This document shows, piece by piece, positions 1-64,000 of a stretch of DNA of 64,000 nucleotides. The notes under the pieces were generated by a model. It was not told the DNA's origin, did no database searches, and saw nothing but the letters and a program-made list of their open reading frames with translations. The number at the start of each line of letters is the position of its first letter. Positions within the stretch are counted from its first letter, which is position 1. The position numbers were made by a program, and so were the translations under genes. The stretch lies in assembly GCA_963768775.1 (NCBI GenBank), contig CAVYIY010000005.1:159028-223027 (forward strand), in the 5' to 3' direction. This DNA is from Methanomassiliicoccaceae archaeon (GTDB lineage Archaea > Thermoplasmatota > Thermoplasmata > Methanomassiliicoccales > UBA472).

Positions 1-1830
1 CGCCCCGAAGGACATCCCGACCACCGTGGCGGAAGCATCCGGGGCGGCGTGCGAAGGCTGGCGGCGTTGGTCTTCGAGAACCGGTCAGGAATCGACACGG
101 TCGTCAAAGGAGTCGTTCCGGAGACCGATGTCAACGGACAGGAGCCCAGGATCGGCGTCTTCGTCTGCGACTGCGGCATCAACATCCGCGGAACCGTCGA
201 TGTGCCAGTCGGTCGTCGAGTACGCCAAGACCCTGCCCGAACGTCGTCTATGCGGAGGAGAACAAGTACACCTGCTCCGCCGATTCTCAGGAGAAGATCA
301 AGGATGCTGATCAAGGAGCACAAGCTGAACCGGGTGGTGGTCGCGTCCTGCACGCCCCGTACCCACGAGCCATTGTTCCAGAGCACCATCAGGGAGGCCG
401 GGACTGAACCCGTTCCTGTTCGAGATGGCCAACATCCGTGACCAGTGCTCTTGGATCCACATGCATGAGCCGGAGAAGGCGACCAAGAAGTCGAAGGACC
501 TGGTGAGGATGGCCGTCGCCAAGTCCAGGTTCCTGGAGCCGTTGTCCAAGTCGAAGCTCGGCGTCACCCACTCCGCCGTCGTCGTCGGCGGCGGACTGGC
601 CGGAATGACCGCGGCGCTGGACATCGCTGACCAGGGATTCAAGGTCGACATCATCGAGAGGACCGGAGAACTGGGCGGCAAGCGATGAACAAGCTGCATC
701 ACGCACGAGGGCGGACCGCAAGCCCGAAGGAGTTCATGAACGAGCTCATCGAGCAAGGTCCAGGACTAACAAGAACATCACCGTGCACCTGAACACCGAG
801 GTCAAGGACGTGACCGGATTCGTCGGCAACTTCAAGGTGAAGATCGACCGACGGCGAGATCGAGACCGGCGCCATCGTCGTGGCCATCGGCGCCAAGGAG
901 TACAAGCCCAAGGAGTACCTGTACGGCCAGGACAAGAAGGTCGTCACCCAGACTCGAGCTGGAGGAGAAACTGGCACGAAGGGCACGCTGCACGCCAAGA
1001 AGGTCGCCATGATCCAGTGCGTCGGCTCCAGGAACAAGGAGGCCCCCTACTGCAGCCGGGTCTGCTGCTCCAAGGCGGTCAAGAACGCCATCGAGATCAA
1101 GAAGAAGGACCCCACGACCGAGGTCTACATCCTGCACAAGGACATCAGGACCTACGGGTTCCGGGAGGCCCTGTACAAGGAGGCCGGCGAGCTCGGCGTC
1201 AAGTTCGTCAGGTTCCCGGAGGACAAGGACCCAGTGGTGAGCAAGGACGGCGAGATCTGAAGTCGTCGCCGACGACACGATCCTCGGCGCGCCGCTCGAG
1301 CTCACGCCGGACATGCTCGTCCTGAGCGCCGGCATCAGGCCCAACGACGGACAACGAGGAGCTGGCCAAGATGCTGAAGGTGCCGCTGAGCAAGGACAGG
1401 TACTTCCTCGAGGCGCACATGAAGCTGAGGCCGGTCGACTTCGCCACCAACGGCATATACCTGGCCGGACTGGCCCACTGGCCGAAGTTCATCGATGAGA
1501 CCATCGCACAGGCATCCGGAGCGGCCGCCAGGGCAATGACCATCATCTCGAAGCAGTTCCTGGAGACCCAGGGCATCATCGCGGCGGTGAACGAGATGGT
1601 CTGCAACGGCTGCGGCATATGCGAGCCGGTCTGCGAGTACAAGGCGATCACCATCGTGGCGGACCCGAAGCAACCCGGAGAAGCTGAAGGCCGTCGTCAA
1701 CGAAGGACTGTGCATGGGTTGCGGCACCTGCGTGGCCGCCTGCCCGTCCGGTGCCATGGAGCAGAAGGGCTTCAAGAACAACCAGATCATCGCACAGATC
1801 GACGCCGCTCTCGTCGGAGGTGGAAAGTAA
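1..1830 (+). pseudogene. hdrA: Heterodisulfide reductase subunit A (HdrA). The 5' end is cut by the window edge and the gene is broken by many frameshifts.
   Basis: HdrA-type peptides are spread over all three + frames: RIGVFVCDCGINI, VVEYAKTLP, NVVYAEENKYTCS, LNRVVVASCTPRTHEPLF, MANIRDQCSWIHMH, VVVGGGLAGMTAALDIADQG (GxGxxG), [32 protein letters not shown] and [16 protein letters not shown]. The stop TAA is at 1828-1830. Confidence 0.9.
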
Positions 1831-2300
1831 TGTCCAAGACCAAGTTCACGCCAAACGCAGGCCAAGCCGGCCGAGACGGGCGAGTTGGAACCGAAGCTCG
1901 TGGTCTTCTGCTGCAACTGGTGCTCCTACGCCGGGGCCGACCTGGCCGGAGTGTCGCAGACTGCAGATGCCGACCAACTTCCGGGTCATCAGGACCATGT
2001 GCTCGGCCAGGGTCGACCCGGAGTTCGTCCTCCGGGCCTTCGCCAAGGGCGCCGACGGCGTCCTGGTGCTGGGCTGCCACCCGGCCGACTGTCACTACAT
2101 CGGTGGCAACTACCGGACCAGGCAGGAGGATCGCCCTGCTCAGGGTGCTGCTGGAGCAGTACGGATTCAACCCGGACCGGCTGAAGCTGGAGTGGGTTTC
2201 CGCATCCGAGGGGGCGAAGTTCCAGAAGACGATCAAGGAGTTCAACGAGACTGATCAGGGAGCTAGGCCCGAACCCGATCAACGACGGAGTAAGTCTAAT
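1830..2300 (+). pseudogene. mvhD: F420-non-reducing hydrogenase iron-sulfur subunit D (MvhD), frameshifted. The 3' end is approximate.
   Basis: The ATG at 1830 overlaps the hdrA stop (TAATG). Peptides [57 protein letters not shown] and [41 protein letters not shown] lie in different frames. Confidence 0.85.
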
Positions 2301-2320
2301 CCAGGCAAGGATGGAACGAA

Positions 2321-3364
2321 ATGGCAAAGATCAAGATTGCGCAATATTGGGGAGCCGGATGCGGAGGCTGCGATGTCGCACTCCTGGACATCGACGAGAA
2401 GATCCTCGGAGTGGCAGAGATCGCGGACATCGCGTTCTGGCCGATCGCCGTGGACACGAAGATAAAGGACGTCGAGGCGATGCCCGACGGGTACATCACC
2501 GCCACCTTGTACAACGGGGCGATCAGGAACAGCGAGAACGAGCACATGGCCAAGCTGCTCAGGCAGAAGTCGGTGCTCATCGTCTCCTTCGGTTCCTGCG
2601 CCTGCTTCGGAGGAATACCGGGACTGGCCAACGTGACCAACGCGAAGGACATCCTGGACTACGTCTACACGAAGACGTTCTCCTCGGACCAGAAGAATGC
2701 CGCGTGAACGTGTCATCCCGCAGACGCATCACCCACACCAAGGAGGGAGACCTCGAGCTGCCGGTCCTGTACGACACCGTCCTGACGCTGGACCAGGTAA
2801 TCGACGTCGACTACTACATGCCTGGATGCCCGCCGACCACCAACCTGATCAACGAGTTCCTGGGCATCGTCGAGAAGCACGTCAAGGAAGGCGCGCCGCT
2901 CCCGCCGAAGGGATCGGTCATCGCTTCCCAGAAGACCCTGTGCGACGAGTGCAGCAGGAAGAAGGACGGTCAAGAGCGTCGACAAGATCTACCTGCCGTT
3001 CGAGATCGACATCGATCCCGAGAAGTGCATGCTGGAGCAGGGAGTCATCTGCCTCGGACCGTCCACCAGGGCGGGCTGCGGCGCCAAGTGCCTCGAAGGC
3101 CAACCAGCCGTGCCGTGGATGCATGGGACCGACCGCCGAGGTCATGGACCAGGGCGGCTAGCATGCTGAGCGCTCTGGCATCGATCTTCAAGATCGGGGA
3201 CAAGGAGGCGCAGCTGAACGAGGACGACATCCTCGAGATGATGTCGCAGGTCAAGGACCCGCTGGGAACGTTCTATGCCTTCACCATGCCCAAGTCGATC
3301 ATCAAGAGGATCGTCAAGGAGAAAGGGAAGAAGAAGCAGGCAGAGGCAAAGACAGGAGGCCTAA
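2321..3364 (+). pseudogene. mvhG: [NiFe] hydrogenase small subunit (MvhG), frameshifted.
   Basis: Peptides MAKIKIAQYWGAGCGGCDVALLDIDE, SFGSCACFGGIPG, DVDYYMPGCPPTTNLI, ICLGPSTRAGCGAKC and NQPCRGCMGPTAEVMDQG occur in successive frames. A TAA at 3362-3364 sits just before the mvhA ATG. Confidence 0.85.
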
Positions 3365-3367
3365 TAC

Positions 3368-4891
3368 ATGTCACCGATACTATCAGACCCGCAACCAAGA
3401 GCGACCTCGAAGCGCATCACCATAGACCCGATCACCAGGCTGGAGGGCCACGGCAAGATCGAGATCTTCCTGAACGACGAGGGCAACGTGGCGAACGCCT
3501 ACTGGCAGGTGCCGGAGCTGAGAGGTTTCGAGAAGTTCTGCATCGGCCGGTCCGTCGACGAGCTGAACAAGATCACCTCCAGGCTCTGCGGCGTGTGCCC
3601 CGGTGCGCACCACCTGTGCTCCACCAAGGCACTTGGACGGCGTCTACGGGCCACGCCCCCAGAGACCGCGGTGAAGCTCAGGGAGCTGTTCTACAGCGGC
3701 GCACTACGTGCACAGCCACATCGCGCACTTCTATGCACTGGCGGCCGCGGACTTCGTCCTCGGGCCAGGCGCCCCGGCGGCGAAGAGGAACATCCTCGGC
3801 GTGGTCGGACGCGGTCGGCGTGGAGGTCGGCGCCAGAGGTCATCAAGCACCGCTCCTACGCCCAGAAGATCCAGGAGATGCTCGGCGGAAAGGCCACGCA
3901 CCCGGTGTGCGGCATCCCGGGCGGTATGTCCAAGCCGCATCAACGAGGACGAGACGCAAGAAGATCGAGGCCATGGCCAAAGTCATGCGTGGAGTTCTCG
4001 CAAGTTCACCATGCAGCTCTTCGAGGACGTCGTGCTGAAGAACCAGGACTACATGAACATCATCGTCAGCAAGGACATCTTCTACAACGAGACCTACAAC
4101 CTCGGGACCGTCGACAAGAACGACAAGGTCAACTTCTACGACGGAACGCAGAAGATGATCGACCCGAACGGCAAGGAGGTCGCCCGGTATACTGGAAAGG
4201 ACTACCTGAAGTACATCGCCGAGCACACCCTGCCCTGGTCGCTACGAGAAGTTCTGCTACTTCAAGCCGGTCGGCTGGAAGGGACTCGTCGATGGGAAGG
4301 ACTCGCGGCATCTACCGTGCCACCCCGCTCTCGCAGGCTCAACGTCTCGAAGGGCTTCACCACCCCGCTGGCGCAGGCTGAGTACGAGAAGATGAACGGC
4401 ACCTTCGCGCGACCTCGGCGTCAAGGGGCCGGTACACCACACCATGGCGATGCACTGGGCCCGTGTGATCGAGCTGGTGTACGCTTCCGAGCAGCTGCTC
4501 GAGCTGGCCCAGGACCCGGAGATCACCGGCAAGGACATCAAGGGCGAAGCTGCACACCCCGGACGAAGGAGTCGGCATACTGGAGGCTCCGCGTGGAACC
4601 CTGGTGCACCACTACGCGTCGGACAAGAACGGCATCACCACCGACGTGAACCTGGTCGTGGGAACGACCAACAACAACGCCCCGATCAACCTGAGCGTCA
4701 GGAAGGCCGCCACCGCGCTGATCAAGAACTGGCAGGTGTCCCACGGTCTGCTGAACACCGTCGAGATGGCCTACCGCGCCTACGACCCGTGCAACAGCTG
4801 CGCCACGCACACGCTGCCTGGTCAGTCGCCTCTGGTGGTCAACATCCGCAAGGCGGACGGCAGCATGTTCCAGCAGATCAAGAACTACTAG
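3368..4891 (+). pseudogene. mvhA: [NiFe] hydrogenase large subunit (MvhA), with many frameshifts.
   Basis: An AGGAGG lies 8 nt upstream of the ATG at 3368. The peptide ITIDPITRLEGHGKIEI is present. The N-terminal Ni-binding motif RLCGVCPGAHH and the C-terminal motif DPCNSCATH are both present. Internal peptides alternate among three frames. Confidence 0.9.
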
Positions 4892-4931
4892 AAACCCCTT
4901 CTAATCCCTTTCATTTTTCCATTTTTCGAAT

Positions 4932-5705
4932 CTAATGCTGATAGCGCTTCGGCCTCTCCACCCTCAGGCTCCTTACCGTCCCCAGGTTGATGCCGTCCAG
5001 GAGGTACACCTGCGCCCCCTCGACGTCGATCATCCCCTGGGTGAACAGTGGGCCGAGCAGCTTGCCGCCCTCCAGGTTGACCGGGCTCCCTTTGATGGTC
5101 GGGTTGAGCGAGGGCATGACGATTATCTCCTCCGGGAGATCGGTGTAGCGCTCCCTCGCATTCTCGTTGAACTTCGCCCGGAGCCAGCAGCGCTCGGTCA
5201 TGATGTTGCCGACGCCATCCTTAAACAGCACCGCTGGGTGGTTGTGGGCCATCACCAAGGTCTTGCTGGCCATGACCTCGAAGGAGGGCCAGACGTGGCC
5301 ATGGACGAAGCCTACCTCCTCGGTGGCGAAGCCGGAAGGCGAATGGATGTGGACGCCCTCGAAGGCGATGTCCTCGATCCCGACGTCGTGGTTGCCCTTG
5401 ACGACGTCGATCTCGGAGAAGACGTTCTTCAAGGCGTGGAAGAACCGCGGCAGCTCGGAATGCTCCTGTTCGCTGGTGCCGGGAACCTGATGCTTAACGT
5501 CCCCTAGGAGGATCAGCCGTTCGCTGCCCTCTGCCAGGGCGATCAGCTCCCTTTCCATCCTTATCGTCTGGCTGGGAACGATGATGCCCTTCGACTGCAT
5601 CTCGTCCTCCAGTCCGATGTGGAGGTCACCGGCACAGAGGATCGACCCTCCGTCCAGTATGCGCAGTGCGGGATGGTCGACCACGGGCGAGGCTCTCAAG
5701 GACAT
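4932..5705 (-). CDS. Metallophosphoesterase (calcineurin-like, archaeal ICC-type)
   Basis: Intact 257-aa ORF with motifs GDLHIG, LLGDVKH, GNHD and GHVW. Confidence 0.75.
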   Translation of the reverse strand: MSLRASPVVDHPALRILDGGSILCAGDLHIGLEDEMQSKGIIVPSQTIRMERELIALAEGSERLILLGDVKHQVPGTSEQEHSELPRFFHALKNVFSEIDVVKGNHDVGIEDIAFEGVHIHSPSGFATEEVGFVHGHVWPSFEVMASKTLVMAHNHPAVLFKDGVGNIMTERCWLRAKFNENARERYTDLPEEIIVMPSLNPTIKGSPVNLEGGKLLGPLFTQGMIDVEGAQVYLLDGINLGTVRSLRVERPKRYQH

Positions 5706-5757
5706 GTTACCGGATAGCCAAACCCGACCCTAGGGAAAAAGGATTACGGTTGAAAGT

Positions 5758-6435
5758 TCAGATGCCGCTGTAGAGCCGCATGGAAAGGAAAGAAGGTAGG
5801 CCACTCTCCCGCATCGCCTCCGCCACCGCATCGATATCGTATGCCAGCCTCTTCACCTCGAAGCGGCGCAGCCTGTGGTCGTAGATGACCAGGCTCGCCC
5901 TGGGATCGCCGTCCCTGGGCTGTCCGACCGAGCCCGGGTTGACGATCGTTCCCTGATCCAGGCTCTTGACAAAGGGGACGTGCGTATGCCCCAGCACGAG
6001 AAAATCACATTTGGCCAATTCCAGCAATCCCTCGTCCGCGTCCTCCTCCGGCACGTACTCGTCGGGGTTCCGCGGCGACCCGTGGAAGATGGCGATCTTC
6101 AAGCCGTTCCAGAAGAAGGATTGATGGGCATTGAGCCGGGAGAGGTAGTCCTGGCCCTCCTGCTTGAGATTCTCAATGGTCCACCAGATGGCATCCTGGG
6201 CCTGGATGTTCATATTACTGGAGTCGTGGCTGAGCACCGCCCGATCATGATTCCCCTTTATGCTGGTGATCTCTATCTTCCCCAGCCGCTCGATGACCTC
6301 GTTCGGATGAGGGCCATAACCGACGATGTCCCCGGCGCACAGTATCCGGTCGACTCCTTCCTTCTCGATCTGCTCCAGCACGACTTCGAGGGCCGGCAGG
6401 TTCGAATGGATGTCCGATATGATAGCCAAACGCAC
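5758..6435 (-). CDS. Metallophosphoesterase, YfcE/MJ0936-like phosphodiesterase
   Basis: Intact 225-aa ORF with motifs ISDIHSN, AGDIVGYGP, GNHD, GHTH and GSVGQPRDGD. Confidence 0.8.
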   Translation of the reverse strand: MRLAIISDIHSNLPALEVVLEQIEKEGVDRILCAGDIVGYGPHPNEVIERLGKIEITSIKGNHDRAVLSHDSSNMNIQAQDAIWWTIENLKQEGQDYLSRLNAHQSFFWNGLKIAIFHGSPRNPDEYVPEEDADEGLLELAKCDFLVLGHTHVPFVKSLDQGTIVNPGSVGQPRDGDPRASLVIYDHRLRRFEVKRLAYDIDAVAEAMRESGLPSFLSMRLYSGI

Positions 6436-6455
6436 GCCCTTTCAATCATTTCGGA

Positions 6456-7886
6456 CTACAAATACCTATCAAGCTGTTGCTTGAGCACGAGCGGAACGCA
6501 GTCGATTACGTCCGTGGCGAGCAGGCTGAAGCCGAGGGTCTGGTATGCCAGGTCGCCCGCAGCGCCGTTGACGAACGCGGCGATCCTAGCGGCGTCGAAC
6601 GGCGCCACCCCGCGGGAAAGCAGACCGGCCACCTCGCCGGCCAGCACGTCCCCGGTGCCTCCGACGCTCATGCCAGCGTTGCCGGTCCGATTCAGCTTGC
6701 AGCGCCGGCCGTCGGCGACCACGTCAATCCGGCCCTTGAGCAATATGGTGAAGCCGATCGCTTCGGCTAGCTCCATGGCCGGCCTCCTCCGCTCCTCATA
6801 ATCCGCCGGCAGTTTTCCTCCGCTCAGGGTCATGAACTCGCCAGCATGAGGCGTGATGACCCCAATCTTGCCGGCGAGCACGCTCCTGTCCTTGGCGACG
6901 GCGGTGATCGCGTCGGCATCGATGACCAGGGGTTTGTCGCACCCCTTCACGATTGCCCTTATGGCCTGCAAGGTCTCCTCCTCGTTTCCCAGGCCCGGGC
7001 CGATGAGGAGCGCCTCCACGTTCTTGATCAGCTCCAGCACTTGCGAGACGTCCTTCTCGGTCAGGACGTCGCCGCTCAGTTCATGGACGATGAAGTTGGG
7101 CGAATAGCCAGCTATCGGAAGGTAGGAGCGAGCGGGAGTGGCGATACGCACTAGGTCGACCTTGATGCGATACGCGCCGAAGCCAGCCAGGGCGGGCGCG
7201 CCTGTATAAGGTCCCCCGCCGACGACTAGGACGCGTCCGTTCATCCCCTTGTGGGAATCGGGAGAGGGTATGGGATAGTGCACGAACTCCCCCGGCCCGA
7301 TGTACTTTGCCGCGTCAAGCGGGATCCCGATGTCCGCGATCACGATCTCGCCGGAATTGTCCTTGCTCATGCCCTCTTTCACGTCGTGGAAGGTCACGGT
7401 GACCGTCGGCCGCACCATCTTGTCCGTTCCCAGGCCCGAAGGCACATCCACCGCCACTATCGGCCTGGAGGAATGGTTGATTCGGTCGATCAAGTTCGAA
7501 TAGGGCTCGGCCAGATGGCCCTTGGTCCCGGTGCCCAGGAGCGCGTCTATGATCACGTCAAAATCGGATAGATCCTTGCCGGCATCGATCACTAGATCCT
7601 TGATCACCAGGAACGCATCCTTTGCGATGGCGGTCTTGATCTCGGCGGCCGGCCTGGCCAGAAGCACGCTCACCTTGTTGTCCCTCTTGAGATAACGGGC
7701 CACCACGAATCCATCTCCGCCGTTGTTGCCAGTGCCGCACAGCACCGCTATGCGCTTGTGCTCCCCGAAGCGGTCGGAGACGGTCTTTGCCACGGCTCTC
7801 CCCGCATTCTCCATCAACAGTGCTGTGGGCACGCCAAGAGATTCTGCGTTGATGTCCAGGATGCGGAATTCAGAATAGGGGAGCAT
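6456..7886 (-). CDS. nnr: Bifunctional NAD(P)H-hydrate repair enzyme (NAD(P)HX epimerase / ADP-dependent dehydratase)
   Basis: Intact 476-aa ORF. The N-terminal YjeF_N signature is VLCGTGNNGGDGFVVARYL. The C-terminal carbohydrate-kinase part contains GGTGDVLAG. Confidence 0.85.
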   Translation of the reverse strand: MLPYSEFRILDINAESLGVPTALLMENAGRAVAKTVSDRFGEHKRIAVLCGTGNNGGDGFVVARYLKRDNKVSVLLARPAAEIKTAIAKDAFLVIKDLVIDAGKDLSDFDVIIDALLGTGTKGHLAEPYSNLIDRINHSSRPIVAVDVPSGLGTDKMVRPTVTVTFHDVKEGMSKDNSGEIVIADIGIPLDAAKYIGPGEFVHYPIPSPDSHKGMNGRVLVVGGGPYTGAPALAGFGAYRIKVDLVRIATPARSYLPIAGYSPNFIVHELSGDVLTEKDVSQVLELIKNVEALLIGPGLGNEEETLQAIRAIVKGCDKPLVIDADAITAVAKDRSVLAGKIGVITPHAGEFMTLSGGKLPADYEERRRPAMELAEAIGFTILLKGRIDVVADGRRCKLNRTGNAGMSVGGTGDVLAGEVAGLLSRGVAPFDAARIAAFVNGAAGDLAYQTLGFSLLATDVIDCVPLVLKQQLDRYL

Positions 7887-7982
7887 AGGTCAAAATCAGC
7901 CCTGCTAGTGAATAATGGTTTGCTTTCCTGCGAGCGCAAACGTTATTATTCGCATTGCATTCTAAATACCGGAAAGAGAACG

Positions 7983-8273
7983 ATGACAGAAATACGCAGA
8001 TTGGTGCTGGATGTGCTCAAGCCGCATCACCCCACCATCGTGGAGCTCGCACGGAAGCTGAGCGTCCTTGAAGGGGTGTCCGGCGTGAATTGCACGCTTG
8101 AGGAAGTGGACCAGGAGACCGAGAGCATTAAGATCACGATCGAAGGGAGCGCGCTGGACTTCGAGGCCATCGAGTCCGCGATTTCGGAGACTGGCGCGGT
8201 CATCCATTCGGTCGACAGCGTTTCCGCGGGCAAGAAGATGGTCGACGAAGTGGAGACGCCTCAGGACCGCTGA
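7983..8273 (+). CDS. DUF211-family small conserved archaeal protein
   Basis: The ATG is at 7983. The sequence MTEIRRLVLDVLKPHHPTIVELARKLSVLEGVSGVNCTLEEVDQETESIKITIEG matches the DUF211 pattern from memory. Confidence 0.6.
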   Translation: MTEIRRLVLDVLKPHHPTIVELARKLSVLEGVSGVNCTLEEVDQETESIKITIEGSALDFEAIESAISETGAVIHSVDSVSAGKKMVDEVETPQDR

Positions 8274-8557
8274 GAGCGCACCATTATCTCCCCGACCTTG
8301 ACTAGAAGTTGACCTTTGGGGATTGTGATGGGCACCAGAGCGCGCCCTTTCTTCAGGTGCCATTCGCCTGGGTAGGACTTCTCCTCTTCCAGAGTGAATT
8401 CGATGCCGAGCTTCGTCAGAGCCTTGGACAGCATTTCCAGGCTGGGGTCGGGCACGGCGAGCTTCTTGCTGACCTTGCGGCCTTGGGCTCGGGTGAGATT
8501 GGTATCAAAATACTCAGGCCAGAGCACCCAAGACTTCTCAGTGTCCATTTCGATCAC
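8261..8557 (-). CDS. srp19: Signal recognition particle protein SRP19
   Basis: 98-aa ORF. WVLWPEYFDTNLTRAQGRKVSKKLAV is the typical SRP19 N-terminus. Confidence 0.8.
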   Translation of the reverse strand: MIEMDTEKSWVLWPEYFDTNLTRAQGRKVSKKLAVPDPSLEMLSKALTKLGIEFTLEEEKSYPGEWHLKKGRALVPITIPKGQLLVKVGEIMVRSQRS

Positions 8558-8590
8558 CGAGTTACGGGTTTAGCGGGTGGGCGAAGTCGC

Positions 8591-8972
8591 TCACTTCACC
8601 AATACCGCGTTGATCGCTCCATCTTGGCCCGGTCTGGAGGTCACCTTTGCCATGCCGAGATCGGTCTGGATAATGGCGCCCTTGTTGATGATGTTGCGCT
8701 GCACGTAGTTTGAGTTGGCCGAGTTCTCCTTGACGGTGACGATCTTGACCTTCTGGGTCTTCTTGGTCGTCGGGTCCATCACGTTGGCGTAGATGGCCTT
8801 CAAGCATCCTGACCTTGGAGTTGCCACCGCGAACGCGGTACTTCTGCAGTCGGGTCTCGCCCAGATATGTGTATTGAGCGTCCCGGCCGATCTCGAAGCG
8901 ACGCTTCTTTCTTGATAGGCGCAGCCTTCCGCCCGAAGGCTTGCGTCGTGATTTGCCCTGCCACAATGACAT
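8591..8972 (-). pseudogene. rps8e: 30S ribosomal protein S8e with one frameshift near 8799-8806
   Basis: The N-terminal part [57 protein letters not shown] lies in the frame of ORF 8562..8972. The C-terminal part [69 protein letters not shown] lies in the frame of ORF 8591..8827. Confidence 0.85.
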
Positions 8973-9081
8973 AGTTATCCTCTTGGCAAAAATGGAGCAT
9001 GGTATAAATATGTTTCCGACAGCGGGTTATGTTCTGTCTTGGGGGAAAGGCTTATGAGTGTGCTTTTCATTTGCCTCACAT

Positions 9082-9618
9082 ATGGATTGGACGATTCTCT
9101 TAGAGATTCTATTGCCTTTAGGGATAGTAGGGGTGGCGTTCGTGGTTAGAAGTCACCCAAGAATTGATGTAAAGCTAGAATCCGAAAAGCTCGAAGGATT
9201 CGAGCATCTGCACTCCCTGAATCGGAAGATATTGCATCTCAAACGGCTGAAGGGCTCTGAAGTAGCCAACCCTCGAATCTACATCTATGTAAAAACGAAA
9301 GAGGACATTTCAAGCTACCATATTAGTGAATTTATCCATGATGACATAGAGGGAAATATCGGGACGGGATTGGATATTGCTATACCATTTCCAGTAGATT
9401 TAATCACAAATGCAGAACAAATCGCAATAGCCTATCATTATTCCAATGCCTATTTTCCGTGGAGGTCAAGAACCGTTGCGATTTACCGATTGGGAGAGAG
9501 GAATGGATTGTTGAAAGAGCGAACAAGTTACCACCAGTTTCTTGGTTTCCGTTCACAAGGCATTATAGAGAAAGAGATGAAACGGAGAAGAATCCAATGG
9601 CTGAACACATCGAAATAA
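9082..9618 (+). CDS. Hypothetical membrane-anchored protein in a low-GC patch
   Basis: This is ORF 9058..9618 with an ATG at 9082 (MDWTILLEILLPLGIVGVAFVV is a TM helix). The last 22 nt overlap the transposase start. I recognise no homology. Confidence 0.35.
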   Translation: MDWTILLEILLPLGIVGVAFVVRSHPRIDVKLESEKLEGFEHLHSLNRKILHLKRLKGSEVANPRIYIYVKTKEDISSYHISEFIHDDIEGNIGTGLDIAIPFPVDLITNAEQIAIAYHYSNAYFPWRSRTVAIYRLGERNGLLKERTSYHQFLGFRSQGIIEKEMKRRRIQWLNTSK

Positions 9619-10529
9619 CAACCACGGAGCGCACAATCGCCTGCCGTCATTGCGGTTCAACGGATGTCAGCAAGGATGGCAAATACAAGGATGCACAGTA
9701 CTACATTTGCAAAGATTGCGAGAGCAAATTCTCAGGTAAGGATTGCTATCCCAAGATGAAATACCCCAAAGAGGCCAATGTCAGAGCATTGACTTACTAC
9801 TACAATGGAATGTCGTACAAGGCTATCAATCACACGCTCAGCGACATAAGCAAGATATCGCCGAGCAAATCAACAATATGGAATTGGGTGATTAAGTACT
9901 CCAAACTGACCAACCGATATGTTCTCACACTGAAACCCCATCTATCGGACAAATGGATTGCTGATGAGACGGTAATAGACATCTGGGGTGAGCATTACTG
10001 GTTCTGGGACATAATAGACACTGAAACCAGATTCCTCATCGCATCTCACCTTTCAAGAACACGGACTGAGAGAGATGCGACTAAACTATTCCAAATGGCA
10101 AAGTTGCGGAGCAAATACAGACCTGCCATAATTATCACGGATAAATTGGGGCAGTACAACAAGGCATTCAGAAAAGTGTTTTATTCGAGTACACCAAGCC
10201 ATAAGGCATTCCATCTGACCTCAGAGGGATTCCAATCGCCTACGAATACCAATCTCATAGAGAGGTTCCACGGTACACTCAAACAACGGACGAAAGTTAT
10301 GAGAGACTTGAAAGAAAAAAATAGTGCCAGGATTGTTCTCGATGGCTATGTCACGCATTACAACTTCTTCATGGAGCATCAATATCTGGAAGGATTAACC
10401 CCTGCCGTGGCGGGTGGCATAGGCGGGGATTTGCATAATTGGGGAGACATGATAGACCAGGCTCTCAATGCACCCATTGAGAACCCCCAAATAACTCTCG
10501 AATGGGAGGAAGAATATCGTGTGGAATGA
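9597..10529 (+). CDS. IS6-family DDE transposase with an N-terminal zinc ribbon
   Basis: The ATG is at 9597. The zinc ribbon is CRHCGS...CKDCES. The IS6-type core is WIADETVIDIWGEHYWFWDIIDTETRFL...IITDKLGQYNKAF...NTNLIERFHGTLKQRTKVM. Confidence 0.8.
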   Translation: MAEHIEITTTERTIACRHCGSTDVSKDGKYKDAQYYICKDCESKFSGKDCYPKMKYPKEANVRALTYYYNGMSYKAINHTLSDISKISPSKSTIWNWVIKYSKLTNRYVLTLKPHLSDKWIADETVIDIWGEHYWFWDIIDTETRFLIASHLSRTRTERDATKLFQMAKLRSKYRPAIIITDKLGQYNKAFRKVFYSSTPSHKAFHLTSEGFQSPTNTNLIERFHGTLKQRTKVMRDLKEKNSARIVLDGYVTHYNFFMEHQYLEGLTPAVAGGIGGDLHNWGDMIDQALNAPIENPQITLEWEEEYRVE

Positions 10530-10727
10530 GGGGGTCTGACGGGGTGCCAGAATCGACTATTTCCACCAAGACCGAACGCAACCCCGACAGCGAAGGCGAG
10601 AGTGCAATGTATGCTGGCGAAATAGCTATGCCCTCGAGCTCCACCCTCCAAACCCTTACCCTCTTATTTTCTTTGTGGAGTCGGGTGAGGACCGGGCCAT
10701 GGCCGACTAGGTCGAAAAAAGTGATTC

Positions 10728-11340
10728 ATGCAAACAGAGGTATCGAATAGCGTGAGGTCGGATATCCTGAACGTTGGGTATCGGTCGGTAAACTGCTATC
10801 TTCTAATGACAGATAAGCCAAGAATGCTGATCGATGTGGGCTGGCCGGGCGGGATGCCAGAGCTCAAGAGGAGCATGGCCTTGCATGGCAGGCCGGTCAA
10901 GGAGGTTTCCCATGTCCTTATGACCCATTACCACATCGACCATGCTGGCATCGCCCAGGAGCTGAAGGACAAGGGTGCGAAGCTCATCGTCATGGAGAAC
11001 CAGAAGAGTCACCTAGACGACCTCAAGAAGTACCTGCATCCGCCCGAGGTCTTCCATGAGATAAGGAAGGATGGCAACATCCACCTTAGATTCGAAGAAA
11101 GCCGAGCCTTCCTGGAGGGGATGGGAATCCTCGGCGAGATAATTCCAACCCTGGGTCATAGTCCTGACCATGTCACTCTGGTGCTCGATGAGGGCATCGC
11201 CTTCACCGGAGATCTTCCGCCTGAGAACGCCGCGGAGGAAGGCAACGGATGCCTACAGGGACTGGAATAGGCTGCGGCCGATGAAGGTCAAACGGATCTT
11301 CCCGGTGCACGGGAATTACGATTCTATCTTGGGAAACTGA
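10728..11340 (+). pseudogene. MBL-fold metallo-hydrolase with one frameshift near 11243-11250
   Basis: The motif THYHIDHAG (HxHxDH) and LGHSPDH are present. The C-terminal DAYRDWNRLRPMKVKRIFPVHGNYDSILGN continues in another frame to the stop at 11338-11340. Confidence 0.7.
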
Positions 11341-11378
11341 GGGCTGGATGGCGAGAACCACATATTCCTCAAATATGC

Positions 11379-12026
11379 TCAGAGGTCAGGCACCGGATCC
11401 AGCAAGATGCCGCGCACTCGATCGTCCACTTCCAAAAGCGCGGAGAGGCCGTTCTTGGCCGCCCCCGGATTCATGAACAGGATGCCATTCTTCTCAATGA
11501 TGCCCCGGTTCTCGTGGATATGTCCGGAGATGACTGCAGATGGCCTGAACTCATTGACTAGCCTCAGGATCGCCGTGCTTCCAGCATGCCTTCGAGTGGC
11601 TGTAAAATCGTTATAGGAATAGGGCGGGCAATGGGTGATTAGTACCATATCCGGCTCCATTATCGGGCGAAGTCCATTGAGTATCTCGTCCTCTGGCATC
11701 TCGAATGGAGTATTGAAGATGGATATGTTCGCTCCGCCCCAGCCTCCGAAGGTCCGTCCACCGATCTTAGTCTTCTTACCGTGAAGGCAGGTGGCATGCT
11801 TCTCGATCTCTTCGATCGTCCCATAAGGGTCGCAGTTGCCCGGAACCGCGTAGGACGGTCGCTCCAATTTGCTGAGGAATTCATCGGCCCATGAGGTCGG
11901 ACCGAAGTGGGTGATGTCTCCTAGCACAAGGAAACCGTCCACCTCGTGCTCCCTGGCCAGATCGTTCGCCCAGTCGATCACCCTCTCCCGGCAATGGATA
12001 TCGGAGAGAACCAGGAACTTCGTCAT
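11379..12026 (-). CDS. Metallophosphoesterase (calcineurin-like)
   Basis: Intact 215-aa ORF with motifs LSDIHCR, LGDITHFG, PGNCDP and SGHIHE. Confidence 0.75.
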   Translation of the reverse strand: MTKFLVLSDIHCRERVIDWANDLAREHEVDGFLVLGDITHFGPTSWADEFLSKLERPSYAVPGNCDPYGTIEEIEKHATCLHGKKTKIGGRTFGGWGGANISIFNTPFEMPEDEILNGLRPIMEPDMVLITHCPPYSYNDFTATRRHAGSTAILRLVNEFRPSAVISGHIHENRGIIEKNGILFMNPGAAKNGLSALLEVDDRVRGILLDPVPDL

Positions 12027-12072
12027 CTACTGGACATGAAGGCACACTCTTTCATTAGAGCCTGCCGGTCCT

Positions 12073-12991
12073 CTAGAACGTGATCCCGAAGCTGAGGTTC
12101 TGGAAGACGAGCAGGTAGGTCAGAAGGTAGCCGATTATCGCCCCGCCGTTCAGCAACGGCAGCCCGGCCTGCGGGTTGCCTTTCAAGACGTAGCGCATCA
12201 AGCGCGAAGAAGCCGATTGTCGATCCGGCCACGGTCCCAATGGCCACCAGGAGGTTCGCCCCCTGGACGAATGCCGAGGCGCCGGGAAGGAAGACCGCCG
12301 CCGACACCGCCAGTATCGAAGGGATGACCGCATCCCCCACGCCCATGAACATGGCCTCCCTTTCCTCCGGAGGCTCCGAGGCTATGTGCTTGTTCTCCAG
12401 CTGCGACATGGAGAAGTCCTTCTTCTTGGGAATGACGAAGACAACCGGCAATTTGAGGGGGACTACCCCTTCCGCCAAAGCGATCATGTGCTTCGTCTTG
12501 TAGACCGATATGGCGTCATAGATCGCCAGGATGACCAGCAGGATGAGGACCGGCAGGATGCTCAGCGAGAGGCCGAGCAGGATCGCCGCCCCGATACCGA
12601 TGATGAAGCCGATAGTATTCACCACGTACCATTCCGGCTTGAAGAGGAGCAGCCCGATCAGGACCAGGGCTATGGCGATGGAGCCATAGACCGCGAAGTC
12701 CAGGTTGGGGATTATCTGGTAGAGGATCGGAAGCATGACGACGAACGTCGTCGTTCCCACGGCAACCACGAATATCCCCTTGATTATCTTGCCCAGCCCG
12801 TTTTTGATCAATACCAGCATCAGTCCAGTCATCGCGAGGAGCATCACGACGTAGATGATCGGGTTCGTTGGGTCGTTCGCGTTCGGGAATGCCTGATAAT
12901 CGGATGGGTATAATGGCACCAAAGCCAGGGCGACCAACTGCATCCCCACGAATATGATGAACATCAGCACTATCGGAAGCTTCTCTTTCAT
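12073..12991 (-). pseudogene. Presenilin / signal-peptide-peptidase homologue (GxGD intramembrane aspartyl protease) with one frameshift near 12194-12206
   Basis: The protein is multi-TM. It has the YD motif (LAIYDAISVY) and the GxGD motif (FMGVGDAVIP). The C-terminal PAL-like segment MRYVLKGNPQAGLPLLNGGAIIGYLLTYLLVF lies in the frame of ORF 12073..12333. Confidence 0.7.
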
Positions 12992-13186
12992 CCAGGATTC
13001 TGATGGAGCGATCGCTAGATAAGCATATCCAATCCAGCTAGCATGTTACATTATTCGGAATCGCTGGAAAGGTAGTTTCATCAGGCAGATTCGACATATG
13101 AAGCATTCCTTAGATACTAGCCCTGGGTGGGTCTGCATCCAGCTTCCTCTTGAAGCTCTCTGCCTGTTGCATCAGGTCCATCAAGC

Positions 13187-13372
13187 CTATCCTCGCTCTG
13201 CGAGTAGGGTAGGGTCTTTCAGATACAGGTATAAGATCGTCGAATAACAGAGAAGGATGAACCAGAGGCTAAATATCCAGCCTTCTGGCCAAAGGAGATC
13301 CCCGGAAAGAATGAGAATTAACGCAGGGAATGGAAGAATAAACAATAACGCGAAGATGACCTTCTTATCCAT
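13187..13372 (-). CDS. Small membrane protein, possibly a truncated remnant
   Basis: 61-aa ORF with two hydrophobic helices in a low-GC patch. No function is recognised. Confidence 0.25.
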   Translation of the reverse strand: MDKKVIFALLFILPFPALILILSGDLLWPEGWIFSLWFILLCYSTILYLYLKDPTLLAERG

Positions 13373-13672
13373 ACGTTCATATTGAGATCAGGAATATTAA
13401 TTTGCCTGTTTTCGCAATGACACTCATCTAGTTCTCCCAGATCCAATGCAACAAGTTGCTTTCGTCCATTCGCTATGCTGCCTGACGTGATCGTATCCAT
13501 ATTCAATTCGTTCAGGTCCTTCAATTTTCCATATTCTAGTTGATATCCGTCATTCTTACCGATCGATCATCTTCAAACCGAATATCAATATCCGCTTGAT
13601 GCTGGTCCTGCTTGAGACATGTTGGAGGCTGATCAATCCTTGAGCAAGGGGACGACCAGCCTCCGCACTTCC

Positions 13673-14929
13673 TTAACCCAGTTCGGTCTTTTGGCCATCG
13701 ACCCCTCCAATAGAGTCCTCAAGATAAGCTGTCTCGCCGTGGAGGCCGAAGTCCAGACCTTCCTTCTCGACGCTCTCGCTCACCCTCACCTTCGTGACCT
13801 TGTCTATCACGAAGAGCATCACATAGGTGACCACGAACGCCCAGATTGCGGCAATAACCACCGCAGCCACCTGCACTCCGAAGAATGTAGAGTTACCTTC
13901 GATCAGACCCTGCGTCCCGGCAGCGTTGACAGCGGTGGTCGCGAAAACACCCAACATGACGGCTCCCAGGATCCCGCCTACGCCATGCACGCCCCAGACA
14001 TCCAGGGCATCATCCCAGTTCCTCTTGTTCTTGTACCAAATCGCAACGTAGCATATCAGGCCTGCCAGGAATCCAATGACCATCGCCGCCCAGGGAGCGA
14101 CGTAACCGGCGCAAGGAGTGATAGTCGCTAATCCAGCAATAGAGCCAGTAAGGAGGCCGAGCATCTTCGGCTTCTTTTCGAAGGTCCAAGCCAAAGCCAG
14201 CCAGGTGGCGGCGGCCACCGATGCGGCGAGATCGGTGTTGAGGAAAGCTACGACCGTCACGGAATTAACGCTCAGCTCGCTGCCGGCGTTGAAGCCGTAC
14301 CAGCCGAACCAGAGGAGGCCGGTTCCGAGAGCGACAAGGGGGATGCTATGCGGGCCTTTCTCCTTGATCTTGCGACTGCCCACGTAGAATACAGATGCCA
14401 AAGCGGCCATTCCTGCGATCTCATGGACGACTATGCCGCCGGCGAAATCCTTGACCCCCCAAGTGGCGAGCAGGCCGCCGCCCCAGACCATATGCACGAA
14501 CGGGAAGTAGACGAACAGCGCCCAACCGATGAGGAATAGCAAATAGGCCTTGAAGTTGACCCGACCCGCGAAAGCTCCGGTGATTAGGGCAGGAGTGATT
14601 ATCGCAAACATCATCTGATAAACGATGAAAACATAGAGCGGGATGCTGGGATTTCCGGCAAAGGGCGTGCTGGGGCCGATGCCGTTGAGGAAAGCCTGGT
14701 CAAGATTGCCGATGACGCCACCGGCGCCACCGCTAAAGCAGAGCGAGTATCCGACGGCAAACCATATCACATCCACGATCGCCATCGAAGCGAAGCTCTG
14801 TATCATGATGGTCAGAACATTCTTCCTGCCTACGAGGCCGCCATAGAAGAAAGCCAGCCCCGGCGTCATCAGCATCACCAGGCTGGTGGCCACGAGCATG
14901 AAACCGACATTACCTGTGTCAAAGGCCAT
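13673..14929 (-). CDS. amt: Ammonium transporter (Amt family)
   Basis: The ATG is at 14929. The N-terminus MAFDTGNVGFMLVATSLVMLMTPGLAFFYGG and the internal DFAGGIVVHEIAG...GWYGFNAGS are typical Amt signatures. Confidence 0.9.
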   Translation of the reverse strand: MAFDTGNVGFMLVATSLVMLMTPGLAFFYGGLVGRKNVLTIMIQSFASMAIVDVIWFAVGYSLCFSGGAGGVIGNLDQAFLNGIGPSTPFAGNPSIPLYVFIVYQMMFAIITPALITGAFAGRVNFKAYLLFLIGWALFVYFPFVHMVWGGGLLATWGVKDFAGGIVVHEIAGMAALASVFYVGSRKIKEKGPHSIPLVALGTGLLWFGWYGFNAGSELSVNSVTVVAFLNTDLAASVAAATWLALAWTFEKKPKMLGLLTGSIAGLATITPCAGYVAPWAAMVIGFLAGLICYVAIWYKNKRNWDDALDVWGVHGVGGILGAVMLGVFATTAVNAAGTQGLIEGNSTFFGVQVAAVVIAAIWAFVVTYVMLFVIDKVTKVRVSESVEKEGLDFGLHGETAYLEDSIGGVDGQKTELG

Positions 14930-15885
14930 ATCGAAACACCCCCATTTCCCCGAAACTTCTAATAAGCAATTGTGAGTGTGAGTCGGAAGACCGAATATAA
15001 TGGCTCGTTTCCTTTTTGTCAATTAATTAGCCAAGAAAGGAAATCTTCATCGCTCAATTGATGTCTGGATTAAGTGATTTAACTATTTGTGCTGCAGCTG
15101 GGACACCTCGCTCAAACGCTAACAAGCAATTGATAGTCAACAGGAGAGGTATCGGTAATTCTCGAAAAAATATTTCGACTTATCGATCGCTTTCATATAC
15201 TGGCATGAAGCGGTACAATTCTTCCCAATTCCACCTCATTGGTCGATAGGAATTGAACATTCATGTCGTATATTCCACATATTTAGAAGGATTAGCCGTT
15301 ATTTCGCCATGAATAACCTGGTCATTTATGAAGTGTTGGAATGTTGGGGATTGTAAGTGCGCAATATTTGCAAGCACCCATTAGTTCTTATATTTGAGAC
15401 GAACAGAATAATGATGGCGAGCCGGGAATCCTCCTTTGCTTATCGTGGTGTGAGAGTTGGAATCAGACAGCCATTATTATGCCCCGGTCCGCCATCCTTC
15501 ATTATTGAACGCACTATGGCCGTTTAAACTGGAACCGGTTAGAAGATGGAAGAAGGTAAGGATAGAAGAAAGAAGATAGGAAGAGGTTTGGAGACATGGC
15601 GAGCATAGCGTTAAACGATTCAGCCAGCAGGTGTTATCGTCGCATTTTTCGGTTGTCAAATCTGTTTGCACCAGGAAATCAAGGTGCGCAAACATATCAC
15701 ACGCCCATCCTAGCCAGTCTACCTTATCCAGCTCCATAACGCACATCCTACTATCCCCGGTCCGTCATCCCTTCCAATCCGTTTCTCGATAATCTCCATA
15801 AGTTACCGCCATTAAGTCGATACCAGAGATTAAGAGTAAAGTTGTCAATGGTGTGAAGCTTGGTTCATTTTATTGAGGGAATGAT

Positions 15886-16977
15886 ATGATCTCTGAACAA
15901 AAGGGTCCGATGAGCGATGATATTGCCGCTAAAAAGAAGTATAACGATGTAATAAGAATCCCATTCGAACTCAATGAAAGTAGCATCCTGGCGATATGCG
16001 GGATGCTCTGCCTTCTGATCTTCTTCTTGGACGTCAGCTTAAGGATCTCGTTCCTCGTCAGCATTCTGTATGTTATTCCAGTGCTGATTTGTATCTGGTC
16101 CCCGAAAAGACGGACCATATATATTGTAGCAGGAGTATCCTCGTTCCTTACAATAATTGCAATACCCTTCAAACCACCTGGAGACATTCTAATCCCTCTT
16201 TTCAATCGGCCACTCTCATTGCTCACCCTTTGGACCGCGGTGATTCTAATTGACCGATTCAACTCCATCCGAAAGAGGTTCGAAGAGAAGTTAAAGAAGT
16301 CCAATGATGACCTCCAGCAATTCGCTTACATCGCCTCGCACGACCTTCAGGAGCCTCTGCGCACGGTCGTCAATTACCTGGCCCTCCTCCAAAGAAAGAA
16401 TATGGATAAGCTGGATCCTAAATCCCAGGAATACATCAATTTCGCCATGGATGGCGGAGAAAGGATGCGCCAATTGATCGATGACCTATTGGAGTATTCA
16501 AGAGTCGATAGCCAGGGGAAAGAGTTCACTCCAGTGAATATGCAAGACGTAATTGATGAAACTCTTGCAATACTTAAATCGCGCATAGAAGAAAGCAATG
16601 TGCAAGTGATCACCGGTCCACTCCCTGTAATCTCTGGAGATGAAACTCAAATGATAAGGGTGATGCAGAATCTGATAGGGAACGCAATCAAATTCCACGG
16701 CCCAGAGCCTCCGAAGATATGCGTTTCAGCGTCGGAAGGCAGGAATGAATGGACCTTCGCGGTCAAGGACAACGGAATCGGTCTGGACATGCAGTATTCA
16801 GACAAGATATTCCAGATGTTCCAACGTTTGCATAATAAGGAAGAATATCCAGGGACAGGTATCGGCCTTGCTGTCACGAAGAAGATCGTTGAACGTCATC
16901 GAGGAAGGATCTGGGTCGAATCGGAAGAAGGCAAGGGAGCGACATTCTTCTTCACTATTCCGATCGGCAATAATTGA
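15886..16977 (+). CDS. Membrane sensor histidine kinase
   Basis: The N-terminal part is hydrophobic. The HisKA H-box is FAYIASHDLQEPLRTV. The HATPase_c region contains NLIGNAIKF and GTGIGLAVTKKIVERHRGRIWVESEEGKGATFFFTIP. Confidence 0.85.
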   Translation: MISEQKGPMSDDIAAKKKYNDVIRIPFELNESSILAICGMLCLLIFFLDVSLRISFLVSILYVIPVLICIWSPKRRTIYIVAGVSSFLTIIAIPFKPPGDILIPLFNRPLSLLTLWTAVILIDRFNSIRKRFEEKLKKSNDDLQQFAYIASHDLQEPLRTVVNYLALLQRKNMDKLDPKSQEYINFAMDGGERMRQLIDDLLEYSRVDSQGKEFTPVNMQDVIDETLAILKSRIEESNVQVITGPLPVISGDETQMIRVMQNLIGNAIKFHGPEPPKICVSASEGRNEWTFAVKDNGIGLDMQYSDKIFQMFQRLHNKEEYPGTGIGLAVTKKIVERHRGRIWVESEEGKGATFFFTIPIGNN

Positions 16978-17415
16978 TAAAGGGAAAGGTGCCAGTTCGG
17001 CTCATCTCTTAGAGACCAAACCTGCCGTCTCGCAACGATATAACGATGATTTCCTCTGATTTCTAAATGTAAATATGAAAAAACAGATTCCGGACACTTC
17101 GGACGAATCGGACCGATTCCCTAGACAGAGATCTAGAATCAAAAAGAATTGAAAGAATTACAACCCTCGTTAATTAGATTGGGCAGGGTAATGATTCTTA
17201 TGAAATGAATGAAACGTGCTCTCGGGCTCAAGAAGAAGAGCTAAAGGGAAACACTATCTGATATTGACCTTCGGGTCTTGTTGCATTTAAAGAAAGTTGA
17301 GTAAGGGGTTTGGGGGGACAATTGGGCATTTCCTGCAATTCATCCAGTATTCTTTCATATCTCAAATTTGAGTGGTGAAGGTAGTTTCATATTTCAGCTC
17401 GGGTTTGCCGTCTTA

Positions 17416-17907
17416 ATGAGGAAAGCGAGCTTCAGCGAGTTCTTCCCTGACCGCTATGGATCAAAGCTCGAGGCGGCGAAGGACATTCCTTGCATCTTCG
17501 AGGTGGTCATGAAAGCTGTCCAGGAGACGATGGGCCTCAGACGCTCGGGTCTGGAGCTTGGCCTTATCGAACTGGAGAGCAGTCATGGATATTTCATCGG
17601 TTGCCTCCACCCCTTTGGCACGAACCTGATAGTAGTGAACAAGTTGCCTCTTAGGCGAGTGAAGGATTCATCGCCCCAGATCTGCAAATCATATTTATTC
17701 CTTGTTCTTCTGCACGAGTACATGCATACGTTTGGCATCTGGGATGAGAAGGAAATACGCGAGGGGGCCCTGGCGATGATTAGACAGCTTTTCGGGGATG
17801 ATCATCCGGCCACGAAACTGGCAGAGGGCATCGAGCAGTTGCTCCCGTTCGTCATCTATCCGACGCAGATGTCGTTGCCCAAGGGAACGAAGATGGAGTC
17901 GGTCTAG
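17416..17907 (+). CDS. Hypothetical protein with an HExxH motif, possibly a zinc metallopeptidase
   Basis: The ATG is at 17416. The LLHEYMHTFG (HExxH) motif is the only functional clue. Confidence 0.4.
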   Translation: MRKASFSEFFPDRYGSKLEAAKDIPCIFEVVMKAVQETMGLRRSGLELGLIELESSHGYFIGCLHPFGTNLIVVNKLPLRRVKDSSPQICKSYLFLVLLHEYMHTFGIWDEKEIREGALAMIRQLFGDDHPATKLAEGIEQLLPFVIYPTQMSLPKGTKMESV

Positions 17908-17953
17908 GGATTCTGCTCGAGATCTCGTGATGCCAGCTTGAGCGATTGTTGGA

Positions 17954-19165
17954 TCAGGTCGCTGGCATGACCAAGTCCTTCGACAATGGCGTATACCGAT
18001 TCGCGATAAGGTAGAGGGGGACCGAGGCTGCAGCCAGGATTGCTCCAATATACATCGCTGCCTGAAGCGATGAGCTATCGATCACCGGCCCAAGGACCAG
18101 TGTCATTCCGCCCGCGGCGAGGTTGAGCAGCGAGCTCAGCAGAGCCAAAGAGGACGCCCTGATTCGGGAAGGTATCAAGGAGTTCCTCCAGAGCATCACC
18201 GTCGGCATTGCCAGTCCGCTGGTGAAGCCGCTGATGGCGAACAGTATTCCGGACAGCAGGTAGCTTTGGACTAGGGGCTGCAGGATGTAGGAGGCGAAGA
18301 GCAGGATCCCGGCAAAAGCCAGCATCCGGTGCCTTCCCAGCCGGTCGGCCATCTTGATCGAGAGCAGGTTCCCTGCCACCATGGAGACCATCAGCACGGA
18401 GAAATAGATGCCCAGGAACTCCTTGCCCATGCCAGCTAGCACCAGATACGGCTGGTAGACGATGAAGTAGACGATGACGGCGCTGTTGCGGAGCATCTCA
18501 GCGTAGGTAAGGTCCCTCAGGGCGGCGCTGTGGCGGAAGTGCGACAGGCTCTCCTTCAGCAGTCCGGCGAAGCGGGAGCTTCTCTCGCCGAAGTTCTCCT
18601 TGAAGAAGAAGAGGGCGAAGAGCGTGGCAACGGCGGTGAGCGCCGCCCCCACCAGCATGGGGAGGTTCAGGGCGATGGCCGCGAAGACGGAACCGACCAC
18701 GCCTCCGACAATCCCGAGCAAGTTGCTGACGCTGCTGTTAACCGGGAACGTCCGCTTCGCCTCGCTCGCCTTGCCCTCCGCTCGCAGCGAATCGATGAGC
18801 CAGGCCTCGACCGAGCCGCTGATCAGGGCGGCAGAGCCGGCCAGGATTATCTCGGCCAGGAGGAAGCGAAGGATGGAGGATGACAATCCATACACCGTGA
18901 AGCCGAAAACATTAATGGCTCCGCCGATCAGCAAAGCCTGCTTCCGGCCATGCCTGTCCGCGAAGTCGCCGGCGAAGAGGTTGAGGATCGCTAGCGCCAC
19001 GAAGTTGCCCACGAAGATCAGGCTGATGTCGGTGTAGTCCAGCCCGTTTGCCGTCAGATAGATGATGTAGTAGCTCTGGAAGACGAAGAAGCCCGAGTTG
19101 AGGATCGCCATGTAGGCGATGTACTCCTTGGAGGTCCTCGAAAGGGGCATTACACGTCCTGGCAA
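17954..19165 (-). CDS. MFS transporter
   Basis: 403-aa ORF with about 12 hydrophobic segments. FAGDFADRHGRKQ is an MFS loop 2-3 motif. Confidence 0.75.
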   Translation of the reverse strand: MPGRVMPLSRTSKEYIAYMAILNSGFFVFQSYYIIYLTANGLDYTDISLIFVGNFVALAILNLFAGDFADRHGRKQALLIGGAINVFGFTVYGLSSSILRFLLAEIILAGSAALISGSVEAWLIDSLRAEGKASEAKRTFPVNSSVSNLLGIVGGVVGSVFAAIALNLPMLVGAALTAVATLFALFFFKENFGERSSRFAGLLKESLSHFRHSAALRDLTYAEMLRNSAVIVYFIVYQPYLVLAGMGKEFLGIYFSVLMVSMVAGNLLSIKMADRLGRHRMLAFAGILLFASYILQPLVQSYLLSGILFAISGFTSGLAMPTVMLWRNSLIPSRIRASSLALLSSLLNLAAGGMTLVLGPVIDSSSLQAAMYIGAILAAASVPLYLIANRYTPLSKDLVMPAT

Positions 19166-19218
19166 TCCTTGTTGTGATCAAGCTCTTGCGCGGCGAATGC
19201 CTATTCCCGTCCTTGAGT

Positions 19219-19851
19219 TCAGCGCGTCGCCGGCTCGGTAGTCAGCTGCCCGAAGGCGACGTTCCCCGAACGCTTGGCGATCTTCACTCGGACTTTGGCC
19301 CCCTTGACCGTTCCAGGGACGTAGATGATGTAGTTCTCCTTCCGCGCCACGCCATCGCCCTTCTTGCCCACGTCCTCGATCATGAGATCGTAGACGTGAC
19401 CTTCCATGATCGCGTCCTCCTCCGGGGCCTTCGGCTGCTTGCGCACGTTGACCGGTCGGTGGGCGCCGCAGGCCTCGCACTCGAGGATGAGCACGCGGCC
19501 CTCCTTGTTGATGCGCGTATCCGGTCGTCCGCACTCCGAGCAGAGGACGAAGGTCTCGGTGTAAGACATGATGCGGTCGGTGATCTGGCTCGGCGCGAGC
19601 TTCGCCTTGAGGATGAGCCTTCGGCCCTCGACGTGGCCGGGCGTCCCCAGCTCCCGCAGCAGGTACTGCACCAGGTGCTCCGGCTCGCGCCTCAGCGCGT
19701 CGATGATGTCGCCGAAGTTGCGCACCACCGTCGTCTTGCCCTCCTGGAAGACGTCCGGCTCGGGCACGGTGAAGCGCTCGTGCTTCTCTATCGTCTCGGG
19801 AAGTTGGGTCTTAGCCCGGTCAAGTAGTGAAAGGTAATCTTCGTCAGGCAT
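19219..19851 (-). CDS. eif2b: Translation initiation factor aIF-2 beta with a C-terminal TRAM domain
   Basis: The ATG is at 19851 (MPDEDYLSLLDRAKTQLPE). The zinc ribbon is CSECGRPDTRINKEGRVLILECEACGA. The C-terminal TRAM-like sequence is GHVYDLMIEDVGKKGDGVARKENYIIYVPGTVKGAKVRVKIAKRSGNVAFGQL. Confidence 0.8.
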   Translation of the reverse strand: MPDEDYLSLLDRAKTQLPETIEKHERFTVPEPDVFQEGKTTVVRNFGDIIDALRREPEHLVQYLLRELGTPGHVEGRRLILKAKLAPSQITDRIMSYTETFVLCSECGRPDTRINKEGRVLILECEACGAHRPVNVRKQPKAPEEDAIMEGHVYDLMIEDVGKKGDGVARKENYIIYVPGTVKGAKVRVKIAKRSGNVAFGQLTTEPATR

Positions 19852-19913
19852 GGTTATCCAATCTCCAAGCTGAAACCTGCTTATAAATGTTAGGTCGGAC
19901 GGCCCGAGCCAGA

Positions 19914-21524
19914 CTAGGCCTGGTACTTGCGCCTGATGGCGGCTCGGACCAGCCCGTAGTGCAGCGGGCTCGGCTTCTGCGGTCTCGACTTGAACTCGGG
20001 GTGGAACTGCGCGGCCATGAAGAAGGGATGCCCTTCCAGCTCCCCGATCTCCATCTTGATCCCGTCCGGGGAGCGTGCCGAGAACTTCCAACCGACCGAT
20101 TCCAGCTTCTCGATGAACTTCGGGTTCACCTCGTAACGGTGGCGATGCCGTTCCATGATCAGGGTCTTGCCGCCGTACAGCTCATGCGCCATCGTGCCCT
20201 CGGTGACCACCGACGGCTGGACTCCAAGGCGCATGGTCCCGCCCTTCCTCTTCACATCGCGCTGCTCCGGCAGGATGTCGATCACCGGGTATTGAGTCTC
20301 CGGGTTGATCTCCGTGCTGTTGGCGCCCTCCATGCCCAGCAAGGCGCGGGCGATGTCGATGGTGGCGATCTGGAAGCCGAGGCAGCAGCCGAGATACGGA
20401 ATGCGGTTCTCCCGGGCGAACCGGGAGGTCATGATCTTGCCCTCTATCCCCCGAGAACCGAAGCCTCCGGGTATGAGGATGCCGTCGATCTTGGCCAGGT
20501 CGGGGGTTATGCCCTTCTCCTGCACCACCTCGCTGTCCACGAACACCATCTCCACCTTGGTCTCGAGCTCCGCCCCAGCGTGGTGGAAAGCCTCCAAATG
20601 GCTTATGTAGGCGTCGGCCAGGTGGGTGTACTTGCCCACGCAGGCGATGCGCACCGTCCTGGTGGGATTGGAGACCCGGTCGAGGAACCTCTTCCATTCT
20701 GTGAGGTCCTGCATCTTCGACTCCAGCCTGAATCGCTTCAGGATGTAGTCGGTCAGGCCCTGCTCCTCCAAGATGATCGGGACTTCATAGATGGACCTGG
20801 CATCCGGGGCGGAAACCACCGCCTCCAGCGGCACGTCGCAGAACAGCGATATCTTGCGCTTGATGCTGTATTCCAATGGCTCCGTAGCTCGGGCCACGAT
20901 AGCATCTGGCTGAATGCCCAATGAGCGCAGCTCCTTCACCGAGTGCTGCGTCGGCTTGGTCTTCTGCTCTCCCACGGTCCCCAATATGGGGACCAAAGTG
21001 GTGTGGACGAACATGCAGTTCTCGCCCTTCCCCAGCTCGGTGTTCATCTGCCTCACCGCTTCCAGGAAGGGCATCGACTCGATGTCACCCACCGTTCCCC
21101 CGAGCTCGACGATGCAAACGTCAGCCCCGGTCGCTTCGGCGACGGTGCGGATCTGGCATTTTATCTCATTGGTAATGTGGGGAATGATCTGTACGGTCTT
21201 GCCCAGATACTCGCCCATCCTCTCCTTCTCGATGACCGTCCGGTATATCTTGCCGGTGGTGATGTTGTGATCGCTGGTGAGATTGATGTCTAGGAATCGT
21301 TCGTAATTGCCCAGGTCGAGGTCCACCTCGCCCCCGTCATCCAGGACGAATACCTCTCCATGCTCGAATGGGTTCATGGTGCCCGCGTCGATGTTCAGGT
21401 ACGGATCCACCTTAATCGCAGTTACCTTCAAACCTCGCGATATGAGTAGCCGCCCTATCGAGGAGGAGGTTATTCCTTTGCCCAAGCCAGATATTACGCC
21501 ACCCGTGACAAAAATATATTTCAT
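19914..21524 (-). CDS. pyrG: CTP synthase
   Basis: The ATG is at 21524 ([24 protein letters not shown]). The glutaminase domain contains [12 protein letters not shown] and LGCCLGFQ. Confidence 0.95.
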
Positions 21525-21571
21525 CGTTTCCACGGGATTGCCAAATCCGTTTGTGCATATTTCAGTCTTTG

Positions 21572-21580
21572 CACGATGGC
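21572..21580. repeat. Left copy of the 9-bp target-site duplication CACGATGGC
   Basis: Identical 9-mer at 28695-28703. Each copy directly abuts a terminal inverted repeat. Confidence 0.7.
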
Positions 21581-21584
21581 GGCT

Positions 21585-21637
21585 TTGCACTCAAAGTCGT
21601 TCTTGCACCTAAAATCATAAGTTTGCACCTAAAGTCT
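21585..21637 (+). repeat. Three phased direct repeats of TTGCAC(C)TAAA(A/G)TC at the left transposon end
   Basis: The copies start at 21585 (TTGCACTCAAAGTCG), 21603 (TTGCACCTAAAATCA) and 21623 (TTGCACCTAAAGTCT). Spacing is 18 and 20 nt. Confidence 0.7.
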
Positions 21638-21640
21638 TGC

Positions 21641-21655
21641 TTAAGTCAGACTTAA
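21641..21655. promoter_or_regulatory. Perfect palindrome TTAAGTC-A-GACTTAA, a putative operator upstream of the wHTH gene
   Basis: 7-bp arms around one central base, about 50 nt upstream of the ATG at 21707. The half-site resembles the AAGTC end of the iteron. Confidence 0.4.
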
Positions 21656-21706
21656 GACAGCAAGATTCAAAAGGGGATGAATACATGACTATTATGGTTG
21701 CAGCCT

Positions 21707-23143
21707 ATGAAGTCGAGTTCGAGTATTACTGCGAATGTTATTTGGCCATCAGCTGGCTTTTCGACTATCAAGAAGATAACCATCGCGCTCGTTAGCGGAA
21801 GGACGGTTCGTTCAGACCTCGTTCATAAGGCGAGTGTTAGCAAAAGTGCAATGAATAATGCTTTACCTATAATGCGAAATCTGCAAATCGTTCAATCAGA
21901 AGGGTACAGAAAAACCTCCCTCAAGTTGACGGAGGATGGGGAAGAACTTGCAACAGCATTGAAGAACAACAACGAAGATGGATTGAATCTCATTGGAGAA
22001 AGATTGCTCAATAATTCCCCAGTCCTGAAATCGGCTAAATCAAGACTCGTTCAGAATCCGCAAATCAATTTGGAAATCCTTGGTCACCAATTGGCCGAGG
22101 AATTTGGAATGAGATGGGACCACTCAGGTACTTATAGAAATGTAGGCCAGCACTCAAAAAGTATTCTTATGAATTTTGGGGCAATCCCACGAACTGGTAT
22201 GAGATCTTCCAATGGAGGGTATATTGTGCCCAATAGGACCACATTGGTCCCATCGACATCAGCTGAAATGATTTTTGATTTCATTAAGAAACTTGACCGA
22301 GAACAGGCAAAGCCAATTGTGGGGAGTCTGGAACCAAGTTCAACAAAGACATATCGGTTAGGGCGATTCAAATCACTTATCGACCTCGACCTTGTCGAAT
22401 CACCATTGGGGGACAAATGTTTTCGCCTAACTGAAAGTGGATTGAGATTGAAGCGAGCAATCCAAAACGGGGAGGAATCACGAGTATTTGCTGAAATTAT
22501 CTTTGAATTTCAGCCCTCCAAGGAGGTAATTCTTATTCTTTCAAATGCTAAACAGACATTCAATTCTACTGAAATAGGCAACAATATCGCTGAATATAAT
22601 GGTGCGAATTGGGGAAAGGAGACAAGCAGACAAGAAGGATTGCGATTCCTTTCTTGGCTTAGAACAGCTGGAATTGCTCAACAAAATCATGAACCAGGCA
22701 AGTATCGAATAACGCTTGCCCCTGTTCTCTTTTCTGTTTCATATGTGTCAAAAGTTGTTCCTCCATTAGAAGTAAAGAAGATCGAAATGCCTGAACCTCC
22801 ATTGCAACTAATTGTGAAAGACCATTTCGTTATGGACGAAAGGGAAATGATTAAAGAATTGGATAGATTCCTCATAAAAGCAGGGGAAATACTCCATACG
22901 AACCCAAATGAAAGTGAAATTGGAGATTATTTCGCCGAAACAGGTAGAATATTAAATGCGATTGTTGAAATTGCTGAGAAAGAAAAGAAACAAGAATGGC
23001 TTGCGATTCATCTTCGAGACCTCACCGAGATCGTTTTAAGATTGAATAATTTGGAAATGCTCGAAGAAATGGTAACTTTCGCGTATCTATGGAAGAAGGT
23101 TTTAAAAGAGAATGATGATTATTATTCGAGAACACCGGGATAG
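21707..23143 (+). CDS. Hypothetical protein with several winged-helix-like DNA-binding modules
   Basis: ORF 21698..23143 with the first ATG at 21707. The segments RSDLVHKASVSKSAMNNALPIMRNLQIVQSEGYRKTSLKLTEDGEELA, RLGRFKSLIDLDLVESPLGDKCFRLTESGLRL and GLRFLSWLRTAGIAQQNHEPGKYRIT look wHTH-like. No family is recognised. Confidence 0.55.
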   Translation: MKSSSSITANVIWPSAGFSTIKKITIALVSGRTVRSDLVHKASVSKSAMNNALPIMRNLQIVQSEGYRKTSLKLTEDGEELATALKNNNEDGLNLIGERLLNNSPVLKSAKSRLVQNPQINLEILGHQLAEEFGMRWDHSGTYRNVGQHSKSILMNFGAIPRTGMRSSNGGYIVPNRTTLVPSTSAEMIFDFIKKLDREQAKPIVGSLEPSSTKTYRLGRFKSLIDLDLVESPLGDKCFRLTESGLRLKRAIQNGEESRVFAEIIFEFQPSKEVILILSNAKQTFNSTEIGNNIAEYNGANWGKETSRQEGLRFLSWLRTAGIAQQNHEPGKYRITLAPVLFSVSYVSKVVPPLEVKKIEMPEPPLQLIVKDHFVMDEREMIKELDRFLIKAGEILHTNPNESEIGDYFAETGRILNAIVEIAEKEKKQEWLAIHLRDLTEIVLRLNNLEMLEEMVTFAYLWKKVLKENDDYYSRTPG

Positions 23144-23208
23144 CGAAGATCGGTATCGCAGCCCTCTCATCGGTAGGCAGTTCGGGGGTTCAAATCCCCC
23201 TCCCGGTA
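23134..23208 (+). tRNA. tRNA-like sequence (central CAT, so Met/Ile2-type?) with a defective anticodon stem; a possible tRNA pseudogene
   Basis: The acceptor ACCGGGA/TCCCGGT, D arm GCGA-AGATCGGTA-TCGC and T arm GGGGG-TTCAAAT-CCCCC all pair perfectly. The anticodon arm GCCCTCTCATCGGTAGGC forms only 3 clean base pairs. Confidence 0.45.
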
Positions 23209-23576
23209 CCTCTTTCCTTCTTTATCCCAGTGTCTCGAACGTCCTTGGAGCTGCCACTTCGAAGTTGCAGCCACGAAGTCGAAAGCTCCCGGACTGTATA
23301 CACTCAGGAACTAATGTGTCTTAAAGGGTTTGCGCTCATTCCTTCTATTGATTCTTAGTCGAAGCTGATATGAATGAATGTTGATGGTGCAATCGATCAT
23401 TATGATGAATTCTACCTTCAAATAAAGGATTATTATGATCTATTGAAACAAAACTGTATTACAATGGCATTACACGAATCAAATCTAAATCACAGTTGTC
23501 GATTAGAAACACGATGAATCGTTCGAACGTCCTTTTAGAGTGTTAACGATAAATAGAAAATCGAGAAGTATGAAAG

Positions 23577-23591
23577 TTGTACCTAAAGTCG
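23577..23591 (+). repeat. Extra iteron copy TTGTACCTAAAGTCG upstream of the small zinc-ribbon gene
   Basis: Matches the TTGCACCTAAAGTC consensus at 13 of 14 positions and lies 62 nt upstream of the ATG at 23653. Confidence 0.4.
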
Positions 23592-23652
23592 GCTGTGGGT
23601 AGTTTCACTGTAATTGGCGATTTGAATAGCATCCTATGACCTTCAGCAGATT

Positions 23653-23802
23653 ATGTGGTTGAAACCAAAGAAGCGAGAAGTTCTAGTCCTGAGAATGGTT
23701 GGCAAATGCCCAGAATGCGGAGCGGCTTTGTGGTCTGGATCGCAGAAATGCGGAAGATGTGGAAAATTGATCGAAAATAGATTTCATTTGGCTGGCAAAT
23801 AA
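23653..23802 (+). CDS. Small zinc-ribbon protein (49 aa)
   Basis: Hand translation gives MWLKPKKREVLVLRMVGKCPECGAALWSGSQKCGRCGKLIENRFHLAGK, with the CPxCG...CGRCG motif. It is below the 60-aa cutoff of the ORF track. Confidence 0.4.
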   Translation: MWLKPKKREVLVLRMVGKCPECGAALWSGSQKCGRCGKLIENRFHLAGK

Positions 23803-24779
23803 GTCTCTATCGTTGGATTGGGGCGAATGCCCTTTCGAATCCTTTCAACCATCGAGTTCAACTCATCCCAGTATGAACAAACACTCATGATCTCTCTGAT
23901 TGCCAATTCATCAATCTCTCCTTTCTCGGTTGAAGGTAGTTGGATTTTGAAGTCCTTTAACTTCTCGTTGAAGCACTTACGGCCATACGAATACCTCCAC
24001 GTTTCACGATTCAGCATATATTGAATGAAGATGAGAGTGGATAGCATAATTGTCTTCTTGGGCAAACAGACGGCGACGTCATCCTTGGCCGCAAAGGTAT
24101 ATGGATGGTATTTCGTGAGAAGAGGCCACGATCCATTGTAGGCGATAGTCAGGCATTGAGAATAGGTCTTATTCTTGGGCACCTCAACGAAGCCAACTAT
24201 CCCATTGTTAATATTTCCGCAAGAAACTAAAGGCGTCTTACCTGGATGCAGCTCAGACGCATTATGGTAATCGCCCGAGTTCAAGTCGAAAATGGATTTT
24301 AGTGAGTGAAATTTGAATCGGCTTATTGATGGAGTAGCAGAGTTATTCTTCCTCTCTGGCAAAATATTGTGAATGTCAGTCAGCCTTATTTTTGAGAATT
24401 GCTCGATTGGAAGCTGAATCGCCTTCAGTCTTGTAGGGGTGAGTTTTCTTCCAAAAGAAAAGCGCCATCTTGAATTAGTAATAATACTGGCAATGAAAAA
24501 TAGCTTTTCAAGTTCGATCTTTTGCTTTGGAATAAGAACGGTGATGTCATCTGGCACAGTCGAAAAATCGACGGTCTGAACGAAGGCATATCCAGCAACT
24601 CTTTCGACCGTTATTGCTGGTGCTTTAAAGCTCGGAGTAGCCTTTACAAAGCCAGTAACTCCATTGTTTTCGGTCGTTGCAGAAATTAGAGGAGTAGGAC
24701 CAGCTTCAAAATCCTCGATATAGCCGCCTTTTCCCTTCTTTGGATAAAAAAGTTCATCAATCGTCGCCATGAAATTCAT
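23784..24779 (-). CDS. Restriction-modification specificity subunit with two TRD-like repeats (BcgI-B-like)
   Basis: 331 aa with an internal duplication: ...PLISATTENNGVTGFV...DDITVLIPKQKIELEKLFFIASIITNSRWRFSFGRKLTPTRLKAIQLPI is repeated as ...PLVSCGNINNGIVGFV...DDVAVCLPKKTIMLSTLIFIQYMLNRETWRYSYGRKCFNEKLKDFKIQLP. The start overlaps the upstream methylase gene by 23 nt. Confidence 0.65.
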   Translation of the reverse strand: MNFMATIDELFYPKKGKGGYIEDFEAGPTPLISATTENNGVTGFVKATPSFKAPAITVERVAGYAFVQTVDFSTVPDDITVLIPKQKIELEKLFFIASIITNSRWRFSFGRKLTPTRLKAIQLPIEQFSKIRLTDIHNILPERKNNSATPSISRFKFHSLKSIFDLNSGDYHNASELHPGKTPLVSCGNINNGIVGFVEVPKNKTYSQCLTIAYNGSWPLLTKYHPYTFAAKDDVAVCLPKKTIMLSTLIFIQYMLNRETWRYSYGRKCFNEKLKDFKIQLPSTEKGEIDELAIREIMSVCSYWDELNSMVERIRKGIRPNPTIETYLPAK

Positions 24780-26613
24780 CTTCCTTTGCGCCTCTGATTA
24801 GGAACGCGACGTTGTCCCTGATAAGACTCTCTGCATCGAGCCTGATCTTCTCGGATGTAACAGGCTCATCGTCGAGATAGGCTTCAGGGCACAATTCAAA
24901 CAGTTCATCCTCGTCATTTATCTCGATTGCCTTCTGCATTTGAGGTATATTTGGAACGCTAATGCTCGGGTCTACCAGATATGATGCCAATATAGGTTTG
25001 AGCGTCTCCAAATCATTTGGTTCGCTTGGATTGGGGAGTCTCTTGCCTTTCTTCAGTTTATACCCATCATGGGCCGCTCGGAGCCATAACACCTTTTGAT
25101 TGCCTTGTGGCACACCTTTTCTGATGAATACTCCTACAGTTATGACCCCCACTCCAGGTTGAAATAATTCTTGCGGAAAAGAAATCACGCATAATAGGCT
25201 ATTCTCTTTTACCAGCCTTTTCCTCCAGCTAAGGTAGCCTCCTTTTTTAATCATGCATGAATAGGGCAGGACTGAAAACAGTAACCCCTCATCTTGCATT
25301 TGTTTCAAAGCCTGCTCTACGAAGAGAAATTCCTTCTTGTCGGTCTTCTTCTTTGGAAATGGCGGATTCATTAAGACCCTGGTAATTGGAGGAACCCGCT
25401 TTTCGGTTTCTTCATTAAGGTATTCAGCTCCGACTACTCCGTTTTTTGAAGACAGATTGAGATATTTGCGGAAACAATTTCCTTCAATGATGTTGTTTTT
25501 GCCATCACCCCTGAAGATCATGTTGACTAACGCAAGAGCCACAATTGTATCCTGTTCTTCGATTCCGTACAAACCGACCTTTCTGAACTCTTGGAAATCT
25601 CGATCATTTGCTTTCTTCTTGACCTCGTCGAAAGCGGCTACCAGGAAGCCTCCAGTTCCACAGGTTGGGTCAAGAACGAGGTCATTGGCGTTGATGTTTG
25701 TGACCTCTGCGGCGAGACGAGTTACGTGGCGAGGCGTAAGGACAATCCCTATCTCCTTTGCCCCATTGCCATATTTCAGGAAGACCTCGTAAAATTTGCC
25801 GAGAACATCCTTTCCCGAACGCATTGCCGAATGGATGTTTAGTCCCAGCAGTTCCTGAGTGGTCTTAACAATTGCCGATTTTAGCTTTATGTGATTATCC
25901 TCACTTGATGGAAGGTCGATATGGATAAAGGGGGAGAATTCGGATTTATTCTCAGCTTTTAGCACAAGGTCTACTCGTTGATTAATTTGGCTAACGAGTT
26001 CTGGTGGACTTAGATTCAAATCGACATCGGGCTTCCGCGTCATGGCTAGAAGGATCGCAGAAATGAACTTCGCCCTTGCATCTTTATGAATGGCGTTTTC
26101 ATGAAGAATTCCATTGATCTCCTCAGCCGTTCTGAGAAAATCTTCTTCAGAAATCTCAATGTCCTTTATGTTGGCATCGTCGTTTTTTAGAACCTGCTCA
26201 ATCTCGGTAGCAGAGAGTAAGGCGGTGACTTCTGAGTTATTCTCAGTAATTATTTCCCAGGATCCATTCACCAAATACCTGCTCGTTGCAATATATCCTT
26301 CTTCATCATTGCCAGCAATGCCAGTGCAAAAATGTGCTTTTATGAATTTGCTATTATTGATGTCATCGCAATATCCTATGGCTTCCTTGATTGCTTTTTC
26401 GAGGAGAACGCGCTTACTTTTAGCTTCTATGACATAGAATTGGTTGTTTGAAATCTCAACGATGTTTTCAGGGACTCCGCCTTTGAGTTGCTCTTTCAGA
26501 TACCTGTTATTATTGCATTCGTTTTGTGTGAATATCTTCCCCTTCCAACCCTTTTTCGACCTCAGTTCCTTAAGGATATGAACGTAAGCATGAACTTCCG
26601 TGACCGAATTCAT
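24757..26613 (-). CDS. N6-adenine DNA methyltransferase fused to an N-terminal PD-(D/E)xK-like nuclease domain (Type IIB/IIG-like RM subunit, BcgI-A-like)
   Basis: 618 aa. MTase motif I is VLDPTCGTGGFLVAAF and motif IV is LMNPPFP. The N-terminal roughly 130 aa contain VPENIVEIS...FYVIEAKSK (E...ExK). No separate restriction endonuclease or HsdR gene is nearby. Confidence 0.75.
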   Translation of the reverse strand: MNSVTEVHAYVHILKELRSKKGWKGKIFTQNECNNNRYLKEQLKGGVPENIVEISNNQFYVIEAKSKRVLLEKAIKEAIGYCDDINNSKFIKAHFCTGIAGNDEEGYIATSRYLVNGSWEIITENNSEVTALLSATEIEQVLKNDDANIKDIEISEEDFLRTAEEINGILHENAIHKDARAKFISAILLAMTRKPDVDLNLSPPELVSQINQRVDLVLKAENKSEFSPFIHIDLPSSEDNHIKLKSAIVKTTQELLGLNIHSAMRSGKDVLGKFYEVFLKYGNGAKEIGIVLTPRHVTRLAAEVTNINANDLVLDPTCGTGGFLVAAFDEVKKKANDRDFQEFRKVGLYGIEEQDTIVALALVNMIFRGDGKNNIIEGNCFRKYLNLSSKNGVVGAEYLNEETEKRVPPITRVLMNPPFPKKKTDKKEFLFVEQALKQMQDEGLLFSVLPYSCMIKKGGYLSWRKRLVKENSLLCVISFPQELFQPGVGVITVGVFIRKGVPQGNQKVLWLRAAHDGYKLKKGKRLPNPSEPNDLETLKPILASYLVDPSISVPNIPQMQKAIEINDEDELFELCPEAYLDDEPVTSEKIRLDAESLIRDNVAFLIRGAKEDEFHGDD

Positions 26614-26765
26614 TTCTTATTCCCACCCTTCTTGATCCAATCACTTAATGCCTCTTCGCCCGCTTCCGACAAGTGGCCTTTCTTCATTCCCAGTCTATGT
26701 GACACTGCATCTCTGAACCCTTCATCCACATCATCGCTGACGACTAGGAGAATTTTTTTAGTCAA
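26610..26765 (-). CDS. Small ribbon-helix-helix-like protein, a putative R-M controller
   Basis: Hand translation gives (L)TKKILLVVSDDVDEGFRDAVSHRLGMKKGHLSEAGEEALSDWIKKGGNKK. The TGA overlaps the methylase ATG (ATGA). There is no ATG, so a TTG start at 26765 is assumed. Confidence 0.4.
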   Translation of the reverse strand: MTKKILLVVSDDVDEGFRDAVSHRLGMKKGHLSEAGEEALSDWIKKGGNKK

Positions 26766-26847
26766 GTAGACCAAATATATATGTGCATATCCAATTATAT
26801 AACTATCTAGTTATGATGATAATGTGATATATGAATATCATCTTACT

Positions 26848-27012
26848 TTAATCAGTTATTGATGACTTGGTTTTGCGTCTTGGACTATCCCAATACGGGC
26901 TTTTACATTTAGGGCAGACGCGCGGCTTAGGCGGTTCGGCAACGATCTGTTTCGGAGCCCATTTGTGCTTGCATCTAAGGCACTCGAATCCAGCCACCAT
27001 GATTCTAGGCAT
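26848..27012 (-). CDS. Small zinc-ribbon protein (54 aa)
   Basis: Hand translation gives MPRIMVAGFECLRCKHKWAPKQIVAEPPKPRVCPKCKSPYWDSPRRKTKSSITD (CxxC...CxxC). It is more plausible than the antisense track ORF 26867..27067. Confidence 0.5.
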   Translation of the reverse strand: MPRIMVAGFECLRCKHKWAPKQIVAEPPKPRVCPKCKSPYWDSPRRKTKSSITD

Positions 27013-27122
27013 GATGAATGAAGGTATGTACTCTATGATATATTATCTTTCGGTTGTCATTCGGTAGCCTGGTAGCAACCTTAATATATACCTAATGAGT
27101 ATATACCTATTAGGTAAGAAAT

Positions 27123-28373
27123 ATGGCACACCTTGAAAAGACAACAAGAGAAGATCGCGCCAAGCTTATCGCGCGTAAAGCAAACTCGATTAATGAAGTT
27201 AAACCAGGCATATTCGCAGTCAAATCGCAAAGCGGAATAGGCGTATATCGAGTCGAGAATAATCGGGGCTGGAAATGCAATTGCCCAGATCATGTTACCA
27301 GGGGAGTCGATTGCAAGCATATCCTTGCGACTAGATATTACCTTGAAGCGCAGCACGAAACGCCGGAAGGTGTCGTTACGGAGAAGATTAGGCTGACCTA
27401 CAATCAGGCTTGGTCAGCTTATAATTCAGCTCAGGAGGAAGAGGTAAGGCTCTTCGACAAGCTCCTGAGCGAATTGGTTGAGGGGATACCGGAGCCAGAA
27501 CAGGTGATGGGCCGTCCTCGATTGCCGCTCAATGAGCAGCTTTTCTGCTCAATCCAGAAAGTCTATTCCCAATTGTCCAGTCGTCGCGCCCATAGCCTCT
27601 TCAAGAACGCCAATGAGAGAGGGCAGATCGGCCATGCGCCCCACTTCAACGCGCCATCCAAGCTGTTCAATCGGCCTGAGATCACGCCAATCCTCCATGA
27701 GCTGATAAGGCTCTCCGCCATGCCAGTTGCCGACATCGAGACGGACTTCGCAATCGATTCGACCGGATTTAGGACAACGACGTTCAATGCATACCACGGA
27801 GAGAAGCACAACGTCAAGAGAAAGCAGAACTGGCTCAAGGCGCATATGTGCTGTGGAGTGAAGACCAACATTGTTACGAGCATTGAGGTAACAAATGAGT
27901 TTGGCGCGGATTCCGTCCAGTTCCAGCCCCTCCTTGCGAAGACGGCTGAGTCGTTCAAGATAAACGAGGTAAGCGCGGATATGGCCTATTCCTCACGCGC
28001 CAATTTGCAGGCCGTTGGCGACCTTGGAGGAGTCGCTTTCATCCCTTTCAAGAGCAACGTGAACGGTAAACCCACTGGTTCGCCTTTGTGGAAGAAGATG
28101 TACCACTTCTTCCAGTACCACAGGGAAGAGTTCGAGGCGCACTACCATAAGCGGAGCAACGTGGAATCCACAAACGCGGCCATTAAGCGGAAGTTTGGGG
28201 AGACGCTGAAATCGAAGAACCTGATTGCTCAAACTAACGAACTATTGGCTAAGATCGTGGCCTATAACCTCACGGTGATAATCCACGAGATGTATGAGAA
28301 TGGGGTGGAGCCGGACTTCCTGCACATACATCCTAATCCGGGCAACGACGCCTTAAGCGCGGATGCATCATAA
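27123..28373 (+). CDS. IS4-family DDE transposase with an N-terminal SWIM zinc finger
   Basis: 416 aa. The SWIM motif CxCx(n)CxH is WKCNCPDHVTRGVDCKH. The DDE context is FAIDSTGF and VSADMAYSS. There is an exact IS4 YREK signature Y-(2)-R-(3)-E-(6)-K in HYHKRSNVESTNAAIKRKFGE. Confidence 0.8.
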   Translation: MAHLEKTTREDRAKLIARKANSINEVKPGIFAVKSQSGIGVYRVENNRGWKCNCPDHVTRGVDCKHILATRYYLEAQHETPEGVVTEKIRLTYNQAWSAYNSAQEEEVRLFDKLLSELVEGIPEPEQVMGRPRLPLNEQLFCSIQKVYSQLSSRRAHSLFKNANERGQIGHAPHFNAPSKLFNRPEITPILHELIRLSAMPVADIETDFAIDSTGFRTTTFNAYHGEKHNVKRKQNWLKAHMCCGVKTNIVTSIEVTNEFGADSVQFQPLLAKTAESFKINEVSADMAYSSRANLQAVGDLGGVAFIPFKSNVNGKPTGSPLWKKMYHFFQYHREEFEAHYHKRSNVESTNAAIKRKFGETLKSKNLIAQTNELLAKIVAYNLTVIIHEMYENGVEPDFLHIHPNPGNDALSADAS

Positions 28374-28394
28374 ATAGGACGAAATAACACAACA

Positions 28395-28556
28395 TTACTT
28401 GGACATCGCGTCTTTCCATTGTTCCATCCATTTCCTATATGCCCATCTATGCAATTTGCATGCATTACGTTTTGGAATGCTGTGCGCATGAGGACATACT
28501 TCGTCGTCGGTGATCTCCAACTCTCCTTTCTTTAAAGATTCCACGAACCATGACAT
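28395..28556 (-). CDS. Small Cys/His-containing protein (53 aa)
   Basis: Hand translation gives MSWFVESLKKGELEITDDEVCPHAHSIPKRNACKLHRWAYRKWMEQWKDAMSK. It lies inside the transposon and is below the ORF-track cutoff. Confidence 0.35.
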   Translation of the reverse strand: MSWFVESLKKGELEITDDEVCPHAHSIPKRNACKLHRWAYRKWMEQWKDAMSK

Positions 28557-28630
28557 CTTTTTTCGCCTTCTTTGTTCAATAGAAGCTTTTGAGGCTTACA
28601 ACAACCTTCCGGGGTGATTCTCAATATCGG

Positions 28631-28665
28631 TTGCACCTAATGTCCATATTCCGCACCTAATGTCC
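28631..28665 (+). repeat. Two phased direct repeats of (TT/CC)GCACCTAATGTCC at the right transposon end
   Basis: The copies are at 28631-28645 and 28651-28665, an exact 13-nt repeat with a 20-nt period. IR-R (28676-28694) carries a related copy in the opposite orientation. Confidence 0.65.
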
Positions 28666-28694
28666 TCGTTCATGGTCACTTTAGATGCAAAGCC

Positions 28695-28703
28695 CACGAT
28701 GGC
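28695..28703. repeat. Right copy of the 9-bp target-site duplication CACGATGGC
   Basis: Identical to 21572-21580. Confidence 0.7.
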
Positions 28704-28897
28704 CAGAAGAGTACGTTGAGGCGCTCGTTGGCAAAGCGACTGCTAGTCTCGCGATTCTTCTGCTCCCTTTCTCGTGCAGACGAGCTGAGAAGAGGGGAAA
28801 GAAAAAAACTTAGATGGCGCTCGATGCAAACCTTTGGTGCTTGATGTCCTGCCAAGGAATTGGTGGGGAGGCAACGAATGCCTCCCCTTGGTCACGT

Positions 28898-30366
<1,469 letters not shown>

Positions 30367-30627
30367 CGATCCTTGATGCTTAATCCATTACTGATTACTG
30401 CTAAGGATTTAACACGAAATTGGCAGGATTACCAAGTTTCACCGGCGATACCACTTCAATATTAGTGATATTCGCCATCGATCGTCAGAACCAAGAGAGC
30501 ACGTCATTCTTGACGGAGATCTCAGTTCTCCATTATCGCTCACAGCTCTTTTTTGCGATACAGGCCAGAAGACCCATATTGCTCTTTTTCTGCTGTGTCT
30601 CAGCTTAGAATCCCCTTAACTTCGGTC

Positions 30628-30637
30628 ATATATATAA
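30628..30637 (-). promoter_or_regulatory. Candidate TATA box (TTATATATAT on the minus strand) for the 16S rRNA transcript
   Basis: An AT-rich box lies about 260 nt upstream of the mature 16S 5' end. A 9-nt complementarity (TTGGCAGGA) between the 5' and 3' flanks (about 30421-30429 and 28846-28854) fits a processing stem. Confidence 0.3.
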
Positions 30638-31086
30638 CCGTTTCGAGGTGCTAGCTTAGGTCCCACGCGTTTCCGCGCGGCACCTATTATCTCTCTAATC
30701 CTTCGTGGTATAAGAGGGTTTGCATGAACGAGCCAGAGGAACGGGGCCTCGGGGCATTGGTTTGCGTTGCGAAGGACAGATGCGGTCAATGGATTTCACG
30801 CCGATTTCCGTCAAATCCGAACAGCGATTCTGTTCCGGAAAACGATTCTAAGATTTGATGCATCCTGCGAGTCTTTTCTTCCTACATTCATTTCTCCTTA
30901 TCACACGCTGTTGGCGAGTCATGGCCAAGATCATGATGCGCGATTGGGCATTCGATCTCTTTCATCGAAGCGATTCGATTAGCTCGTCATGTCGATTGAC
31001 ATTGATCTGGGCGACGTGCGCGGTGCGAATGGAAGGTATTGTCCCGAGAAAAGCTTTAAGTGAGATATCTGCTTTCTCAGGCCGAA

Positions 31087-31191
31087 GCGGAGGTGGCCCA
31101 GCCAGGCAAGGCGTTGGATTGCTATCTCGCCCTAGCGGGGCAAACATCCAATGTCCGTGAGGACTCGGGGGTTCAAATCCCCCCCTTCGCG
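31087..31191 (+). tRNA. tRNA-Ser (anticodon GCU) with a 21-nt intron at the canonical 37/38 position
   Basis: The acceptor is GCGGAGG/CCTTCGC. The anticodon stem is TTGGA/TCCAA and the loop is TT-GCT-A. The intron spans 31125-31145. There is a 15-nt variable arm (class II) and the T arm is GGGGG-TTCAAAT-CCCCC. Confidence 0.85.
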
Positions 31192-31195
31192 CTCC
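31184..31195 (+). repeat. Left copy of the 12-bp direct repeat CCTTCGCGCTCC (tRNA-Ser 3' end; putative attL)
   Basis: Exact copy at 33048-33059. Confidence 0.5.
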
Positions 31196-31550
31196 TATTT
31201 CCTATGGAAGCTGGCTCTTTTGGGGTTTTTGGGTGGAAAAGGGCCATTTTTTACGATTGTTCGTCTGTACCAGATAGGGATTTTCTCTGCGATTTCGAAA
31301 TTCGAAGGGAAAGGGTTTGCCGAGGTGGAGGGAGAGCGGAGACGATTAGATAATTGATGCAAATGTTGTTTGAGGCAGAGTGTCAATTAAGAAGAAATAA
31401 TGAGCCCCGCTAGACCTCCCCTATTTAGGCTGCATCTTCGGCGCCCGCTCCAGCAATATCCATCAATTGAGCGATATTACCATCTTCATATAGGGAATAG
31501 TTTCTTAAATCTGCATATCAATCCATTAGTGTTAAGAGAGAGGTGGAGTT

Positions 31551-31982
31551 ATGGTCAAATTAGCTGAATATTCTCATGACTTCAAAGTTAAAAGGAAGGA
31601 AGAAGTATTCGATGGAATCATTCGCTGGCTGAGTACAGAGGGAGCAGAAATCGAGAACTCAAACAAGCCATTACAAATCACTGCGATGCATGGCTCCAGA
31701 AAGACCGTCTCTGTATGGAAGAGGAATGCCAGGAAGAAGCTTGATTTCAGTCTCACCGACACAGCAGAGGGAACTCATGTGCAGGTCGAGGCGCATACTG
31801 GTTCGATGATGTATCTCGATGACGTTGCAACCTGGAAGAAGCAGATATATGTCAACTATGGTTTGCTGTTGGAAGAGATATGGGCAAGTGTGGATGGCGT
31901 TCCGTTTACATATCCTGGGGAAGAAACGACAACTCAACCACCTGAAACGGAGAAGAAATCGAAATGGAAGCTCTTCAAATAA
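31551..31982 (+). CDS. Hypothetical protein (143 aa)
   Basis: Intact ORF with a GGTGGAG 5 nt upstream, in the low-GC insert. No homology is recognised. Confidence 0.45.
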   Translation: MVKLAEYSHDFKVKRKEEVFDGIIRWLSTEGAEIENSNKPLQITAMHGSRKTVSVWKRNARKKLDFSLTDTAEGTHVQVEAHTGSMMYLDDVATWKKQIYVNYGLLLEEIWASVDGVPFTYPGEETTTQPPETEKKSKWKLFK

Positions 31983-32000
31983 ACAACCAGGTGTAATTTA

Positions 32001-32255
32001 ATGGACAGAGAAGAACTGCTTAGGGCCAAAGCCGAGATGTCAAAGAGAGACCGAACGATTGGCAGAGCGAGCATGAGACTGGGAGCGATTATTGCGGTGG
32101 TATCTTTCGCTCTGGTTGTCCTCATTGTCTCGATTAATGGTCCGCTCACAGACAACATTGGCTCAATAATTGCCTATGTCTTGGCATTTGGTGTGGGACT
32201 TGGAGTTCTTATGTTGCTATATGGTCTACTGCAATATCGGTCCAGCAAAGAATGA
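32001..32255 (+). CDS. Hypothetical small membrane protein (84 aa)
   Basis: Two predicted TM helices. It follows the previous ORF by 18 nt. Confidence 0.4.
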   Translation: MDREELLRAKAEMSKRDRTIGRASMRLGAIIAVVSFALVVLIVSINGPLTDNIGSIIAYVLAFGVGLGVLMLLYGLLQYRSSKE

Positions 32256-32317
32256 ACGCATGACCCATTTCTGCCTACACATGGTCTTACTATCGAAGGT
32301 CAGAAGTGTTAGTCATT

Positions 32318-32491
32318 CTATTCAGATTCGATTGTCACCTTGATTTTCAACGGGGTCTTCCCGGCAAATGCTGCCTTTTGAACGTACAGCGTACCAATGA
32401 CTGGGGTCGATGTCGGGTCTTTCACATCTTCCATGAATCTGAACGTGTTCTTAGTGGCCTTTTCAAAAGTCATAGTCAATTCTGTTTTCAT
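32318..32491 (-). CDS. Hypothetical small protein (57 aa)
   Basis: Hand translation gives MKTELTMTFEKATKNTFRFMEDVKDPTSTPVIGTLYVQKAAFAGKTPLKIKVTIESE. A GGAGG lies 8 nt upstream of the ATG. It is preferred over the antisense track ORF 32306..32542. Confidence 0.45.
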   Translation of the reverse strand: MKTELTMTFEKATKNTFRFMEDVKDPTSTPVIGTLYVQKAAFAGKTPLKIKVTIESE

Positions 32492-33047
32492 GCGAATGCC
32501 TCCGAGATAGTATGTGACCCTCCATTCTTACTATTTTCCTAATTGCGAGGTGGTGGAGCCTAGAGAACCCATCCGAGCCATCCGAGCCGTCCAGAACTCG
32601 CTTACTTTCTTAAACATCATGAGACATCGAGGTTCAAATTACACCCCCCGCACCTTAATCAGAGGCAGTATTTGTTTCTCAAAAATGTCACCGCCAAGCG
32701 TTAGCATGATTCAACTTTTTATTAATCCTTGTCCTGCCCCCCCAGTGTTCTGGCTCGGGGGATCTATTTGAGGTGGGTACGCTTTTTAGAATAGTCTCAT
32801 TAGTTTTAACTCCCTGGTATCACCATCCTTCACGGATAACTATGAGCACAATGAAAAAGAAAAAAAAGGGAGCAGATGATCCGCCCGTGAACAACAATCG
32901 GTCAGATCATAAGAGTTCGAGAACCCCATCCAACATTACAGGCGCGGACAACAAATCAAACCAGAAAAAAGGATCGAAGGGCAAGAATTAATAAACCATT
33001 GAAAGAAACTGGAAGGCTTAATGGCCCAGCGAAATGAGACGGACTCT

Positions 33048-33059
33048 CCTTCGCGCTCC
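33048..33059 (+). repeat. Right copy of the 12-bp direct repeat CCTTCGCGCTCC (putative attR)
   Basis: Identical to 31184-31195. It is preceded by GGACTC, which also precedes the T arm in the tRNA. Confidence 0.5.
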
Positions 33060-33384
33060 CCTTTTTAGCCATATTCCAATTCAAGCACTTCAATTGGCGG
33101 GGAATAGAGTTCTTGCACCCAAGCGGCTTGGAGCAAGTCCAAGGCGCTCCTTCTTGATTCGTCTATAGTGGATTCCATGGTTGGTCGTTGCAATGACCGA
33201 TGCTCAATACTTCCGCGAGGATGGAAGAGCTGGATTCCTTTCTAGCATGAGTTCTCGCTTTCCAGCCAAGCTCCATGGAAATAGCGGTGGACGAAAAATT
33301 GATTAACAATGGGCACAGGGTAAGCTTCGGGCGGCTCGAAGGAAGAGCCGCACTCAATCGAAAGAGGTGAGAAGAGCGTACGTC

Positions 33385-33663
33385 ATGCAGAAAAGCAAGC
33401 ATACCCCCGAGAGTTGCCCAACGGTGAATGCGACCAACAAGAAAGTGATGGTGGCCCAATTGAAGAAAATGGATTCCCTACTGGCCAAGCACGGGATCAA
33501 GCTGGTCGGAAGCTGGGCCGAATCTCCCATGCACTTGCTCTACAACTTCTACGAGACGCCTAATATGGAAGCCATCTTCAAGTTCAGTATGGAGCCGGAA
33601 ATGGTGGCCTGGCTTGGATTCAACACGGTGGAAACCAAGGAAGTCAAGTCGGCAGGACGTTAA
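33385..33663 (+). CDS. Hypothetical small conserved protein
   Basis: The ATG is at 33385 (MQKSKHTPESCP...). No confident family assignment. Confidence 0.4.
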   Translation: MQKSKHTPESCPTVNATNKKVMVAQLKKMDSLLAKHGIKLVGSWAESPMHLLYNFYETPNMEAIFKFSMEPEMVAWLGFNTVETKEVKSAGR

Positions 33664-33907
33664 GGCATTGCTCAAAATGAAGCGAATGGCCTGAGCCATT
33701 TCCTTTCCCCCTTTCTTTTTACCGTCTCCTCTGATTGAATCCCTTTTCGAGACCCCTGACTTGAGGAGGCGAGTCTACCTTCACACCTCATTAAATGACC
33801 AGTTGTTCTTTGTCAAATAATCAGAATGCGCGGAAGACACGGCGAAGGTGATGGCGCGCACGGCTCGATTCGAAGGTTTAAGTATCCCTTGCACTCACAC
33901 AACTTTC

Positions 33908-34336
33908 ATGAAGGCCATCGACCCCTATCTCAACTTCAACAACGAGACCGAAGAGGCTTTTCTATTTTACAAATCCGTTTTTGGAGGTGAATTCTCCTCG
34001 GTGCAACGGTTCAAGGATATGCCTGGTGCAGAAAAAATATTGCCCCATGAGATCAACAAGATATTGCACATTGCGCTGCCATTGGGGAAAGGCGGCGTCC
34101 TCATGGGGAGCGATGCTTTGGAATCAATGGGGCGCAAGGTTGTCTACGGCAACAACGTACACCTCATGATCGATATGGAGAGCGAAGCGGAGGCGGAGAA
34201 GCTCTTCAAGGGCCTTTCTGCGGGAGGAAAAGTGCAGATGCCATTGGAGAAGACGTTCTGGGGGGCGCTGTATGCTTCCTTCACGGACAAGTTCGGCGTC
34301 CAGTGGATGATCAACTACACGGAGGCGAGCAAATAA
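33908..34336 (+). CDS. VOC / glyoxalase-fold protein, PhnB-like
   Basis: The sequence MKAIDPYLNFNNETEEAFLFYKSVFGGEF...ILHIALPLGKGGVLMGSD...FWGALYASFTDKFGVQWMINY follows the PhnB-like pattern. Confidence 0.7.
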   Translation: MKAIDPYLNFNNETEEAFLFYKSVFGGEFSSVQRFKDMPGAEKILPHEINKILHIALPLGKGGVLMGSDALESMGRKVVYGNNVHLMIDMESEAEAEKLFKGLSAGGKVQMPLEKTFWGALYASFTDKFGVQWMINYTEASK

Positions 34337-34503
34337 CATTGGCAAGATCCCCAGAATGGCAAGACATCCACCCGTTAAGGTCGGCGCTGGAAGCGTGATG
34401 GCCGCTCAGCCGGATGGCTTGAATAGCTTAAAAAGTGGCAAGACGCTAGATATTTAACCAGATGGGACAGTTAGTTCATTTCGATGGTTCAAGGTGAGCA
34501 AGA

Positions 34504-35166
34504 ATGAATCCTCTCAACGTCAAGAAAATCAACAGTGCTCTTGATTCTCTCATCGGTTCCAGGCAATCGGTCAGCAAGTTCAATCGAGAGACGCCGCCAA
34601 AGCATCTGGTGAAGCAGATCATTCAAGCCGGCCTGCAGTCGCCTTTCGCCGGACTGAGCCAATCGAGAAAGGACTTCCGCAGATTCATCGTGATCCCCAG
34701 GGAAAGCGAGGCAACGCAAGTTGCCGCGACGCTGATCCAGCGAAGAAGCGTGGCAATGCTCGAAATGCTAGAGAGGCAGCGGGAGCAGATCGAGTTCCAG
34801 CGGGAGCTGGGCCGGAGTAGTCAAGGCGAACTGGTGATACTGAGGCAAGACGCTGCATCCAACATCGGGATCGCTCCCTACTTCATCGTCGTGGCGGAGG
34901 AACGAGGCATACTCGCAGAGGAGCAGCTTTCCCTTGCACATTGCCTGGAGAACATGTGGCTGAAAACCGCTGCCCTCGGCCTGAACTTCCAATTGCTCTC
35001 GATCACGGCGCAAATGGCGGAAGACAGAATGTTTTGCGAGCTGATCGACATCCCCTTCGGAAGATATGCTTTGGACGGATGCTTGATCGGGTATTCCAGC
35101 GAGCCAATGGCATCACCGCCCCCGCCATCTGAAGCAGAAGTGGACAGCGTCACGAAATGGCTTTAG
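34504..35166 (+). CDS. Nitroreductase-family protein
   Basis: 220 aa. The N-terminal RQSVSKFNRETPPKHLVKQIIQAGLQSPFAG is typical of the family. Confidence 0.6.
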   Translation: MNPLNVKKINSALDSLIGSRQSVSKFNRETPPKHLVKQIIQAGLQSPFAGLSQSRKDFRRFIVIPRESEATQVAATLIQRRSVAMLEMLERQREQIEFQRELGRSSQGELVILRQDAASNIGIAPYFIVVAEERGILAEEQLSLAHCLENMWLKTAALGLNFQLLSITAQMAEDRMFCELIDIPFGRYALDGCLIGYSSEPMASPPPPSEAEVDSVTKWL

Positions 35167-35243
35167 CGCGAAGAAGTCAGCTATGATTGTGATTCGGATA
35201 CGGTTTTATATTGCAAAATGTTCATAGGCCAATTGGTGCCAGG

Positions 35244-36839
35244 ATGCCTTTCACTCACGAGAACACATGGAGCAGCTTCATAGGACGTGGCGGAGAAAGC
35301 GCGTTCCATTCGGATTTTGAGAGGTCGATCGACAGACTCTTGGTCAGGCTAGCTGAAGGAGAAGAGGCGCACACCAATTTCATAGGTGGCGAGGCAAGGT
35401 CGACGGAATCCCATTTCAGCTTAACAAGTCCGATAGATGCAACGATCATTCTAGGCAAGTACCCGAAGGGAACTCCGAGGGATGTGACTGATGCACTGGC
35501 ATCGGCGCAAGGTGCGTTCGAGCTCTGGAGAAGGACTGACTTGTCTGAGCGCCTCAGGATATTCCGAAGGGCAGCGGACATCATACGGAAGGACAAGTTC
35601 GACATCGCCGCCCTTCTCACTATCAACAACGGCAAGAACCGCAGGGAAGCTATGGGCGAGGTCGACATGGGAATCGACTACATGGGATACTATGCCAGTG
35701 AAATGGAGCGGAACAACGGTTACGCAAGGGAGACCACGATCCCTAGCCCAGGAGAAGGGGCGAAGAACGTTCTCCTTCCTTACGGGGCGTGGGCCGTGGT
35801 GTGCCCATTCAATTTCCCCTTCGGCATTGCGCTTGGCATGACCACGGGCGTCCTCATCACCGGCAACACCGCTGTTGTTAAGCCAGCATCGCCAGCGCCC
35901 GCCCTGGTTTATACGCTGTACGATGTCCTGGCGAGGGCGGGCCTTCCGCCCGGGGTCCTCAATCTGGTGAGCGGGTCAGGGGCAGAAGTCGGAGAGGCCC
36001 TGGTGACCCATCCGAAGGTAGGTGGGATCATTTTCACCGGCTCGCTCGAAGTCGGTCAGGGCATCCTCAGGCGTTGCTCTGAGCGGTTGCACCCTATCCC
36101 GCTGATTTTCGAGCTCGGCGGTAAGAATGCCGCAATCGTGAGCGACAAAGCGGACCTCGCCGCGGCTGTGAAGGGAGTCGTCTCCTCCGCCTTCGGGTAT
36201 AGCGGCCAGAAGTGCGTCGCATGTTCGAGGGTGTACGTCCAAAAGACAGTCCGGGATGAGTTCCTGGGGATGCTGGTGAACGCTACCGAGGCGTTCACGG
36301 TGGCCGATCCGAGGAAAAGGGAGAGCCGAACCGGCCCGGTCATTCATTCCAAAGCGGCTCAGGACTACGAGGAGGCAGTCTCGAGGGCGAAGCGCGACGG
36401 TCGAATACTCGCAGGCGGTGCGAGGCTGATGCAAGATGGCATGGACCGAGGCAACTACGTGGCTCCCACGGTCGTCACTGGCCTGCCAGAATCGCATCCT
36501 ATGGTGAAGAACGAGCTATTCCTACCGATCCTCTGCGTTCAGGAGTATACCGACCTGAAACAGGCGGTGGAGAACGCGAATGATGTGGCATACGGCCTCA
36601 CTGCAGGCATCTGCAGCGAAGATCCGCAGGAGACCGACTATTTCCTGGATAAAATCCAATGCGGGACCGTTTTCGTTAACGGTGTTAGGGGAGCAACCAA
36701 TGGCGCTATCACCGGCATTCATGCCTTTGGCGGGTGGAAGGCGAGCGGGTCGACCGGCAAGGGATCGGGTGACATCTATTATCTGCTTCAGTTCCTTAGG
36801 CAGCAGAGCAGAGCCTTTCCCTTGAAGAAGACTGGCTAA
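35244..36839 (+). CDS. NAD(P)-dependent aldehyde dehydrogenase (1-pyrroline-5-carboxylate / glutamate-semialdehyde dehydrogenase-like)
   Basis: ALDH motifs are FTGSLEVGQ, ELGGKNAAIV and the catalytic Cys context GYSGQKCVACSRVYV. Confidence 0.8.
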   Translation: MPFTHENTWSSFIGRGGESAFHSDFERSIDRLLVRLAEGEEAHTNFIGGEARSTESHFSLTSPIDATIILGKYPKGTPRDVTDALASAQGAFELWRRTDLSERLRIFRRAADIIRKDKFDIAALLTINNGKNRREAMGEVDMGIDYMGYYASEMERNNGYARETTIPSPGEGAKNVLLPYGAWAVVCPFNFPFGIALGMTTGVLITGNTAVVKPASPAPALVYTLYDVLARAGLPPGVLNLVSGSGAEVGEALVTHPKVGGIIFTGSLEVGQGILRRCSERLHPIPLIFELGGKNAAIVSDKADLAAAVKGVVSSAFGYSGQKCVACSRVYVQKTVRDEFLGMLVNATEAFTVADPRKRESRTGPVIHSKAAQDYEEAVSRAKRDGRILAGGARLMQDGMDRGNYVAPTVVTGLPESHPMVKNELFLPILCVQEYTDLKQAVENANDVAYGLTAGICSEDPQETDYFLDKIQCGTVFVNGVRGATNGAITGIHAFGGWKASGSTGKGSGDIYYLLQFLRQQSRAFPLKKTG

Positions 36840-37061
36840 ATCGGCAGAAACGCGCCTATTCCGCCGCGATCTCGGCCCTTAAGCGATCGAGACGTTTTTT
36901 CAGCCATGTTTACGTCTGGAACTGATGCCAACGCCGAGGACAGGGACTCATAACAGGCATCTGGATATCAAGCGGAGGGCGTTTCCCACCTTCGCGCAGA
37001 TTTTCAAGATAAAACCTCATCCTTTACTTCGTTAATTCGGTGAAAATAGGAGTTTTTCCAC

Positions 37062-38558
37062 GTGGTCCAAGCATTTAAGTACGCACCTTCCGGTTGGGGG
37101 TTCATGAACCAAACTACCACTGCACCAGCCCCTCCGGCGGCTGACAAGAAACTCGAGCCCAAACCGGATCCCAAGCCCGAGATATCCGCGATGATGGAGC
37201 GCGCTCGCAACGCCATGAAAGCCATCGAGCACTACGACCAAGCCCAGGCCGACATGCTAGTCATGGCAATCGGGTGGGCCGTCGTCAAGGAGAAAGAGTC
37301 CCTCGCCAAGCTCGCTGTCGACGAGGGTGGCTTCGGAACAGTCCCGGACAAGATCCAAAAGATCCGCCTGCGCATCACCGGAACAATCCAGGACATGCAG
37401 AGCATCAAGACGGTCGGCGTCGTTGAGGTAGACCCAACCAAGGCACTGGTCAAGATCGCGAAGCCGGTTGGTGTTGTGGCGGCAATCATCCCGTCCACCG
37501 GCCCGGACGCGACCCCGCCCATGAAGGCACTCTGCGCCTTGAAGGGAAAGAACGCCATAATCGTCGCCGCGCACCCCAAGACTCAGAAATCTTCCGAGCT
37601 AGCAGTCAACCTGATGCGCCAGGGCTGCAAGGCGATCGGAGTCCCGGAGGACCTAATCCAGATCATCATGAAGCCATCAATCCCCAAGACCCAGGAGCTC
37701 ATGCGCCAATGTGACCTCATCGTTGCTACCGGTGGTGTCGACATGGTCAGGTCCGCATACAGTTCGGGAACACCCGCCTACGGTGTCGGTGTTGGAAACA
37801 GCGTTCACGTGGTCGACGAAACCGCCGATCTAGATGACGCCGCGCTCATGATCTCCCGCGGAAAGACGTTCGACCTTGCGACCAGCTGCCTCGCCGACAA
37901 CTCCGTGGTCGCCCATGAAGCGATCTACGACTCACTCGTAGAGAAGATGGTGAAGAACGGAGCATACATATGCAGCGATGAAGAGAAGGCCCTCCTGCAG
38001 AAGGCCATGTGGCCAGTTCCAGCGCCAGTTCCGAGCCTTGCGGTCATCGCCAAATCCGCCGAGCACATCGCTGGGCTTGCGGGCATCAAGTTGCCGCCGG
38101 GCCGCACATACCTTGTGGTTAAGGAAACAGGCACCGGACCAGAACACCCGTTCTCCGGCGAGAAGCTATGCGTCGTCCTAACCCTATACAAGTATCGCGG
38201 AGCGATAAGCAACGCAGTGGACCTCACGAACAAGATCACCGGGTACCAGGGACTGGGTCATACCTGCGGAATCCACACTAAGAACGATAAGCACGTGGAT
38301 GCGTTGGCATTCGGAACGAAGACCGGTCGAGTGATGGTGAACCAGAACATGAACGAGGGTGCAGGCGGCCCGAGAAACGGCATGCCCTTCACTCTCTCGC
38401 TCTCGTGCGGTACCTGGGGACGCAACATCACCACTGAGAACGTCAACGCCAGGATGTTCGTGAACCTCACTTGGGTCTCGCGCCTGCTCCCAACCCCGAA
38501 GGCGATCCCGACCGATGAGGCGCTCTTCGCCGATTACTGGGCCAAGTACGGCAAGTAG
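37062..38558 (+). CDS. CoA-acylating aldehyde dehydrogenase (EutE/PduP/SucD-like)
   Basis: Peptides include PVGVVAAIIPSTGPDATPPMKAL, ATGGVDMVRSAYSSGTPAYGVGVGN and the Cys context DLATSCLADNSV. The start is uncertain (an alternative ATG is at 37104). Confidence 0.7.
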   Translation: MVQAFKYAPSGWGFMNQTTTAPAPPAADKKLEPKPDPKPEISAMMERARNAMKAIEHYDQAQADMLVMAIGWAVVKEKESLAKLAVDEGGFGTVPDKIQKIRLRITGTIQDMQSIKTVGVVEVDPTKALVKIAKPVGVVAAIIPSTGPDATPPMKALCALKGKNAIIVAAHPKTQKSSELAVNLMRQGCKAIGVPEDLIQIIMKPSIPKTQELMRQCDLIVATGGVDMVRSAYSSGTPAYGVGVGNSVHVVDETADLDDAALMISRGKTFDLATSCLADNSVVAHEAIYDSLVEKMVKNGAYICSDEEKALLQKAMWPVPAPVPSLAVIAKSAEHIAGLAGIKLPPGRTYLVVKETGTGPEHPFSGEKLCVVLTLYKYRGAISNAVDLTNKITGYQGLGHTCGIHTKNDKHVDALAFGTKTGRVMVNQNMNEGAGGPRNGMPFTLSLSCGTWGRNITTENVNARMFVNLTWVSRLLPTPKAIPTDEALFADYWAKYGK

Positions 38559-38810
38559 GGCGAACGGCAAGCTTGAGAATCGAGCAGTCAAACCCCTTAT
38601 CTTATCCCTTTCTTGTTTTTCTGGCATTCTTGGTGCGAGGCCATCCTATCTTAGAACGCAACTCTCGCACCCCGGCTGTCGCATCGGAAAGGTAAGTGCT
38701 AGGTGAGCTGCGGTTTCCGCCAGAGGCCGATTCAACCAACAGCTTTTCGAGTGATTGTTGAAGCTCGAAGAAGGAAATATTAAGAAGACGAAGCTGGAAT
38801 AAAACAAACC

Positions 38811-39788
38811 ATGGCAGGCAAGGAGCGAAGCAAGGAAGTAGGAATGATCCTCATCACGCGCGTCTTCAATGCTCCGCGCGAGCGCCTCTGGAGAGCCTGG
38901 ACGGAACCTGAACTGATTATGAAATGGTGGGGGCCGAGAAGCTTCACCTCACCGGTCGTCAAGATGGATCTGAGGGCCGGCGGTAAATATCTAAACTGCA
39001 TGCGCTCCCCCGACGGCAAGGATTACTGGTCTGCCGGGACTTACAAGGAGATCATCAAAGCAGAGCGGCTGATCCTCAGCGATTCCTTCTCGGACTCCGA
39101 AGGCAAGATCGTGCCTGCCTCGTACTATGGGATGAGCGGCGATTGGCTATTGGAGCTGCAGGTGACAGTGACGTTCGAGGAGGATGCGGGCAGGACCCGT
39201 CTCACTCTGCGACATGAGGGCATGCCCGAGGGCCAGATGAGTGAATTGACCAAGGCAGGCTGGAATGAGTCCTTCGACAAGCTGGCCGAGTACTTGGAGA
39301 AAGGAAGTGTCAGTATGCCGAAGACGACGTTCATCGCTGAACCAGGGAAGCAGGAGATAATCGTCATCCGGGTCTTCGATGCGTCCCGGGAGCGCGTGTT
39401 CAAGCTGGTCACGGACCCCAAACTCCTGCCTCAATGGTGGGGGTCGAGGCGCTTGACCACCGTGGTGGACAAGATGGACGTGAGGCTGGGCGGTCCCTGG
39501 CGCTTCGTCCAGAAGGACAGCAGCGGCAAGCAATACGCCTTCCATGGCGTATACCACGAGGTCGCACCGCCTGAGCGACTGGTATATACCTTCGAATTCG
39601 AAGGAATGCCCGGTCATGTGCAGCTGGAAACGGTGACATTCGAGGATATCAACGGCGTAACGAAGGTGACGGACAGGTCCATCTTCCAGAGGGTGGAAGA
39701 CCGAGATGGGATGGCAATGGCAGATATGCAGGCGGGATCGAGCGAATCAATGGACAGATTCGCCGAGCTGCTGGCGAAACAGATCTGA
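38811..39788 (+). CDS. Tandem SRPBCC (AHSA1/START-like) domain protein
   Basis: Two repeats occur, each with a ...RVF(N/D)A(P/S)RERL/VW/F...P.......WWGP/S... pattern. Confidence 0.7.
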   Translation: MAGKERSKEVGMILITRVFNAPRERLWRAWTEPELIMKWWGPRSFTSPVVKMDLRAGGKYLNCMRSPDGKDYWSAGTYKEIIKAERLILSDSFSDSEGKIVPASYYGMSGDWLLELQVTVTFEEDAGRTRLTLRHEGMPEGQMSELTKAGWNESFDKLAEYLEKGSVSMPKTTFIAEPGKQEIIVIRVFDASRERVFKLVTDPKLLPQWWGSRRLTTVVDKMDVRLGGPWRFVQKDSSGKQYAFHGVYHEVAPPERLVYTFEFEGMPGHVQLETVTFEDINGVTKVTDRSIFQRVEDRDGMAMADMQAGSSESMDRFAELLAKQI

Positions 39789-39979
39789 GGATCTGGTCAC
39801 AATGCGCTTCCATCCCATGGTCATCTCCCAGAAGCCTGGCAATGAGATGCCCTGCGGCCCTGAGGAGCGAGAGCAAGGGCGGATCATCCGGATCAGAGGC
39901 AGAGAGACGATGGCAGTAACTAAAGTTGGCGGGATGAGAATCGAGGCACGCACATGCATCAAGGTTGGAGGTAAGTGAA

Positions 39980-40423
39980 ATGGACGCATCCCAGCCCATC
40001 CGAATCCTCTTGGTTGACGACAATCCCGCGGACGCAACGCTGGCGAAGGAATTGATAATGGAAACTGAGGTCCCGGCCGTGATATCGGTGGCGACGGACG
40101 GAGAGGGCGCGATCGACCTGATCGAGGAATTGCTAGAATCGCACACTGAGATGCCCGAACTGGTCCTGCTGGACCTGAACATGCCGAAGAGAGGCGGACA
40201 TGAGGTGTTGAGGCTGCTCAGAGGCATGCCCGATATAATGACGATGCTCATAGTGATCTACACTGGCTCGCGTTCACCCCTCGACCTGGAGACTGCAAGG
40301 ATCAGCGGGGCAAGTGGGTACATCGTCAAACCCATCGATGCAAAAGAGATCGACGAGACGATCGTGGCATTCAGAGAACTTCTTAACCTATTGGTCGAGA
40401 TGAGGTCCGACGACTTCTTCTGA
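39980..40423 (+). CDS. Stand-alone response regulator receiver protein (CheY-like)
   Basis: The ATG is at 39980. IRILLVDDNPAD, LVLLDLNMPKRGG and GYIVKP carry the acidic pocket, the phosphoacceptor Asp and the conserved Lys. Confidence 0.8.
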   Translation: MDASQPIRILLVDDNPADATLAKELIMETEVPAVISVATDGEGAIDLIEELLESHTEMPELVLLDLNMPKRGGHEVLRLLRGMPDIMTMLIVIYTGSRSPLDLETARISGASGYIVKPIDAKEIDETIVAFRELLNLLVEMRSDDFF

Positions 40424-40836
40424 CCTCGGGCTGCGCCAAATGCCTCAATGGTCGACGACCCTCGGTCGAATGACCGAACAGAGCTCCTTCTTCATTCGAT
40501 TCATTGCTCCGGCTCGGACGATCAGCATCGATAGCCAAGACTATCACGAGTTCTAATCCGTTTTCTTCTTGGTCTATCTCATGACATTCATAAGCATCAA
40601 CCTCAGCCTCCTGATCTGAGAATGAATCCGATGATACCGGCTTGATTCAGTTCGATTTCATTGCTGTATCTGTTCGATGCGAACGGGAGTGATTTTTGAT
40701 GCAAGGGAGGCCATCGGACGGGTCCAATGGATCCATTATGTCTGTTTCTAATCGCATCGTGGGCAGTCCTAATATGTTCCATTCCTGAAGCGTGCAAAGC
40801 TAGCAAGCATAAATATCGGAACGGGGTTGGCAAAGC

Positions 40837-42093
40837 GTGCGTTTCTTTGTCGAGACCTATGGTTGCACGATGAACCAAGGCGAGGGCCATGAGATGGAGC
40901 GCAAGCTAGCCTCGCTGGGCCACTCAATGGTCGCCTGTGCCGAGGATGCGGACGTAATTGTAGTCAACACTTGCGTCGTGATCGAGGCCACCGAGCTCAA
41001 GATCATGAAGCGGATGAGGGAGCTGGAAGAGAAGGCGAAGCAACTCGTCGTTACCGGTTGCATGGCTTCAGTGGAGGGAAGCACGGTGATGGGCGAATTC
41101 CCGGATGCCCTCCTCATCCCCCCTTCGGTATATGGGTCGTTTGCGAACAGGGTCGTCGAGCGTTTTGGCACGGGTGAGGCAAAGGTCGACCGGATCAGGC
41201 TTCCTTCTGGCATAACCTTCATCCTGCCCATCGCCCAAGGCTGTCTGGGTCATTGCAGCTACTGCATCACTCGACTTGCTAGGGGCCGATTGAGAAGCTA
41301 TCCGCTGGAAGGTCTTATCGACCTGGCGCAAGCGGCCGTCAACGATGGTGCAAAGGAGCTGTTGATCACCGCACAGGACACTGCCTGTTATGGCAAGGAT
41401 TCAGACAGCAGCCTGAGGGAATTGATCGAGAGGATATGTCAGATAGATGGCGAATTCAAGATTCGGATAGGGATGATGAATCCTGACAGCCTGCGCGGAC
41501 AGGAAGGGGACCTGGCCCGGATCATCAAGCATGATAAGGTCTACAAGTTCCTCCACCTCCCGGTCCAGACCGGCAGCGACCGATTGCTGAAGGCGATGGG
41601 CAGAGGGTACGTTGCCATCGAGTTCGAGGAGCAGGTTCGAACGATCAGGAGAGAGGTTCCACGGCTGACCCTCTCGACCGACCTCATCTGTGGGTTCCCT
41701 GGCGAAAGCGATCGGGACCACGAGGAATCGTTGGAACTGCTGCGGAGGACGAGGCCGAACATCGTCAACGTCACTCGATTCTCCAGCCGGCCTGGTACGG
41801 AGGCAGTAGCAATGGGCTCTCAGGTGGTCAGCCGCATCGCCAAGGATCGATCGAGGGAGATTGCGAAATTGCGATTCGAGATAGCCGTAGGCATCAATGC
41901 AGCACGGGTCGGCGAATGCGCTGATGTCATGGCCGCCGAGGTGGGAAAGACGGGCACTACGATCTGCAGAGACCTTGCTTACGCTCCGATCGCCGTCCCT
42001 TCTGAGCTTCCGTTGGGATCCATGGTGAGAGTGGTCATAGCGGATTCGCGTCCAACTCATCTGATCGGGCGATTGATGATTGACACACCGTAA
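40837..42093 (+). CDS. Radical-SAM methylthiotransferase, archaeal MiaB/MtaB (CDKAL1)-like, with a C-terminal TRAM domain
   Basis: GTG start. The N-terminus is FFVETYGCTMNQGEGHEM and the radical SAM motif CLGHCSYCITRLARG is present. Confidence 0.85.
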   Translation: MRFFVETYGCTMNQGEGHEMERKLASLGHSMVACAEDADVIVVNTCVVIEATELKIMKRMRELEEKAKQLVVTGCMASVEGSTVMGEFPDALLIPPSVYGSFANRVVERFGTGEAKVDRIRLPSGITFILPIAQGCLGHCSYCITRLARGRLRSYPLEGLIDLAQAAVNDGAKELLITAQDTACYGKDSDSSLRELIERICQIDGEFKIRIGMMNPDSLRGQEGDLARIIKHDKVYKFLHLPVQTGSDRLLKAMGRGYVAIEFEEQVRTIRREVPRLTLSTDLICGFPGESDRDHEESLELLRRTRPNIVNVTRFSSRPGTEAVAMGSQVVSRIAKDRSREIAKLRFEIAVGINAARVGECADVMAAEVGKTGTTICRDLAYAPIAVPSELPLGSMVRVVIADSRPTHLIGRLMIDTP

Positions 42094-42184
42094 GAAAATC
42101 CTGACGGTCCAGCCATCGAAAACGATTGCTTTGGATTTTCCGCAACCGAACCCTGGCGCGAAGCCAGATGCCGTTGACTCATTC

Positions 42185-43333
42185 TCACTTTCTTCCGGCC
42201 GAGGCCAGCTTCATCGTCAGCGCCATGACGGCGCACAGGATTATGCAGGAGACGTTCACCGCTGCTATGCCCCAGGCGAGGTACGGCGCGGAGAGCACGA
42301 CCGCTGCCAAGGAACCGCCCAGGAACCCGGCGCTAGTGAAGAGCGAGGAGATCGTCCCGCGCATCTGCGGGGATAGTTCCACCGCCAGAGTCAGCTGCGA
42401 AGCCCATGCGATGGCGGACCCGATGGCGAAGATGGCGAGCGCCACCGTGTAGAGCAGCGCCGTGTCGGATGCGAGCATGAGGGCGAGGGAGCTGGCCATG
42501 ATGGCGAAGCCCAGTCCGGCGCTCTTGAAGAGCCCCATCCGCACCACCAGTTCCCCGGCGACCCTCGATGCCAGCAGGCCGACCAATCCCGCGGCCGCAA
42601 GTATCACACCAATCCCCTCGCTGGTGATGAGCAGGGGCGGCTCAGACAGTCGGTTCGAAACGAAGGCCTGGTTCCCGATATAGCACAGCACCTGCATGAA
42701 GCCGGTGATGGAGAGGAAGACTACCGGGCGGAGCCGCCAGGCCTTGCCGATGCGCGAGAGCACGGACCTGACCCAGTCCGACCCGGCATCTTTGCTTGTC
42801 TCGGTTCCGCCCTTGTGCAGGAACGCCAGCATGAATGAGAGGATCGCGATGAACCAGAACGTCAGGCGCCAATCGACGATGGAGAATATTCCGGCCACCA
42901 GCGGGCCGAGCGAGATACCGGCGGTAGTCGCCCCCGTGAAAAGGCCCATCGCCACCCCCTTTCTGTCCCCGGGAACGATGTCCCCCAGGAGGGCGACCAG
43001 GACCGGTTGAAGGAAGGCGAAGCCGATGCCCTGGACCGCTCTTGATAGGTAGAATGTCACCAGCTCGGGCGCCAGGGCGGTGACGATGCAGCCGATGGCG
43101 TAGACCAGGAAGCCGATGCGCAGTACTTTCGTCCGGCCCAGAACGTCCGAAAGCGCGCCGGTGAAGAGCGAAAACAGCGCGAAGGGCAGCATGAAGAAGG
43201 TGATCGACAGGAGCACCTCGGGCGCGCCAGCGTTGAAGGAGGCCTTGAGCTCCGGCACCAGGGCCAGGACTGCGTTGGAGGCCAGAGGCCCGATGAATGC
43301 ACCGGTGTAGATGGCGAAGCGGCGCGCGTCCAT
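42185..43333 (-). CDS. MFS transporter
   Basis: 382 aa with about 12 TM segments. The motif is GALSDVLGRTKV. Confidence 0.75.
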   Translation of the reverse strand: MDARRFAIYTGAFIGPLASNAVLALVPELKASFNAGAPEVLLSITFFMLPFALFSLFTGALSDVLGRTKVLRIGFLVYAIGCIVTALAPELVTFYLSRAVQGIGFAFLQPVLVALLGDIVPGDRKGVAMGLFTGATTAGISLGPLVAGIFSIVDWRLTFWFIAILSFMLAFLHKGGTETSKDAGSDWVRSVLSRIGKAWRLRPVVFLSITGFMQVLCYIGNQAFVSNRLSEPPLLITSEGIGVILAAAGLVGLLASRVAGELVVRMGLFKSAGLGFAIMASSLALMLASDTALLYTVALAIFAIGSAIAWASQLTLAVELSPQMRGTISSLFTSAGFLGGSLAAVVLSAPYLAWGIAAVNVSCIILCAVMALTMKLASAGRK

Positions 43334-43454
43334 GTTCGGCTACCTGACCGCCTTAATACGTCATTTATCAAGAACCTGCGCATCTGCTGGTGATGCACTT
43401 GGCTCGGTTCTGGACTCTCCTCTTTATATACGAGAAATCAAATCGAGGCAACAC

Positions 43455-43530
43455 AGCCCCGTAGTGTAGTGGTCAATCATGCTGGCCTTTGGAGCCGGTG
43501 ACGGCAGTTCGAATCTGCCCGGGGCTACCA
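43455..43530 (+). tRNA. tRNA-Pro (anticodon UGG) with genomically encoded CCA
   Basis: The acceptor is AGCCCCG/CGGGGCT. The anticodon arm is CTGGC-CTTTGGA-GCCGG. The T arm is GGCAG-TTCGAAT-CTGCC, followed by ACCA. Confidence 0.85.
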
Positions 43531-43653
43531 CTCACCTTTCACGCCCGTTCCATCAGACTCGGTATTTCGGGACGCGTGGATCAAAAACGGACGTTGGCGG
43601 CTCAGATAATAGCTGATCCCCAAGCGGAATTGGATGCAAACGGGGCCGATCGA

Positions 43654-44172
43654 TCACCATTTCTCCTTGTGGACGACCTCGCTGACGCCCAAACGGGAAG
43701 TATGGAAGCCCTCCTTCATCGGGCGGCCGATTGGCAATATGGCGACAGGACGGATGTTCTCCGGTATGCTCAGCACCTTCGAGACCTCGCGCTCATCGAA
43801 GGCCCCGACCCAGCAGCTTCCATAGCCTTCGCTGACGACGTAGAGCAGAATGTGTTCGATGGCGGCAGCGGCGTCCTGCAGGCAATAGAGCTGCGCCCCC
43901 CTAGTGCCATAGTTCCTGATCCGGTTCTGATTGGCGCAAACGACGATGACCACCGGCGCCTCCTCGATGAATGCCTGTCCGAACGCTGCTTTCGCCAACC
44001 GTTTCTTGGACAGGGCGTTCCTGATCACAATGAAATCCCTTGACTGCAGGTTGCCCGCCGAGGGCGCAAGCGTCGCCAATCTCAGAGCCTCGTTGACCAC
44101 TTTATCTGGTATGTCTTCCTCGGTGAAGGACCGAACGCTCAGCCTGGCCTCTATGCTCTCAATTAGTTCCAT
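43654..44172 (-). CDS. Nitroreductase-family protein
   Basis: The ATG is at 44172 (MELIESIEARLSVRSFTEEDIP...LAPSAGNLQSRDFIVI). Confidence 0.75.
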   Translation of the reverse strand: MELIESIEARLSVRSFTEEDIPDKVVNEALRLATLAPSAGNLQSRDFIVIRNALSKKRLAKAAFGQAFIEEAPVVIVVCANQNRIRNYGTRGAQLYCLQDAAAAIEHILLYVVSEGYGSCWVGAFDEREVSKVLSIPENIRPVAILPIGRPMKEGFHTSRLGVSEVVHKEKW

Positions 44173-44340
44173 ATCGTGACCTCCGCTTCGTTGCGATGAT
44201 AGCAAGGACACTAGAGCAGGAATTCAAGTTTATACATTATGCATCCGACTCTCGAAAGCTCATGCAGCGATCTTCACGGCGCTCGCCTCGCCGACGCGGT
44301 CATCAGAAGATAGTTAATGTGGTCCGCTGCTCCACCGCGC

Positions 44341-44601
44341 ATGCAGGTTCAGTGCGTCATCGAGCTGGATTACAGGAACGCGGAGGAGGCCGAAAAGGTA
44401 GCCAGATCGATATCCCTCGACAATGGGAATTATGCCCAGGCAGAGGTCTGCGGGAACCGGCTCACCCTGAGGGCATCAGCGGCTTCGGCGGCCTCCATGC
44501 TCCATACGCTGGAGGACCTGCTCTCGTGCGTCAAGGTCGCTGACGAGATGATGAAAAGCATTGCTGGCTCAGGCGATGGCCTCTCGGACCTTGACGACTA
44601 G
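44341..44601 (+). CDS. pcc1: KEOPS complex subunit Pcc1-like
   Basis: MQVQCVIELDYRNAEEAEKVARSISLDNG...RLTLRASAASAASMLHTLEDLLSCVKVADEM fits the Pcc1/CTAG pattern. It converges on and overlaps the tgtA 3' end by 33 nt. Confidence 0.55.
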   Translation: MQVQCVIELDYRNAEEAEKVARSISLDNGNYAQAEVCGNRLTLRASAASAASMLHTLEDLLSCVKVADEMMKSIAGSGDGLSDLDD

Positions 44602-46519
44602 TCCTTTCTTCACGGCGAGCATCTCCTCCCTGACCAAGAGCGTCCGCCCGATGGCGATCAACCGGTCCGCGTCGTCGACGATGAGGACCTCGTCCATCGG
44701 CACCAGGTCTGGGTCGCAATCCAGGACGAAGCCGCCGAAGACGTTCTTCCCCTCCCTGTTGAACTCGGCCGAATCCGCGTTCACGATGACCCTCATCCTG
44801 GGCGAAGCGAAGCGCTTATGCAGTTTCTCCGCCCCGGCGGGCCGCAGGGTGAACAGTCCGTCGGGCGCCCGCATCGAGACCACGTGCTTTCCGTCGACAA
44901 GGACGTTCCTTATCTTGCCGGTTGTCTTCGACTTAACAATCTGTAGTACGCCGTCGAAGAGTTCGTCCGCTGCGCCCTTCCCGAATTGGTAGTCCGCCAC
45001 GGCCTTGACCTTCGCGACGTCGATGTCGAAGCTGCTCTTCTCCCCCGACAGCGATGAAAGCATTTCCATCGTGCTATTTGCATCGTAGATCAGGCACATG
45101 CCATATTGCTGGCAATGGGAGAAGCGCTCCATTAGGTCCTTGATGTGCTCCTCCATCTCCCTATCCTTGATCCTGGGGAAGAGCGATTGGGCGATGGGAT
45201 AGACCTCATCGAGCTCTATCGGCACCGGGCCGAAGGGGGACATCACCAGGAAATGCGCGTCCCCCACATCTGACAGCTTCGCCATGAGCGGGGCGAAGGT
45301 ACGGGAGTACGGGCGCTCGGCGTCCTCGAACCCGACCAGGATCTTGTTCTCGGGCTGGCGGTAGCGCTCGAAGTATCTTTCCTCGTAGCGCTGGAAGCAG
45401 GGCCGGTTCAACGTCTCCGGTCCGGTGTAGAACATCGCCCCGTCCCGGCTGAGCGGCTCGAAGCGCTCCAGGAACTTGCGGTGCTCGCGCAGGCGCCTGA
45501 GACCGTCCAGGAGCGCAGGGTGCGAGCGGCAGCGGGTCTCCACCAGCTCCCACAATGTCCCTTCCTGCATCGCGCGCTTGGCGTGCTCGATCTCCTTCTT
45601 CGAGACGTACAGGTTGTGCTTGGCGAGCGTGAGCATGCGCTCCTTCTCCGGAAGCGCCCGCAGGGATTCCAGCGTGTGAGCGCGGCAGGCGGGGCACTCG
45701 CACTCCAGCGTCTTCATGTCCGCCAGGTGCATCGTGCCTTCGGCGGAACATCAGCCGGTCGTCACGGGCGAACTTGGCATAGGAAGCCGAATCGAACATA
45801 TCGCAGCCGAGCAGGATGGCGAGCGCGAAGACCATCGGATGGCCCGCCCCGAAGAGATGCACCGGCCTGGCCGGCATCAGTCCCTTCTTGGAGGCGATGA
45901 TCACGTCCACCAGGTCGGCGAAGCGGTAGCGCTCCATCAGCGGCACCACTCCGCCGATCGGATGGATGTCCACATCCATCGAGGCCATCTCCCGGGCGCA
46001 GTGCTCCCTCTGGTCGGGATAGATCGAGCCTTGGACCACGCCGGCGAGCATCATTTCCTCCTTGATGGCAGCGGCCTCCCTGGTCCGGTGCAGGGTCTCA
46101 TCGACCGCCTGTCTCGTCTTCTCCGGTCCCCAGTCGGGCTCGGTGAAGATGTCCAGGACCGTCCCGATGTCCGAGCCGATGTCCCTTTGGAAGGCGACGA
46201 TGTCCTTGTTAAGGACCTCGACCTCGCCGTACATGTGGCTCTGGAAGGTGCCGCTGTCGGTCATGACTATCCCGTCGTATCCGATGAGCTGATGCACCCC
46301 CTTCTCTAAGGCAGCCTGCCTCAGCGTCGGGTCGTTGCGGATGATATACGAATTGGTGATGAGGGCCTGGAAGCCAAGCTCCTCCTTCAAGACCGATGGA
46401 GCGATGGTGATCAAGCGCGGGTTCAGCACTGGCAGCAAAGCCGGGGTCTCCAAAGCACCGTGCTTCGTCTCGAACCGGCAGATCCTTGCCAGGCCGTCGC
46501 GCTTCAGGATCTCGAACAT
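44569..46519 (-). pseudogene. tgtA: Archaeosine tRNA-guanine(15) transglycosylase TgtA with a C-terminal PUA domain; one frameshift near 45738-45750
   Basis: The N-terminal part (ORF 45206..46519) is MFEILKRDGLARICRFETKHGALETPALLPV...LFGAGHPMVFALAILLGCDMFDSASY. The C-terminal part (ORF 44569..45732) is MHLADMKTLECECPACRAH...PUA-like end. Confidence 0.85.
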
Positions 46520-46853
46520 GGCTGAGTGTAGGCGGAGTCGATATTAAGGCTTTGATGTCGACCCGACCGGTAGGTTGAAAAGAAACGAGCCATTGGCGGC
46601 AGCAAAGGTTTATGATAGCCTGAAATTGGAACATCTAAGTCAGCTGGATGAAGCGTCTAACCGCTATGCTCACCTGTTCCCTAAACCCCTTTCGATCTTT
46701 CTCGATTCCTAAGAGGTTAGGACTATATGCAAAAACCTTCGTCAATTTCCATCTCCAACATCATTGTAGGCACGCACATTATGACGATAGTTTTTTTATT
46801 TGGGATTGCAGATAGGCTTCAAGTAAACACGGAAAGATTAGGTGCGATTAAAA

Positions 46854-47051
46854 ATGGCAACAAGAGCATCTAAGGTGACCATTGGTGGGTTTATAATAAT
46901 TATTGTTGGATTGATAATAGTAATTGTTCATGCCCTCAACATGGGCACGCTTGATAGCGTTCAAACAATGTTGCCTGAATTAGGATTGATTTTGATAGGT
47001 ATAGCTGTTCAACTGCTGGGATTGGGCGCAATACTTGTTAGCAAGAAATAG
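46854..47051 (+). CDS. Hypothetical small membrane protein (65 aa)
   Basis: The ATG is at 46854. Two hydrophobic helices. Low-GC patch. Confidence 0.35.
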   Translation: MATRASKVTIGGFIIIIVGLIIVIVHALNMGTLDSVQTMLPELGLILIGIAVQLLGLGAILVSKK

Positions 47052-47622
47052 AATTGCCCGTTGCTTTTTCATGTTCTAGGTCGAAAAGCGCCAATTCTGC
47101 ACCACCTCGCTCTGACCGTCACTTTAATTCAAGAATCGCAGGGCAACGGCCATCTTGGGGGTTCTCCGAAGCTTCAATGAGGAGCGGCCCTCTCCCCCCC
47201 TTCCCTTATGACGGGCCAGCATGATTTAGGCATTATACGACTTCGAGGCTCAGAAAACAGATGTTATTCACGATGCGGTGAGGTTCGGGCTCTGATGAAT
47301 ATGCAGAGAGAGTCCAATAAAGGGGTTGATTTTGAGACAATGGGGTTTGGGCCGAGGATGGCCGGAAACTAAAAAAAGAGGGGCTCGGAAAATGAACACC
47401 ATGACAATTTTATCAACCAAGCCCCGGCCCATTATGTGAACGGCGTTTACTTATTAAAATTAACCCTGTTAACATATTGTTAAATGTTATAGAAGCACAT
47501 TCTGTCAACCAGTACCTTCTATCGATTCCGATTCGAGGAACTCCGCTATATTTGCGGACTGACTGGCTATGATTGAGACCTTATCGGGATGCGGGAGATT
47601 CGAGCCGAGCAAGCGTTCTCGT

Positions 47623-48024
47623 TCAGAGACCTTCGGCAAGCTCGGTCTTCAATGCCTCCCCTTTCTTCCCCAGCCAATCGAACTTGCCACACGCTCTCAA
47701 ATCAGCGCATCGCGAACACGAGGAGTAGCCTTTCCCTCTAGAGCACACGCGAATCGGACATTCCGAACTGCCTCCTCCGTTCAAGCAGCCAGGGCATTTC
47801 AATGAGTTCCGCACCCAGTTAAGGTTCTTCTCGAACAGCTTGAAGTCGATGTCGCCCCCGCCTGGAATATCATGAGCCCAGCTAGCCACCTCATACTTCT
47901 GGAGATACTTACTTAGCTCCATCGCTGTCTCCGAAACGGTGCCATTGCCCAGGGGGCATTCTCCACACCGGATTCCGCAAGGAGCAACCTGACCCTTCAC
48001 GATGGCATAATCCTCAGTCAGCAC
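47623..48024 (-). CDS. Cysteine-rich DUF3795-like protein
   Basis: The Cys spacing CGIRCGECPLG...CPGCLNGGGSSECPIRVCSRGKGYSSCSRCADLRAC is typical of DUF3795. Confidence 0.6.
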   Translation of the reverse strand: MLTEDYAIVKGQVAPCGIRCGECPLGNGTVSETAMELSKYLQKYEVASWAHDIPGGGDIDFKLFEKNLNWVRNSLKCPGCLNGGGSSECPIRVCSRGKGYSSCSRCADLRACGKFDWLGKKGEALKTELAEGL

Positions 48025-48135
48025 GCGTTTCCATTGTCACTGCATTGTATATATCTGTCGCTGGCCAAGCCTGTAAGCAACAATACTTTGATGGTCTGAT
48101 GACATTGGCACAAAGGTTTATGATGTGCCTGGGAG

Positions 48136-48516
48136 GTGTTCCTGCGGATGCCAGCGACCCAGTTCGAAAACAAGATGGTCATCGCCGTACGCAAGGACCT
48201 CAAGCTCTCGCCAGGCAAATTGGCGGCGCAGGTGGCCCACGCGGCTGTCAATTGCGCCCTCATCTCCAAGAAGCGGAAGGCCGATTGGTTCGAAAGGTGG
48301 TACGCCGAGGGCCAGAAGAAGGTTGTGGTCAAGGTCAACGACCTGAAGGAGCTGCTCGAACTCAAGATGGCGGCCGAGAGCGCTGGATTGGTCACGTCGC
48401 TCATCACCGACGCTGGCATGACCGAGCTGCCTCCCAACACCACCACCTGCCTCGGCATCGGGCCGGCGCCGGACAACCTTATCGACAAGGTGACTGGCCA
48501 TCTAGGACTGATGTGA
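48136..48516 (+). CDS. pth2: Peptidyl-tRNA hydrolase, archaeal type (Pth2)
   Basis: Peptides are KMVIAVRKDLKLSPGKLAAQVAHAAV and LITDAGMTELPPNTTTCLGIGP. Confidence 0.9.
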   Translation: MFLRMPATQFENKMVIAVRKDLKLSPGKLAAQVAHAAVNCALISKKRKADWFERWYAEGQKKVVVKVNDLKELLELKMAAESAGLVTSLITDAGMTELPPNTTTCLGIGPAPDNLIDKVTGHLGLM

Positions 48517-48517
48517 C

Positions 48518-49090
48518 GTGAAGCCGCATATCAGGGTGCTCGGTATCGACGATTCCCCTTTTTCGTTCTCTGATTCCAAGGTCACGGTCATCGGCGTGGT
48601 CATGCGCGTGCCTGGCTACGTCGAGGGAGTGATGCATTCGCGCCTTACCATCGACGGGGAGGATGGAAATGACGTCCTGACCAGAATGATCAACTCGTCC
48701 CGCTACAAGGAGCAGCTGCGTCTGGTCATGCTGGATGGGATTGCGATGGGCGGGTTCAACGTGATTGATATCGAGGCCTTGAACCAAGCGACCGGGTTGC
48801 CCATCGCCAGCGTGACCAGGGACCTTCCCGACCTGGCGAAGATGGAAGCCGCATTGAGGAAGCATTTCACCGATTGGGAAAGGCGCCTGAGCATCATCAC
48901 CCGATCAACGTTGTTCCAGGTGCAGACGGGGCACAAGCCATTGTCTGTCGCGGCAGCAGGGATCGGCAAGGAGGAGGCCGTTGAATTGATCGGTGCCAGC
49001 ATCGTGCGTGGCGCTTTGCCTGAACCAATACGGATCGCTCATCTAATCGCGAGAGCGATCGAGAGAGGGGAATCCAAGGGTGATGCTTAA
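48518..49090 (+). CDS. DUF99 / UPF0215-family protein (endonuclease-V-like fold)
   Basis: IRVLGIDDSPFSF...VIGVVMR...VMLDGIAMGGFNVIDIEAL is the typical UPF0215 pattern. Confidence 0.65.
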   Translation: MKPHIRVLGIDDSPFSFSDSKVTVIGVVMRVPGYVEGVMHSRLTIDGEDGNDVLTRMINSSRYKEQLRLVMLDGIAMGGFNVIDIEALNQATGLPIASVTRDLPDLAKMEAALRKHFTDWERRLSIITRSTLFQVQTGHKPLSVAAAGIGKEEAVELIGASIVRGALPEPIRIAHLIARAIERGESKGDA

Positions 49091-49908
49091 GCAGGGCCTT
49101 CCAAACAACCTTTCAGCCTTAGAGCAATCTCTGAGTTCTTCTCGTTGATGTTCTCAAGGAGCACTTCGGTGCTACTCCTGTTCATGGGTAGAATATGGAT
49201 TCGGAGACCGGAATCAGGGAGGTCCAAATGGCAGATTGACCCGTCGCCGGTCCGCTTATGGCTGTGCCCTATCAACTTCAAATGCTGAACCAATCTATCT
49301 TCGATCTGTCTCGGGTCTGACGAGAAGAACCTCTTCTCGCTTGAAAGGAAGCGCTCCTTGTTCTGCGATTGGTAGGTCATCAATCCTATCAGGGATAGAA
49401 GCAGTCCCGCCTCGACGGCAAAGGTTGCCGGATGTTCCGGGTTGAAATCGACAGTGAACGATAGTAGCGAAACGGCGAAGACGCTTATGGCTGCAATATA
49501 GATCATCCCCACGACGCTGGTTATCAGCTTCGAGGGCAACGAATTGCGAACCCAGGTCTCGAAATGAAGGCTATGCATTCTTTGCGCTGGAATTATCATC
49601 AATACTGCGATGATGATGGAGAGTGCAAGGAAGACTAATGTGAGCTGGTTGAATAGAACGTAGGAAAAGAGCATTGCGGCCAATATTCCAGGAACAACCG
49701 CCGCCATGACCAATTGGATAATGTTCTCGGCTCGTTCGATTTCGGCCTTCGGGTCGCGTGCCATGGCTGACTTTCCCATCCCATTCCTATAACGCGATTT
49801 CTTGTATAAAATATGTCTGCTGTTTGTCTGACGCTGAGCTCGAGCTTGTTCATACGGTAATGAACCCAGGTTACCCGATAGGATTCGATCATGGCAGCGA
49901 GGATTCAT
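49087..49908 (-). CDS. Hypothetical membrane protein
   Basis: 273-aa ORF with about 5 hydrophobic segments. The start is uncertain. Confidence 0.4.
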   Translation of the reverse strand: MNPRCHDRILSGNLGSLPYEQARAQRQTNSRHILYKKSRYRNGMGKSAMARDPKAEIERAENIIQLVMAAVVPGILAAMLFSYVLFNQLTLVFLALSIIIAVLMIIPAQRMHSLHFETWVRNSLPSKLITSVVGMIYIAAISVFAVSLLSFTVDFNPEHPATFAVEAGLLLSLIGLMTYQSQNKERFLSSEKRFFSSDPRQIEDRLVQHLKLIGHSHKRTGDGSICHLDLPDSGLRIHILPMNRSSTEVLLENINEKNSEIALRLKGCLEGPA

Positions 49909-50087
49909 AGCTGATCATCGCATCTGTCCTGTCGGTAACAATGATGCACGATCTCAAGGGAGCTTTTTCTGTCGATTATCATGCTCCGCGATTTTGCCTC
50001 GGTTGCGCCTACTGGCTATCAACGGATAGTTATTAATACTGCGGTGCTATAGGACGGGTGCTGAAGCGACCAAAAAACCCTCAACGC

Positions 50088-50098
50088 TTAAATATAAT
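50088..50098 (+). promoter_or_regulatory. Candidate TATA box (TTAAATATAAT) for the rps12 operon
   Basis: It lies about 45 nt upstream of the rps12 ATG and is embedded in the inverted repeat CGCTTA...TAAGCG. A GGTGA lies 6 nt before the ATG. Confidence 0.35.
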
Positions 50099-50140
50099 AA
50101 GCGTAATAGGGCGACAGCTTCCCATTCAAAGGTGAAATTA

Positions 50141-50569
50141 ATGGCTCGAGGTTTATACACTGCCAGCAAGCTCCGGAAGGACAGGCAGAGATTCCGATGG
50201 AGTGACAGCACTTACAAGAGGAGAATGCTCAGGTTGAAGGAGAAGTCTGACCCGTTAGAGGGTGCTCCACAGGCACGAGGCATCGTCCTTGAAAAAGTGG
50301 GTATAGAGGCAAAGCAGCCCAATTCCGGCATCAGAAAGTGCGTTAAGATCCAGCTTATCAAGAATGGTCGCCAGATCACCGCATTCACGGTCGGCGATGG
50401 TGCCATTAACTTCATAGACGAGCACGATGAGGTCCTGGTGGAAGGAATCGGGGGCAGGATGGGTCGTTCCTATGGTGATATCCCCGGTGTCCGTTTCAAG
50501 GTCGTTCAGGTGAACAACGTTTCCCTGAACGAACTGGTCAGGGGCAGGAAAGAGAAACCGGTGAGGTGA
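50141..50569 (+). CDS. rps12: 30S ribosomal protein S12 (uS12)
   Basis: Sequence [22 protein letters not shown]...[19 protein letters not shown]. Confidence 0.95.
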
Positions 50570-50574
50570 ACAAG

Positions 50575-51183
50575 ATGGAAGAAACACAAGTCACAACCGC
50601 AGCGCCGGCCCCACCGGCCAAGGAAATGCTCCTATTCAGCAAGTATAGTTATTTCGAGATCGTCGTCAGGGATGCCGGACTGGCAAAGTACATCAATCTG
50701 TCGTCGACGTCAGTTCCGCATTCCGACGGTAGGCACGCCAACCGATCATTCGGGAAGGCGAAATTGAACATCGTCGAGCGATTGATCAACAACATGATGC
50801 GCACCGAAGTCTTCACCGGGAAGAAGCTGAAAGCCTATCGAGTCGTCTCGGAGGCTTTCGACATCATCGCCACGAAGACCAAGAAGAACCCGATCCAGGT
50901 TTTGGTGGAGGCTCTAGAGAACGCCGCGCCGCGCGAGGAAGTCACCAGGTTGCAGTTCGGAGGCATATCCGTACCGAAGGCAGTGGACGTCGCGCCGTCA
51001 CGCAGGCTGGACATCTCCCTGAGGAACATCACCAAGGGCGCCATCCAGACGAGCTTCAAGAACACCAAGCCCATCCAAGAGTGCCTCGCGGACGAGCTGA
51101 TACTCGCTTCTAAGAACGACATGAACAGCTTCGCCGTGGCCAAGAAGGAAGAGGTAGAGAGGGTCGCATCCTCGGCTAGGTGA
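50575..51183 (+). CDS. rps7: 30S ribosomal protein S7 (uS7)
   Basis: The ATG is at 50575. Peptides are LLFSKYSYFEIVVRDAGLAKYINL and NAAPREEVTRLQFGGISVPKAVDVAPSRRLD. Confidence 0.9.
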   Translation: MEETQVTTAAPAPPAKEMLLFSKYSYFEIVVRDAGLAKYINLSSTSVPHSDGRHANRSFGKAKLNIVERLINNMMRTEVFTGKKLKAYRVVSEAFDIIATKTKKNPIQVLVEALENAAPREEVTRLQFGGISVPKAVDVAPSRRLDISLRNITKGAIQTSFKNTKPIQECLADELILASKNDMNSFAVAKKEEVERVASSAR

Positions 51184-51214
51184 GCGAGAGCATCTGCAAC
51201 TTTGGGGTGTTTCC

Positions 51215-53413
51215 ATGGGACGCAAAGAAGAGAATATCAAAAAGGCTCAGGCCATCATGCGCATTCCCGCTCAGATACGCAACATAGGGACTGCGGCGCA
51301 TATCGATCACGGGAAGACCACCCTCAGCGACAACCTGATCGCCGGCGCAGGGATGATGTCAGAAGACCTAGCAGGCAAGCAGCTCATGCTCGACTTCGAT
51401 GAGCAGGAGCAGGCAAGAGGTATCACGATCAACGCGGCAAACGCTTCGATGGTCCATGTTTTCGAGGGCAAGGAGTATCTGATCAACCTTATCGATACCC
51501 CAGGTCACGTCGACTTCGGCGGGGACGTCACCCGAGCGATGAGAGCATTGGATGGCGTCATCATCCTAGTCTGCGCGGTCGAGGGCATCATGCCTCAGAC
51601 CGAGACCGTCATCCGCCAGGCTTTGAAGGAGCGAGTCAGGCCGGTCCTCTTCATCAATAAGGTCGACCGACTGATCAACGAGCTCAAGGTCACCCCGGAG
51701 CAGATGCAGCAGCGCTTCGTTCAGATCATCACAGAGGTCAACCGCAGGATAATGTCGCAAATGCCGGCCCCCCTGAATAAGGAGTGGCAGGTCAGCGTGC
51801 AGGACGGCACCGTCGCCCTTGGTTCAGCGTTCCATAACTGGGCAGTTAGCGCGCCGTACATGAAGAAGTCCAACACGTCGATGAGGGACGTGTACGAGCA
51901 CTGCAAGAACAACGACCAGAAGACTTTGGCCAAGAAATCGCCGGTGCACGAGGTATTGCTGGACATGGCGATCAAGCATGTCCCCAATCCCTTGGAGGCG
52001 CAGAAGATCCGTATCCCAGTCATTTGGAAGGGAGACTTGGAGAGCCCAATCGGGAAGGCTATGATGAACTGCGACCCGAACGGACCGACCACCCTGATGG
52101 TCACGAAGATCATCATGGACCCACATGCCGGTGAGGTCGCGGTCGGAAGGCTATTCTCAGGAAAGGTCGTCAAGGGAATGGAGATGTATATATCCGGCAT
52201 GACCAACACCAACAGGGTCCAGACCGTCGCGTTGAGCGTCGGTGCCGACCGCATCGCGGTCGAGGAGATGGACGCGGGCAATATCTGCGCCGTCGGTGGG
52301 CTGAAGGATGCCGTCGCCGGTTCTACCGTCACCACCATGAAGGACATGGAGTCCTTCGAGAAGATCACCCACTACTCCGAGCCGGTCGTTACGGTGGCGA
52401 TCGAGGCGAAGCACATGAAGGACTTGCCCAAGCTGGTCGAGGTCCTCAGAACGGTTGCCAAGGCCGATCCGTCGCTCAGTGTCCAGATCAACCAGGAAAC
52501 GGGCGAGAACCTATTGTCCGGAATGGGCGAGCTGCACCTCGAGATCACGATCTACAGGATAGTCAACGAGCATAAGGTCGAGATAAATACCTCGCCGCCA
52601 ATCGTCGTTTACCGAGAATGCGTGAAGCAGAAGGGCGGTCCGTTCGAGGGCAAGTCCCCGAACAAGCACAACAAGTTCTACATCGAGGTAGAGCCGTTGG
52701 AACAGGCGGTCTACGACGCCATCAAAGCGGGCGAGATCAAGACCGAAGGCAAGATCAAGGACCCGAAGGCCCTAGCCAAGCAATTGCAGGACCTCGGCAT
52801 GGATCGCGATGAGGCCCGCGGCATTGTGTCCTTCAAGGATACCAATGTCTTCATGGATATCACTAAAGGTATCCAGTATCTCAATGAGACGCTCGACCTA
52901 GCCAAACAGGCATTCGACGAGGCCATGACTGTCGGTCCATTGGCGCAGGAGAAATCGATGGGCATGAAGGTCAGATTGGTCGATGCCAAGCTCCACGAGG
53001 ATGGAGTCCATCGCGGTCCGGCGCAGGTCATCCCGGCAGTTCGTTCCGGTATCTACGGGGCGATGTGCCTTGGCGAGCGCGTCCTCATGGAACCGATCCA
53101 GAAGATCTTCATCAACGTTCCCCAGGATCTGATGGGTGACGCTGTAAGAGAGATTCAGGCACGACGCGGCGTCATCGAGGACATCAGCCAGGAGGGAGAG
53201 GCAGCGGTGGTCTCCGCGAAGGCTCCAGTGGCAGAGATGTTCGGGTTCGCGAGCGCGATCCGCGGTGCGACACAAGGCCGCGCCCTATGGTCGACCGAGA
53301 ACTCTGGGTTCGTAAGGGTGCCAACCGAGATTCAGACCAAGGTCGTGGCAGAGATCCGCAAACGCAAGGGACTCAATCCAGAGCCCTATGATGCAGCCTA
53401 TTATTCAGGCTGA
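51215..53413 (+). CDS. fusA: Elongation factor 2 (aEF-2)
   Basis: 732 aa with G motifs AHIDHGKTT, DTPGH and NKVD. The diphthamide-loop context is HEDGVHRGPAQ. Confidence 0.95.
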   Translation: MGRKEENIKKAQAIMRIPAQIRNIGTAAHIDHGKTTLSDNLIAGAGMMSEDLAGKQLMLDFDEQEQARGITINAANASMVHVFEGKEYLINLIDTPGHVDFGGDVTRAMRALDGVIILVCAVEGIMPQTETVIRQALKERVRPVLFINKVDRLINELKVTPEQMQQRFVQIITEVNRRIMSQMPAPLNKEWQVSVQDGTVALGSAFHNWAVSAPYMKKSNTSMRDVYEHCKNNDQKTLAKKSPVHEVLLDMAIKHVPNPLEAQKIRIPVIWKGDLESPIGKAMMNCDPNGPTTLMVTKIIMDPHAGEVAVGRLFSGKVVKGMEMYISGMTNTNRVQTVALSVGADRIAVEEMDAGNICAVGGLKDAVAGSTVTTMKDMESFEKITHYSEPVVTVAIEAKHMKDLPKLVEVLRTVAKADPSLSVQINQETGENLLSGMGELHLEITIYRIVNEHKVEINTSPPIVVYRECVKQKGGPFEGKSPNKHNKFYIEVEPLEQAVYDAIKAGEIKTEGKIKDPKALAKQLQDLGMDRDEARGIVSFKDTNVFMDITKGIQYLNETLDLAKQAFDEAMTVGPLAQEKSMGMKVRLVDAKLHEDGVHRGPAQVIPAVRSGIYGAMCLGERVLMEPIQKIFINVPQDLMGDAVREIQARRGVIEDISQEGEAAVVSAKAPVAEMFGFASAIRGATQGRALWSTENSGFVRVPTEIQTKVVAEIRKRKGLNPEPYDAAYYSG

Positions 53414-53480
53414 GGCGGAAAAACCGTTAAATATGAAATACGGTATGGAGAACTTAAATCGATAAATAGGAGGCTGGAAT

Positions 53481-54761
53481 ATGGCAGAGAAACCTCACTT
53501 GAACTTGGTGTTCATTGGTCATGTCGATCACGGAAAGTCAACTGCAGTTGGACGCTTGCTGAGCGACACTGGCACCATCGAACCCTATCTGATTGAGAAA
53601 TACAAAAAATTGGCAGAGGAGAAGGGCAAGGCTACCTTTGAATTCGCTTGGGTCATGGACTCTCTGAAGGAAGAGAGGGAACGCGGCGTCACTATCGATG
53701 TGTCCCATAAGCGGTTCAACAGCGACAAGTACTACTTCACAATCATTGATGCCCCGGGCCACCGTGACTTCGTGAAGAACATGATCACTGGTACCTCACA
53801 GGCAGATGCGGCCGTTCTGGTCGTCTCAGCTGTTGAGGGACCGCAGGCCCAGACCAAGGAGCATATCTTCCTGGCCAGGACCTTGGGCGTTACCCAGGTG
53901 ATCGTTGCGATCAACAAGATCGACGCTACCAAGCCAGCCTATGACCAGAAGCGCTTCGATGAGGTCAAGGAAGAGGTCACCAAGCTCTTGAAAGGCGTCG
54001 GCTACAAGATGGAGAAGGTGCAGATCATCCCCCTGTCCGCGTATAAGGGAGACAATGCCGTCAAGCCATCGCCCAACCTGCCATGGTACAAGGGCCCGAC
54101 ACTGCTCCAGTCTCTTGATATGCTGGAGGTTCCGCCTCAGGCGACCAACCTACCGCTCAGGCTGCCAATCCAGGACGTCTACACCATCACCGGTATCGGA
54201 ACCGTCCCGGTCGGAAGGGTCGAGTGCGGCATCTTAAAGCCGGACATGAAGGTCATCTTCATGCCGTCCAACAAGATCGGCGAAGTGAAGAGCATTGAGA
54301 TGCACCACGAGCAGATGCTAATGGCCAAACCTGGTGACAACGTCGGCTTCAACGTTCGCGGCCTCGCCAAGAACGACATCAAGCGCGGCGATGTGGCCGG
54401 ACCGGTCGATAACCCGCCGATGGTGGCCAAGACCTTCACTGCCCAGATAATGGTCCTCAATCACCCGTCGGTGATCACGGTTGGATACACACCTGTGTTC
54501 CACTGCCACACCGCACAGGTCGCATGCACCTTCATCGAGCTCCAGAAGAAGATGGACCCGAAGACGGGACAGGTCAAGGAAGAGAACCCACAGTTCCTGA
54601 AGGCAGGGGACGCGGCGATCGTGAAGATCCAGCCGACCAAGCCCCTGGTCATCGAGAAGGCAAAGGACTTCCCCCAGCTGGGAAGGTTCGCCATCCGTGA
54701 CATGGGCCAGACCGTCGCGGCAGGCATGTGCATCGATGTCGAGAAGAGGGACATGACCTAA
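53481..54761 (+). CDS. tuf: Elongation factor 1-alpha (aEF-1A)
   Basis: 426 aa with motifs [17 protein letters not shown] and NKID. Confidence 0.95.
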
Positions 54762-54798
54762 ACCACTTGATAACTTCTTCATTTTTTGAGGCATCGAT

Positions 54799-55110
54799 AT
54801 GGCACAACGCGCACGGATTTCACTGAGCGGCACCGACCCGAAGAAGGTCGACAGTGTCTGCAGTCAGATCAAGTCTATCTCCCAGAGAACCGGAGTGGCC
54901 ATTCGTGGTCCGATCCCCCTGCCCACCAAGAAGCTGAAGGTGCCCTGCAGGAAGAGCCCCGATGGCGAGGGCTCGGAGACCTGGGACCGATGGGAGATGA
55001 GGATACACAAGCGCCTCATCGATCTGGATGCCGACGAACGCGCCCTCAGGCAACTGATGCGCATACAGGTTCCCGATGGCGTGAATATCGAGATCGTGTT
55101 GCGCTCGTAG
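54799..55110 (+). CDS. rps10: 30S ribosomal protein S10 (uS10)
   Basis: Sequence [46 protein letters not shown]. Confidence 0.9.
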
Positions 55111-55255
55111 GCCAAACCTTCCTTCTCAAACCCCAACAAACCCAATCCAGCACTTCTGATTGCTTATCGTCTCATGTCCGCAAGGGTCGCGCCGCCTCCG
55201 GTTTCTCGCTGCGCAAAGATAATTGCATGGCACAGTGTTCCAGCATGGGATCAGC

Positions 55256-56905
55256 ATGCGGAGCGACGCGGTCAAGAAAGGAATCGAGAAGGCCCCCAGC
55301 AGGAGCCTGCTGCGAGCGACTGGACTGGATGACGAGGAGATGTCCAAGCCGTTCATCGGCATTGCCAATTCATGGAACAACATCATCCCCGGGCATCTGC
55401 ACCTCAATGAACTGGTGGAAGAGGTCAAGCAAGGGATAACCGAAGCGGGCGGCAGGCCTTTCATCTTCGGCGTGCCAGGCATATGCGATGGCATCGCTAT
55501 GGGGCATTCGGGGATGCGCTATTCGTTGGCATCCAGGGAGACGGTGTCGGATTGCGTCGAGCTCATGATCCAGGCGCATTGCTTGGACGGCTTCGTAGGT
55601 GTGACCAATTGCGACAAGATCACTCCTGGCATGCTGATGGCCGCCGGCAGGATGAACGTCCCCAGCATCATTCTGACAGGGGGACCGATGGAAGCAGGCC
55701 TGTCTTCTTCTGGCTCTCGGTTGGACTTGCAGAGCGTTTTCGAAGCGCTGGGTAGCTACGCGGCCGGCAAGGTCGACGAGAAGGCGGTCCGGGACATCGA
55801 GAGATGCGCCTGCCCAGGCGAGGGCGCCTGCGCCGGACTGTTCACCGCGAACTCCATGGCTTGCGTCACGGAGGCATTGGGCCTGAGCCTGGTCGGCTGC
55901 GGCACGAGCATGGCCAACAGCCGCAAGAAGCGAGTGATTGCGCGGAAAACCGGTAAAGCAATCGTCCAATTGGTAAAGAAGGACATCAAGCCCCGCGAGC
56001 TGGTGACAAAGGCGTCGTTCCTGAACGCGATCCGGGTAGATATGGCGATCGGCGGATCGACCAATACCGCTTTGCACATCCCGGCCATCGCCAAGGAATT
56101 CGATGTCGACATAGATCTAGAAATCTTCGATAAGATATCGCGAGAGGTTCCTCATCTCATAAGCATCAGACCCAGCGGACCATACGTAATGAGCGACTTC
56201 GAGAAGGCAGGCGGAGTGCCTGCGATATTGAAGAGGCTGAAGACCAAGATATCCGACGAGCGGACCGTCAGCGGAAAGACGCTGCATCGGATCGCGGATG
56301 AGGCCAAGGTAATGGACGATGAGGTCATTCGACCATTGGACAGACCATTCCACAAGGAAGGCGGGATAGCGGTCTTGTATGGTAATCTCGCTCCCAAAGG
56401 CAGCGTCGTGAAGCAAGCCGCAGTCAGCGAGAAGATGATGCGGTTCACAGGCAAAGCCAAAGTGTTCGATTCAGAGGATGGCGCCATGATAGCGATCAGG
56501 GGAAAGAAGGTCGTCTCAGGGGATGTTGTGGTCATCCGCTACGAAGGTCCGATGGGAGGGCCAGGCATGCCGGAGATGCTTTCTCCCACGAGCCTGATCG
56601 CAGGCATGGGCCTGTCGGATTCGGTGGCATTGATAACTGATGGCCGGTTCTCTGGGGCGACGAGAGGTCCCTGCATCGGCCATATCTCACCGGAGGCATT
56701 CGTGAAAGGGCCGATTTCCGCTGTGAGGAACGGTGACAAGATCCGCATCGATATTCCGGGGAGGAAGATCGAGCTCCTGGTCTCGCAGAAGGAATTGAAA
56801 GGCCGCCTTGATAAGGTCAAGGTCGTCGACAAGCATCCATCAGGAATGCTGCTCAAGTATCGGAAGCTGGTCAGCCAATCCTCAGAGGGAGCGATCTGCC
56901 GTTGA
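55256..56905 (+). CDS. ilvD: Dihydroxy-acid dehydratase
   Basis: The ATG is at 55256 (MRSDAVKKGIEKAPSRSLLRATG). Motifs are CDKITPGMLMAA and DGRFSGATRGPCIGH. Confidence 0.95.
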   Translation: MRSDAVKKGIEKAPSRSLLRATGLDDEEMSKPFIGIANSWNNIIPGHLHLNELVEEVKQGITEAGGRPFIFGVPGICDGIAMGHSGMRYSLASRETVSDCVELMIQAHCLDGFVGVTNCDKITPGMLMAAGRMNVPSIILTGGPMEAGLSSSGSRLDLQSVFEALGSYAAGKVDEKAVRDIERCACPGEGACAGLFTANSMACVTEALGLSLVGCGTSMANSRKKRVIARKTGKAIVQLVKKDIKPRELVTKASFLNAIRVDMAIGGSTNTALHIPAIAKEFDVDIDLEIFDKISREVPHLISIRPSGPYVMSDFEKAGGVPAILKRLKTKISDERTVSGKTLHRIADEAKVMDDEVIRPLDRPFHKEGGIAVLYGNLAPKGSVVKQAAVSEKMMRFTGKAKVFDSEDGAMIAIRGKKVVSGDVVVIRYEGPMGGPGMPEMLSPTSLIAGMGLSDSVALITDGRFSGATRGPCIGHISPEAFVKGPISAVRNGDKIRIDIPGRKIELLVSQKELKGRLDKVKVVDKHPSGMLLKYRKLVSQSSEGAICR

Positions 56906-57026
56906 AGCTGGGATGTTAACCAAGGCCCGACATCGAAACCGAAGAAGAATGGGTTGGCTAGATTCAGCACATCGAGCGCTTGCCACGAAACCTATTTAAT
57001 CGGCTGGGCGTTACAAGCACACCAGT

Positions 57027-57100
57027 GGGCCGGTAGATCAGCCCGGAAGATCGCCTGCTTTGCAAGCAGGAAGTCCGGGGTTCAAATCCCCGCCGGTCCA
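57027..57100 (+). tRNA. tRNA-Ala (anticodon UGC)
   Basis: The acceptor is GGGCCGG/CCGGTCC with a G3:U70 pair. The anticodon arm is CCTGC-TTTGCAA-GCAGG. The T arm is CGGGG-TTCAAAT-CCCCG. Confidence 0.9.
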
Positions 57101-57117
57101 CCTTCTTCCTATCTGGC

Positions 57118-58194
57118 TCATGCGTCAATAACCACCTTTTTTGACATATCGATCGGATTCTTCATCCAGGCGTCGCGGAGTTGTTTGCTGACCGATTCGT
57201 GCTCGATCTCTGCATAGAACCGCTGCGTCGTTGTTAGGCTCGTATGCCTCAGCTGCCGACTTACTGCAGGAAGCAGGGAGAGGTCTTCATTGACGGTCAT
57301 CGAGGCGCAGGTCGAGCGGAAGTCCTTCAAACGGAAGGAGACGCCGGAGATCTCTTCCACTTCGCCCTTGATGACCCTGAACGAGTTTGCTGAGAAGAAC
57401 TCGTCCCTGCCCCTCCAAGTGTTGGGGAACAGGGCAGAGGCCTTCTCGATGCCGATCTCGTTCAGATGCTCCTCTCTTTCGTTGAGATAGCGCATGAGGA
57501 GCGGGACCACTTCGGCCCTGACGATATCGACCTCCTCCTGAGCTCCCCACGATCCTTCGCCCTTCGGATGTCGTACGAAGAACCTCATCCTCGATAGCTT
57601 GAGGTCTTCGACATGGGCAAGGCGGAACTCCTTCGGCCTCAGCATGCAGCCCATCGCCAATGCCGTCATGCCCCGCGCTACCGCCCCGTGCCATCCTTCC
57701 ATCCCGCCCACTGTCGCGAAGATAGTCTCGAGGTCATCCTTTGGGATGACCCTGATCTTGCGATGTGCCTTCTTCGGAAGGTCGCATCCTCTTCGCTCCA
57801 TGTCCAGGAAAGCATAGTTGCCGCAGAAGGCGAAGAACCCCTTGAGGTACTGGATATGCTTCAGCTGGGTCTCCCCATTGAGTCCTTTCCTTCTCATCCA
57901 AGCAAGGAATTGCCGTACCTCCGGCTCGGTGATGTGTCGAGGATCCGACGTGCTGATCAGCCCGTTGGTCTTGAGGTCCTCTAACACATCCCCGATGTAC
58001 CGGAGCTTCCGTTCTTCTTCCCTGTATGTGCTGTCGGCCACTATGCCCACCCGTGTCCCCATGTAATAGGGGATAAGCGCGTGGCAAGGCCGCGCCCCTA
58101 GGTGCAGCCTTGCCACCTCCTTGTCGTCGCTGAGGCTCCGCGCCAATCGCTTGCGCGTTCGCGATCGCCTCCGGGATGAGCATCGGCGGGACAT
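57118..58194 (-). CDS. Tyrosine recombinase / phage-type integrase
   Basis: The catalytic-domain pattern is GCMLRPKEFRLAHVEDL (Arg I), LKDFRSTCAS, and LRHTSLTTTQRFY (RH...Y). Confidence 0.85.
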   Translation of the reverse strand: MSRRCSSRRRSRTRKRLARSLSDDKEVARLHLGARPCHALIPYYMGTRVGIVADSTYREEERKLRYIGDVLEDLKTNGLISTSDPRHITEPEVRQFLAWMRRKGLNGETQLKHIQYLKGFFAFCGNYAFLDMERRGCDLPKKAHRKIRVIPKDDLETIFATVGGMEGWHGAVARGMTALAMGCMLRPKEFRLAHVEDLKLSRMRFFVRHPKGEGSWGAQEEVDIVRAEVVPLLMRYLNEREEHLNEIGIEKASALFPNTWRGRDEFFSANSFRVIKGEVEEISGVSFRLKDFRSTCASMTVNEDLSLLPAVSRQLRHTSLTTTQRFYAEIEHESVSKQLRDAWMKNPIDMSKKVVIDA

Positions 58195-58205
58195 TTCTTA
58201 AGTCC

Positions 58206-59528
58206 TCACTTGGTCAAAAGTCGGTCTACGATCGCCGCTATGCCCGATTCTCTCATTTCTGTGAATGACTTTAAACTTCGTTCGATTTGCTGCTTGACCG
58301 TCTTTGCCAGCAATTCGCGGTTCGCGAAATTCGTGTCTAAAATAAACGTTTTAGAATTGTTTAGACTTAACGGCGTGTACTCGAAGGTTCGTGTCTCTAG
58401 GCCCGACATGTAGTCGGTGCGCTTTCGCGATGTAAGCAGGTTCTTCTTCTCAAGATCATGCGCGTAGACGTAGCAAGATTCGGCACTCATCGCCTCTCCC
58501 CATTTCTTCTCTGTCCGGGCGGAGAGCTCCACCTTCGTGAGCCATTCTTCCGGCTCGAACAGCTTCAAGAACCTCGTCAGATACTCCGGGGTGCTGGTCC
58601 GCTGCGCCTCCTCGTTCGCCTCGTAAATGGCCATCCCCGCCCGGATGTCGGCCATGGATGTCAGCACCAGAAGCGTCTCGTCGTCCTCGAATGTCGTGCT
58701 TTGGAACCGGTTGGCGTAGGCGATCGCAGATATGAGCGCGTCCAACATCGGGCGGCGATTCCTGCGCCCGTGCTCCGTCTCGCAGATGTGCCTACCGAAT
58801 GGATTCAAGACCAGCGGACGCTTGGGCTGGAGGTTGTCCAGGTCCATTATCTTCTTGATGATATGACGCGCTGCTGACACCGCCGGCGATTCATCACATC
58901 GTCGGCCGAAGGTCGATTGCTCCTGTTGCATCGTCTCGATCGCGTAGCCTTGCTCGTCCGTGTTCTCGTGATTCACCTTGAAGAAGCGGTTATGCAGTTG
59001 GTTGCCAGCATCCTCGACCAGCTCGTAGGTGTTCGTCCATACCACCGGCAGCCCCTCGATCGTCATCTCCCGGTACTTCTGATCCTCCACGGTCTTCAGG
59101 GTGAGCCGCTTCCGGTCGTTGGTGGTGGCCTTCTTGACGAACTGCCGTAACATTTCGCTCATGTCGTTGAGCTCGTCAATCATCACAATGCGGCCATCGT
59201 ATAGGCGCGGGTTCCGCTTCTCGCGGATCTCATAATACATCGCTTTTGGTGAGATCTCGGTGATGTCCTCGAATATGCTCGGAAACAGCACCATGCCCGT
59301 CTGCGTCTCCAGGAACGTCTTTCCGTGCTGCGATTCAGCCATCGTGAGCATGTGGAGCTTGGTGGGCAGTCTCGCGCTTATTCCCGAATATAGAAGCGAG
59401 TCCTTGACGTTCCTCTCCCCGGCCACGTTCTCATTAATAGCGTTGTCGACGTACTGCTTCCAGGTGCCACTCACAAGCGACTCGTCGGCTAGCTTGAGAA
59501 TGTCACCCATCGTCTCGGGAAGGTCCAT
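58206..59528 (-). CDS. P-loop NTPase, superfamily-3-helicase-like putative replication protein
   Basis: Walker A is AESQHGKT, Walker B is RIVMIDELND and motif C is like VVWTNT. The ATG at 59528 is preferred because it abuts the RHH stop; the ORF track extends to 59648. Confidence 0.55.
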   Translation of the reverse strand: MDLPETMGDILKLADESLVSGTWKQYVDNAINENVAGERNVKDSLLYSGISARLPTKLHMLTMAESQHGKTFLETQTGMVLFPSIFEDITEISPKAMYYEIREKRNPRLYDGRIVMIDELNDMSEMLRQFVKKATTNDRKRLTLKTVEDQKYREMTIEGLPVVWTNTYELVEDAGNQLHNRFFKVNHENTDEQGYAIETMQQEQSTFGRRCDESPAVSAARHIIKKIMDLDNLQPKRPLVLNPFGRHICETEHGRRNRRPMLDALISAIAYANRFQSTTFEDDETLLVLTSMADIRAGMAIYEANEEAQRTSTPEYLTRFLKLFEPEEWLTKVELSARTEKKWGEAMSAESCYVYAHDLEKKNLLTSRKRTDYMSGLETRTFEYTPLSLNNSKTFILDTNFANRELLAKTVKQQIERSLKSFTEMRESGIAAIVDRLLTK

Positions 59529-59529
59529 C

Positions 59530-59703
59530 TCAGTGATCACCGCACTTACCTGAGCGGAGTGGCGTCTCGAGTTCTTCGAGATGGTCTCTGACAGCGGCCT
59601 CAATGAAAGCTGAGCGCGAAACGGCTCCACAGTTGGTTTGGCGCTCACTATCGATCGTGTCCAAAAGCTCTTTTTTTATCGAAATCGCGATTCGCGTTTT
59701 CAT
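59530..59703 (-). CDS. Ribbon-helix-helix (CopG-like) DNA-binding protein
   Basis: The ATG is at 59703. MKTRIAISIKKELLDTIDSERQTNCGAVSRSAFIEAAVRDHLEEL follows the beta-alpha-alpha RHH pattern. Confidence 0.6.
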   Translation of the reverse strand: MKTRIAISIKKELLDTIDSERQTNCGAVSRSAFIEAAVRDHLEELETPLRSGKCGDH

Positions 59704-59801
59704 CGCAAAGGACATTAGTATTAAGGATAATATCTTTGAACAAACATACACTTCAAAGAAATGTGTAGGCAAGTTCAATTGTGGGAGGAGTGGAGGCTTG
59801 A

Positions 59802-60743
59802 GTGAAAGGAACGAATATCGGATGGAAAGAGGCAAAGAAATGGAATCTCCCAATAGGATGGTTATTGGAAGCTCAGGAATTGAAAACGAAAGACCTATTC
59901 GAGCACAATAGAAAGGCATTCAACGAACAATACATTGCGTATCGGCTCGAGATCAATAAGTTGTTTGGACTGGGCTCGATAATTAGGGATCCAAGATTCC
60001 AGGATTATGACAAGATTGTTAAGAGTGAAAGGGCTAAGGCAAACGGCCGAGAGTTGGTACGTATTCTAGTCGATGAGGCATCAAAGCCACCCTCAGCATA
60101 CGAGGAAAGTCGTAAAGGACGAGGTTCTCCTCATACTACGCTCGAAGCCCGAAGGCTCTGGCTCCAGGAATTCATCCCGAGAGCACATGTTCGTAGATTG
60201 CTAGTCGTCCCAAAGAATTGGAAGCCAGATCCAGAAGACCTGAAAGCCTTTAAAAAGAGGGAGGATTACATTGTTGCACTCAAAAAGATCGAATCAGGGG
60301 CTTTTGAGAATGACGAGAAGCGCCGAAACGCAATTGAAGGATTCCAAATAAGGTATGCTCTAGCTCGCGTCGAGAACCTCAAATTCATCTTCAAATATGA
60401 CCGCGAATTCGACCGAGTGATCGAAAAGCTGATTGAAGTCAGGATCATCGAGCGCAAAATGCCCAAAGATAGGAAGTTAAGTGGATTCACGTTCTATCGA
60501 GTGATTCCTCGCTCGCAAGAACAAGGTTCCACTGAATTTAGAAATCGACCATTGACTGAGCACGAACTCAAGGAAAATGTGCGAGTCACGTTAGCGAAGG
60601 AAGCCCTTTATTGGGCTGGCCTGGACGATTCGAATCATTATCAGATCTTGAAAATGGACAAATCCATCCTCAAGAGATTGCAGGATCACATCAAGCATCG
60701 TCTGGCCGAAATATTTGAGGTTAGCGAGTCAGAGATTGATTGA
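59802..60743 (+). CDS. Hypothetical protein (313 aa, basic, helical)
   Basis: GTG start with a GGAGG 5-6 nt upstream. It is followed by the perfect palindrome GACGAGCCGGCTCGTC at 60773-60788. No homology is recognised. Confidence 0.45.
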   Translation: MKGTNIGWKEAKKWNLPIGWLLEAQELKTKDLFEHNRKAFNEQYIAYRLEINKLFGLGSIIRDPRFQDYDKIVKSERAKANGRELVRILVDEASKPPSAYEESRKGRGSPHTTLEARRLWLQEFIPRAHVRRLLVVPKNWKPDPEDLKAFKKREDYIVALKKIESGAFENDEKRRNAIEGFQIRYALARVENLKFIFKYDREFDRVIEKLIEVRIIERKMPKDRKLSGFTFYRVIPRSQEQGSTEFRNRPLTEHELKENVRVTLAKEALYWAGLDDSNHYQILKMDKSILKRLQDHIKHRLAEIFEVSESEID

Positions 60744-60969
60744 GTGAGTGATTATTAGACGGCATATAATCTGACGAGCCGGCTCGTCGCTACATCAGGT
60801 GAGGCGATGGGATTATTCCATGCCTCTTGCCTATATGATCGATAATTATGAATGAACGCCAGTTAGCTGATATCCGCCAGGGGTCCGAATCGGTCACTCG
60901 ATGATCATTGCGGAATCCTCGCATAGTGTACTACACGAGTTGAGCTCAATGTCGGAAGGTTGAAAGGCA

Positions 60970-61425
60970 TTGCCGCTGATGATGTCGAGGAAGGACATGG
61001 TTGTCGGCGAGGACATCCTGATTGATAGGCTGCTGGGTGCGCTGGCCGCTTGGTATGGCAGAAAAAAGGACCAGAAGGAAGCGGCACGAAAGACCCTAGT
61101 GGACCTTCGAATCGCGGTCAAACAGATCAAACTCCACATGGACCTATCGAGATTGCCGGGGGATGGAATTAATTACGGCAAACTGAAACCTTTATTGCCG
61201 GGGGATGTCGAATATCTATTCAAGGCAATCGAGACACATAAGGACGACCTTGACTTGGATCTCACGAGCGCCTTATTCGCCTTCCAAGAATTTCTTGTCC
61301 ATTTTGTCCAGAAGACGAACCTCATGGGCATCGGCAATAACCTATCCACGGATGAGAAGTTAATTGAATCAGTGGCAATTAAGCTAGATGAGAAAATCTC
61401 GGATCTGCTGAAAGATCTAGGTTAG
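60970..61425 (+). CDS. Hypothetical protein (151 aa)
   Basis: Intact ORF inside the integrated element. Confidence 0.4.
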   Translation: MPLMMSRKDMVVGEDILIDRLLGALAAWYGRKKDQKEAARKTLVDLRIAVKQIKLHMDLSRLPGDGINYGKLKPLLPGDVEYLFKAIETHKDDLDLDLTSALFAFQEFLVHFVQKTNLMGIGNNLSTDEKLIESVAIKLDEKISDLLKDLG

Positions 61426-61470
61426 AAGAGTCGGATCGAAACAATCAATTTATTAATTTGCACGCGATTA

Positions 61471-62065
61471 TTGAATCCAGCTGAAAAGATGGTTAAGCCT
61501 ACAGATTTTGATTATTACTGCAAGTTAGTGGATATTTGGAGCCATCAGGACGAGTCTTTCTGGGCATCATATAACATTTTTCTAGTTATGCAAGGTATTC
61601 TTTTTATTGCCATCTTCCAAGCCAAGAGCATCGCATCGTTTGGGCAGAATCCTTACGAGTCTTATTGCGGTAGTTGGATTCCTCATTACGTTGGCTTGGC
61701 TCTTCACTGGCAATAGAAGAAAACTTGCAATCCGACTAACTAGTCGCCAGGCTCGATACCTGGAGAAGAAAATATTTTCGGAAGAACTTCAATGGGAGAA
61801 TGGAATACCGAAAGGTAGGGTTGAGGATTATTTTCCCATGTTCTTCAGCGGAAACAGAGCGGTGATGGCTAGCGCTGATTTCACCCTTGAACCTCATGAA
61901 GAGAAAATCAAGGAGCACTTCTCATCCACAAAGACTAAGCCAAAAACAATATCTGGGAAAATAGACCAGCACTTTTCCCATAATAGTGAATCAAACGTTA
62001 TGACGGTATGGGTCCCGTTTCTCTTTTTGTTCGCTTGGGCAATCCTCTTTCTTTGGCAGCTTTAG
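61471..62065 (+). pseudogene. Hypothetical membrane protein, either frameshifted near 61625-61650 or two overlapping ORFs
   Basis: ORFs 61471..61716 and 61607..62065 overlap. A hydrophobic helix continues across the frames (..GILFIAIFQ / ILTSLIAVVGFLITLAWLF). Confidence 0.3.
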
Positions 62066-62112
62066 CACTGTTGAAAATCGTCCTTGCTGATAAGCGACGT
62101 CGACGATCGCCG

Positions 62113-62859
62113 TTATGGTCGAAAGTGCTTCTTGCTCCTAATTAGAGGTTCCTCACTCCGCGATTTCCTCTTTCTCAATGGTGCGATGAAAGTCAAATAC
62201 GATATCGACATTTCGATGGCAGCGATGAATAGCAGGATTTCGGTGACCACGAAGTTCAGAGATACCAGGTCATTCTGATTCCTGAACGTGCTCGATTGGA
62301 CTGAGACACTGGAAATGAATGGCTGGGTATAATTCTTGCCGGTGTCAAGATCCTGAACCTTCAAATACAATGGCCTATCCCCCGCAACATGGTAATTGAC
62401 CCAGATGTTATCGATCCACATTCCAGACTGTGCATCTCTATTCAGTTGCATGAAGCCAAATTGATTAATGTCAGACACGCTAGGCCCGTAGTAGGCTCCA
62501 TCAGCGAAGATCTCAACGGTGTAGTTACCCGCTGTGACGATTTGCCCCGAACTCCTATCTATCTCTATCAGGATGATTGCTTCATTTGTGTCTCCAACGA
62601 CGATATCGGGGCCTGCGTTCTCAAAGATAAATTTCGCCTCCATCGTTCCTGTTGGCAATTTGAGTTCACCTAATGCTGGTTGGGGACCAGGACTCTTGGC
62701 CTCGAAATTGAGTTGCAGAAGATTATAGCCAATTGCGCCAAGAAGTATGATCCCAATTAGAAAGGGGATAAAGCCAGCCCACCACAAGATCCTTTTCTTT
62801 CGTCCAGGCCTTCCTAAGAAGTATCTCAAACGGCCAAAGGCTTCCATATCATCAATCAC
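62113..62859 (-). CDS. Hypothetical membrane-anchored protein with N- and C-terminal TM helices and a beta-rich ectodomain
   Basis: 248-aa ORF. The TM helices are ILWWAGFIPFLIGIILLGAIGY and VVTEILLFIAAIEMSISYLTFIA. Confidence 0.45.
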   Translation of the reverse strand: MIDDMEAFGRLRYFLGRPGRKKRILWWAGFIPFLIGIILLGAIGYNLLQLNFEAKSPGPQPALGELKLPTGTMEAKFIFENAGPDIVVGDTNEAIILIEIDRSSGQIVTAGNYTVEIFADGAYYGPSVSDINQFGFMQLNRDAQSGMWIDNIWVNYHVAGDRPLYLKVQDLDTGKNYTQPFISSVSVQSSTFRNQNDLVSLNFVVTEILLFIAAIEMSISYLTFIAPLRKRKSRSEEPLIRSKKHFRP

Positions 62860-62879
62860 TTCCTCGAGCGCTGCTGCTT

Positions 62880-63311
62880 CTACGTCCTGAGCTTACGGTG
62901 CTTGTCGAGTCGGTTTAAATAGTAACCCGATGCTGTTGTCTGATAAGCGAGCGCGGTTACACGCTCTGCCGCGGCGATTGGCTTTTTGTTGTTCCTTATT
63001 TCGCTAATAGCATCCTCCAGGATGATGGCAATCTCGTCAAGCATTTTGTCATCCAATGGTATTGTGGTGTCTCCCTTGTTGATTGCTTTCAACCTTGCTG
63101 AGAGCTGAGCGTGCGCATCTCGCAAGATTATGCCAAACACCTGCCAAGAGTGATTGTCATTCAGCCTTGCCGCAATGTCCAAAGCCTCAGCGGCAGCGCC
63201 AAAGAAGAAAACTCTTTCAGCGATGTCCTTCCCATTGTTTATCATCTTCACGATAAAATAGAGTTCATCTGTCAATTGCGTTCTGACGTCATATCCAAAT
63301 GGGTTGTCCAT
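62880..63311 (-). CDS. Hypothetical protein (143 aa, helical)
   Basis: Intact ORF in tandem with its neighbours. Confidence 0.4.
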   Translation of the reverse strand: MDNPFGYDVRTQLTDELYFIVKMINNGKDIAERVFFFGAAAEALDIAARLNDNHSWQVFGIILRDAHAQLSARLKAINKGDTTIPLDDKMLDEIAIILEDAISEIRNNKKPIAAAERVTALAYQTTASGYYLNRLDKHRKLRT

Positions 63312-63315
63312 TGAA

Positions 63316-63549
63316 TCACCCTAGTCCGGGGAATAATTCGGCTTCGCGCTCTTTGACGATTGTGATGGAGGCCTCTACCCAATTTGAACGATTGGCGAAG
63401 ACATGTCTGCCACCATTATTACGGACAAAACCCCGTTTCAAAACTTGTCGAACGAAATGACATCTTGTGCCAACCGTTATTGCAGATAATGGGCTCATTG
63501 ACCTGTAATCACACTCCCTTGGTCGACGATTTGGAATTCTTCTTATCAT
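63316..63549 (-). CDS. Hypothetical small basic protein (77 aa)
   Basis: The ORF overlaps the upstream ORF by 41 nt. Weak support. Confidence 0.25.
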   Translation of the reverse strand: MIRRIPNRRPRECDYRSMSPLSAITVGTRCHFVRQVLKRGFVRNNGGRHVFANRSNWVEASITIVKEREAELFPGLG

Positions 63550-64000
63550 GATATGTTAAAGAACTCTGATATCCACAAGCGTTCCATAACGAATCTATGG
63601 CGTTGGACATTAGATCATGTACATCGGCCTCATAGTCATCAACAATCGATTCAGGCAAAGTTAGCACATCTCGGTCAATTTTAGCAGGCCTAGCCTCACT
63701 GAACCACATCATCCCTCTTCCAGAAGGCGCTTCGTACCCCTTCACTCCGACCAGAGTAACGAAAATATAAACCGGAGGCGGAACATTCTGGTGTTTCAGA
63801 ATTTTGAGCATCTCAGAGATGAATTCCGGGATCATCTTTTCAAATTCTTGAAGAGGCATGTATCTTCGTCCATTATCAGATGCGAGAGCGCCAATGCTCA
63901 ATAAAGCACCCTCAACTTCCTCAATGATGCCCTTCTTATAGAATTGAGTGTAAGAGCGACACAATTGATTGGACCCACTGTCGATTCTGAACATAAGGAT
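63509..64000 (-). CDS. Hypothetical protein, possibly 5'-truncated by the window edge
   Basis: The frame stays open from 63994 to the window end (..IL-MFRIDSG..). Confidence 0.4.
   Translation of the reverse strand: MLMFRIDSGSNQLCRSYTQFYKKGIIEEVEGALLSIGALASDNGRRYMPLQEFEKMIPEFISEMLKILKHQNVPPPVYIFVTLVGVKGYEAPSGRGMMWFSEARPAKIDRDVLTLPESIVDDYEADVHDLMSNAIDSLWNACGYQSSLTYHDKKNSKSSTKGV

Follow-up and report, generated by a model that had tools for sequence, protein, structure and literature searches.

The hydrogenase and heterodisulfide reductase subunits MvhADG/HdrABC form the predicted energy-conservation core of the Methanomassiliicoccales, and in the reference genomes of this order hdrA is present as a single copy; a long type of HdrA has been described for them (Borrel et al., 2014, PMC4153887). 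In long-read assemblies, the residual consensus indels of nanopore data have been ascribed to homopolymer regions (PMC9262707). The window analysed here, by which we mean the whole 64-kb stretch of DNA, opens with an hdrA-mvhDGA operon whose four genes are all interrupted by frameshifts, and it was compared with five intact relatives, all of them contigs from uncultured Methanomassiliicoccaceae (L002 and L084-L087).

The operon is encoded on the forward strand. It starts with the 3' part of hdrA (about 610 codons, positions 1-1830, stop codon TAA at 1828-1830), the 5' part of which lies beyond the window start, followed by mvhD of the FlpD family (1830 to about 2299), whose ATG overlaps the hdrA stop, mvhG for the small subunit (2321-3364) and mvhA for the NiFe large subunit (3368-4891). 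As the initial annotation had proposed, the four genes are recognisable at the peptide level by three-frame translation, and after frame correction each translation matches its Pfam families: Pyr_redox_2 and Fer4 for HdrA, FlpD for MvhD (186.7 bits), Oxidored_q6 for MvhG (72 bits) and NiFeSe_Hases for MvhA (126 bits), the last as a full-length family member. Its claim that the cofactor motifs are intact also holds, since the translation of mvhA retains RLCGVCPGAHH (N-terminal RxCGxCxxxH) and DPCNSCATH (C-terminal DPCxxCxxH), and that of hdrA retains GGGLAG and the Fe-S cysteine motifs. Judged by its sequence, MvhA is the large subunit of an F420-non-reducing [NiFe] hydrogenase of group 3c; its best database relative (P0001) is about 88-89% identical over 503 aa, and its other hits carry PF00374 and PF27537. 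HdrA is of the long Methanomassiliicoccales type (about 1000 aa, two FAD sites): the second FAD-binding half is present, the proteins of the relatives measure 1002-1017 aa, and a frameshift-aware alignment gives 84% identity with the 1007-aa HdrA of L002. The gene order hdrA-mvhD-mvhG-mvhA is identical in all five relatives, which also have in common with the window the flanking genes for two metallophosphoesterases, YjeF, DUF211, SRP19 and S8e.

A reference-free plot of codon usage by frame revealed about 16 rotations of the coding frame within positions 1-4890, against a single frame in each of the downstream genes. Frameshift-tolerant protein-to-DNA alignment resolved 39 frame breaks, of which 36 shift the frame by +1 nt and three by +2 nt, and DNA alignment with two intact relatives placed about 49 non-triplet indels in 1-4891, namely 39 one-base insertions, five two-base insertions and five deletions (44:5). 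The hdrA part carries about 17-20 frame breaks; mvhD carries four, with further indels near its 3' end; mvhG is intact over codons 1-128 and then breaks six times; and mvhA, which has no single uninterrupted ORF, contains 12 uncompensated +1 breaks and two compensated pairs (3393/3403 and 3632/3649), with the last indel at 4547. Only three of 36 insertions fall in homopolymer runs, defined as at least three identical bases with the extra base counted. The disruption is thus heavier than the 25-30 frame changes first estimated; likewise, the four shifts first counted in the first 450 nt number six (at about 50, 63, 208, 236, 306 and 400), all indeed +1, and the impression of a single extra G is true only in part, given that MAFFT places G 15 times, C ten, A nine and T five times among 39 inserted bases. 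That there are no stops other than those created by shifts was borne out, with none in 1603 corrected codons.

The two metallophosphoesterases and the YjeF-type NAD(P)HX repair protein (4932-7886, reverse strand) are intact and syntenic, as had been noted for the neighbouring genes. Their lineage-specific variation is normal, and they were used as internal controls. Instead of the five or so frame changes suggested for the other 59 kb, we found one clear case, a similar +1 insertion near 45745 in the gene for archaeosine tRNA-guanine transglycosylase (arcTGT, 44569-46519, reverse strand), so that indel density in the operon is about 500 times that of the remaining window. Conserved genes elsewhere in the window, among them rpS12, rpS7, EF-2, EF-1alpha, CTP synthase and IlvD, are intact, and the 16S rRNA gene shows no spurious insertions across the first ~730 model positions shown. 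The genome also contains mobile elements (IS elements and an integrase), and at 23134-23210 a tRNA, real according to Rfam (46 bits), to which ARAGORN assigns the four-base anticodon CAUC. A tblastn search of the 64-kb window with four reference proteins matched only positions 1-4888 and gave no second hdrA-mvh copy. An intact copy from the same species was not found among 5.8 billion proteins, where the best MvhA reaches 88%; an exact-protein look-up gave no match, the best YjeF among GTDB representatives being 83% identical, and the closest match to a neighbouring gene in a metagenome scan was 90% identical.

The allelic composition of the operon is consensus-like. Its private nucleotides amount to 68, where each of the five intact relatives has 284-427, and at third codon positions to 48 against 186-256; for the neighbours MetA, MetB and YjeF the private-nucleotide counts of the window are normal. 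At otherwise invariant columns, private amino acids number 0, 0, 1 and 3 in HdrA, MvhD, MvhG and MvhA, respectively, compared with 10-29, 0-4, 5-17 and 9-18 in the relatives, a total of four against 37 in the sister L002. The operon is 79-86% identical to each of the five relatives, which are only 73-77% identical among themselves, and at variable sites it has the plurality base in 82% of cases, against 62-73% for real sequences. No two relatives resemble one another as much as the operon resembles every one of them. Alleles exclusive to a single relative are found in common with L002 (68), L084 (52) and L086 (36), one per clade, so that at least three lineages contribute alleles. Up to about position 4650 the nearest relative by sliding identity is L002 (79-93%); from about 4800 on it is L084 (82-89%), L002 falling there to 60-65%, and the L084 lineage stays nearest across the downstream genes. 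Sliding identity, bins of exclusive alleles and the last indel together place the end of the indel-laden, centroid-like sequence, and with it the switch from the L002 to the L084 lineage, in a transition zone at 4550-4800.

The insertions sit where the relatives differ. For 37 of the 39 frame breaks (95%), the codons of the relatives at the junction differ by at least 2 nt, against a background of 59% (Fisher p = 4e-7). A placement bias of the frameshift alignment was rejected as the cause of this enrichment, as random insertions simulated through the same pipeline returned the background value (60% at multi-nucleotide-variable codons). We considered that the inserts might be third-position SNP doublets in which both alleles are kept, since by eye nearly all of them looked like XYZ+N with synonymous alternatives. 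When all candidate deletions were scored against the five relatives, 16 events were third-position-only and four internal-only, where 2:1 is expected, which is not significant; 16 further events stayed ambiguous, and the doublets were mostly transversions. For this reason a broader merged-codon test was adopted, and it was significant: at 21 of 36 +1 sites (58%) the 4-mer is a supersequence of the codons of two different relatives, against 28% in the simulated null (p = 1.4e-4). Examples are ACTC (ACC + CTC), AAGC (AAG + AGC), GGCC (GGC + GCC) and GAAG (GAG + AAG). The indels thus occur where templates differ and retain both alleles, although merging of codons from the five relatives covers only 58% of the sites.

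We consider it probable (about 0.8) that the segment from position 1 to about 4800 belongs as such to no single organism but arose during assembly, as a consensus of several homologous hdrA-mvhDGA templates that had been collapsed. An assembler would have collapsed these templates and computed a consensus over their reads or sequences. Where the templates agreed or differed only by simple changes, the majority base would have been kept, so that the sequence became centroid-like, retained its motifs and acquired no private alleles; where their codons differed, the bases of both alleles would have been kept, giving a four-base codon and hence a +1 frameshift. The collapsed stretch would then have been joined, within the conserved 3' end of mvhA, to the genuine L084-like genome. 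The technical route may have been a long-read or other overlap/consensus assembly in which a repeat node collapsed, perhaps at the end of a contig. Conservation alone cannot explain why only hdrA-mvhDGA is blended, since EF-2, EF-1alpha, rpS12, rpS7 and 16S rRNA are clean, and a special position of the operon, for example at the end of a contig or in a repeat node, must therefore be assumed. The initial annotation had favoured a local assembly problem and named two collapsed paralogues as one option; the collapse agrees with the centroid sequence, the merged codons and the position of the indels, but at least three lineages take part rather than two, and co-occurring Methanomassiliicoccaceae populations in the metagenome are more likely templates than paralogues. 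There is a precedent in two public long-read assemblies of the closest species (L001 and L002), between which we counted ten single-base, non-homopolymer insertions in 14 kb, splitting hdrA or other genes. Speaking against such a collapse, templates 15-25% apart exceed the divergence that most assemblers merge.

The low-coverage contig end, also named in the initial annotation, would require random errors from a few insertion-biased reads (for example PacBio CLR-like) of one organism, left unpolished. Single-base, insertion-dominated, non-homopolymer errors, a location at the window start, a sharp border to clean sequence and the similar +1 insertion in arcTGT would all suit this origin. Such noise should nevertheless ignore codon variability between relatives, whereas 37 of 39 breaks fall at multi-nucleotide-variable codons (60% in the null) and 58% of sites match merged codons of relatives (28%); it also leaves the lack of private alleles, the sharing of alleles with several clades and the switch of nearest relative unexplained. 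With insertions neither randomly placed nor in homopolymers, plain read noise fits poorly, and we regard it as unlikely. A freshly inactivated cluster, the other suggestion made at first, is very improbable. The frameshifts do stand in the deposited sequence of a genome that has mobile elements and a frameshifted arcTGT, but about 49 indels accompany no in-frame stop, and instead of an excess of lineage-specific, especially nonsynonymous, substitutions the operon is poorer in private substitutions than each of the intact relatives, synonymous sites included. Indels in prokaryotes are usually biased towards deletion and slippage. The 44:5 ratio in favour of insertions outside homopolymers is the opposite of this bias, in that a natural spectrum would have deletions at least as frequent as insertions, slippage in repeats and independence from other lineages; here the indels track codon differences of other lineages, and there is no reason why a mutational process should follow these. 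Energy conservation in the order is moreover predicted to depend essentially on this operon (PMC4153887). Natural decay is thus disfavoured by the missing stops, the near absence of private substitutions, the insertion-dominated spectrum and the tie between indels and inter-lineage codon differences.

Two readings take the sequence as correct. A mosaic operon, recombined from several lineages and afterwards struck by about 45 single-base insertions in one burst, with loss of H2-dependent heterodisulfide reduction or massive +1 recoding as its consequence, has in our view only a very slight chance of being right. That the operon is functional as written, through +1 ribosomal frameshifting or quadruplet decoding, is scarcely credible. 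All shifts are +1, and the tRNA with anticodon CAUC would match one site (GAT-G at 303-306); quadruplet decoding through this tRNA was rejected, however, as it would require more than 25 different four-base codons, and the sites have no common slippery or stop-codon context. Frameshifting at stops of the kind known as Euplotes-like was rejected as well, because only few sites create TGA or TAG (1258, 2705 and 3159) and most old frames are free of stops. The old frames continue for hundreds of bases past a shift, ORF 49-441 being one instance; the five relatives need no shift to encode these proteins; and recoding leaves the centroid-like sequence unexplained.

At face value, the window describes a methanogen lacking the core electron-bifurcating Mvh/Hdr complex, and automatic annotation would call four pseudogenes or many fragments, leading to a wrong metabolic reconstruction and wrong estimates of MAG quality. 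The disrupted operon is almost certainly an artefact, which says nothing about the metabolism of the organism and holds no new biology. Recognising a blended consensus averts such errors, and the region should be flagged and kept out of metabolic inference. Three diagnostics can be read without access to the reads: insertion-only frameshifts at codons variable between lineages, a missing load of private alleles and a switch of the nearest relative.

In gene order, long HdrA and the full set of cofactor motifs, the locus resembles the hdrA-mvhDGA operons of Methanomassiliicoccales (PMC4153887), from which it differs in that all its genes are broken by +1 insertions and in being a centroid of lineages rather than a normal ortholog. 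With the frameshift errors of long-read genomes and metagenomes (PMC9262707; proovframe preprint, 10.1101/2021.08.23.457338) it has in common that small consensus indels split otherwise intact genes; unlike those errors (PMC9262707), its indels are not concentrated in homopolymers (3/36), are nearly all insertions and are located where related lineages differ. Its putative templates, about 15-25% apart in DNA sequence, diverge more than is usual for a collapsed consensus. It otherwise behaves as collapsed repeats and strain-collapsed consensus sequences do, having no private alleles and mixing those of several templates, being limited to a shared conserved segment and stopping where the templates become less homologous.

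The first 4,891 nt of the window carry, on the forward strand, the 3' part (~610 codons) of a long hdrA that runs off the window start (1-1830), followed by mvhD (1830 to ~2299), mvhG (2321-3364) and mvhA (3368-4891). The ORF list of this operon contains nothing but short overlapping pieces in the three frames; its peptides are plainly readable in a three-frame translation, and the frame-corrected versions match Pyr_redox_2/Fer4, FlpD, Oxidored_q6 and NiFeSe_Hases. A stitched MvhA query retrieved thousands of homologues, led by the database relative P0001 (88% identity over 503 aa), and the named matches were Ni/Fe hydrogenase large subunits from Methanomassiliicoccales/Thermoplasmata. Contigs of five uncultured relatives (L002, L084, L085, L086 and L087) harbor an unbroken version of the cluster, encode an HdrA of 1002-1017 aa and share flanking synteny with the window.

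The changes of frame described in the initial annotation were confirmed by three approaches. In a homologue-free frame plot, with codon usage learned from long ORFs in other parts of the window, the coding frame rotates ~16 times across 1-4890 and each downstream gene keeps one frame. A frameshift-tolerant protein-to-DNA dynamic programme located 39 breaks, of which 36 are +1 nt and three are +2 nt, and a MAFFT DNA alignment with contigs L001 and L002 gave ~49 non-triplet indels found in the window operon alone, comprising 39 one-base insertions, five two-base insertions and five deletions. Two pairs of indels compensate each other (3393/3403 and 3632/3649) and the final one within mvhA lies at 4547. 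The earlier figure of 25-30 changes was an underestimate, although their +1 direction was correct, and the suspected extra G accounts for 15 of the 39 single-base insertions but not for the remainder. Just 3 of the 36 +1 sites fall in runs of at least three identical bases.

That the operon consists of real pseudogenes decaying in the archaeon, the alternative originally considered, is very improbable. Once the frame breaks are removed, no in-frame stop occurs in 1603 codons. At columns invariant in the five relatives, the window differs at none in HdrA and MvhD, one in MvhG and three in MvhA (two of them inside a compensated frameshift), versus 10-29, 0-4, 5-17 and 9-18, respectively, in each real relative. 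The shortage of substitutions includes synonymous sites, with 68 private nucleotides in the window operon versus 284-427 in the relatives, and 48 versus 186-256 at third codon positions; in three intact neighbour genes the private counts of the window are ordinary (e.g. 175 versus 159-233 for YjeF). Natural prokaryotic indel spectra favor deletions, and slippage in repeats, so that the excess of insertions over deletions observed here (44:5, outside homopolymers) runs contrary to them. Judging by these counts, ~49 indels together with fewer substitutions than in any functional ortholog are the opposite of neutral decay, and the placement of the indels, tied to the variation of other lineages, also speaks against it.

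Indeed, 37 of the 39 frame breaks are found at junctions with relatives' codons at least two bases apart, against a background of 59% (Fisher p = 4e-7), and for junctions with a gap, or with three differing bases among the relatives, the figures are 26 of 39 and 28%. When random insertions into the corrected sequence were processed identically, the two shares were 60% and 35%; being near background, they reject alignment placement bias as the cause of the enrichment. In codon-aligned views the four-base "codon" often merges the alleles of two relatives, as in ACTC (ACC in L002 and CTC in L084), AAGC (AAG and AGC), GGCC (GGC and GCC), GAAG (GAG and AAG), CTGC (CTG and CTC) and TCGC (TCG and TCC), and at 21 of the 36 +1 sites the four bases yield, by deletion of one or another of them, the codons of two different relatives (28% of simulated sites, p = 1.4e-4). 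Merging at variable codons also accounts for the sparing of the cofactor motifs and of long invariant stretches, such as the first 128 codons of mvhG. Our initial idea of third-position SNP doublets as the mechanism failed its own test. Plain low-coverage read noise is unlikely, since stochastic errors should ignore the variation of other lineages, and it fails as well on the centroid property described below. Recoding or quadruplet decoding is scarcely credible: more than 25 different four-base codons would be required, and GAUG is the one among them that the odd tRNA at 23134 could read.

The DNA identity among the five relatives is 73-77%, and that of the window to every one of them is 79-86%. 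Exclusive alleles are shared with L002 (68 sites), L084 (52) and L086 (36), each representing one of the three clades; for their sisters L085 and L087 the numbers are much lower (13 and 10). At variable sites the window agrees with the plurality base of the other sequences in 82% of cases, versus 62-73% for real sequences. Compared 150 nt at a time, the sequence is nearest to L002/L001 up to ~4650 (79-93%) and to L084 from ~4800 on (82-89%, with L002 falling to 60-65%); the downstream metallophosphoesterase protein shows 92% identity to L084 and 55% to the L001 lineage. Identities, exclusive alleles, plurality match and the switch of nearest relative mark the frameshift block as a centroid of several lineages, not the sequence of a single organism, joined to genuine L084-like genome within the conserved 3' end of mvhA. 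The last 28 MvhA residues (THTLPGQSPLVVNIRKADGSMFQQIKNY, 4800-4891) are identical to those of P0002, a protein of the L084 lineage, and the N-terminal part resembles P0001; this mosaic was the first hint of a hybrid nature.

The best reading of the sequence is that the operon block would be a consensus over several collapsed homologous templates; the assembly problem with collapsed copies preferred in the initial annotation is thus supported, and sharpened, by the placement, allele and spectrum tests. Majority voting would strip alleles private to any single template, and where templates carry different codons, a gap-favouring alignment could admit the bases of both alleles, leaving one base extra. 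The collapse would reach only as far as conservation permits cross-alignment and would stop where homology falls, just 3' of mvhA. A special position of the block, e.g. a contig end or repeat node, must be assumed, given that other highly conserved genes of the window are not blended, and a divergence of 15-25% between templates is unusually high for a collapse. The pattern, from which the technology is inferred, requires an overlap/consensus step, because insertions 13 nt apart are beyond what a de Bruijn path through real k-mers can produce. The templates would be co-occurring populations, or conceivably paralogues. Reference genomes have a single hdrA (PMC4153887), and no second hdrA-mvhDGA copy was found within the window. 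Directly upstream of its canonical cluster, L084 carries two additional genes at 1-1951, one hdrA-like (612 aa) and the other a long member of the FlpD family (256 aa), implying that Hdr/Mvh-like paralogues exist in the group; the window begins downstream of where such a pair would lie in its own genome.

About five frame changes had been claimed for the other 59 kb, of which one was confirmed. One +1 insertion near 45745 (context ATGTTC-C-GCCGAAGGC) splits the archaeosine tRNA-guanine transglycosylase (TGT) gene (44569-46519, reverse strand), leaving one ORF with TGT profile positions 2-271 and another with positions 291-356 and the C2 and PUA domains. No other clear frameshift was seen outside the operon, and this one is probably a consensus error as well. 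The genes for rpS12, rpS7, EF-2, EF-1alpha, CTP synthase and IlvD are clean, as is the 16S rRNA, free of spurious insertions over the first ~730 model positions. In Thermoplasmata, rRNA genes are usually unlinked, and the complete archaeal 16S gene (28898-30366, reverse strand, 1513.6 bits) has no adjoining 23S or 5S, its flanks (28400-28900 and 30400-31500) being without long ORFs. A forward-strand tRNA of 105 nt at 31087-31191 (42.8 bits by Rfam, no ARAGORN call) presumably carries an intron. Another at 23134-23210 (forward strand), which a local Rfam search scored at 46 bits and the whole-window gathering run missed, has perfect acceptor, D and T arms, an anticodon arm of 18 nt, not 17, and a four-base anticodon CAUC (ARAGORN); no single-base deletion restores a canonical anticodon arm. 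It may be a damaged tRNA, an att-site tRNA or another assembly error, and lies at the edge of a low-GC island with type I R-M genes. Such islands (40-49% versus about 60% GC; 9000-11000, 15000-18000, 22000-28400 and 60000-64000) break the synteny seen in relatives and carry mobile or defence genes: two transposases, one an IS6-type DDE enzyme (9459-10529) and the other of the DDE_Tnp_1 family (27123-28373), and a type I R-M methylase with a specificity subunit (23784-26613). Outside the islands, a phage-type integrase (57118-58194) adjoins a tRNA-Ala (57027-57102).

As far as sequence can tell, the operon region is an assembly artefact and no real biological feature, and its worth lies in a curation flag and in read-free diagnostics for a blended consensus. 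The same class of artefact is present at lower density in two public long-read ENA assemblies of the closest species (L001 and L002, 99.3% mutual identity), which are set apart over 14 kb by ten insertions of one base outside homopolymers, the splits in either being absent from the other: hdrA is in four pieces through single-base insertions in L001 (5449-8478), and a metallophosphoesterase (6128-6929), YjeF (7618-9050) and a signal-peptide peptidase (11832-12757) are each split in L002. Residual nanopore consensus indels have been attributed to homopolymers (PMC9262707), a pattern unlike that of the window operon. The cluster itself corresponds to the Methanomassiliicoccales arrangement, in which a long hdrA, encoding two FAD sites, adjoins mvhDGA, and MvhADG/HdrABC is the predicted bifurcating core of energy conservation (Borrel et al., 2014; PMC4153887).

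Follow-up and report, generated by a model that had tools for sequence, protein, structure and literature searches.

Positions 21581-28694 of the 64-kb stretch of archaeal DNA analyzed here (the window) constitute, with a probability of roughly nine in ten, a single autonomous and noncomposite cargo transposon from an archaeal IS5-family lineage of the IS903 type. In the terminology of ISfinder, such a cargo-bearing element would be a transporter IS. It is one member of a family of archaeal IS903-like cargo transposons that is apparently both widespread and undescribed, and in which cargo is the rule, with about half of the complete copies carrying methylase or restriction genes. The papers searched, a set that did not extend to ISfinder, contain no account of it.

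An insertion scar between pyrG and the 16S rRNA gene

The element is 7,114 bp long between two perfect copies of CACGATGGC, and its inverted ends (GGCTTTGCA…) sit inside these 9-bp direct repeats (Table 1). The two terminal inverted repeats are identical at the first nine bases and match at 14 of 19 positions overall, a modest agreement comparable to the divergence between left and right ends seen in relatives. All of these scar sequences and positions, first described in an earlier note on this DNA, were confirmed on the window sequence. The pattern GGCTTTGCAYYYAAAGT, with up to two mismatches, matches only the two element ends within the window (0.06 matches expected from shuffles), and a detection rule requiring termini that agree at ≥8/9 positions, bracket the transposase, and directly adjoin a perfect 9-bp direct repeat was satisfied by 1 of 300 block-shuffled versions of the region. 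The scar is genuine and unlikely to be due to chance. Both junctions are reproduced by two Logan contigs from ERR12035932 that are 100% identical to window positions 21249-26143 and 27089-28832, although this run may be the genome's own assembly data, and the contigs may therefore not be independent evidence. One copy of the element is visible within the 64 kb of this genome examined. The insert is low in G+C, as had been reported, at 0.437 overall (cargo, 0.421; transposase gene, 0.512), compared to 0.594 for pyrG.

Table 1. Features of the transposon and its flanking genes, in window coordinates
Feature	Coordinates	Strand	Description
pyrG (CTP synthase), host	19914..21524	-	ATG at 21524
Target-site duplication, left copy	21572..21580		9 bp, CACGATGGC; identical to 28695-28703, abuts IRL
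Left end	21581..21636	+	Terminal inverted repeat (IRL, 21581-21599) GGCTTTGCACTCAAAGTCG, containing repeat 1; direct repeats 2 (21603-21616) and 3 (21623-21636)
Cargo protein, 478 aa	21707..23143	+	481 aa from TTG 21698; weak winged-helix match; nearly orphan
tRNA-like sequence	23134..23208	+	Rfam tRNA 46 bits, E 1.4e-7 (local scan)
Lone internal end repeat	23577..23590	+	TTGTACCTAAAGTC; 1 mismatch; 0.17 expected by chance
Zinc-ribbon ORF, 49 aa	23653..23802	+	Weak Zn_ribbon matches, under Pfam cut-offs
R-M specificity subunit, 331 aa	23784..24779	-	Two target-recognition domains; Methylase_S, 2 stretches
Fused restriction-methylase subunit, 618 aa	24757..26613	-	N6_Mtase E 9e-33
Ribbon-helix-helix (RHH) protein gene, 54 aa	26610..26774	-	Weak RHH_6 match; gene end overlaps R-M gene start
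Zinc-ribbon protein gene, 54 aa	26848..27012	-	Divergent from transposase gene; conserved small-gene slot
Palindrome	27086..27118		TACCTAAT…ATTAGGTA; just 5' of transposase ATG; ACCTAAT core in common with end repeats
Transposase, 416 aa	27123..28373	+	N-terminal SWIM-type zinc finger CNCPDH…CKH; IS5/IS903-type DDE D212, D286, E348, K355
Degenerate repeat	28320..28332	+	CTGCACATACATC; within transposase C-terminus, where many relatives carry the -64 repeat
Cys/His-containing ORF, 53 aa	28395..28556	-	In ∼300-bp segment between transposase gene and right-end repeats
Right end	28631..28694		Plus-strand repeats 28631-28644 (-64) and 28651-28664 (-44); terminal inverted repeat (IR-R) 28676-28694, reverse complement GGCTTTGCATCTAAAGTGA
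Target-site duplication, right copy	28695..28703		9 bp, CACGATGGC
16S rRNA gene (archaeal), host	28898..30366	-	3' end 194 nt from right duplication

The flanking genes were also correctly named as pyrG and the 16S rRNA gene, and both are on the minus strand. The insertion lies 48 to 56 nt upstream of the pyrG ATG, and an A/T-rich block that aligns with AATAAATA of relatives, likely the pyrG TATA box, is still present between the insertion and this codon. In three MAGs of the same genus, pyrG follows ∼200 nt after the end of the 16S rRNA gene, without an insert, and the window minus the element and one copy of the duplication aligns collinearly with all three. Their 16S rRNA genes are 96.9% to 97.3% identical to that of the window and pyrG is 78% identical at the amino acid level; the exact PyrG protein of the window is not on record. 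The empty site that the earlier note had proposed to look for is thus available in same-genus genomes, but none was found at the strain level, with the junction 24-mer having no match in JGI metagenomes, so that only relatives with ∼97% identical 16S rRNA serve to date the insertion. These empty sites, together with the 26 further elements described below, strongly support the original claim that a single unit of ∼7.1 kb with one transposase and ∼5.5 kb of cargo, among it a BcgI-like restriction-modification (R-M) pair, moved as a whole and made a 9-bp target duplication.

Relationship of the transposase to IS903

On sequence criteria, the transposase is a member of the IS5 family of the IS903 type, with an added SWIM zinc finger at its N-terminus; its ORF reads YHKRSNVESTNAAIK. 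The best NCBIfam model is NF033579, whose score of 124 bits is just under the cut-off of 140, which two relatives exceed (L160, 154 bits; L002, 141 bits); IS903B scores 356 bits on the same model. A BLASTP alignment with IS903B (E 4e-10) brings the DDE residues and the Y(2)R(3)E(6)K motif of the two proteins into register, with 24% identity over the catalytic core. The IS4 family, to which the transposase had previously been assigned, was rejected: the IS4 model scores 25 bits compared to 124 for NF033579, and the termini begin with GGCTTTG rather than CA or CT. The YREK motif is indeed present with the spacing described, but the same spacing occurs in IS903B, and it is therefore no pointer to IS4. 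The proposed agreement between transposase and scar survives this reassignment, through IS903 rather than IS4, because IS903 likewise makes 9-bp duplications.

A family of cargo-bearing elements

A survey of transposases sharing peptide words with the query, on contigs long enough to include both ends, delimited 26 further elements with related transposases (43% to 74% identity), for a total of 27 distinct elements including that of the window. All 27 have GGCTTTG-type termini and perfect 9-bp duplications, which are unrelated in sequence and have no obvious target consensus, and they range in size from 2,957 to 7,715 bp. The search for further transposase copies suggested by the earlier note thus returned elements that each have ends and a duplication of their own. 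That note had also regarded the 7.1-kb unit as unusual; its cargo-bearing nature is confirmed, but it is no one-off, being one member of a large family. We note that elements L106 and L109 are 94.8% identical from the exact left terminus through cargo and transposase but differ in their flanks and duplications, showing that the cargo travels with the ends.

R-M or DNA-methylase genes are present in 13 of the 27 elements and are the commonest cargo class found; they include BcgI-like pairs in L144 and in L095, whose RM subunit shares 46% identity with that of the window. In the window, the fused subunit has a gamma-class N6-adenine methylase domain (DPTCGTGGF, NPPF) and an N-terminal PE…ExK nuclease-type motif, whose residues P48-E49…E63-x-K65 are invariant in four homologues. 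Among PADLOC models, it matches REase_MTase_IIG of 637 aa (E 3e-42) and 614 aa (E 2e-41), and the specificity subunit matches Specificity_II (341-aa model; E 3e-23). The 478-aa protein has only four distant homologues among 5.8 billion clusters, two of which adjoin DDE transposase genes. The neighboring tRNA-like sequence has intact acceptor, D, and T arms and a defective anticodon arm, for which ARAGORN predicts a 4-base anticodon. For the 53-aa Cys/His ORF, we found neither a family match nor a homologue in the other delimited elements.

In at least 20 of the 27 elements, the transposase gene is preceded, at a distance of 100 to 260 nt, by a small DNA-binding gene in divergent orientation. 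These small genes fall into at least five classes without mutual similarity (zinc ribbon, two AbrB-like, wHTH, and RHH), which argues for a role as regulator rather than as obligatory cofactor, and every class is found alongside differing cargo. Homologues of the zinc ribbon encoded next to the window transposase (42% to 55% identity) occupy the same position in five other elements with different cargo, and the RHH protein is 54% identical to the product of the transposase-adjacent small gene in the Methanothrix element L002.

Organization of the ends and alternative origins

Each end of the element has three repeats of ∼12 nt (consensus GCACCTAAAGTC), which start at +5, +23, and +43 on the left; on the right, two direct copies start at -64 and -44 and an inverted one at -15. 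The copies beyond the terminal inverted repeats had previously been overlooked. The repeat has seven matches in the window, all of them within the element. This layout is conserved in the family, with left-end repeats at matching positions in most of the first 20 elements delimited. The repeat sequences differ by lineage, and between lineages the sequence switches jointly at all six sites (for example, GCACCTAAAG, GCACGTAAAG, GCAACTAAAG, GCACTTTTA, GCTCCTTTT, or TGTTTAAxAAG), a pattern that would be expected for protein-binding sites. The palindrome preceding the transposase gene may be an operator.

The lone internal repeat at 23.58 kb may be what remains of a former left end. It raises the possibility, which we regard as less likely than not, of a two-step history in which a unit of R-M and transposase genes with its left end at ∼23.55 kb later recruited a more distant left end and so gained 2 kb of DNA containing the tRNA-like sequence and the gene for the 478-aa protein. 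Such recruitment of outer ends does happen in the family, as illustrated by E15 (L149), which contains a complete left-end triplet in its interior, along with a transposase fragment, while one duplication flanks its outer ends. In addition, L106 and L109 show module exchange, and homologues of the 478-aa protein recur beside transposases. However, just one of the three expected repeats is present at this position, with no GGCTTTGCA terminus nearby, and a single repeat with one mismatch could have arisen by chance. This history concerns the element's past and is compatible with its being a transposon; the last move would still have been that of the whole 7.1 kb.

It is very improbable that mobility is confined to a short IS of ∼1.6 kb (∼27.05 to 28.69 kb), with a left inverted repeat and 9-mer that are coincidental or from another decayed copy, and with 5.5 kb of host or island DNA between. 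Classical IS903-group elements are indeed ∼1 kb with a single ORF, and the transposase gene is at the right edge of the unit, but there is neither a GGCTTTG-type end nor a repeat cluster within 26.8 to 27.12 kb, and the 9-bp duplication sits exactly at the outer ends. The interval is also absent from same-genus relatives and has a foreign G+C content. Nor did the survey reveal the close pair of inverted repeats around the transposase that the earlier note had considered: the 27 delimited elements, the shortest of which measures 2.96 kb, include no bare IS, and in the other loci scanned for a left end, none lies in the 700 nt preceding the transposase gene. Because the survey reached only peptide-word relatives on long contigs, being never bare is a property of this sample rather than of the whole family.

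Site-specific integration of a plasmid, virus, or genomic island, with the 9-mers as att cores, the transposase as a passenger, and the repeats as replication iterons for the 478-aa protein, is highly unlikely: direct repeats 20 nt apart just 5' of the winged-helix gene do resemble plasmid iterons, the block includes a tRNA-like sequence, and contigs of two related elements are listed in IMG/VR, but the block has no integrase or recombinase gene, the repeat layout is the same at both ends and also in elements without a 478-aa homologue, the termini and duplication length fit IS903, and each of the 27 elements has a different 9-mer at its flanks, indicating no att specificity.

A plausible course of events for the cargo transposon is that the 416-aa transposase recognizes the termini (GGCTTTGCA) together with the triplet of ∼12-nt repeats at either end, moves the entire 7.1-kb segment, and joins it to a target cut with a 9-bp stagger, if the chemistry is that of IS903; repair of the stagger would give the CACGATGGC duplication. 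The target was the ∼250-nt 16S-pyrG spacer of a Methanomassiliicoccales archaeon, on the 5' side of the likely pyrG TATA box. The backbone is made up of both ends, the transposase gene, and the divergent small gene for a DNA-binding protein (here the zinc ribbon, followed by the RHH gene), which probably acts as a regulator of the divergent promoter region. The remainder is cargo, comprising the R-M pair of Type IIB architecture, the orphan winged-helix protein, the tRNA-like sequence, and small ORFs. By analogy with general R-M biology, the R-M system probably contributes both to host defense and to stabilization of the element by postsegregational killing.

Comparison with known systems

Among the closest known systems is IS903B, which has GGCTTTGTTGAATAAATC as its inverted repeat and a 9-bp direct repeat (PMC10569121). 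It shares with the archaeal elements the match to NF033579, the aligned DDE and Y(2)R(3)E(6)K residues, the GGCTTTG start, and the duplication length, and distant family members end in GGCTTTGTTTAATAAGTA, which agrees with the IS903B inverted repeat at 15 of 18 positions. However, IS903 of Enterobacteria is ∼1 kb, with one ORF of 307 to 322 aa and simple 18-bp inverted repeats, whereas the archaeal transposases are ∼400 to 420 aa with the additional zinc finger, the ends have three spaced repeats in an asymmetric layout, and there is a conserved second small gene, with passenger genes in every delimited element (3 to 7.7 kb).

Comparable in organization are transporter IS (tIS) elements (PMC9330008) and the IS231 subgroup of the IS4 family, whose members occur in the Bacillus cereus group, reach 5.4 kb, and have CAT… ends and 10- to 12-bp duplications (PMC2266710). 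These elements similarly have one transposase and one pair of inverted repeats, with passenger genes between the left repeat and the transposase gene, but IS231 elements are bacterial and have transposases of a family whose model the window protein matches at only 25 bits, and cargo is reported for only a fraction of members rather than for 27 of 27. Furuta, Abe, and Kobayashi (2010) described transposon-like R-M units of bacteria, such as a BcgI-like IIG+S unit in Neisseria gonorrhoeae with 26-bp inverted repeats and an 8-bp duplication, and no archaeal R-M system survived selection in that study (PMC2853133). Type IIG-like RM and Type I-like S genes, imperfect inverted repeats, a short duplication, and an empty site in a relative are common to both, but the units of Furuta et al. 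lack a transposase gene and are not part of any defined family, whereas the archaeal element is autonomous and has many relatives. The R-M pair resembles BcgI (Type IIB) in its two-gene architecture: a ∼620- to 640-aa subunit combines a nuclease motif at the N-terminus with an N6-adenine methylase domain, and a separate ∼330- to 340-aa specificity subunit has two recognition domains. The likeness is one of architecture, the PADLOC models that the pair matches being labeled only 'REase_MTase_IIG' and 'Specificity_II'.

Casposons form one class of integrated elements in PMC6563490, and archaeal Tn7 elements are the subject of a 2025 preprint. Both are archaeal DNA transposons with passenger genes, but they are site-specific or targeted, using Cas1 and TnsA/B/C with target selectors, respectively, whereas the archaeal IS903-like elements have a single IS5-type DDE transposase. 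PIF/Harbinger elements of eukaryotes have an IS5-related transposase and a second small DNA-binding protein. The archaeal elements, with a small DNA-binding protein encoded beside an IS5-related transposase, may be analogous in this respect, although their small genes fall into at least five mutually dissimilar classes.

Termini, target duplication and gene content of the element

The 7.1-kb element between pyrG and the 16S rRNA gene is bounded by a transposition scar that agrees exactly with the 9-bp duplication and inverted ends described in the earlier note (see table). The left and right terminal inverted repeats (IRL and IRR) share their first 9 bases and match at 14 of 19 positions overall; the termini read 5'-GGCTTTGCA, and GGCTTTGCAYYYAAAGT is usable as a query for element ends. 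A degenerate version of the end pattern has two occurrences in the 64 kb, against 0.06 expected, and both are the element ends. Elements were delimited by a rule with two parts: the transposase gene must lie between termini that agree at no fewer than 8 of 9 positions, and these termini must be immediately bordered by a perfect 9-bp direct repeat. Applied to 300 block-shuffled controls, the rule was positive in one. The enclosed 7,114 bp have a G+C fraction of 0.437 (cargo, 0.421; transposase gene, 0.512), and that of pyrG is 0.594. Both junctions are reproduced in two Logan contigs of run ERR12035932, which are identical to window positions 21249-26143 and 27089-28832 and may share the genome's source data. 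The arrangement is that of a unit transposon, with one inverted repeat pair enclosing the transposase and passenger genes and one target-site duplication (TSD) flanking the whole. It is not a composite transposon, since the interval 21581-28694 has a single transposase gene and lacks a second IS. We note that the longest pyrG open reading frame begins at a GTG within IRL (21590), 22 residues upstream of the conserved ATG start, so that automatic annotation could give a spurious pyrG N-terminus beginning inside the transposon.

Features of the transposon and its surroundings (window coordinates)
Feature	Position	Strand	Remarks
pyrG start codon (ATG)	21524	-	
TSD, left copy	21572-21580		CACGATGGC
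IRL	21581-21599		GGCTTTGCACTCAAAGTCG
478-aa protein	21707-23143	+	weak winged-helix match; almost an orphan, four distant homologues
tRNA-like sequence	23134-23208	+	Rfam tRNA, 46 bits; anticodon arm defective
Internal end-repeat copy	23577-23590		TTGTACCTAAAGTC
49-aa zinc ribbon	23653-23802	+	
331-aa specificity (S) subunit	23784-24779	-	two recognition domains; PADLOC Specificity_II, 341-aa model
618-aa restriction-methylase (RM) fusion	24757-26613	-	
54-aa RHH protein	26610-26774	-	
54-aa zinc ribbon	26848-27012	-	
Palindrome	27086-27118		TACCTAATGAGTATATACCTATTAGGTA
416-aa transposase	27123-28373	+	
Degenerate end repeat	28320-28332		CTGCACATACATC
53-aa ORF	28395-28556	-	
IRR	28676-28694		reverse complement of GGCTTTGCATCTAAAGTGA
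TSD, right copy	28695-28703		CACGATGGC
Archaeal 16S rRNA gene	28898-30366	-	
Rfam tRNA match	31087-31191	+	105 nt

The RM subunit has a PE…ExK nuclease-type motif at its N-terminus, invariant in four homologues, followed by an N6_Mtase match (E 9e-33) with the gamma-class N6-adenine methylase motifs DPTCGTGGF and NPPF, and it matches the PADLOC REase_MTase_IIG models (637 and 614 aa; best E 3e-42). A sequence search against solved structures recovers only Type I M subunits, over the methylase domain. In the S subunit, Methylase_S is matched in two stretches and PADLOC Specificity_II at E 3e-23. Judged by these motifs, an RM fusion with a separate two-domain S subunit is the BcgI-like (Type IIB) architecture, and in this respect the earlier reading of the pair holds.

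The tRNA-like sequence overlaps the stop codon of the 478-aa gene. Its acceptor, D and T arms are intact and ARAGORN reads a 4-base anticodon; the Rfam score is from a local scan, and the sequence is absent from the whole-window gathering scan. It may be a captured tRNA pseudogene or what is left of an integration site. Of the four homologues of the 478-aa protein, two have usable context, and both of these are encoded directly upstream of a DDE transposase gene. One (L178, 4190-7717) is next to a transposase of the window's family (55% identity, apparently frameshifted) and the other (L175, 8001-11223) adjoins a transposase of a different family; large Type IIG or ISP-like R-M genes lie near both. 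No convincing element termini were found around these two homologues, where the sequence is very AT-rich.

Insert-free sites in relatives

Among species-representative genomes, the closest pyrG genes are 78% identical and belong to Methanomassiliicoccales MAGs. In three of these MAGs, with 16S rRNA genes 96.9-97.3% identical to the window's, the two genes have the same orientation and only ~200 nt, with no insert, separate the end of the 16S gene from the downstream pyrG. A fourth has the same arrangement, although its 16S aligns at only 76%. The 16S-pyrG arrangement lies at about 8330-10001 in contigs L015, L016 and L017. Without 21581-28703, the window has a 250-nt spacer that is collinear in alignment with the relatives' loci, and the insertion point is upstream of a conserved A/T-rich block, probably a TATA box, that precedes pyrG. 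The empty site that the earlier note proposed to look for is thus present at the genus level, in the three MAGs with 16S ~97% identical. At the strain level, neither an exact-protein look-up of pyrG (with both possible starts) nor a search of JGI metagenomes with the 24-nt reconstructed junction returned an empty site.

Two further observations concern the rRNA region. The window 16S gene is not followed by a 23S gene but directly by pyrG in the same orientation, a layout kept in the same-genus MAGs and in keeping with rRNA genes that are unlinked in this group. The Rfam tRNA match, which lies upstream of the 16S gene, exceeds the standard tRNA length by ~30 nt and was missed by ARAGORN; an intron-containing archaeal tRNA is the probable explanation.

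The transposase resembles that of IS903

The earlier note placed the transposase in the IS4 family, and this assignment does not hold. The protein scores only 25 bits on NF033592 (IS4_1), for which the cut-off is 115, and its best NCBIfam model is the IS5-type NF033579 ('IS5_2'), at 124 bits with a cut-off of 140; the Pfam match is DDE_Tnp_1. An IS903B reference, taken from plasmid Rts1 using the published inverted repeat, scores 356 bits on NF033579, which indicates that the model represents the IS903 type, and two relatives of the window transposase, in L160 (154 bits) and L002 (141 bits), exceed the cut-off. A further plasmid hit, H5, was rejected as an IS903 source, being unannotated sequence flanked by armA and the gene for an ISCR1 transposase. 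By BLASTP, the window transposase and IS903B align over the catalytic core (E 4e-10), with correspondence of IDSTG, AD.AY and Y..R...E......K.

The catalytic residues are D212, D286 and E348, with K355, and the YREK signature on which the IS4 reading leaned is indeed present in region C1 with exact spacing (Y341, R344, E348 and K355; Y-(2)-R-(3)-E-(6)-K). IS903B, an IS5-family member, has the same YREK spacing (YNRRSIAETAMYRVK), however, and the spacing therefore does not discriminate IS4. The D-D and D-E spacings are 74 and 62 aa in the window protein and 72 and 67 aa in IS903B, and IS5 is already set apart from IS4 by the D-E spacing together with the profile scores. The termini were considered as well. 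IS4-family elements end in 5'-CA, 5'-CAT or 5'-CT and make TSDs of 7-13 bp depending on the subgroup (PMC2266710, Table 1), so that the 9-bp length alone fits IS4 but the GGCTTTG ends do not. IS903B has the inverted repeat GGCTTTGTTGAATAAATC and a 9-bp duplication (PMC10569121), and the ends of the archaeal family's distant members, GGCTTTGTTTAATAAGTA, agree with the IS903B repeat at 15 of 18 positions. Across the 27 elements delimited here, comprising the window element and 26 relatives, termini are GGCTTTG, with a few variant ends (AGCTTTG, GGATTTG), and every one has a 9-bp TSD. The agreement between scar and transposase claimed in the earlier note is thus real, but by way of IS903 and not of IS4, and the transposase is best classed, from its sequence, as IS5/IS903-type.

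Homologues of the transposase form more than 5,800 clusters at E ≤ 1e-10, from sources that include Methanomassiliicoccales, Methanothrix, Methanoregula and Pacearchaeota, and a Pfam SWIM match is recorded for many of them. A sequence search of solved structures with the transposase gave nothing at E ≤ 1.

Related elements carry cargo, which appears to travel with their ends

Elements with related transposases (43-74% identity) were delimited with the same TSD-plus-inverted-repeat rule. A Methanothrix contig, L002 (transposase 66% identical), carries an element of 2,957 bp, which opens with GGTCTGGCC followed by GGCTTTGCAGCTAAAGTCG and closes with ACTTTAGATGCAAAGCC followed by GGTCTGGCC, and which encodes a 248-aa protein, a DUF488 protein, a small RHH protein and the transposase. 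Another Methanomassiliicoccales MAG (L012/L013, 72% identical) has a 7,334-bp element flanked by TCATGGAGG and encoding two N6_N4 methylases, of which one also faintly matches an Mrr-type nuclease (Mrr_cat), along with other ORFs. A metagenome scan with the transposase gave 80 loci, from which 24 further distinct elements were recovered. Including the window element, the 27 elements span 2,957-7,715 bp, and their TSDs are perfect and all different.

An alternative reading of the window is that the transposase belongs to an ordinary short IS, bounded by a much closer inverted repeat pair, and that the 7.1-kb frame is misleading; the earlier note had named such copies as what would count against its interpretation. 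None was seen in the relatives. There is no bare IS among the 27 delimited elements, no left end within 700 nt 5' of the transposase gene in 35 other loci scanned, and no closer left inverted repeat in the window at 26.6-27.12 kb. Further, the elements in L106 (1499-4613) and L109 (2428-5657) are 94.8% identical over 2.4 kb, a stretch that starts exactly at the left terminus and takes in three cargo genes as well as the transposase gene. Their flanks are nevertheless unrelated, their TSDs differ, and so do the modules on the right-hand side of the transposase gene. We conclude from this pattern that the ends take their cargo with them and that elements exchange modules. This shows a single cargo-bearing unit at different sites for family members, though not for the window copy.

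With the genus-level empty sites and these relatives, the main point of the earlier note appears to be right: on sequence grounds, the 7.1-kb element with its BcgI-like R-M pair is a unit transposon, or transporter IS, that moved whole. What that note lacked was the context: the element is no isolated curiosity but typical of a large family.

Two other observations were made among the relatives. At L123:4870-4979, in a metagenome contig, an element's right end continues into what in a sibling sample (L124:1-110) is the left flank, here in reverse complement; this reflects either an in-place inversion or an assembly artefact across the terminal inverted repeats. Two contigs with family members (L160/L181 and L115/L180) are listed in IMG/VR as viral, so some family members may be carried by viruses or other mobile replicons.

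Each end carries three repeats

The earlier note identified the termini correctly, but its description of the ends was incomplete, as each has three repeats. At the left end, a ~12-nt repeat (GCACCTAAAGTC-like) is present in three copies in one direction, starting at +5, +23 and +43 from the terminus; at the right end, two repeats lie on the strand of the left copies (starts -64 and -44), and one is inverted within the terminal repeat. The window has seven matches to the end repeat, all inside the element. The seventh is a lone internal copy in a non-coding stretch (23577-23590), for which 0.17 occurrences are expected by chance.

Most of the 20 elements examined have the same geometry, with left repeats starting at +5, +23 and +43 and right repeats at -64 and -44 on the strand of the left copies and at -15 inverted. 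The repeat sequence differs by lineage and co-varies at all six sites (GCACCTAAAG, GCACGTAAAG, GCAACTAAAG, GCACTTTTA, GCTCCTTTT, TGTTTAAxAAG and GCACGAAAA). Such coordinated substitution at constant positions would be expected if the repeats bind a protein that co-evolves with them, most simply the transposase. In many relatives, the 3' part of the transposase gene runs into the -64 and -44 repeats. The window element retains a degenerate repeat in this part of its transposase gene, and ~300 bp including the 53-aa ORF lie between it and the putative functional right end. Separately, the palindrome immediately 5' of the transposase start codon shares an ACCTAAT core with the end repeats, and Logan contigs L182 and L001 break and overlap at this palindrome.

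Backbone and cargo across the family

At least 20 of the 27 elements have a small gene (50-80 aa), divergent from the transposase gene and 100-260 nt upstream of it. These ORFs do not constitute one family, as they are not all homologous in alignment, and they were instead classified by tblastn. The classes are a zinc ribbon (six elements, the window and five others, at 42-55% identity), two AbrB-like groups (four and six elements), a winged helix (three) and an RHH protein (two: L002 and the window, where it is in second position). The classes are without mutual similarity, and each is found with different cargo, which argues that the slot belongs to the backbone. Since the classes are non-homologous, the small gene would more plausibly be a regulator than an obligatory transposition cofactor.

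R-M or DNA-methylase genes are present in 13 of the 27 elements. BcgI-like pairs occur in the window, L095 and L144, and predicted single-chain Type IIG-like fusions in L105, L128, L148, L156 and L136; other combinations are an N6_N4 methylase with a BglII-type nuclease (L151), an EcoRI-type methylase with a C5 methylase (L149), a C5 methylase with an HNH nuclease (L160), a D12-class methylase (L162) and the pair of N6_N4 methylases in L013. In L095, where the R-M pair is oppositely oriented, identity to the window proteins is 46% for the RM subunit, 39% for the S subunit and 71% for the transposase. The element in L110 (7733-9819) carries a gene for a DarT ADP-ribosyltransferase (E 9e-40) and then one for a macro-domain protein, preceded by an AbrB-like gene; by these domain matches it is a predicted DarTG-type toxin-antitoxin or defence module on an archaeal transposon. 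DUF488 genes are cargo in three elements, and the family also carries genes for a ParB_N protein and a ClpP-like protease, besides many unknown genes.

A model for transposition and cargo capture

We take as established the structure, the TSD, the genus-level empty site, the family-wide conservation and the profile assignment; the steps proposed here draw on IS903 and DDE chemistry. The transposase would bind the terminal and subterminal repeats and pair the ends, cut the 3' ends and join them to target DNA opened by staggered cuts 9 bp apart; repair of the staggered gaps would generate the TSD. The small zinc-ribbon and RHH proteins might control the divergent promoter region, and the R-M pair could defend the host and stabilise the element.

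A possible route for the acquisition of cargo is suggested by E15, the 7,065-bp element in L149. It contains a complete internal left-end triplet (1893-1945, element coordinates) and a short transposase fragment (2031-2195), with a single 9-bp TSD flanking the outer ends, and is a nested or compound element. Its structure suggests that the outer end of a second, decayed copy can be recruited, capturing the DNA between. It is speculative, but the internal repeat at 23577-23590 in the window could be the vestige of an older left end, with such an event having added the 478-aa gene and the tRNA-like sequence.

Comparison with known systems

A broader reading is that these elements form a widespread, unnamed archaeal family with a SWIM-finger, IS903-like DDE transposase and thousands of homologues, hosted by Methanomassiliicoccales, Methanothrix, Methanoregula and DPANN-type archaea. 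It would differ in kind from classical IS in having three putative binding sites per end, arranged asymmetrically as in Mu and Tn7, a two-gene backbone whose small DNA-binding protein is needed for or controls transposition, and a role as a dedicated shuttle for R-M, DarTG and other defence or addiction modules. We hold the conjunction of all these points tentatively, with a probability of roughly one in three. The family would let genes pass within and between the genomes of methanogens by a simple mechanism that needs one transposase. With R-M or methylase genes in about half of the elements and DarTG in one, it looks like a vehicle for defence and addiction modules, and one that reaches methanogenic archaea including relatives of gut-associated Methanomassiliicoccales. 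The SWIM finger and the three co-varying sites per end of an IS903-type enzyme offer a direct way to study how end discrimination and cargo capacity evolved in a minimal IS5-type transposase, and a natural archaeal transposon with at least 5.5 kb of cargo and ~70-nt ends is a candidate genetic tool for methanogens. For specialists, the interest lies in an archaeal IS903-like family with cargo in every delimited copy, about half with R-M or methylase genes, and several co-varying sites at its ends.

Cargo-carrying DNA transposons are central to bacterial gene flow and barely documented in archaea, and for bacteria it is well established that a transposon can carry an R-M system. Bacterial transposon-like R-M units with inverted repeats and short TSDs, including a BcgI-like one, have been described without a transposase, and no archaeal case survived analysis in that study (PMC2853133). 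Krupovic et al. (2019) wrote that passenger-carrying transposons had yet to be detected in archaea (PMC6563490), a gap that a distinct shuttle family would fill. In a 2026 archaeal IS census, 'passenger' has no match and 'cargo' occurs in the reference list only (PMC13343696), and a 2025 preprint reports Tn7-family elements in archaea. Full-text literature searches gave no description of the SWIM-IS903-like family, and ISfinder may already hold members under IS names.

Among named elements, the nearest relative by sequence appears to be IS903 (IS5 family, IS903 group), with which the archaeal family shares termini, TSD length and the catalytic core, while differing from its compact single-ORF form. 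IS903 is ~1 kb with a single ORF of ~300 aa, whereas the archaeal elements are 2.96-7.7 kb with several ORFs and multi-repeat ends; likewise, the IS903 transposase has ~307-322 aa, and the archaeal proteins have ~400-420 aa with an N-terminal SWIM zinc finger (CNCPDH…CKH). As a transporter IS, the archaeal element parallels the passenger-carrying IS231 elements of the IS4 family. The left-right asymmetry of its ends recalls the multi-site ends of Mu and Tn7, whereas IS903 has a single 18-bp inverted repeat.

Follow-up and report, generated by a model that had tools for sequence, protein, structure and literature searches.

Three-site ends of fixed, non-mirror layout in an archaeal cargo transposon: predicted docking sites of an IS5/IS903-like transposase

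The transposon, its genes and its repeats

The window (the whole stretch of DNA that was analysed, 64 kb) carries a transposon of 7114 bp at 21581-28694. The element is bounded by imperfect inverted termini of 17-18 bp that start with GGCTTTGCA; the aligned 17-bp termini read GGCTTTGCACTCAAAGT (21581-21597) and GGCTTTGCATCTAAAGT (reverse complement of 28678-28694). G+C content is ~0.42 inside the element and ~0.60 in the flanks. The inverted termini, a 9-bp target duplication and the drop in G+C bear out the transposon frame proposed in the first-pass annotation. The insertion lies between pyrG and an archaeal 16S rRNA gene (28898-30366, - strand). Relative to these genes it is 56 bp upstream (from the pyrG ATG) and 203 bp downstream (from the 3' end of the rRNA gene). 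The right-hand junction of element and duplication is also present in an independent assembly (L044). No match to the reconstructed empty target site (TTGCACGATGGCCAGAAGAGTA) was found in the metagenome contigs searched. Further copies of the element were sought with the right-end 20-mer; its two matches have nothing else in common with the element and are attributed to chance.

The element contains at least eight ORFs. The following list gives its genes and features, apart from the repeat sites, sorted by position. E, E-value; wHTH, winged helix; RHH, ribbon-helix-helix.

21572-21580, no strand: target-site duplication, left copy (9 bp, CACGATGGC), directly outside the terminus
21581-21598, + strand: left terminal inverted repeat, GGCTTTGCACTCAAAGTC; contains site L1
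21640-21656, no strand: perfect palindrome of 17 bp, CTTAAGTCAGACTTAAG, between site L3 and the wHTH gene
21707-23143, + strand: protein of 478 aa, weakly similar to winged-helix domains (HTH_45, E = 3.7e-4; Pfam cut-off not reached)
23134-23208, + strand: tRNA-like gene with an aberrant anticodon arm; overlaps the end of the wHTH ORF
23653-23802, + strand: 49-aa CxxC...CxxC ORF (the 'zinc-ribbon ORF' of the first-pass annotation), downstream of the solo internal repeat copy
23784-24779, - strand: restriction-modification specificity subunit (Pfam Methylase_S, E = 3.6e-13; PADLOC Specificity_II, E = 3e-23)
24757-26613, - strand: Type IIG-like restriction enzyme-methyltransferase (N6_Mtase, E = 8.6e-33; PADLOC REase_MTase_IIG, E = 3e-42)
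26610-26774, - strand: small RHH-like ORF (RHH_6, E = 0.0026, weak)
26848-27012, - strand: small zinc-ribbon protein, divergent from the transposase (Zn_ribbon_8, E = 7e-5)
27013-27122, no strand: divergent promoter region containing TATA-like boxes and the repeat TATATACCTAATGAG / TATATACCTATTAGG
27123-28373, + strand: DDE transposase of 416 aa, reading towards the right end (SWIM, helical region, IS5/IS903-type DDE domain)
28677-28694, - strand: right terminal inverted repeat, reverse complement GGCTTTGCATCTAAAGTG; contains site R1
28695-28703, no strand: target-site duplication, right copy, identical 9-bp CACGATGGC

The DDE_Tnp_1 domain of the transposase (PF01609, E = 2.7e-20) covers residues 208-383. 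Its best NCBIfam model is NF033579 (123.9 bits; curated cut-off, 140), which is also the best model of the IS903B transposase from a Klebsiella plasmid (356 bits). Similarity to IS903B and ISRhba5 is weak in tblastn (25-27% identity, E = 6e-4 to 3e-13). The N-terminus has ~130 extra residues relative to the IS903 type, including the SWIM zinc finger (PF04434), a domain annotated on many of the homologues. The AF2 model comprises a folded domain (8-76), a linker, helices (93-205) and an RNase-H-like catalytic core (208-392); Foldseek retrieved only generic DDE/RNase-H folds from the PDB with this model (best, ISCth4: E = 2e-4, TM 0.29). The homologues number at least 5,892 (significant matches), mostly unnamed and mostly metagenomic. 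They are labelled 'transposase' or 'IS5 family transposase', and those named by organism are mostly archaeal.

A fused nuclease-methyltransferase and a separate specificity subunit, the features of Type IIG/IIB systems, are both present in the cargo; the nuclease motif was noted by eye only. A copy of the Type IIG-like enzyme with 57% identity adjoins the transposase of a related element (L007). The tRNA-like gene is reported by ARAGORN as 'tRNA-???' with a 4-nt anticodon and scores 46 bits against Rfam tRNA in a sensitive search. No family match was found for the 49-aa CxxC ORF.

The 14-bp repeat TTGCACCTAAWGTC has seven matches with at most two mismatches in the window. Dinucleotide shuffles average 0.53 matches and have at most 3; none of the 100 shuffles reaches seven. 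All seven copies lie within 21581-28694 and none in the remaining 57 kb. A test of motif density had been set out in the first-pass annotation; run on the 64-kb window, it shows copies confined to the element, not spread. The copies that had been claimed (left, 21585, 21603 and 21623; right, 28631 and 28651; one inverted at the terminus; one at 23577) were all found in place:

21585-21598, + strand: site L1, TTGCACTCAAAGTC
21603-21616, + strand: site L2, subterminal, TTGCACCTAAAATC; 12-mer core from position 24 of the left terminus
21623-21636, + strand: site L3, subterminal, TTGCACCTAAAGTC; core from position 44 of the left terminus
23577-23590, + strand: solo internal copy, TTGTACCTAAAGTC; 13/14 match
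28631-28644, + strand: site R3, subterminal, TTGCACCTAATGTC; core at positions 52-63 from the right terminus
28651-28664, + strand: site R2, subterminal, CCGCACCTAATGTC; core at positions 32-43 from the right terminus
28677-28690, - strand: site R1, right terminus, TTGCATCTAAAGTG

Start-to-start spacing is 18 and 20 nt for L1, L2 and L3, and the period of R3 and R2 is exactly 20 nt. Centre-to-centre distances are 18 and 20 bp at the left end, 26 and 20 bp at the right. The terminal site corresponds to positions 5-18 of the inverted repeat, directly inside a GGCT tip, the point of cleavage; this tip is confined to the true termini, and the subterminal sites are without it. R2 and R3 are inverted relative to R1. 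They point the same way as L1-L3, so all subterminal sites follow the direction of the transposase gene; with the + strand sites considered, 4/5 of them and all subterminal sites of both ends run along that direction. A right-end RNA or single-stranded DNA hairpin, in which R2 would pair with R1, was tried and dropped: the complementarity follows automatically from inverted copies, and shuffles fold as well as the transposase-sense strand (z = -0.5).

The solo copy at 23577 matches too well (13/14) to be expected by chance in 7 kb, by estimate. The first-pass annotation pointed to copies upstream of internal genes. A role of such copies as a regulatory network is not supported: the copy at 23577 is genuine, but none of the relatives examined has conserved internal copies. 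The copy is therefore read as a probable relic of a former left end. Intact nested ends occur in relatives (L004, a nested left end; L013), and with a relic end at 23577 the inclusion of the wHTH and tRNA-like segment would be accounted for too. A second decayed array around 23577 was considered and rejected, only a faint trace of the tail of a preceding site being visible there.

Two palindromic features were compared with the repeats. The first, reported at 21641-21655, is real and slightly longer (21640-21656), with the structure CTTAAGTC-A-GACTTAAG. Compared with shuffles, this stretch has a somewhat better fold (z = -2.4). The palindrome does not occur in the left ends of the relatives examined and is probably an element-specific promoter or operator feature of the cargo, separate from the end repeats. 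The 3' half of the repeat (CTAAAGTC) is similar to the half-site CTTAAGTC. The second is the pair ACCTAAT (27090-27096) and ATTAGGT (27109-27115), part of TATATACCTAATGAG / TATATACCTATTAGG. It does lie just before the transposase ATG (27123), as first noted; the kinship then proposed with the end repeat did not hold up, only 6-7 bases being common. A role of this pair as a seventh site was rejected, since relatives carry different, unrelated palindromes at this place. The promoter palindrome differs in each element and sits beside a divergent small regulator gene of varying family; a promoter or operator of the transposase gene is the better reading of the pair at 27090-27115.

Fixed end geometry and site sequences in related elements

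Relatives were collected by a scan of one genome per species, which gave 39 related loci, and by look-ups of close homologues, which added more. Their transposases are 40-72% identical to that of the window. The hosts are Methanosarcinales, Methanocellaceae, Methanomassiliicoccales, Micrarchaeota, Aenigmatarchaeota, Altiarchaeota, Bathyarchaeia, Woesearchaeota and one Acidobacteria genome. Relatives with both ends on the contig are elements of 3.0-10.4 kb with GGCTTTG-type tips and 9-bp duplications, and the end layout of the window recurs in every one of them. The register of the cores is fixed: L+6, +24 and +44 (all +); R-51 and R-31 (+) and R-5 (-). It is constant across elements with quite different cargo.

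The ends were surveyed with each terminal copy as seed (22 left ends, 32 right ends). At left ends, a copy in the same orientation is found at 24 in 20/22 and at 44-45 in 17/22; in one subclade the left-end copies stand at 35 and 55. At right ends, inverted copies are found at 32 and/or 52 in 28/32. The converse arrangement of orientations was seen at none of these 22 left and 32 right ends. The non-mirror orientation pointed out in the first-pass annotation is thus real and, over the ends surveyed, a rigid hallmark of the family. Part of this conservation of geometry could be inheritance, the elements being related by descent; the site sequences have diverged freely.

Site sequences agree within an element and differ between elements. 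They read TGCACCTAAAGT in the window and L041, TGCACGTAAAGT in L002, TGCTAATAAAGT in L012 and L015, TGCACTTTTAAT in L016, TGCTCCTTTTTA in L017 and TGCCCGAAAAGT in L022 and L023. Mean Hamming distances are 2.59 (within elements) and 5.05 (between elements), and none of 5000 label permutations reaches the observed homogeneity. A TGC...AAAGT-like frame is kept across the family (TGC is present in 59-60 of 60 sites). At the level of sequence, the agreement of the six sites within each element is the signature of co-evolution with a putative reader encoded by the element.

Both results bear on whether the subterminal copies have any function. They could instead be remnants of nested or adjacent miniature insertions, or of recombination between ends, with only the termini mattering. 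Nested or abutting ends do occur (L003, L004, L013, L019), a 66-bp miniature element exists, and a relic of this kind may be seen in the solo copy at 23577. But relics would neither recur at 24/44 and 32/52 in dozens of elements with transposases only 40-70% identical nor track the sequence drift of the terminal site. Functionless by-products are therefore considered very improbable.

The miniature element (L042, 4105-4170) consists of L1, L2 and R1 with a 9-bp duplication of its own (TTATCCGCG). It keeps the left spacing and the R2-R1 spacing and is without a separate R2/R3 pair. Since it duplicated its target, the ends suffice in cis. Since it has no R2/R3 pair, the six sites are not strictly all required for mobilisation in trans. 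Direct orientation of the left and right subterminal sites eases deletion between them, and the miniature element looks like a product of such a deletion.

Candidate readers of the end sites

The 14-bp repeats are interpreted, with good confidence, as the cis recognition sites of the cargo transposon at 21581-28694, a member of an IS5/IS903-like, mostly archaeal clade, and are predicted to be docking sites of its transposase. An all-against-all comparison of the ORFs of 14 elements gave the transposase as the only family common to all. The 478-aa wHTH protein is a near-orphan, with a single homologue (32% identity) in a search of 5.8 billion proteins; none of the 39 related loci has a tblastn match to it. 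By elimination, the transposase is very probably the reader of the end sites. Of the two single-protein readers first suggested, the transposase thus stays likely, as the only family shared by the 14 elements, and the multi-wHTH protein drops out, being absent from the 39 loci.

The same data bear on a reading of the repeats as operators or iterons, either bound by the multi-wHTH cargo protein or forming a plasmid-like origin. The left array does precede the wHTH gene, with the palindrome after it, one copy lies upstream of a small ORF, and a spacing of about two helical turns is iteron-like. This reading is nevertheless highly improbable. Besides the absence of the wHTH protein from the related loci and its near-uniqueness in a large database, the same arrays flank unrelated cargo and are tied to cleaved termini with target duplications, and the palindrome is absent from relatives. 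No Rep-type initiator family, as a plasmid iteron would call for, was found in any ORF of the element. The likeness to plasmid iterons first proposed is accordingly set aside: there is no Rep gene, and the sites stand at fixed distances from duplication-flanked termini.

A different protein could also read the sites: a small accessory subunit (zinc-ribbon, RHH or AbrB-like) or a host factor. A small divergent gene of DNA-binding type lies upstream of the transposase in nearly every element, its family varying. A zinc ribbon is found there in the window and in L006, L012, L013, L017, L020, L022, L023 and L042 (8 elements beside the window; 9 with L024, a near-duplicate of L023). The recurrence of the zinc-ribbon version in many elements favours an accessory reader, as does L020, whose transposase is without SWIM and which keeps the sites and carries the zinc-ribbon gene. 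Other elements have AbrB-like (L002, L004, L007, L041) or RHH (L009, L015) proteins at this place. The upstream families (zinc ribbon, AbrB-like, RHH, wHTH) are thus unrelated while the layout and the TGC...AAAGT frame stay unchanged, and no small protein is common to all elements. The element-specific promoter palindromes would be a more natural target for such proteins, and a host factor would fail to explain element-specific co-variation across host phyla. Reading of the sites by another protein is accordingly judged unlikely, though less so than either of the two alternatives above. The small upstream proteins are assigned, by inference, to regulation of the transposase promoter; the zinc-ribbon protein at 26848-27012 is probably such a regulator. 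IS6-like elements with the same SWIM module likewise have promoter palindromes beside a small regulator gene.

Within the preferred reading, by the transposase, the SWIM domain is an obvious candidate for the part that contacts the sites, but no more than a candidate. IS903B and ISRhba5 are without SWIM and without subterminal sites; the L020 transposase (316 aa) is without SWIM as well, and its element still has left sites at 6, 24 and 44, so the correlation is imperfect. The N-terminal SWIM module is also found on IS6-like archaeal transposases (L033, L035) and is therefore a shuffled module, not a marker of the family.

The following mechanism is proposed. The DDE transposase of the element would bind all six sites. 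Terminal protomers would cut and join the DNA ends; subterminal protomers would be architectural, bound to DNA that stays uncut, and would shape two different nucleoprotein arms. Only a left end together with a right end would form an active complex, as in Tn7 and Mu. In IS903, genetics assigns transposase binding to the inner part of the inverted repeat, the tip being required for catalysis. The 14-mer covers positions 5-18, the counterpart of the transposase-binding part of IS903, and binding without cutting is proposed for the subterminal sites on this ground. Similarly, the unequal site distances at the left and right ends are proposed to give different nucleoprotein arms and so to favour left-right pairing. 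More speculatively, sites that run along the transposase gene might serve to load freshly made transposase in cis on the neighbouring right end.

Comparison with known transposons

The element shares with IS903 and its group the DDE_Tnp_1 domain, GGC-starting termini and a 9-bp duplication; catalytic domain, tips and duplication length make it an IS903-like member of the IS5 family. NF033579 is the best model of both transposases, with a score below its cut-off for that of the window. The IS903B terminus reads GGCTTTGTTGAATAAATC, and its first 7 bases (GGCTTTG) are those of the window's element. IS903B and ISRhba5, at ~1.05 kb, are single-gene elements in which each terminus has one binding site and subterminal copies are absent; the window's element, at 7.1 kb, has cargo, a SWIM-bearing transposase and an asymmetric layout of three sites per end. 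It is not a simple, transposase-only insertion sequence of ~1 kb: its length is 7114 bp, and the complete relatives all have cargo.

The likeness to the multi-site ends of Tn7 and Mu suggested at first reading is borne out by the three-site layout at both ends. Tn7 also has several sites per end and a different arrangement at its left and right ends; the sites of the window's element are predicted from sequence. TnsB sites are three and spaced in the left end of Tn7, four and close-packed in the right end. This asymmetry is functional, one end of each kind being required. All Tn7 sites have the same orientation relative to their own terminus and differ in spacing only, whereas the right subterminal sites of the window's element are flipped; the transposase is of IS5 type and not of TnsB/MuA type, and the duplication is of 9 bp and not 5 bp. 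No homologue of TnsA, TnsB or TnsC was found in any ORF of the element.

Phage Mu is alike in having three sites per end (MuA L1-L3 and R1-R3), of which only the terminal ones lie at cleavage points. Among its subterminal sites, R3 has the opposite orientation to its neighbours and is a precedent for a non-mirror orientation. The window's element differs from Mu in the transposase family, in having no enhancer, in the duplication (9 bp versus 5 bp) and in its tight, invariant spacing of 18-26 bp. Neither MuA and MuB proteins nor phage genes were found in its ORFs.

PIF/Harbinger elements share an IS5-related catalytic domain. In Harbinger, subterminal repeats are bound to recruit the transposase, and the element carries a second small DNA-binding gene. 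These elements differ in their 3-bp (TWA) duplication and Myb/SANT partner; the window's element has a 9-bp duplication, and the small neighbours in its family are zinc-ribbon, RHH or AbrB-like. A Harbinger-like role of its small neighbouring protein as end binder is unlikely. Mutator-like and other SWIM transposases also carry a SWIM zinc finger on a DDE transposase, and Mutator-like elements have 9-bp duplications and subterminal binding sites. The catalytic domain of the window's transposase is of IS4/IS5 type (PF01609), not MULE/IS256, and its SWIM is N-terminal.

A few elaborate transposons (Tn7, Mu, Tn402-like) are known to have multi-site asymmetric ends. To our knowledge such ends are undescribed for the IS5/IS903 lineage, the textbook minimal insertion sequence. 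No description of the clade or of its end architecture was found in full-text literature searched by topic and by terminal sequence; curation in ISfinder is possible. An IS903-like core has here become a cargo transposon with end architecture in the style of Tn7 or Mu. Its rigid geometry (6/24/44 versus 6/32/52) and the co-variation of its sites offer a ready system for work on the way in which a simple DDE transposase gains end discrimination and higher-order assembly. The end layout is also a practical signature by which elements and their cargo can be delimited in archaea, in whose genomes mobile elements have so far been poorly annotated.

A wider proposal is put forward tentatively, as one that may well not hold in full. 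The elements would make up a clade of archaeal cargo transposons, undescribed and spanning phyla, that combines an IS903-like core, a modular SWIM and a new end plan of three co-evolving sites for the transposase per end. The flipped right subterminal pair would be a mechanistic device for polarity (e.g. cis-loading, obligatory left-right pairing), and the clade would be a major vehicle of restriction-modification between archaea. Most elements examined carry a restriction-modification system as cargo. Genes of this kind were found in 7 elements: the window's element and L007 have Type IIG/IIB, L016 and L021 Type IIG, L023 Type III, L017 a C5 methyltransferase, and L041 N4/N6 methyltransferases together with an Mrr-like domain. 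Other cargo includes a protease (L002) and transporter genes (L022).

Surroundings of the insertion

The 7114-bp IS5/IS903-like transposon (21581-28694) is inserted between pyrG and the 16S rRNA gene. Positions are those of the window.

19914-21524, - strand: pyrG
28898-30366, - strand: 16S rRNA gene
31087-31191, + strand: tRNA match of 105 nt (Rfam, 42.8 bits)

The 16S rRNA gene is followed downstream by the transposon and then by pyrG, with no 23S gene following; the rRNA genes therefore appear to be unlinked. The insertion point is 56 bp upstream of the start codon of pyrG and close to the likely promoter of this gene. The nearest named relatives of the transposase are found in Methanomassiliicoccales. 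The tRNA match lies upstream of the 16S gene, in divergent orientation. ARAGORN, run on the window, called no tRNA at this position despite the Rfam match, which probably corresponds to an intron-containing archaeal tRNA.

Outside the left end, the target DNA at 21567-21575 is TCTTTGCAC, similar to the element's own GCTTTGCAC. This likeness may be due to chance or may hint at a preference for end-like target sequences. Low G+C (0.41-0.47, for a background of about 0.6) was also found at 15000-17500 and 31500-33000, which may be other acquired islands.

Genes carried by the transposon

21686-21795, + strand: 36-codon ORF in a different frame from the wHTH ORF, whose start it overlaps
23134-23208, + strand: tRNA-like gene, overlapping the stop of the wHTH ORF (ARAGORN, Rfam)
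23784-26613, - strand: Type IIG/IIB-like restriction-modification system, two genes

The restriction-modification cargo consists of a specificity subunit together with a fused nuclease-methyltransferase. At locus L007, from a Micrarchaeota genome, a pair with 57% identity adjoins the related transposase, and restriction-modification genes are carried by seven of the family elements among those examined.

AGGGGAT, a good ribosome-binding site, lies 7 nt 5' of the ATG of the 36-codon ORF; the predicted ATG of the wHTH ORF (21707) is not preceded by a comparable one. The tRNA-like gene has perfect acceptor, D and T arms and an aberrant anticodon arm, with a 4-nt anticodon, 'catc', according to ARAGORN. 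Its Rfam tRNA score (46 bits) was obtained in the sensitive search only. Its G+C content is about 60%, versus 42% in the surrounding element. Possible explanations are a fragment captured from the host, a pseudogene, or a suppressor-type tRNA of an unusual kind.

Miniature elements, nested ends and SWIM fusions

The loci below come from other genomes.

L042, 4105-4170: miniature element of 66 bp, end sites only (L1, L2, R1)
L003, about 11220-11296: miniature element of about 77 bp, end sites only
L004, 560-700 and 3126-3200: nested or abutting ends of related elements
L013, 3159-3620 and 10530-12304: same
L019, 4790-4956: same
L033, 8956-10125: SWIM and IS6-like DDE transposase
L035, 8980-9765: same

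The L042 miniature element is flanked by a perfect 9-bp duplication (TTATCCGCG); that of L003 lies directly against a complete element, at its right end. Related elements often have their ends nested in one another or abutting at exactly 9 bp (L004, L013, L019). This pattern points to integration beside or within copies already present; it also suggests how cargo could become captured between two left ends.

The N-terminal SWIM module of the window transposase also occurs fused to IS6-like DDE transposases, in Methanoperedens and Methanotrichaceae (L033, L035); the SWIM domain is therefore a module shuffled among archaeal transposases. As in the IS5/IS903-like elements, each fusion adjoins a small divergent gene (RHH or AbrB-type) and promoter palindromes.

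Follow-up and report, generated by a model that had tools for sequence, protein, structure and literature searches.

The locus described here is probably a BcgI-like (Type IIB-type) restriction-modification (R-M) system that forms the cargo of an IS5-family unit transposon. It lies in a 64-kb stretch of archaeal DNA (the window), in which a low-GC island at positions 21581-28694 forms a single 7,114-bp transposon made up of the R-M operon, a divergent DDE transposase gene and a 2-kb extra segment. The R-M system itself is of an already known type. What is noteworthy is the transposon that serves as its vehicle, together with putative regulators that are not of the helix-turn-helix kind.

The larger R-M gene (24757..26613, minus strand, ATG start) encodes the RM subunit, a protein of 618 aa, as the initial annotation had described. 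Three parts can be distinguished in it: a PD-(D/E)xK-type nuclease domain at the N-terminus, then a helical connector, then a gamma-class N6-adenine methyltransferase. No helicase domain is found in the protein by Pfam. The region ahead of the methyltransferase motifs had been put at about 130 aa. In the structure model this region is about 265 aa long, of which the nuclease domain takes up about 130 aa and the connector about 135 aa, so that the earlier figure fits the nuclease domain but not the whole region. Relatives of the RM protein are numerous: a protein search gives more than 2,500 matches, and species-representative genomes contain at least 500 loci. Public records name them HsdM, "Type I M subunit" or "N-6 DNA methylase".

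The nuclease domain (aa 1-130; 26224..26613, minus strand) has no sequence match in Pfam or the PDB. It is predicted from an AlphaFold2 model, residue invariance and Foldseek comparison. The pattern VPENIVEIS...VIEAKSK, in which a PD-(D/E)xK-like signature had been noticed, corresponds to P48-E49...E63-A64-K65, and the candidate catalytic residues are E6 or E32, E49, E63 and K65. Among the aligned relatives, which are 33-82% identical, P48, E63 and K65 are invariant, while position 49 is E in 76 of 77 and D in the remaining one. The initial annotation had proposed a structure prediction of the N-terminal region. For the first 140 aa, AlphaFold2 gives a nuclease-type fold (pLDDT 90.9) with the alpha-beta-beta-alpha-beta core expected for PD-(D/E)xK nucleases, and the PE...ExK residues sit on core strands 2 and 3. 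Used alone as a Foldseek query, this model retrieves the cap-snatching endonuclease of bunyaviruses (probability 0.96) and, with a probability of 0.82, the N-terminus of BsaXI RM.

Two characterized Type IIB enzymes provide a comparison for these residues. The BcgI motif is PE-X12-ExK in the form quoted in PMC9159934, which cites Kong 1998, and an E53A substitution in BcgI abolishes cleavage (PMC3592470). The corresponding motif here, P48-E49-X13-E63-A-K65, has a spacer one residue longer than that quoted form, and the host is an archaeon. In BsaXI the catalytic residues are E73/D90/E105/K107 (PMC11997821), with spacings of X16 and X14; the RM protein reads E32-X16-E49-X13-E63-x-K65. Sequence and model thus indicate that a single 618-aa chain combines a predicted PD-(D/E)xK nuclease with an N6-adenine methyltransferase.

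The methyltransferase domain (aa 268-526; 25036..25812, minus strand) is matched by Pfam N6_Mtase with an E-value of 8.6e-33. The gamma-class motifs recognized earlier, DPTCGTGGFL (residues 315-324) and NPPF (residues 416-419), are indeed present, and both are invariant in the alignment of relatives. The closest sequence matches of this domain in the PDB are Type I M subunits (E 1e-15 to 8e-24). In sequence it is nearer to Type I HsdM than to BsaXI, to which HMMER detects no similarity.

Such affinities, along with the public names of the relatives and the lack of a nuclease domain in Pfam, would also fit an orphan Type I-like M+S methyltransferase, in which the N-terminal domain is non-catalytic or merely binds DNA and the system only methylates. 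This reading is quite improbable, since P48, E49, E63 and K65 vary little or not at all in about 80 relatives down to 33% identity and are housed in a confidently predicted nuclease-type fold. Moreover, Pfam HsdM_N does not match the RM protein, the NCBIfam hsdM equivalog, whose cut-off is 242.75, gives it 45.7 bits, and the RM/S pair never occurs within an HsdR operon. No HsdR is encoded in the 64-kb window and none is found as a partner beside RM relatives; the one HsdR seen among about 87 loci is part of a complete Type I operon of its own. Within this scope, the claim that there is no separate endonuclease is supported. The Type I core (HsdM2-HsdS, as in the StySJI M structure 2okc and in EcoKI) is similar in its methyltransferase sequence and in the TRD-CR-TRD-CR logic of its S subunit (TRD, target-recognition domain). 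Unlike it, the present system has an extra N-terminal nuclease domain in RM, a shorter S of 331 aa, no HsdR and no HsdM_N.

The S gene (23784..24779, minus strand, ATG start) overlaps the 3' end of the RM reading frame by 23 nt and encodes a protein of 331 aa. Its internal duplication, recognized in the initial annotation along with the gene overlap, is borne out: its halves share 32% identity across 124 aa (E 2e-17), there are two Pfam Methylase_S matches (E 3.6e-13), and PADLOC assigns the profile Specificity_II (E 3e-23). From its sequence, the S protein is predicted to provide two target-recognition domains. Most RM relatives are likewise followed by a homologous S gene or carry a fused S domain.

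The RM and S pair is best read, from sequence and model, as a BcgI-like Type IIB (RM)2S system. As in BcgI of Bacillus coagulans, which is an A2B complex, there are two genes, with RM ahead of S, and no translocase; the A-type chain joins an N-terminal PE...ExK motif to a gamma-class m6A methyltransferase, and the B-type chain is similar to the S subunit of Type I systems. The sizes are also alike (618 and 331 aa here; about 182 kDa for the BcgI A2B complex, PMC3592470). This likeness is drawn from PADLOC profiles and from the published motif and architecture. Unlike BcgI, the locus has zinc-ribbon and ribbon-helix-helix (RHH) genes upstream and sits within a DDE transposon. Fold, PE-X13-ExK spacing, alignment with RM-fusion enzymes, PADLOC profiles and the absence of HsdR all agree with the BcgI-like reading that had first been suggested.

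BsaXI (cryo-EM structures 8w0p, 8w2p and 8w2q) is the only Type IIB (RM)2S enzyme whose structure has been solved. The model aligns with the BsaXI RM chain across 611-642 columns, and the spacing of the E...D...ExK catalytic residues is nearly equal in the two. A difference in domain orientation keeps the overall TM-scores low (0.41-0.45). BsaXI RM is longer (914-916 residues in the deposited chains), with a "knob" and a C-terminal "paddle", and BsaXI S has 476 aa. Whole-length structural alignment of the RM model is obtained solely with RM-fusion enzymes, namely BsaXI (Type IIB), BpuSI and DrdV; in Type I HsdM chains just the C-terminal 460-530 columns are aligned.

BpuSI and DrdV cut on one side, and their whole-length alignment leaves room for a Type IIG-like enzyme whose S subunit is separate and which would cut on one side or at variable distance without excising its site. 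The best PADLOC profile for the RM protein is in fact named REase_MTase_IIG (E 3e-42, in a match that leaves out residues 1-103). Some relatives also have half-size S genes or RM-S fusions, from which it follows that the quaternary arrangement varies within the RM family. Nevertheless, such an enzyme is unlikely here: an RM chain paired with an S subunit bearing two target-recognition domains is the architecture of BcgI and BsaXI (PMC3592470, PMC11997821), and symmetric two-sided cutting is expected because each RM chain has one nuclease domain and each S would be joined by two RM chains.

On the model of BcgI and BsaXI, one S subunit would assemble with two RM chains, and the resulting (RM)2S complex would recognise an asymmetric bipartite site and methylate one adenine per half-site with SAM. 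At unmodified sites, it would cut both strands at fixed distances outside the site, using Mg2+ and without ATP; cutting on either side of the site is the defining trait of Type IIB enzymes. The first genes of the operon are the zinc-ribbon and RHH genes, and the latter is translationally coupled to RM.

The RHH gene (26610..26765, minus strand) lacks an ATG and could start at TTG 26774 (54 aa) or TTG 26765 (51 aa). Its homologues begin M-G-K-I-N..., in agreement with the TTG at 26765, which is the probable start. The TGA of this reading frame overlaps the RM start codon in the sequence ATGA. Alone, the protein matches Pfam RHH_6 with an E-value of 0.0026 and 18.8 bits, under the cut-off of 27. 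However, 77 homologues are found at E<=1e-3 among 1.84 billion representatives; 16 of the 31 aligned family members match RHH_6 (best 2.5e-7), and the family profile matches the 51-residue PDB chain 2k6l (E 8e-4). The small gene noted earlier, with its TTG start and its overlap, is thus placed by sequence in the RHH (CopG/Arc/MetJ) superfamily. It is absent from the other RM loci (about 87), and is a lineage-specific gene rather than a conserved component of the RM family. The sole genomic context retrieved for a member of the RHH family is an uninformative contig of 1.5 kb.

Further upstream lies a gene for a zinc-ribbon protein of 54 aa (26848..27012, minus strand) with the pattern CxxC...CPKCKSPYW, to which Pfam gives weak Zn_ribbon_8 matches. 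This gene is a recurrent partner: in 16 of 87 loci, which come from several phyla and may or may not include a transposase, a homologue immediately precedes the RM gene. On an identical contig (L007), the gene caller called neither the RHH nor the zinc-ribbon reading frame. Other small reading frames occupy the RHH position in two close relatives (L008 and L010), likewise with a 4-nt overlap with RM, and in a further locus (L011) one stops at the RM start codon. Upstream of the RHH gene, an AT-rich, promoter-like stretch, TTATATAA (26794..26814, minus strand), is overlapped by the palindrome ATAACTA-GA-TAGTTAT, and a scan for sigma-70-type promoters flags 26794-26822 as well. From its sequence, this box is a candidate operator.

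The likeliest role of the RHH and zinc-ribbon proteins would be transcriptional control that delays or limits the nuclease in a new genome. The arrangement may act like that of the C proteins of Type II R-M systems, in which a small gene of DNA-binding type also lies upstream and is translationally coupled to the nuclease gene. It falls outside the C-protein family: C proteins have an Xre-type helix-turn-helix, whereas an RHH fold is found here and a zinc ribbon in relatives, and the only candidate for a C-box is the palindrome. Alternatively, the two genes may be antitoxin-like, serve transposon maintenance or encode accessory subunits. RHH proteins are common antitoxins, and among the retrieved loci there is no example of the RHH family beside an R-M system other than this one. 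This alternative is the less probable one, though a serious contender, since the RHH stop overlaps the RM start, other small reading frames in L008 and L010 have an equal overlap with RM, the zinc-ribbon gene still adjoins RM where there is no transposase, and the palindrome overlaps the promoter-like box.

The initial annotation also held that the system is carried on a transposon, and this is borne out more strongly than it was put. A unit transposon is bounded by 17-bp terminal inverted repeats, GGCTTTGCACTCAAAGT on the left or S side (21581..21597, plus strand) and GGCTTTGCATCTAAAGT on the right or transposase side (28678..28694, minus strand), which pair with each other. Directly outside them are perfect copies of the 9-bp target-site duplication CACGATGGC (21572..21580 and 28695..28703). 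A search of the 64 kb for the terminal-repeat pattern finds these two copies and one degenerate copy of the S-side end (...TTGTACCTAAAGTC; 23573..23590, plus strand), 194 nt past the S stop codon. The smaller elements terminate at this point, and the degenerate copy may be a relic of the end that a shorter ancestral element once had. The extra segment contains a reading frame of 481 aa (21698..23143, plus strand, TTG start) with a weak winged-helix match (Pfam HTH_45, E 3.8e-4, under the cut-off); no relative of it is found in the other elements. The element has inserted with pyrG on one side and the 3' side of a 16S rRNA gene on the other. A search for an empty insertion site found none.

The transposase (27123..28373, plus strand, 416 aa) is encoded divergently from the RM operon. 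It matches Pfam DDE_Tnp_1 (E 2.7e-20) and scores 123.9 bits with NCBIfam IS5_2 (NF033579), below the cut-off of 140. Its DDE and YREK residues are intact: D212, D286 and E348, as well as Y341-R344-E348-K355, are invariant in 11 homologues. By sequence, it can be assigned to a divergent IS5 branch with an extra SWIM-like zinc finger at its N-terminus. Members of the IS903 group of the IS5 family have inverted repeats of about 18 bp starting GGCTTTG and make a 9-bp duplication. The present element shares with them the DDE_Tnp_1 domain with Y-x2-R-x3-E-x6-K, ends that start GGCTTTG and the 9-bp duplication. It differs in the length of its transposase and in the added zinc finger. Also, an IS has no passengers, whereas these elements bear 3-6 kb of passenger genes. 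The transposase would move the R-M operon and the extra segment as one element.

Mobile R-M genes have been described before. R-M genes often adjoin IS elements (PMC2853133), and Furuta, Abe and Kobayashi (2010; PMC2853133) reported transposon-like R-M units, including a BcgI-like one in Neisseria gonorrhoeae with 26-bp inverted repeats, an 8-bp duplication, a truncated RM gene and a transposase that is probably inactive. As in those units, imperfect terminal inverted repeats and a short duplication enclose the R-M genes with a transposase-like gene inside. Unlike them, the element here has an intact IS5-type YREK transposase and a 9-bp duplication, and its transposase has been kept with its cargo across two domains of life.

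Could the transposase belong instead to an unrelated IS that landed beside the operon, with the R-M genes outside any mobile unit? Contig L007, which is 100% identical to window positions 21249-27118, stops 5 nt short of the transposase ATG, as is typical of assembly breaks at a repeated IS. Still, a chance neighbour is very improbable indeed, being already contradicted on three counts. Terminal repeats enclose transposase and R-M genes together, with 9-bp duplications in the window and in five loci from different phyla; the GC-content island coincides with the segment that the repeats bound; and in none of nine loci do inverted repeats flank the transposase alone.

Units of transposase, zinc ribbon, RM and S with GGCTTTGCA ends are found in seven other loci (L028, L029, L039, L041, L052, L067 and L084), five of which have 9-bp duplications. 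Their hosts belong to Methanothrix, Methanosarcinales, Acidobacteriota, Planctomycetes, Alphaproteobacteria and Dehalococcoidia. Transposition of homologous elements has thus taken place in several phyla of both archaea and bacteria. Of the 76 loci with sufficient flank, 14 have a transposase homologue immediately upstream of RM. The pairwise identities among transposases do not correlate significantly with those among RM proteins (Spearman 0.22, p 0.11), and cargo and transposase may therefore have been re-assorted. Tentatively, these elements could form a cross-domain family, so far undescribed, of autonomous IS5/IS903-like unit transposons whose standard cargo is a complete BcgI-like R-M system with a zinc-ribbon regulator, a proposal about as easily doubted as accepted. 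A 2019 survey did not detect cargo-carrying DDE transposons in Archaea (PMC6563490). If the proposal is true, the window would hold one of this class, and a self-sufficient restriction system with its own DDE transposase would move between archaea and bacteria.

The findings bear first on annotation. A family annotated as methylases has an unannotated, strictly conserved domain of predicted nuclease type, and sequence and model indicate that its genes encode restriction enzymes rather than plain methylases; if so, inventories of methylomes and defence systems in archaea and uncultured bacteria need rereading. BcgI-type enzymes are useful reagents, and the family gives many candidate specificities, including natural half-S forms and RM-S fusions. 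The occurrence of an RHH protein, a zinc ribbon or another small protein in the regulator slot suggests that several independent solutions have arisen for controlling restriction after transfer. Finally, as indicated by inverted repeats and 9-bp duplications at six independent insertions, a complete R-M system appears to travel as the passenger of its own DDE transposase, with elements in both domains. This mobility is relevant to the debated question of whether R-M systems are selfish mobile elements and to the spread of defence genes, and the R-M genes may serve the element as an addiction module or entry-exclusion device.

The R-M system is encoded by two overlapping genes on the reverse strand. 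The first (24757..26613) encodes RM, a 618-aa fusion of nuclease, connector and methyltransferase. The second (23784..24779) encodes S, a 331-aa specificity subunit, and overlaps the 3' end of the RM gene by 23 nt. The ORF call recovered both, along with the small upstream ORF, as the initial annotation had described them. Residues 268-526 of RM match the Pfam family N6_Mtase (E 8.6e-33), and the gamma-class methyltransferase motifs previously read in this protein, DPTCGTGGFL (residues 315-324) and NPPF (416-419), are invariant among aligned relatives. The S protein contains two Methylase_S stretches (Pfam, E 3.6e-13), and its halves share 32% identity across 124 aa (E 2e-17), in keeping with the internal duplication proposed for it. 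In PADLOC, RM falls under REase_MTase_IIG (3e-42, 2.3e-41) and S under Specificity_II (3e-23).

A PD-(D/E)xK-like pattern had also been proposed at the N-terminus of RM. The first 130 residues have no match in Pfam, NCBIfam or PDB sequences, and A2, a profile of the N-terminal region, gave only chance-level S1-protein matches against PDB sequences. In an alignment of relatives these residues show the same degree of conservation as the methyltransferase part. A structure prediction, asked for earlier, was obtained with AlphaFold2 and is confident for residues 1-140 (pLDDT 90.9). The model runs from a helix through short helices to strand 50-55, strand 58-65, helix 68-86 and strand 92-102. Strand 50-55 begins at P48-E49, and strand 58-65 ends with E63-A-K65, so that the predicted layout is a nuclease-type, PD-(D/E)xK arrangement. 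When the model was searched against the PDB with Foldseek, E-values were all weak; the hits of better probability included PD-(D/E)xK nucleases, namely a bunyavirus cap-snatching endonuclease (0.96) and the RM chain of BsaXI, a Type IIB enzyme (0.82).

The candidate catalytic residues of RM are spaced E32-X16-E49-X13-E63-x-K65. In BcgI the motif is PE-X12-ExK, and cleavage is abolished by the E53A mutation (PMC9159934, PMC3592470). The catalytic residues of BsaXI are E73, D90, E105 and K107 (PMC11997821). The RM pattern matches both. E6, P48, E63 and K65 are invariant across 80 relatives from species-representative genomes (33-82% identity), and position 49 is E in 76 of these and D in one. 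With the RM fusions BsaXI, BpuSI and DrdV, the full-length RM model (pLDDT 83.5) can be aligned over 611-690 columns; with Type I M subunits, over only 460-530.

A separate endonuclease could have been provided by an HsdR protein. None was found by Pfam among the largest other ORFs scanned in the window, which belong to housekeeping families or are unmatched. Among about 87 loci with related RM genes, the sole nearby HsdR is that of locus L011, where it is part of a complete Type I operon in the opposite orientation. No HsdR partner was found using the L011 HsdR as a query, nor in a Pfam scan of 10 large neighbouring ORFs of relatives, all of them unrelated to restriction. Because the scanned window ORFs lack HsdR, the L011 gene belongs to a separate operon and the 10 neighbours are unrelated, the RM and S pair is read as self-contained, as the initial annotation had it.

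The nuclease-methyltransferase fusion, the two-domain S protein and the lack of HsdR lend sequence-level support to the proposed BcgI-like two-gene system. All features of BcgI-like membership that can be tested from sequence were found in the window system, which resembles BcgI in function and architecture when compared via BcgI's published features rather than its own sequences. The nearest solved structure is that of BsaXI. The system is a new but ordinary representative of the BcgI-like kind.

Relatives of RM are numerous. A search of 5.8 billion proteins gave more than 2,500 matches. The best 120 of these, at about 620 aa, share 56-82% identity with RM, cover 87-100% of the query (nearly all 98-100%) and come from archaea and bacteria alike. 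Nearly all of those 120 that carry a name in their source are labelled Type I M subunit or N-6 DNA methylase. Most of the roughly 87 distinct loci have one of three forms of S downstream of RM. It can be a full, two-domain S gene (about 290-380 aa) 3' of RM, or a half-size, single-domain S gene (about 150-215 aa), as in L012, L028-L030, L036, L041 and L060-L063. Alternatively, RM and S form a single fusion protein of about 790-870 aa and a separate S gene is lacking, as in L014-L016, L018, L020, L023, L033, L067 and others. A plasmid search found only distant relatives, sharing 26-28% identity and labelled N-6 DNA methylase; one of them lies on a Lactiplantibacillus plasmid and has a half-size S gene.

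The initial annotation had placed the R-M system on a transposon, and the ends of that element can be defined. The left terminal repeat, GGCTTTGCACTCAAAGT, lies at 21581-21597, and its imperfect inverse, GGCTTTGCATCTAAAGT, at 28694-28678. Both ends are abutted by an identical 9-mer, CACGATGGC (21572-21580 and 28695-28703). The resulting element is 7,114 bp long, separates pyrG from the 3' side of the 16S rRNA gene, and encloses the transposase and R-M genes as a whole. GC content from 21.6 to 28.7 kb is 40-49%, compared with about 60% for the genome. The 416-aa transposase (27123..28373, forward strand) belongs to DDE_Tnp_1 and has a weak SWIM match as well.

Related elements of 4.2-5.8 kb were found in L028, L029, L039, L041, L052, L067 and L084. 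Their ends begin GGCTTTGCA, except for AGCTTTGCA at one end in L084. All seven enclose transposase, RM and S, and four of them a zinc-ribbon gene. Five have 9-bp duplications, the L084 copy with one mismatch, making six independent insertions with a duplication when the window is included. Transposase homologues (40-63% identical) lie directly upstream of RM in 14 of 76 loci with enough flank, usually divergent from it and at nearly constant spacing. Hosts of this pairing include the archaea Methanothrix, Methanosarcinales, Micrarchaeota and Woesearchaeota, as well as Acidobacteriota, Planctomycetes, Alphaproteobacteria, Dehalococcoidia and Desulfobacteria. The transposases retain D212, D286 and E348 and the Y-x2-R-x3-E-x6-K signature. 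Since terminal repeats and 9-bp duplications enclose the whole unit and the transposase signature is kept, the R-M system is passenger DNA of a unit transposon. The reading of the transposase as a separate insertion sequence with its own ends was rejected, as no inverted repeats surround it alone at 9 loci. When transposase and RM were tested for co-divergence, the correlation was weak and not significant.

Several observations concern individual insertions. L007, a contig from another sequencing run, has the same sequence as window 21249-27118; it crosses the left junction and stops shortly ahead of the transposase gene, consistent with a repeated transposase region in that sample. A search of metagenome contigs for the empty site, using the reconstructed 20-nt junction, gave one match, in contig L095 (2945-2964, reading GGGGCTTTGCACGATGGCCAGAAGAG). 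That contig is unrelated to the window locus, and the match is probably due to chance. The target just outside the left end (21571-21580, cTTTGCACgatggc) resembles the start of the terminal repeat; with the L095 match, this might point to insertion beside sequences that resemble the ends. The L039 element (3543-9150) has good terminal repeats, and its flanks (cccccgcaagg and ccttgcggg) are reverse complements rather than a direct duplication. Such flanks would be expected if two copies had recombined or the element had inserted into a palindrome. In L084 (5950-10054; Methanothrix sp., OY762912.1), RM is apparently interrupted by about 1.2 kb of inserted DNA. The two ORFs in this insert, of 159 and 207 aa, look by eye like two halves of an IS630-type transposase, and 3' of the insert come the C-terminal remainder of RM and the S gene. 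In L001 (6603-7733), L004 (6487-7674) and L011 (4456-5745), the gene found just upstream of the RM operon, and likewise divergent from it, encodes another transposase or integrase, of the rve or DDE_Tnp_IS240 type. Mobile elements of more than one kind may have captured the R-M cassette.

The element also carries extra cargo. A 481-aa ORF with a TTG start (21698-23143, forward strand) has a sub-threshold winged-helix match and no relative in other elements. A degenerate internal end copy lies at 23573-23590, with the extra 2 kb that holds this ORF beyond it, which suggests a shorter ancestral element. Five partial end copies, TTGCACCTAA[A/T][A/G]TC, occur inside the element, all on the forward strand: two adjoin the left end (21603-21616, 21623-21636), one lies between S and the 481-aa ORF (23577-23590), and two adjoin the right end (28631-28644, 28654-28667), inverted relative to the terminal repeat there. 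These copies could serve to bind the transposase, or they may have been left behind by former ends. At 23134-23210, overlapping the 3' end of the 481-aa ORF, ARAGORN calls an unusual 'tRNA-???' whose anticodon has four bases; Rfam does not confirm it. A 49-aa zinc-ribbon ORF (23653-23802, forward strand) is convergent with the S gene and overlaps its 3' end, and a 53-aa ORF (28395-28556, reverse strand) sits in the stretch between the transposase stop codon and the element's right end. For neither ORF was a convincing relative found at other loci.

Outside the element, a complete archaeal 16S rRNA gene lies on the reverse strand at 28898-30366, its 3' end about 200 nt from the transposon end. 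No 23S or 5S rRNA gene was found across the 64-kb window. A 105-nt Rfam tRNA match (31087-31191, forward strand), unreported by ARAGORN, is probably an intron-containing archaeal tRNA. Stretches of 42-50% GC against a background of about 60% (9000-10000, 15000-18000, 31000-33000 and 60000-64000) could be further islands of acquired DNA.

The small ORF upstream of RM had been described as ribbon-helix-helix (RHH)-like, with a TTG start and an ATGA overlap. It ends at 26610, where its TGA overlaps the RM ATG. It has no ATG, and the start candidates are TTG 26774 and TTG 26765. On its own it matches Pfam RHH_6 at E 0.0026. The gene caller left it uncalled on the identical contig L007, and a word-indexed protein search returned zero matches, missing even the query itself. 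An exhaustive HMMER search found 77 small proteins at E<=1e-3, with 35-59% identity over residues about 5-50. Their alignment shows strand-helix-G-x-K-K-G-N-helix, the pattern of RHH proteins. RHH_6 is matched by 16 of 31 family members, and the family profile matches the 51-residue PDB chain 2k6l, an RHH repressor from Xanthomonas. The homologues, the alignment pattern and the RHH_6 and 2k6l matches therefore establish the RHH gene as real. Because most homologues begin M-G-K-I-N, the start at 26765, with a 51-aa product, is favoured.

No member of this RHH family turned up in the other RM loci. In the closest relatives other small ORFs fill this slot, with the same 4-nt overlap in L008 and L010, and a small ORF in L011 terminates at the RM start codon. 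Pairing the window RHH with this L011 ORF by eye was dropped (BLASTP E 0.39, no support from the RHH profile). Upstream ORFs in L002 and L010, called AbrB-like by eye, had no Pfam support and are unrelated small ORFs in the same slot. Further upstream, a 54-aa zinc-ribbon ORF (26848..27012, reverse strand) has a CxxC...CPKCKSPYW pattern. Its homologues lie directly 5' of RM at 16 loci that span several phyla, some with the transposase and some lacking it. Between the zinc-ribbon and RHH genes is a box, TTATATAA, overlapped by the palindrome ATAACTA-GA-TAGTTAT. The two proteins may have a controller-like role.

In 2010, R-M units resembling transposons were reported, among them a decayed BcgI-like one in Neisseria (PMC2853133), and a 2019 survey detected no passenger-carrying DNA transposons in archaea (PMC6563490). 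A limited literature search found no published description of the present family combining transposase and R-M genes. Three features deserve follow-up. The foremost is a cross-domain transposon that carries an R-M system. The others are a very large, mis-named RM family that hides an unannotated nuclease domain, and the presence beside R-M genes of putative regulators other than helix-turn-helix proteins.
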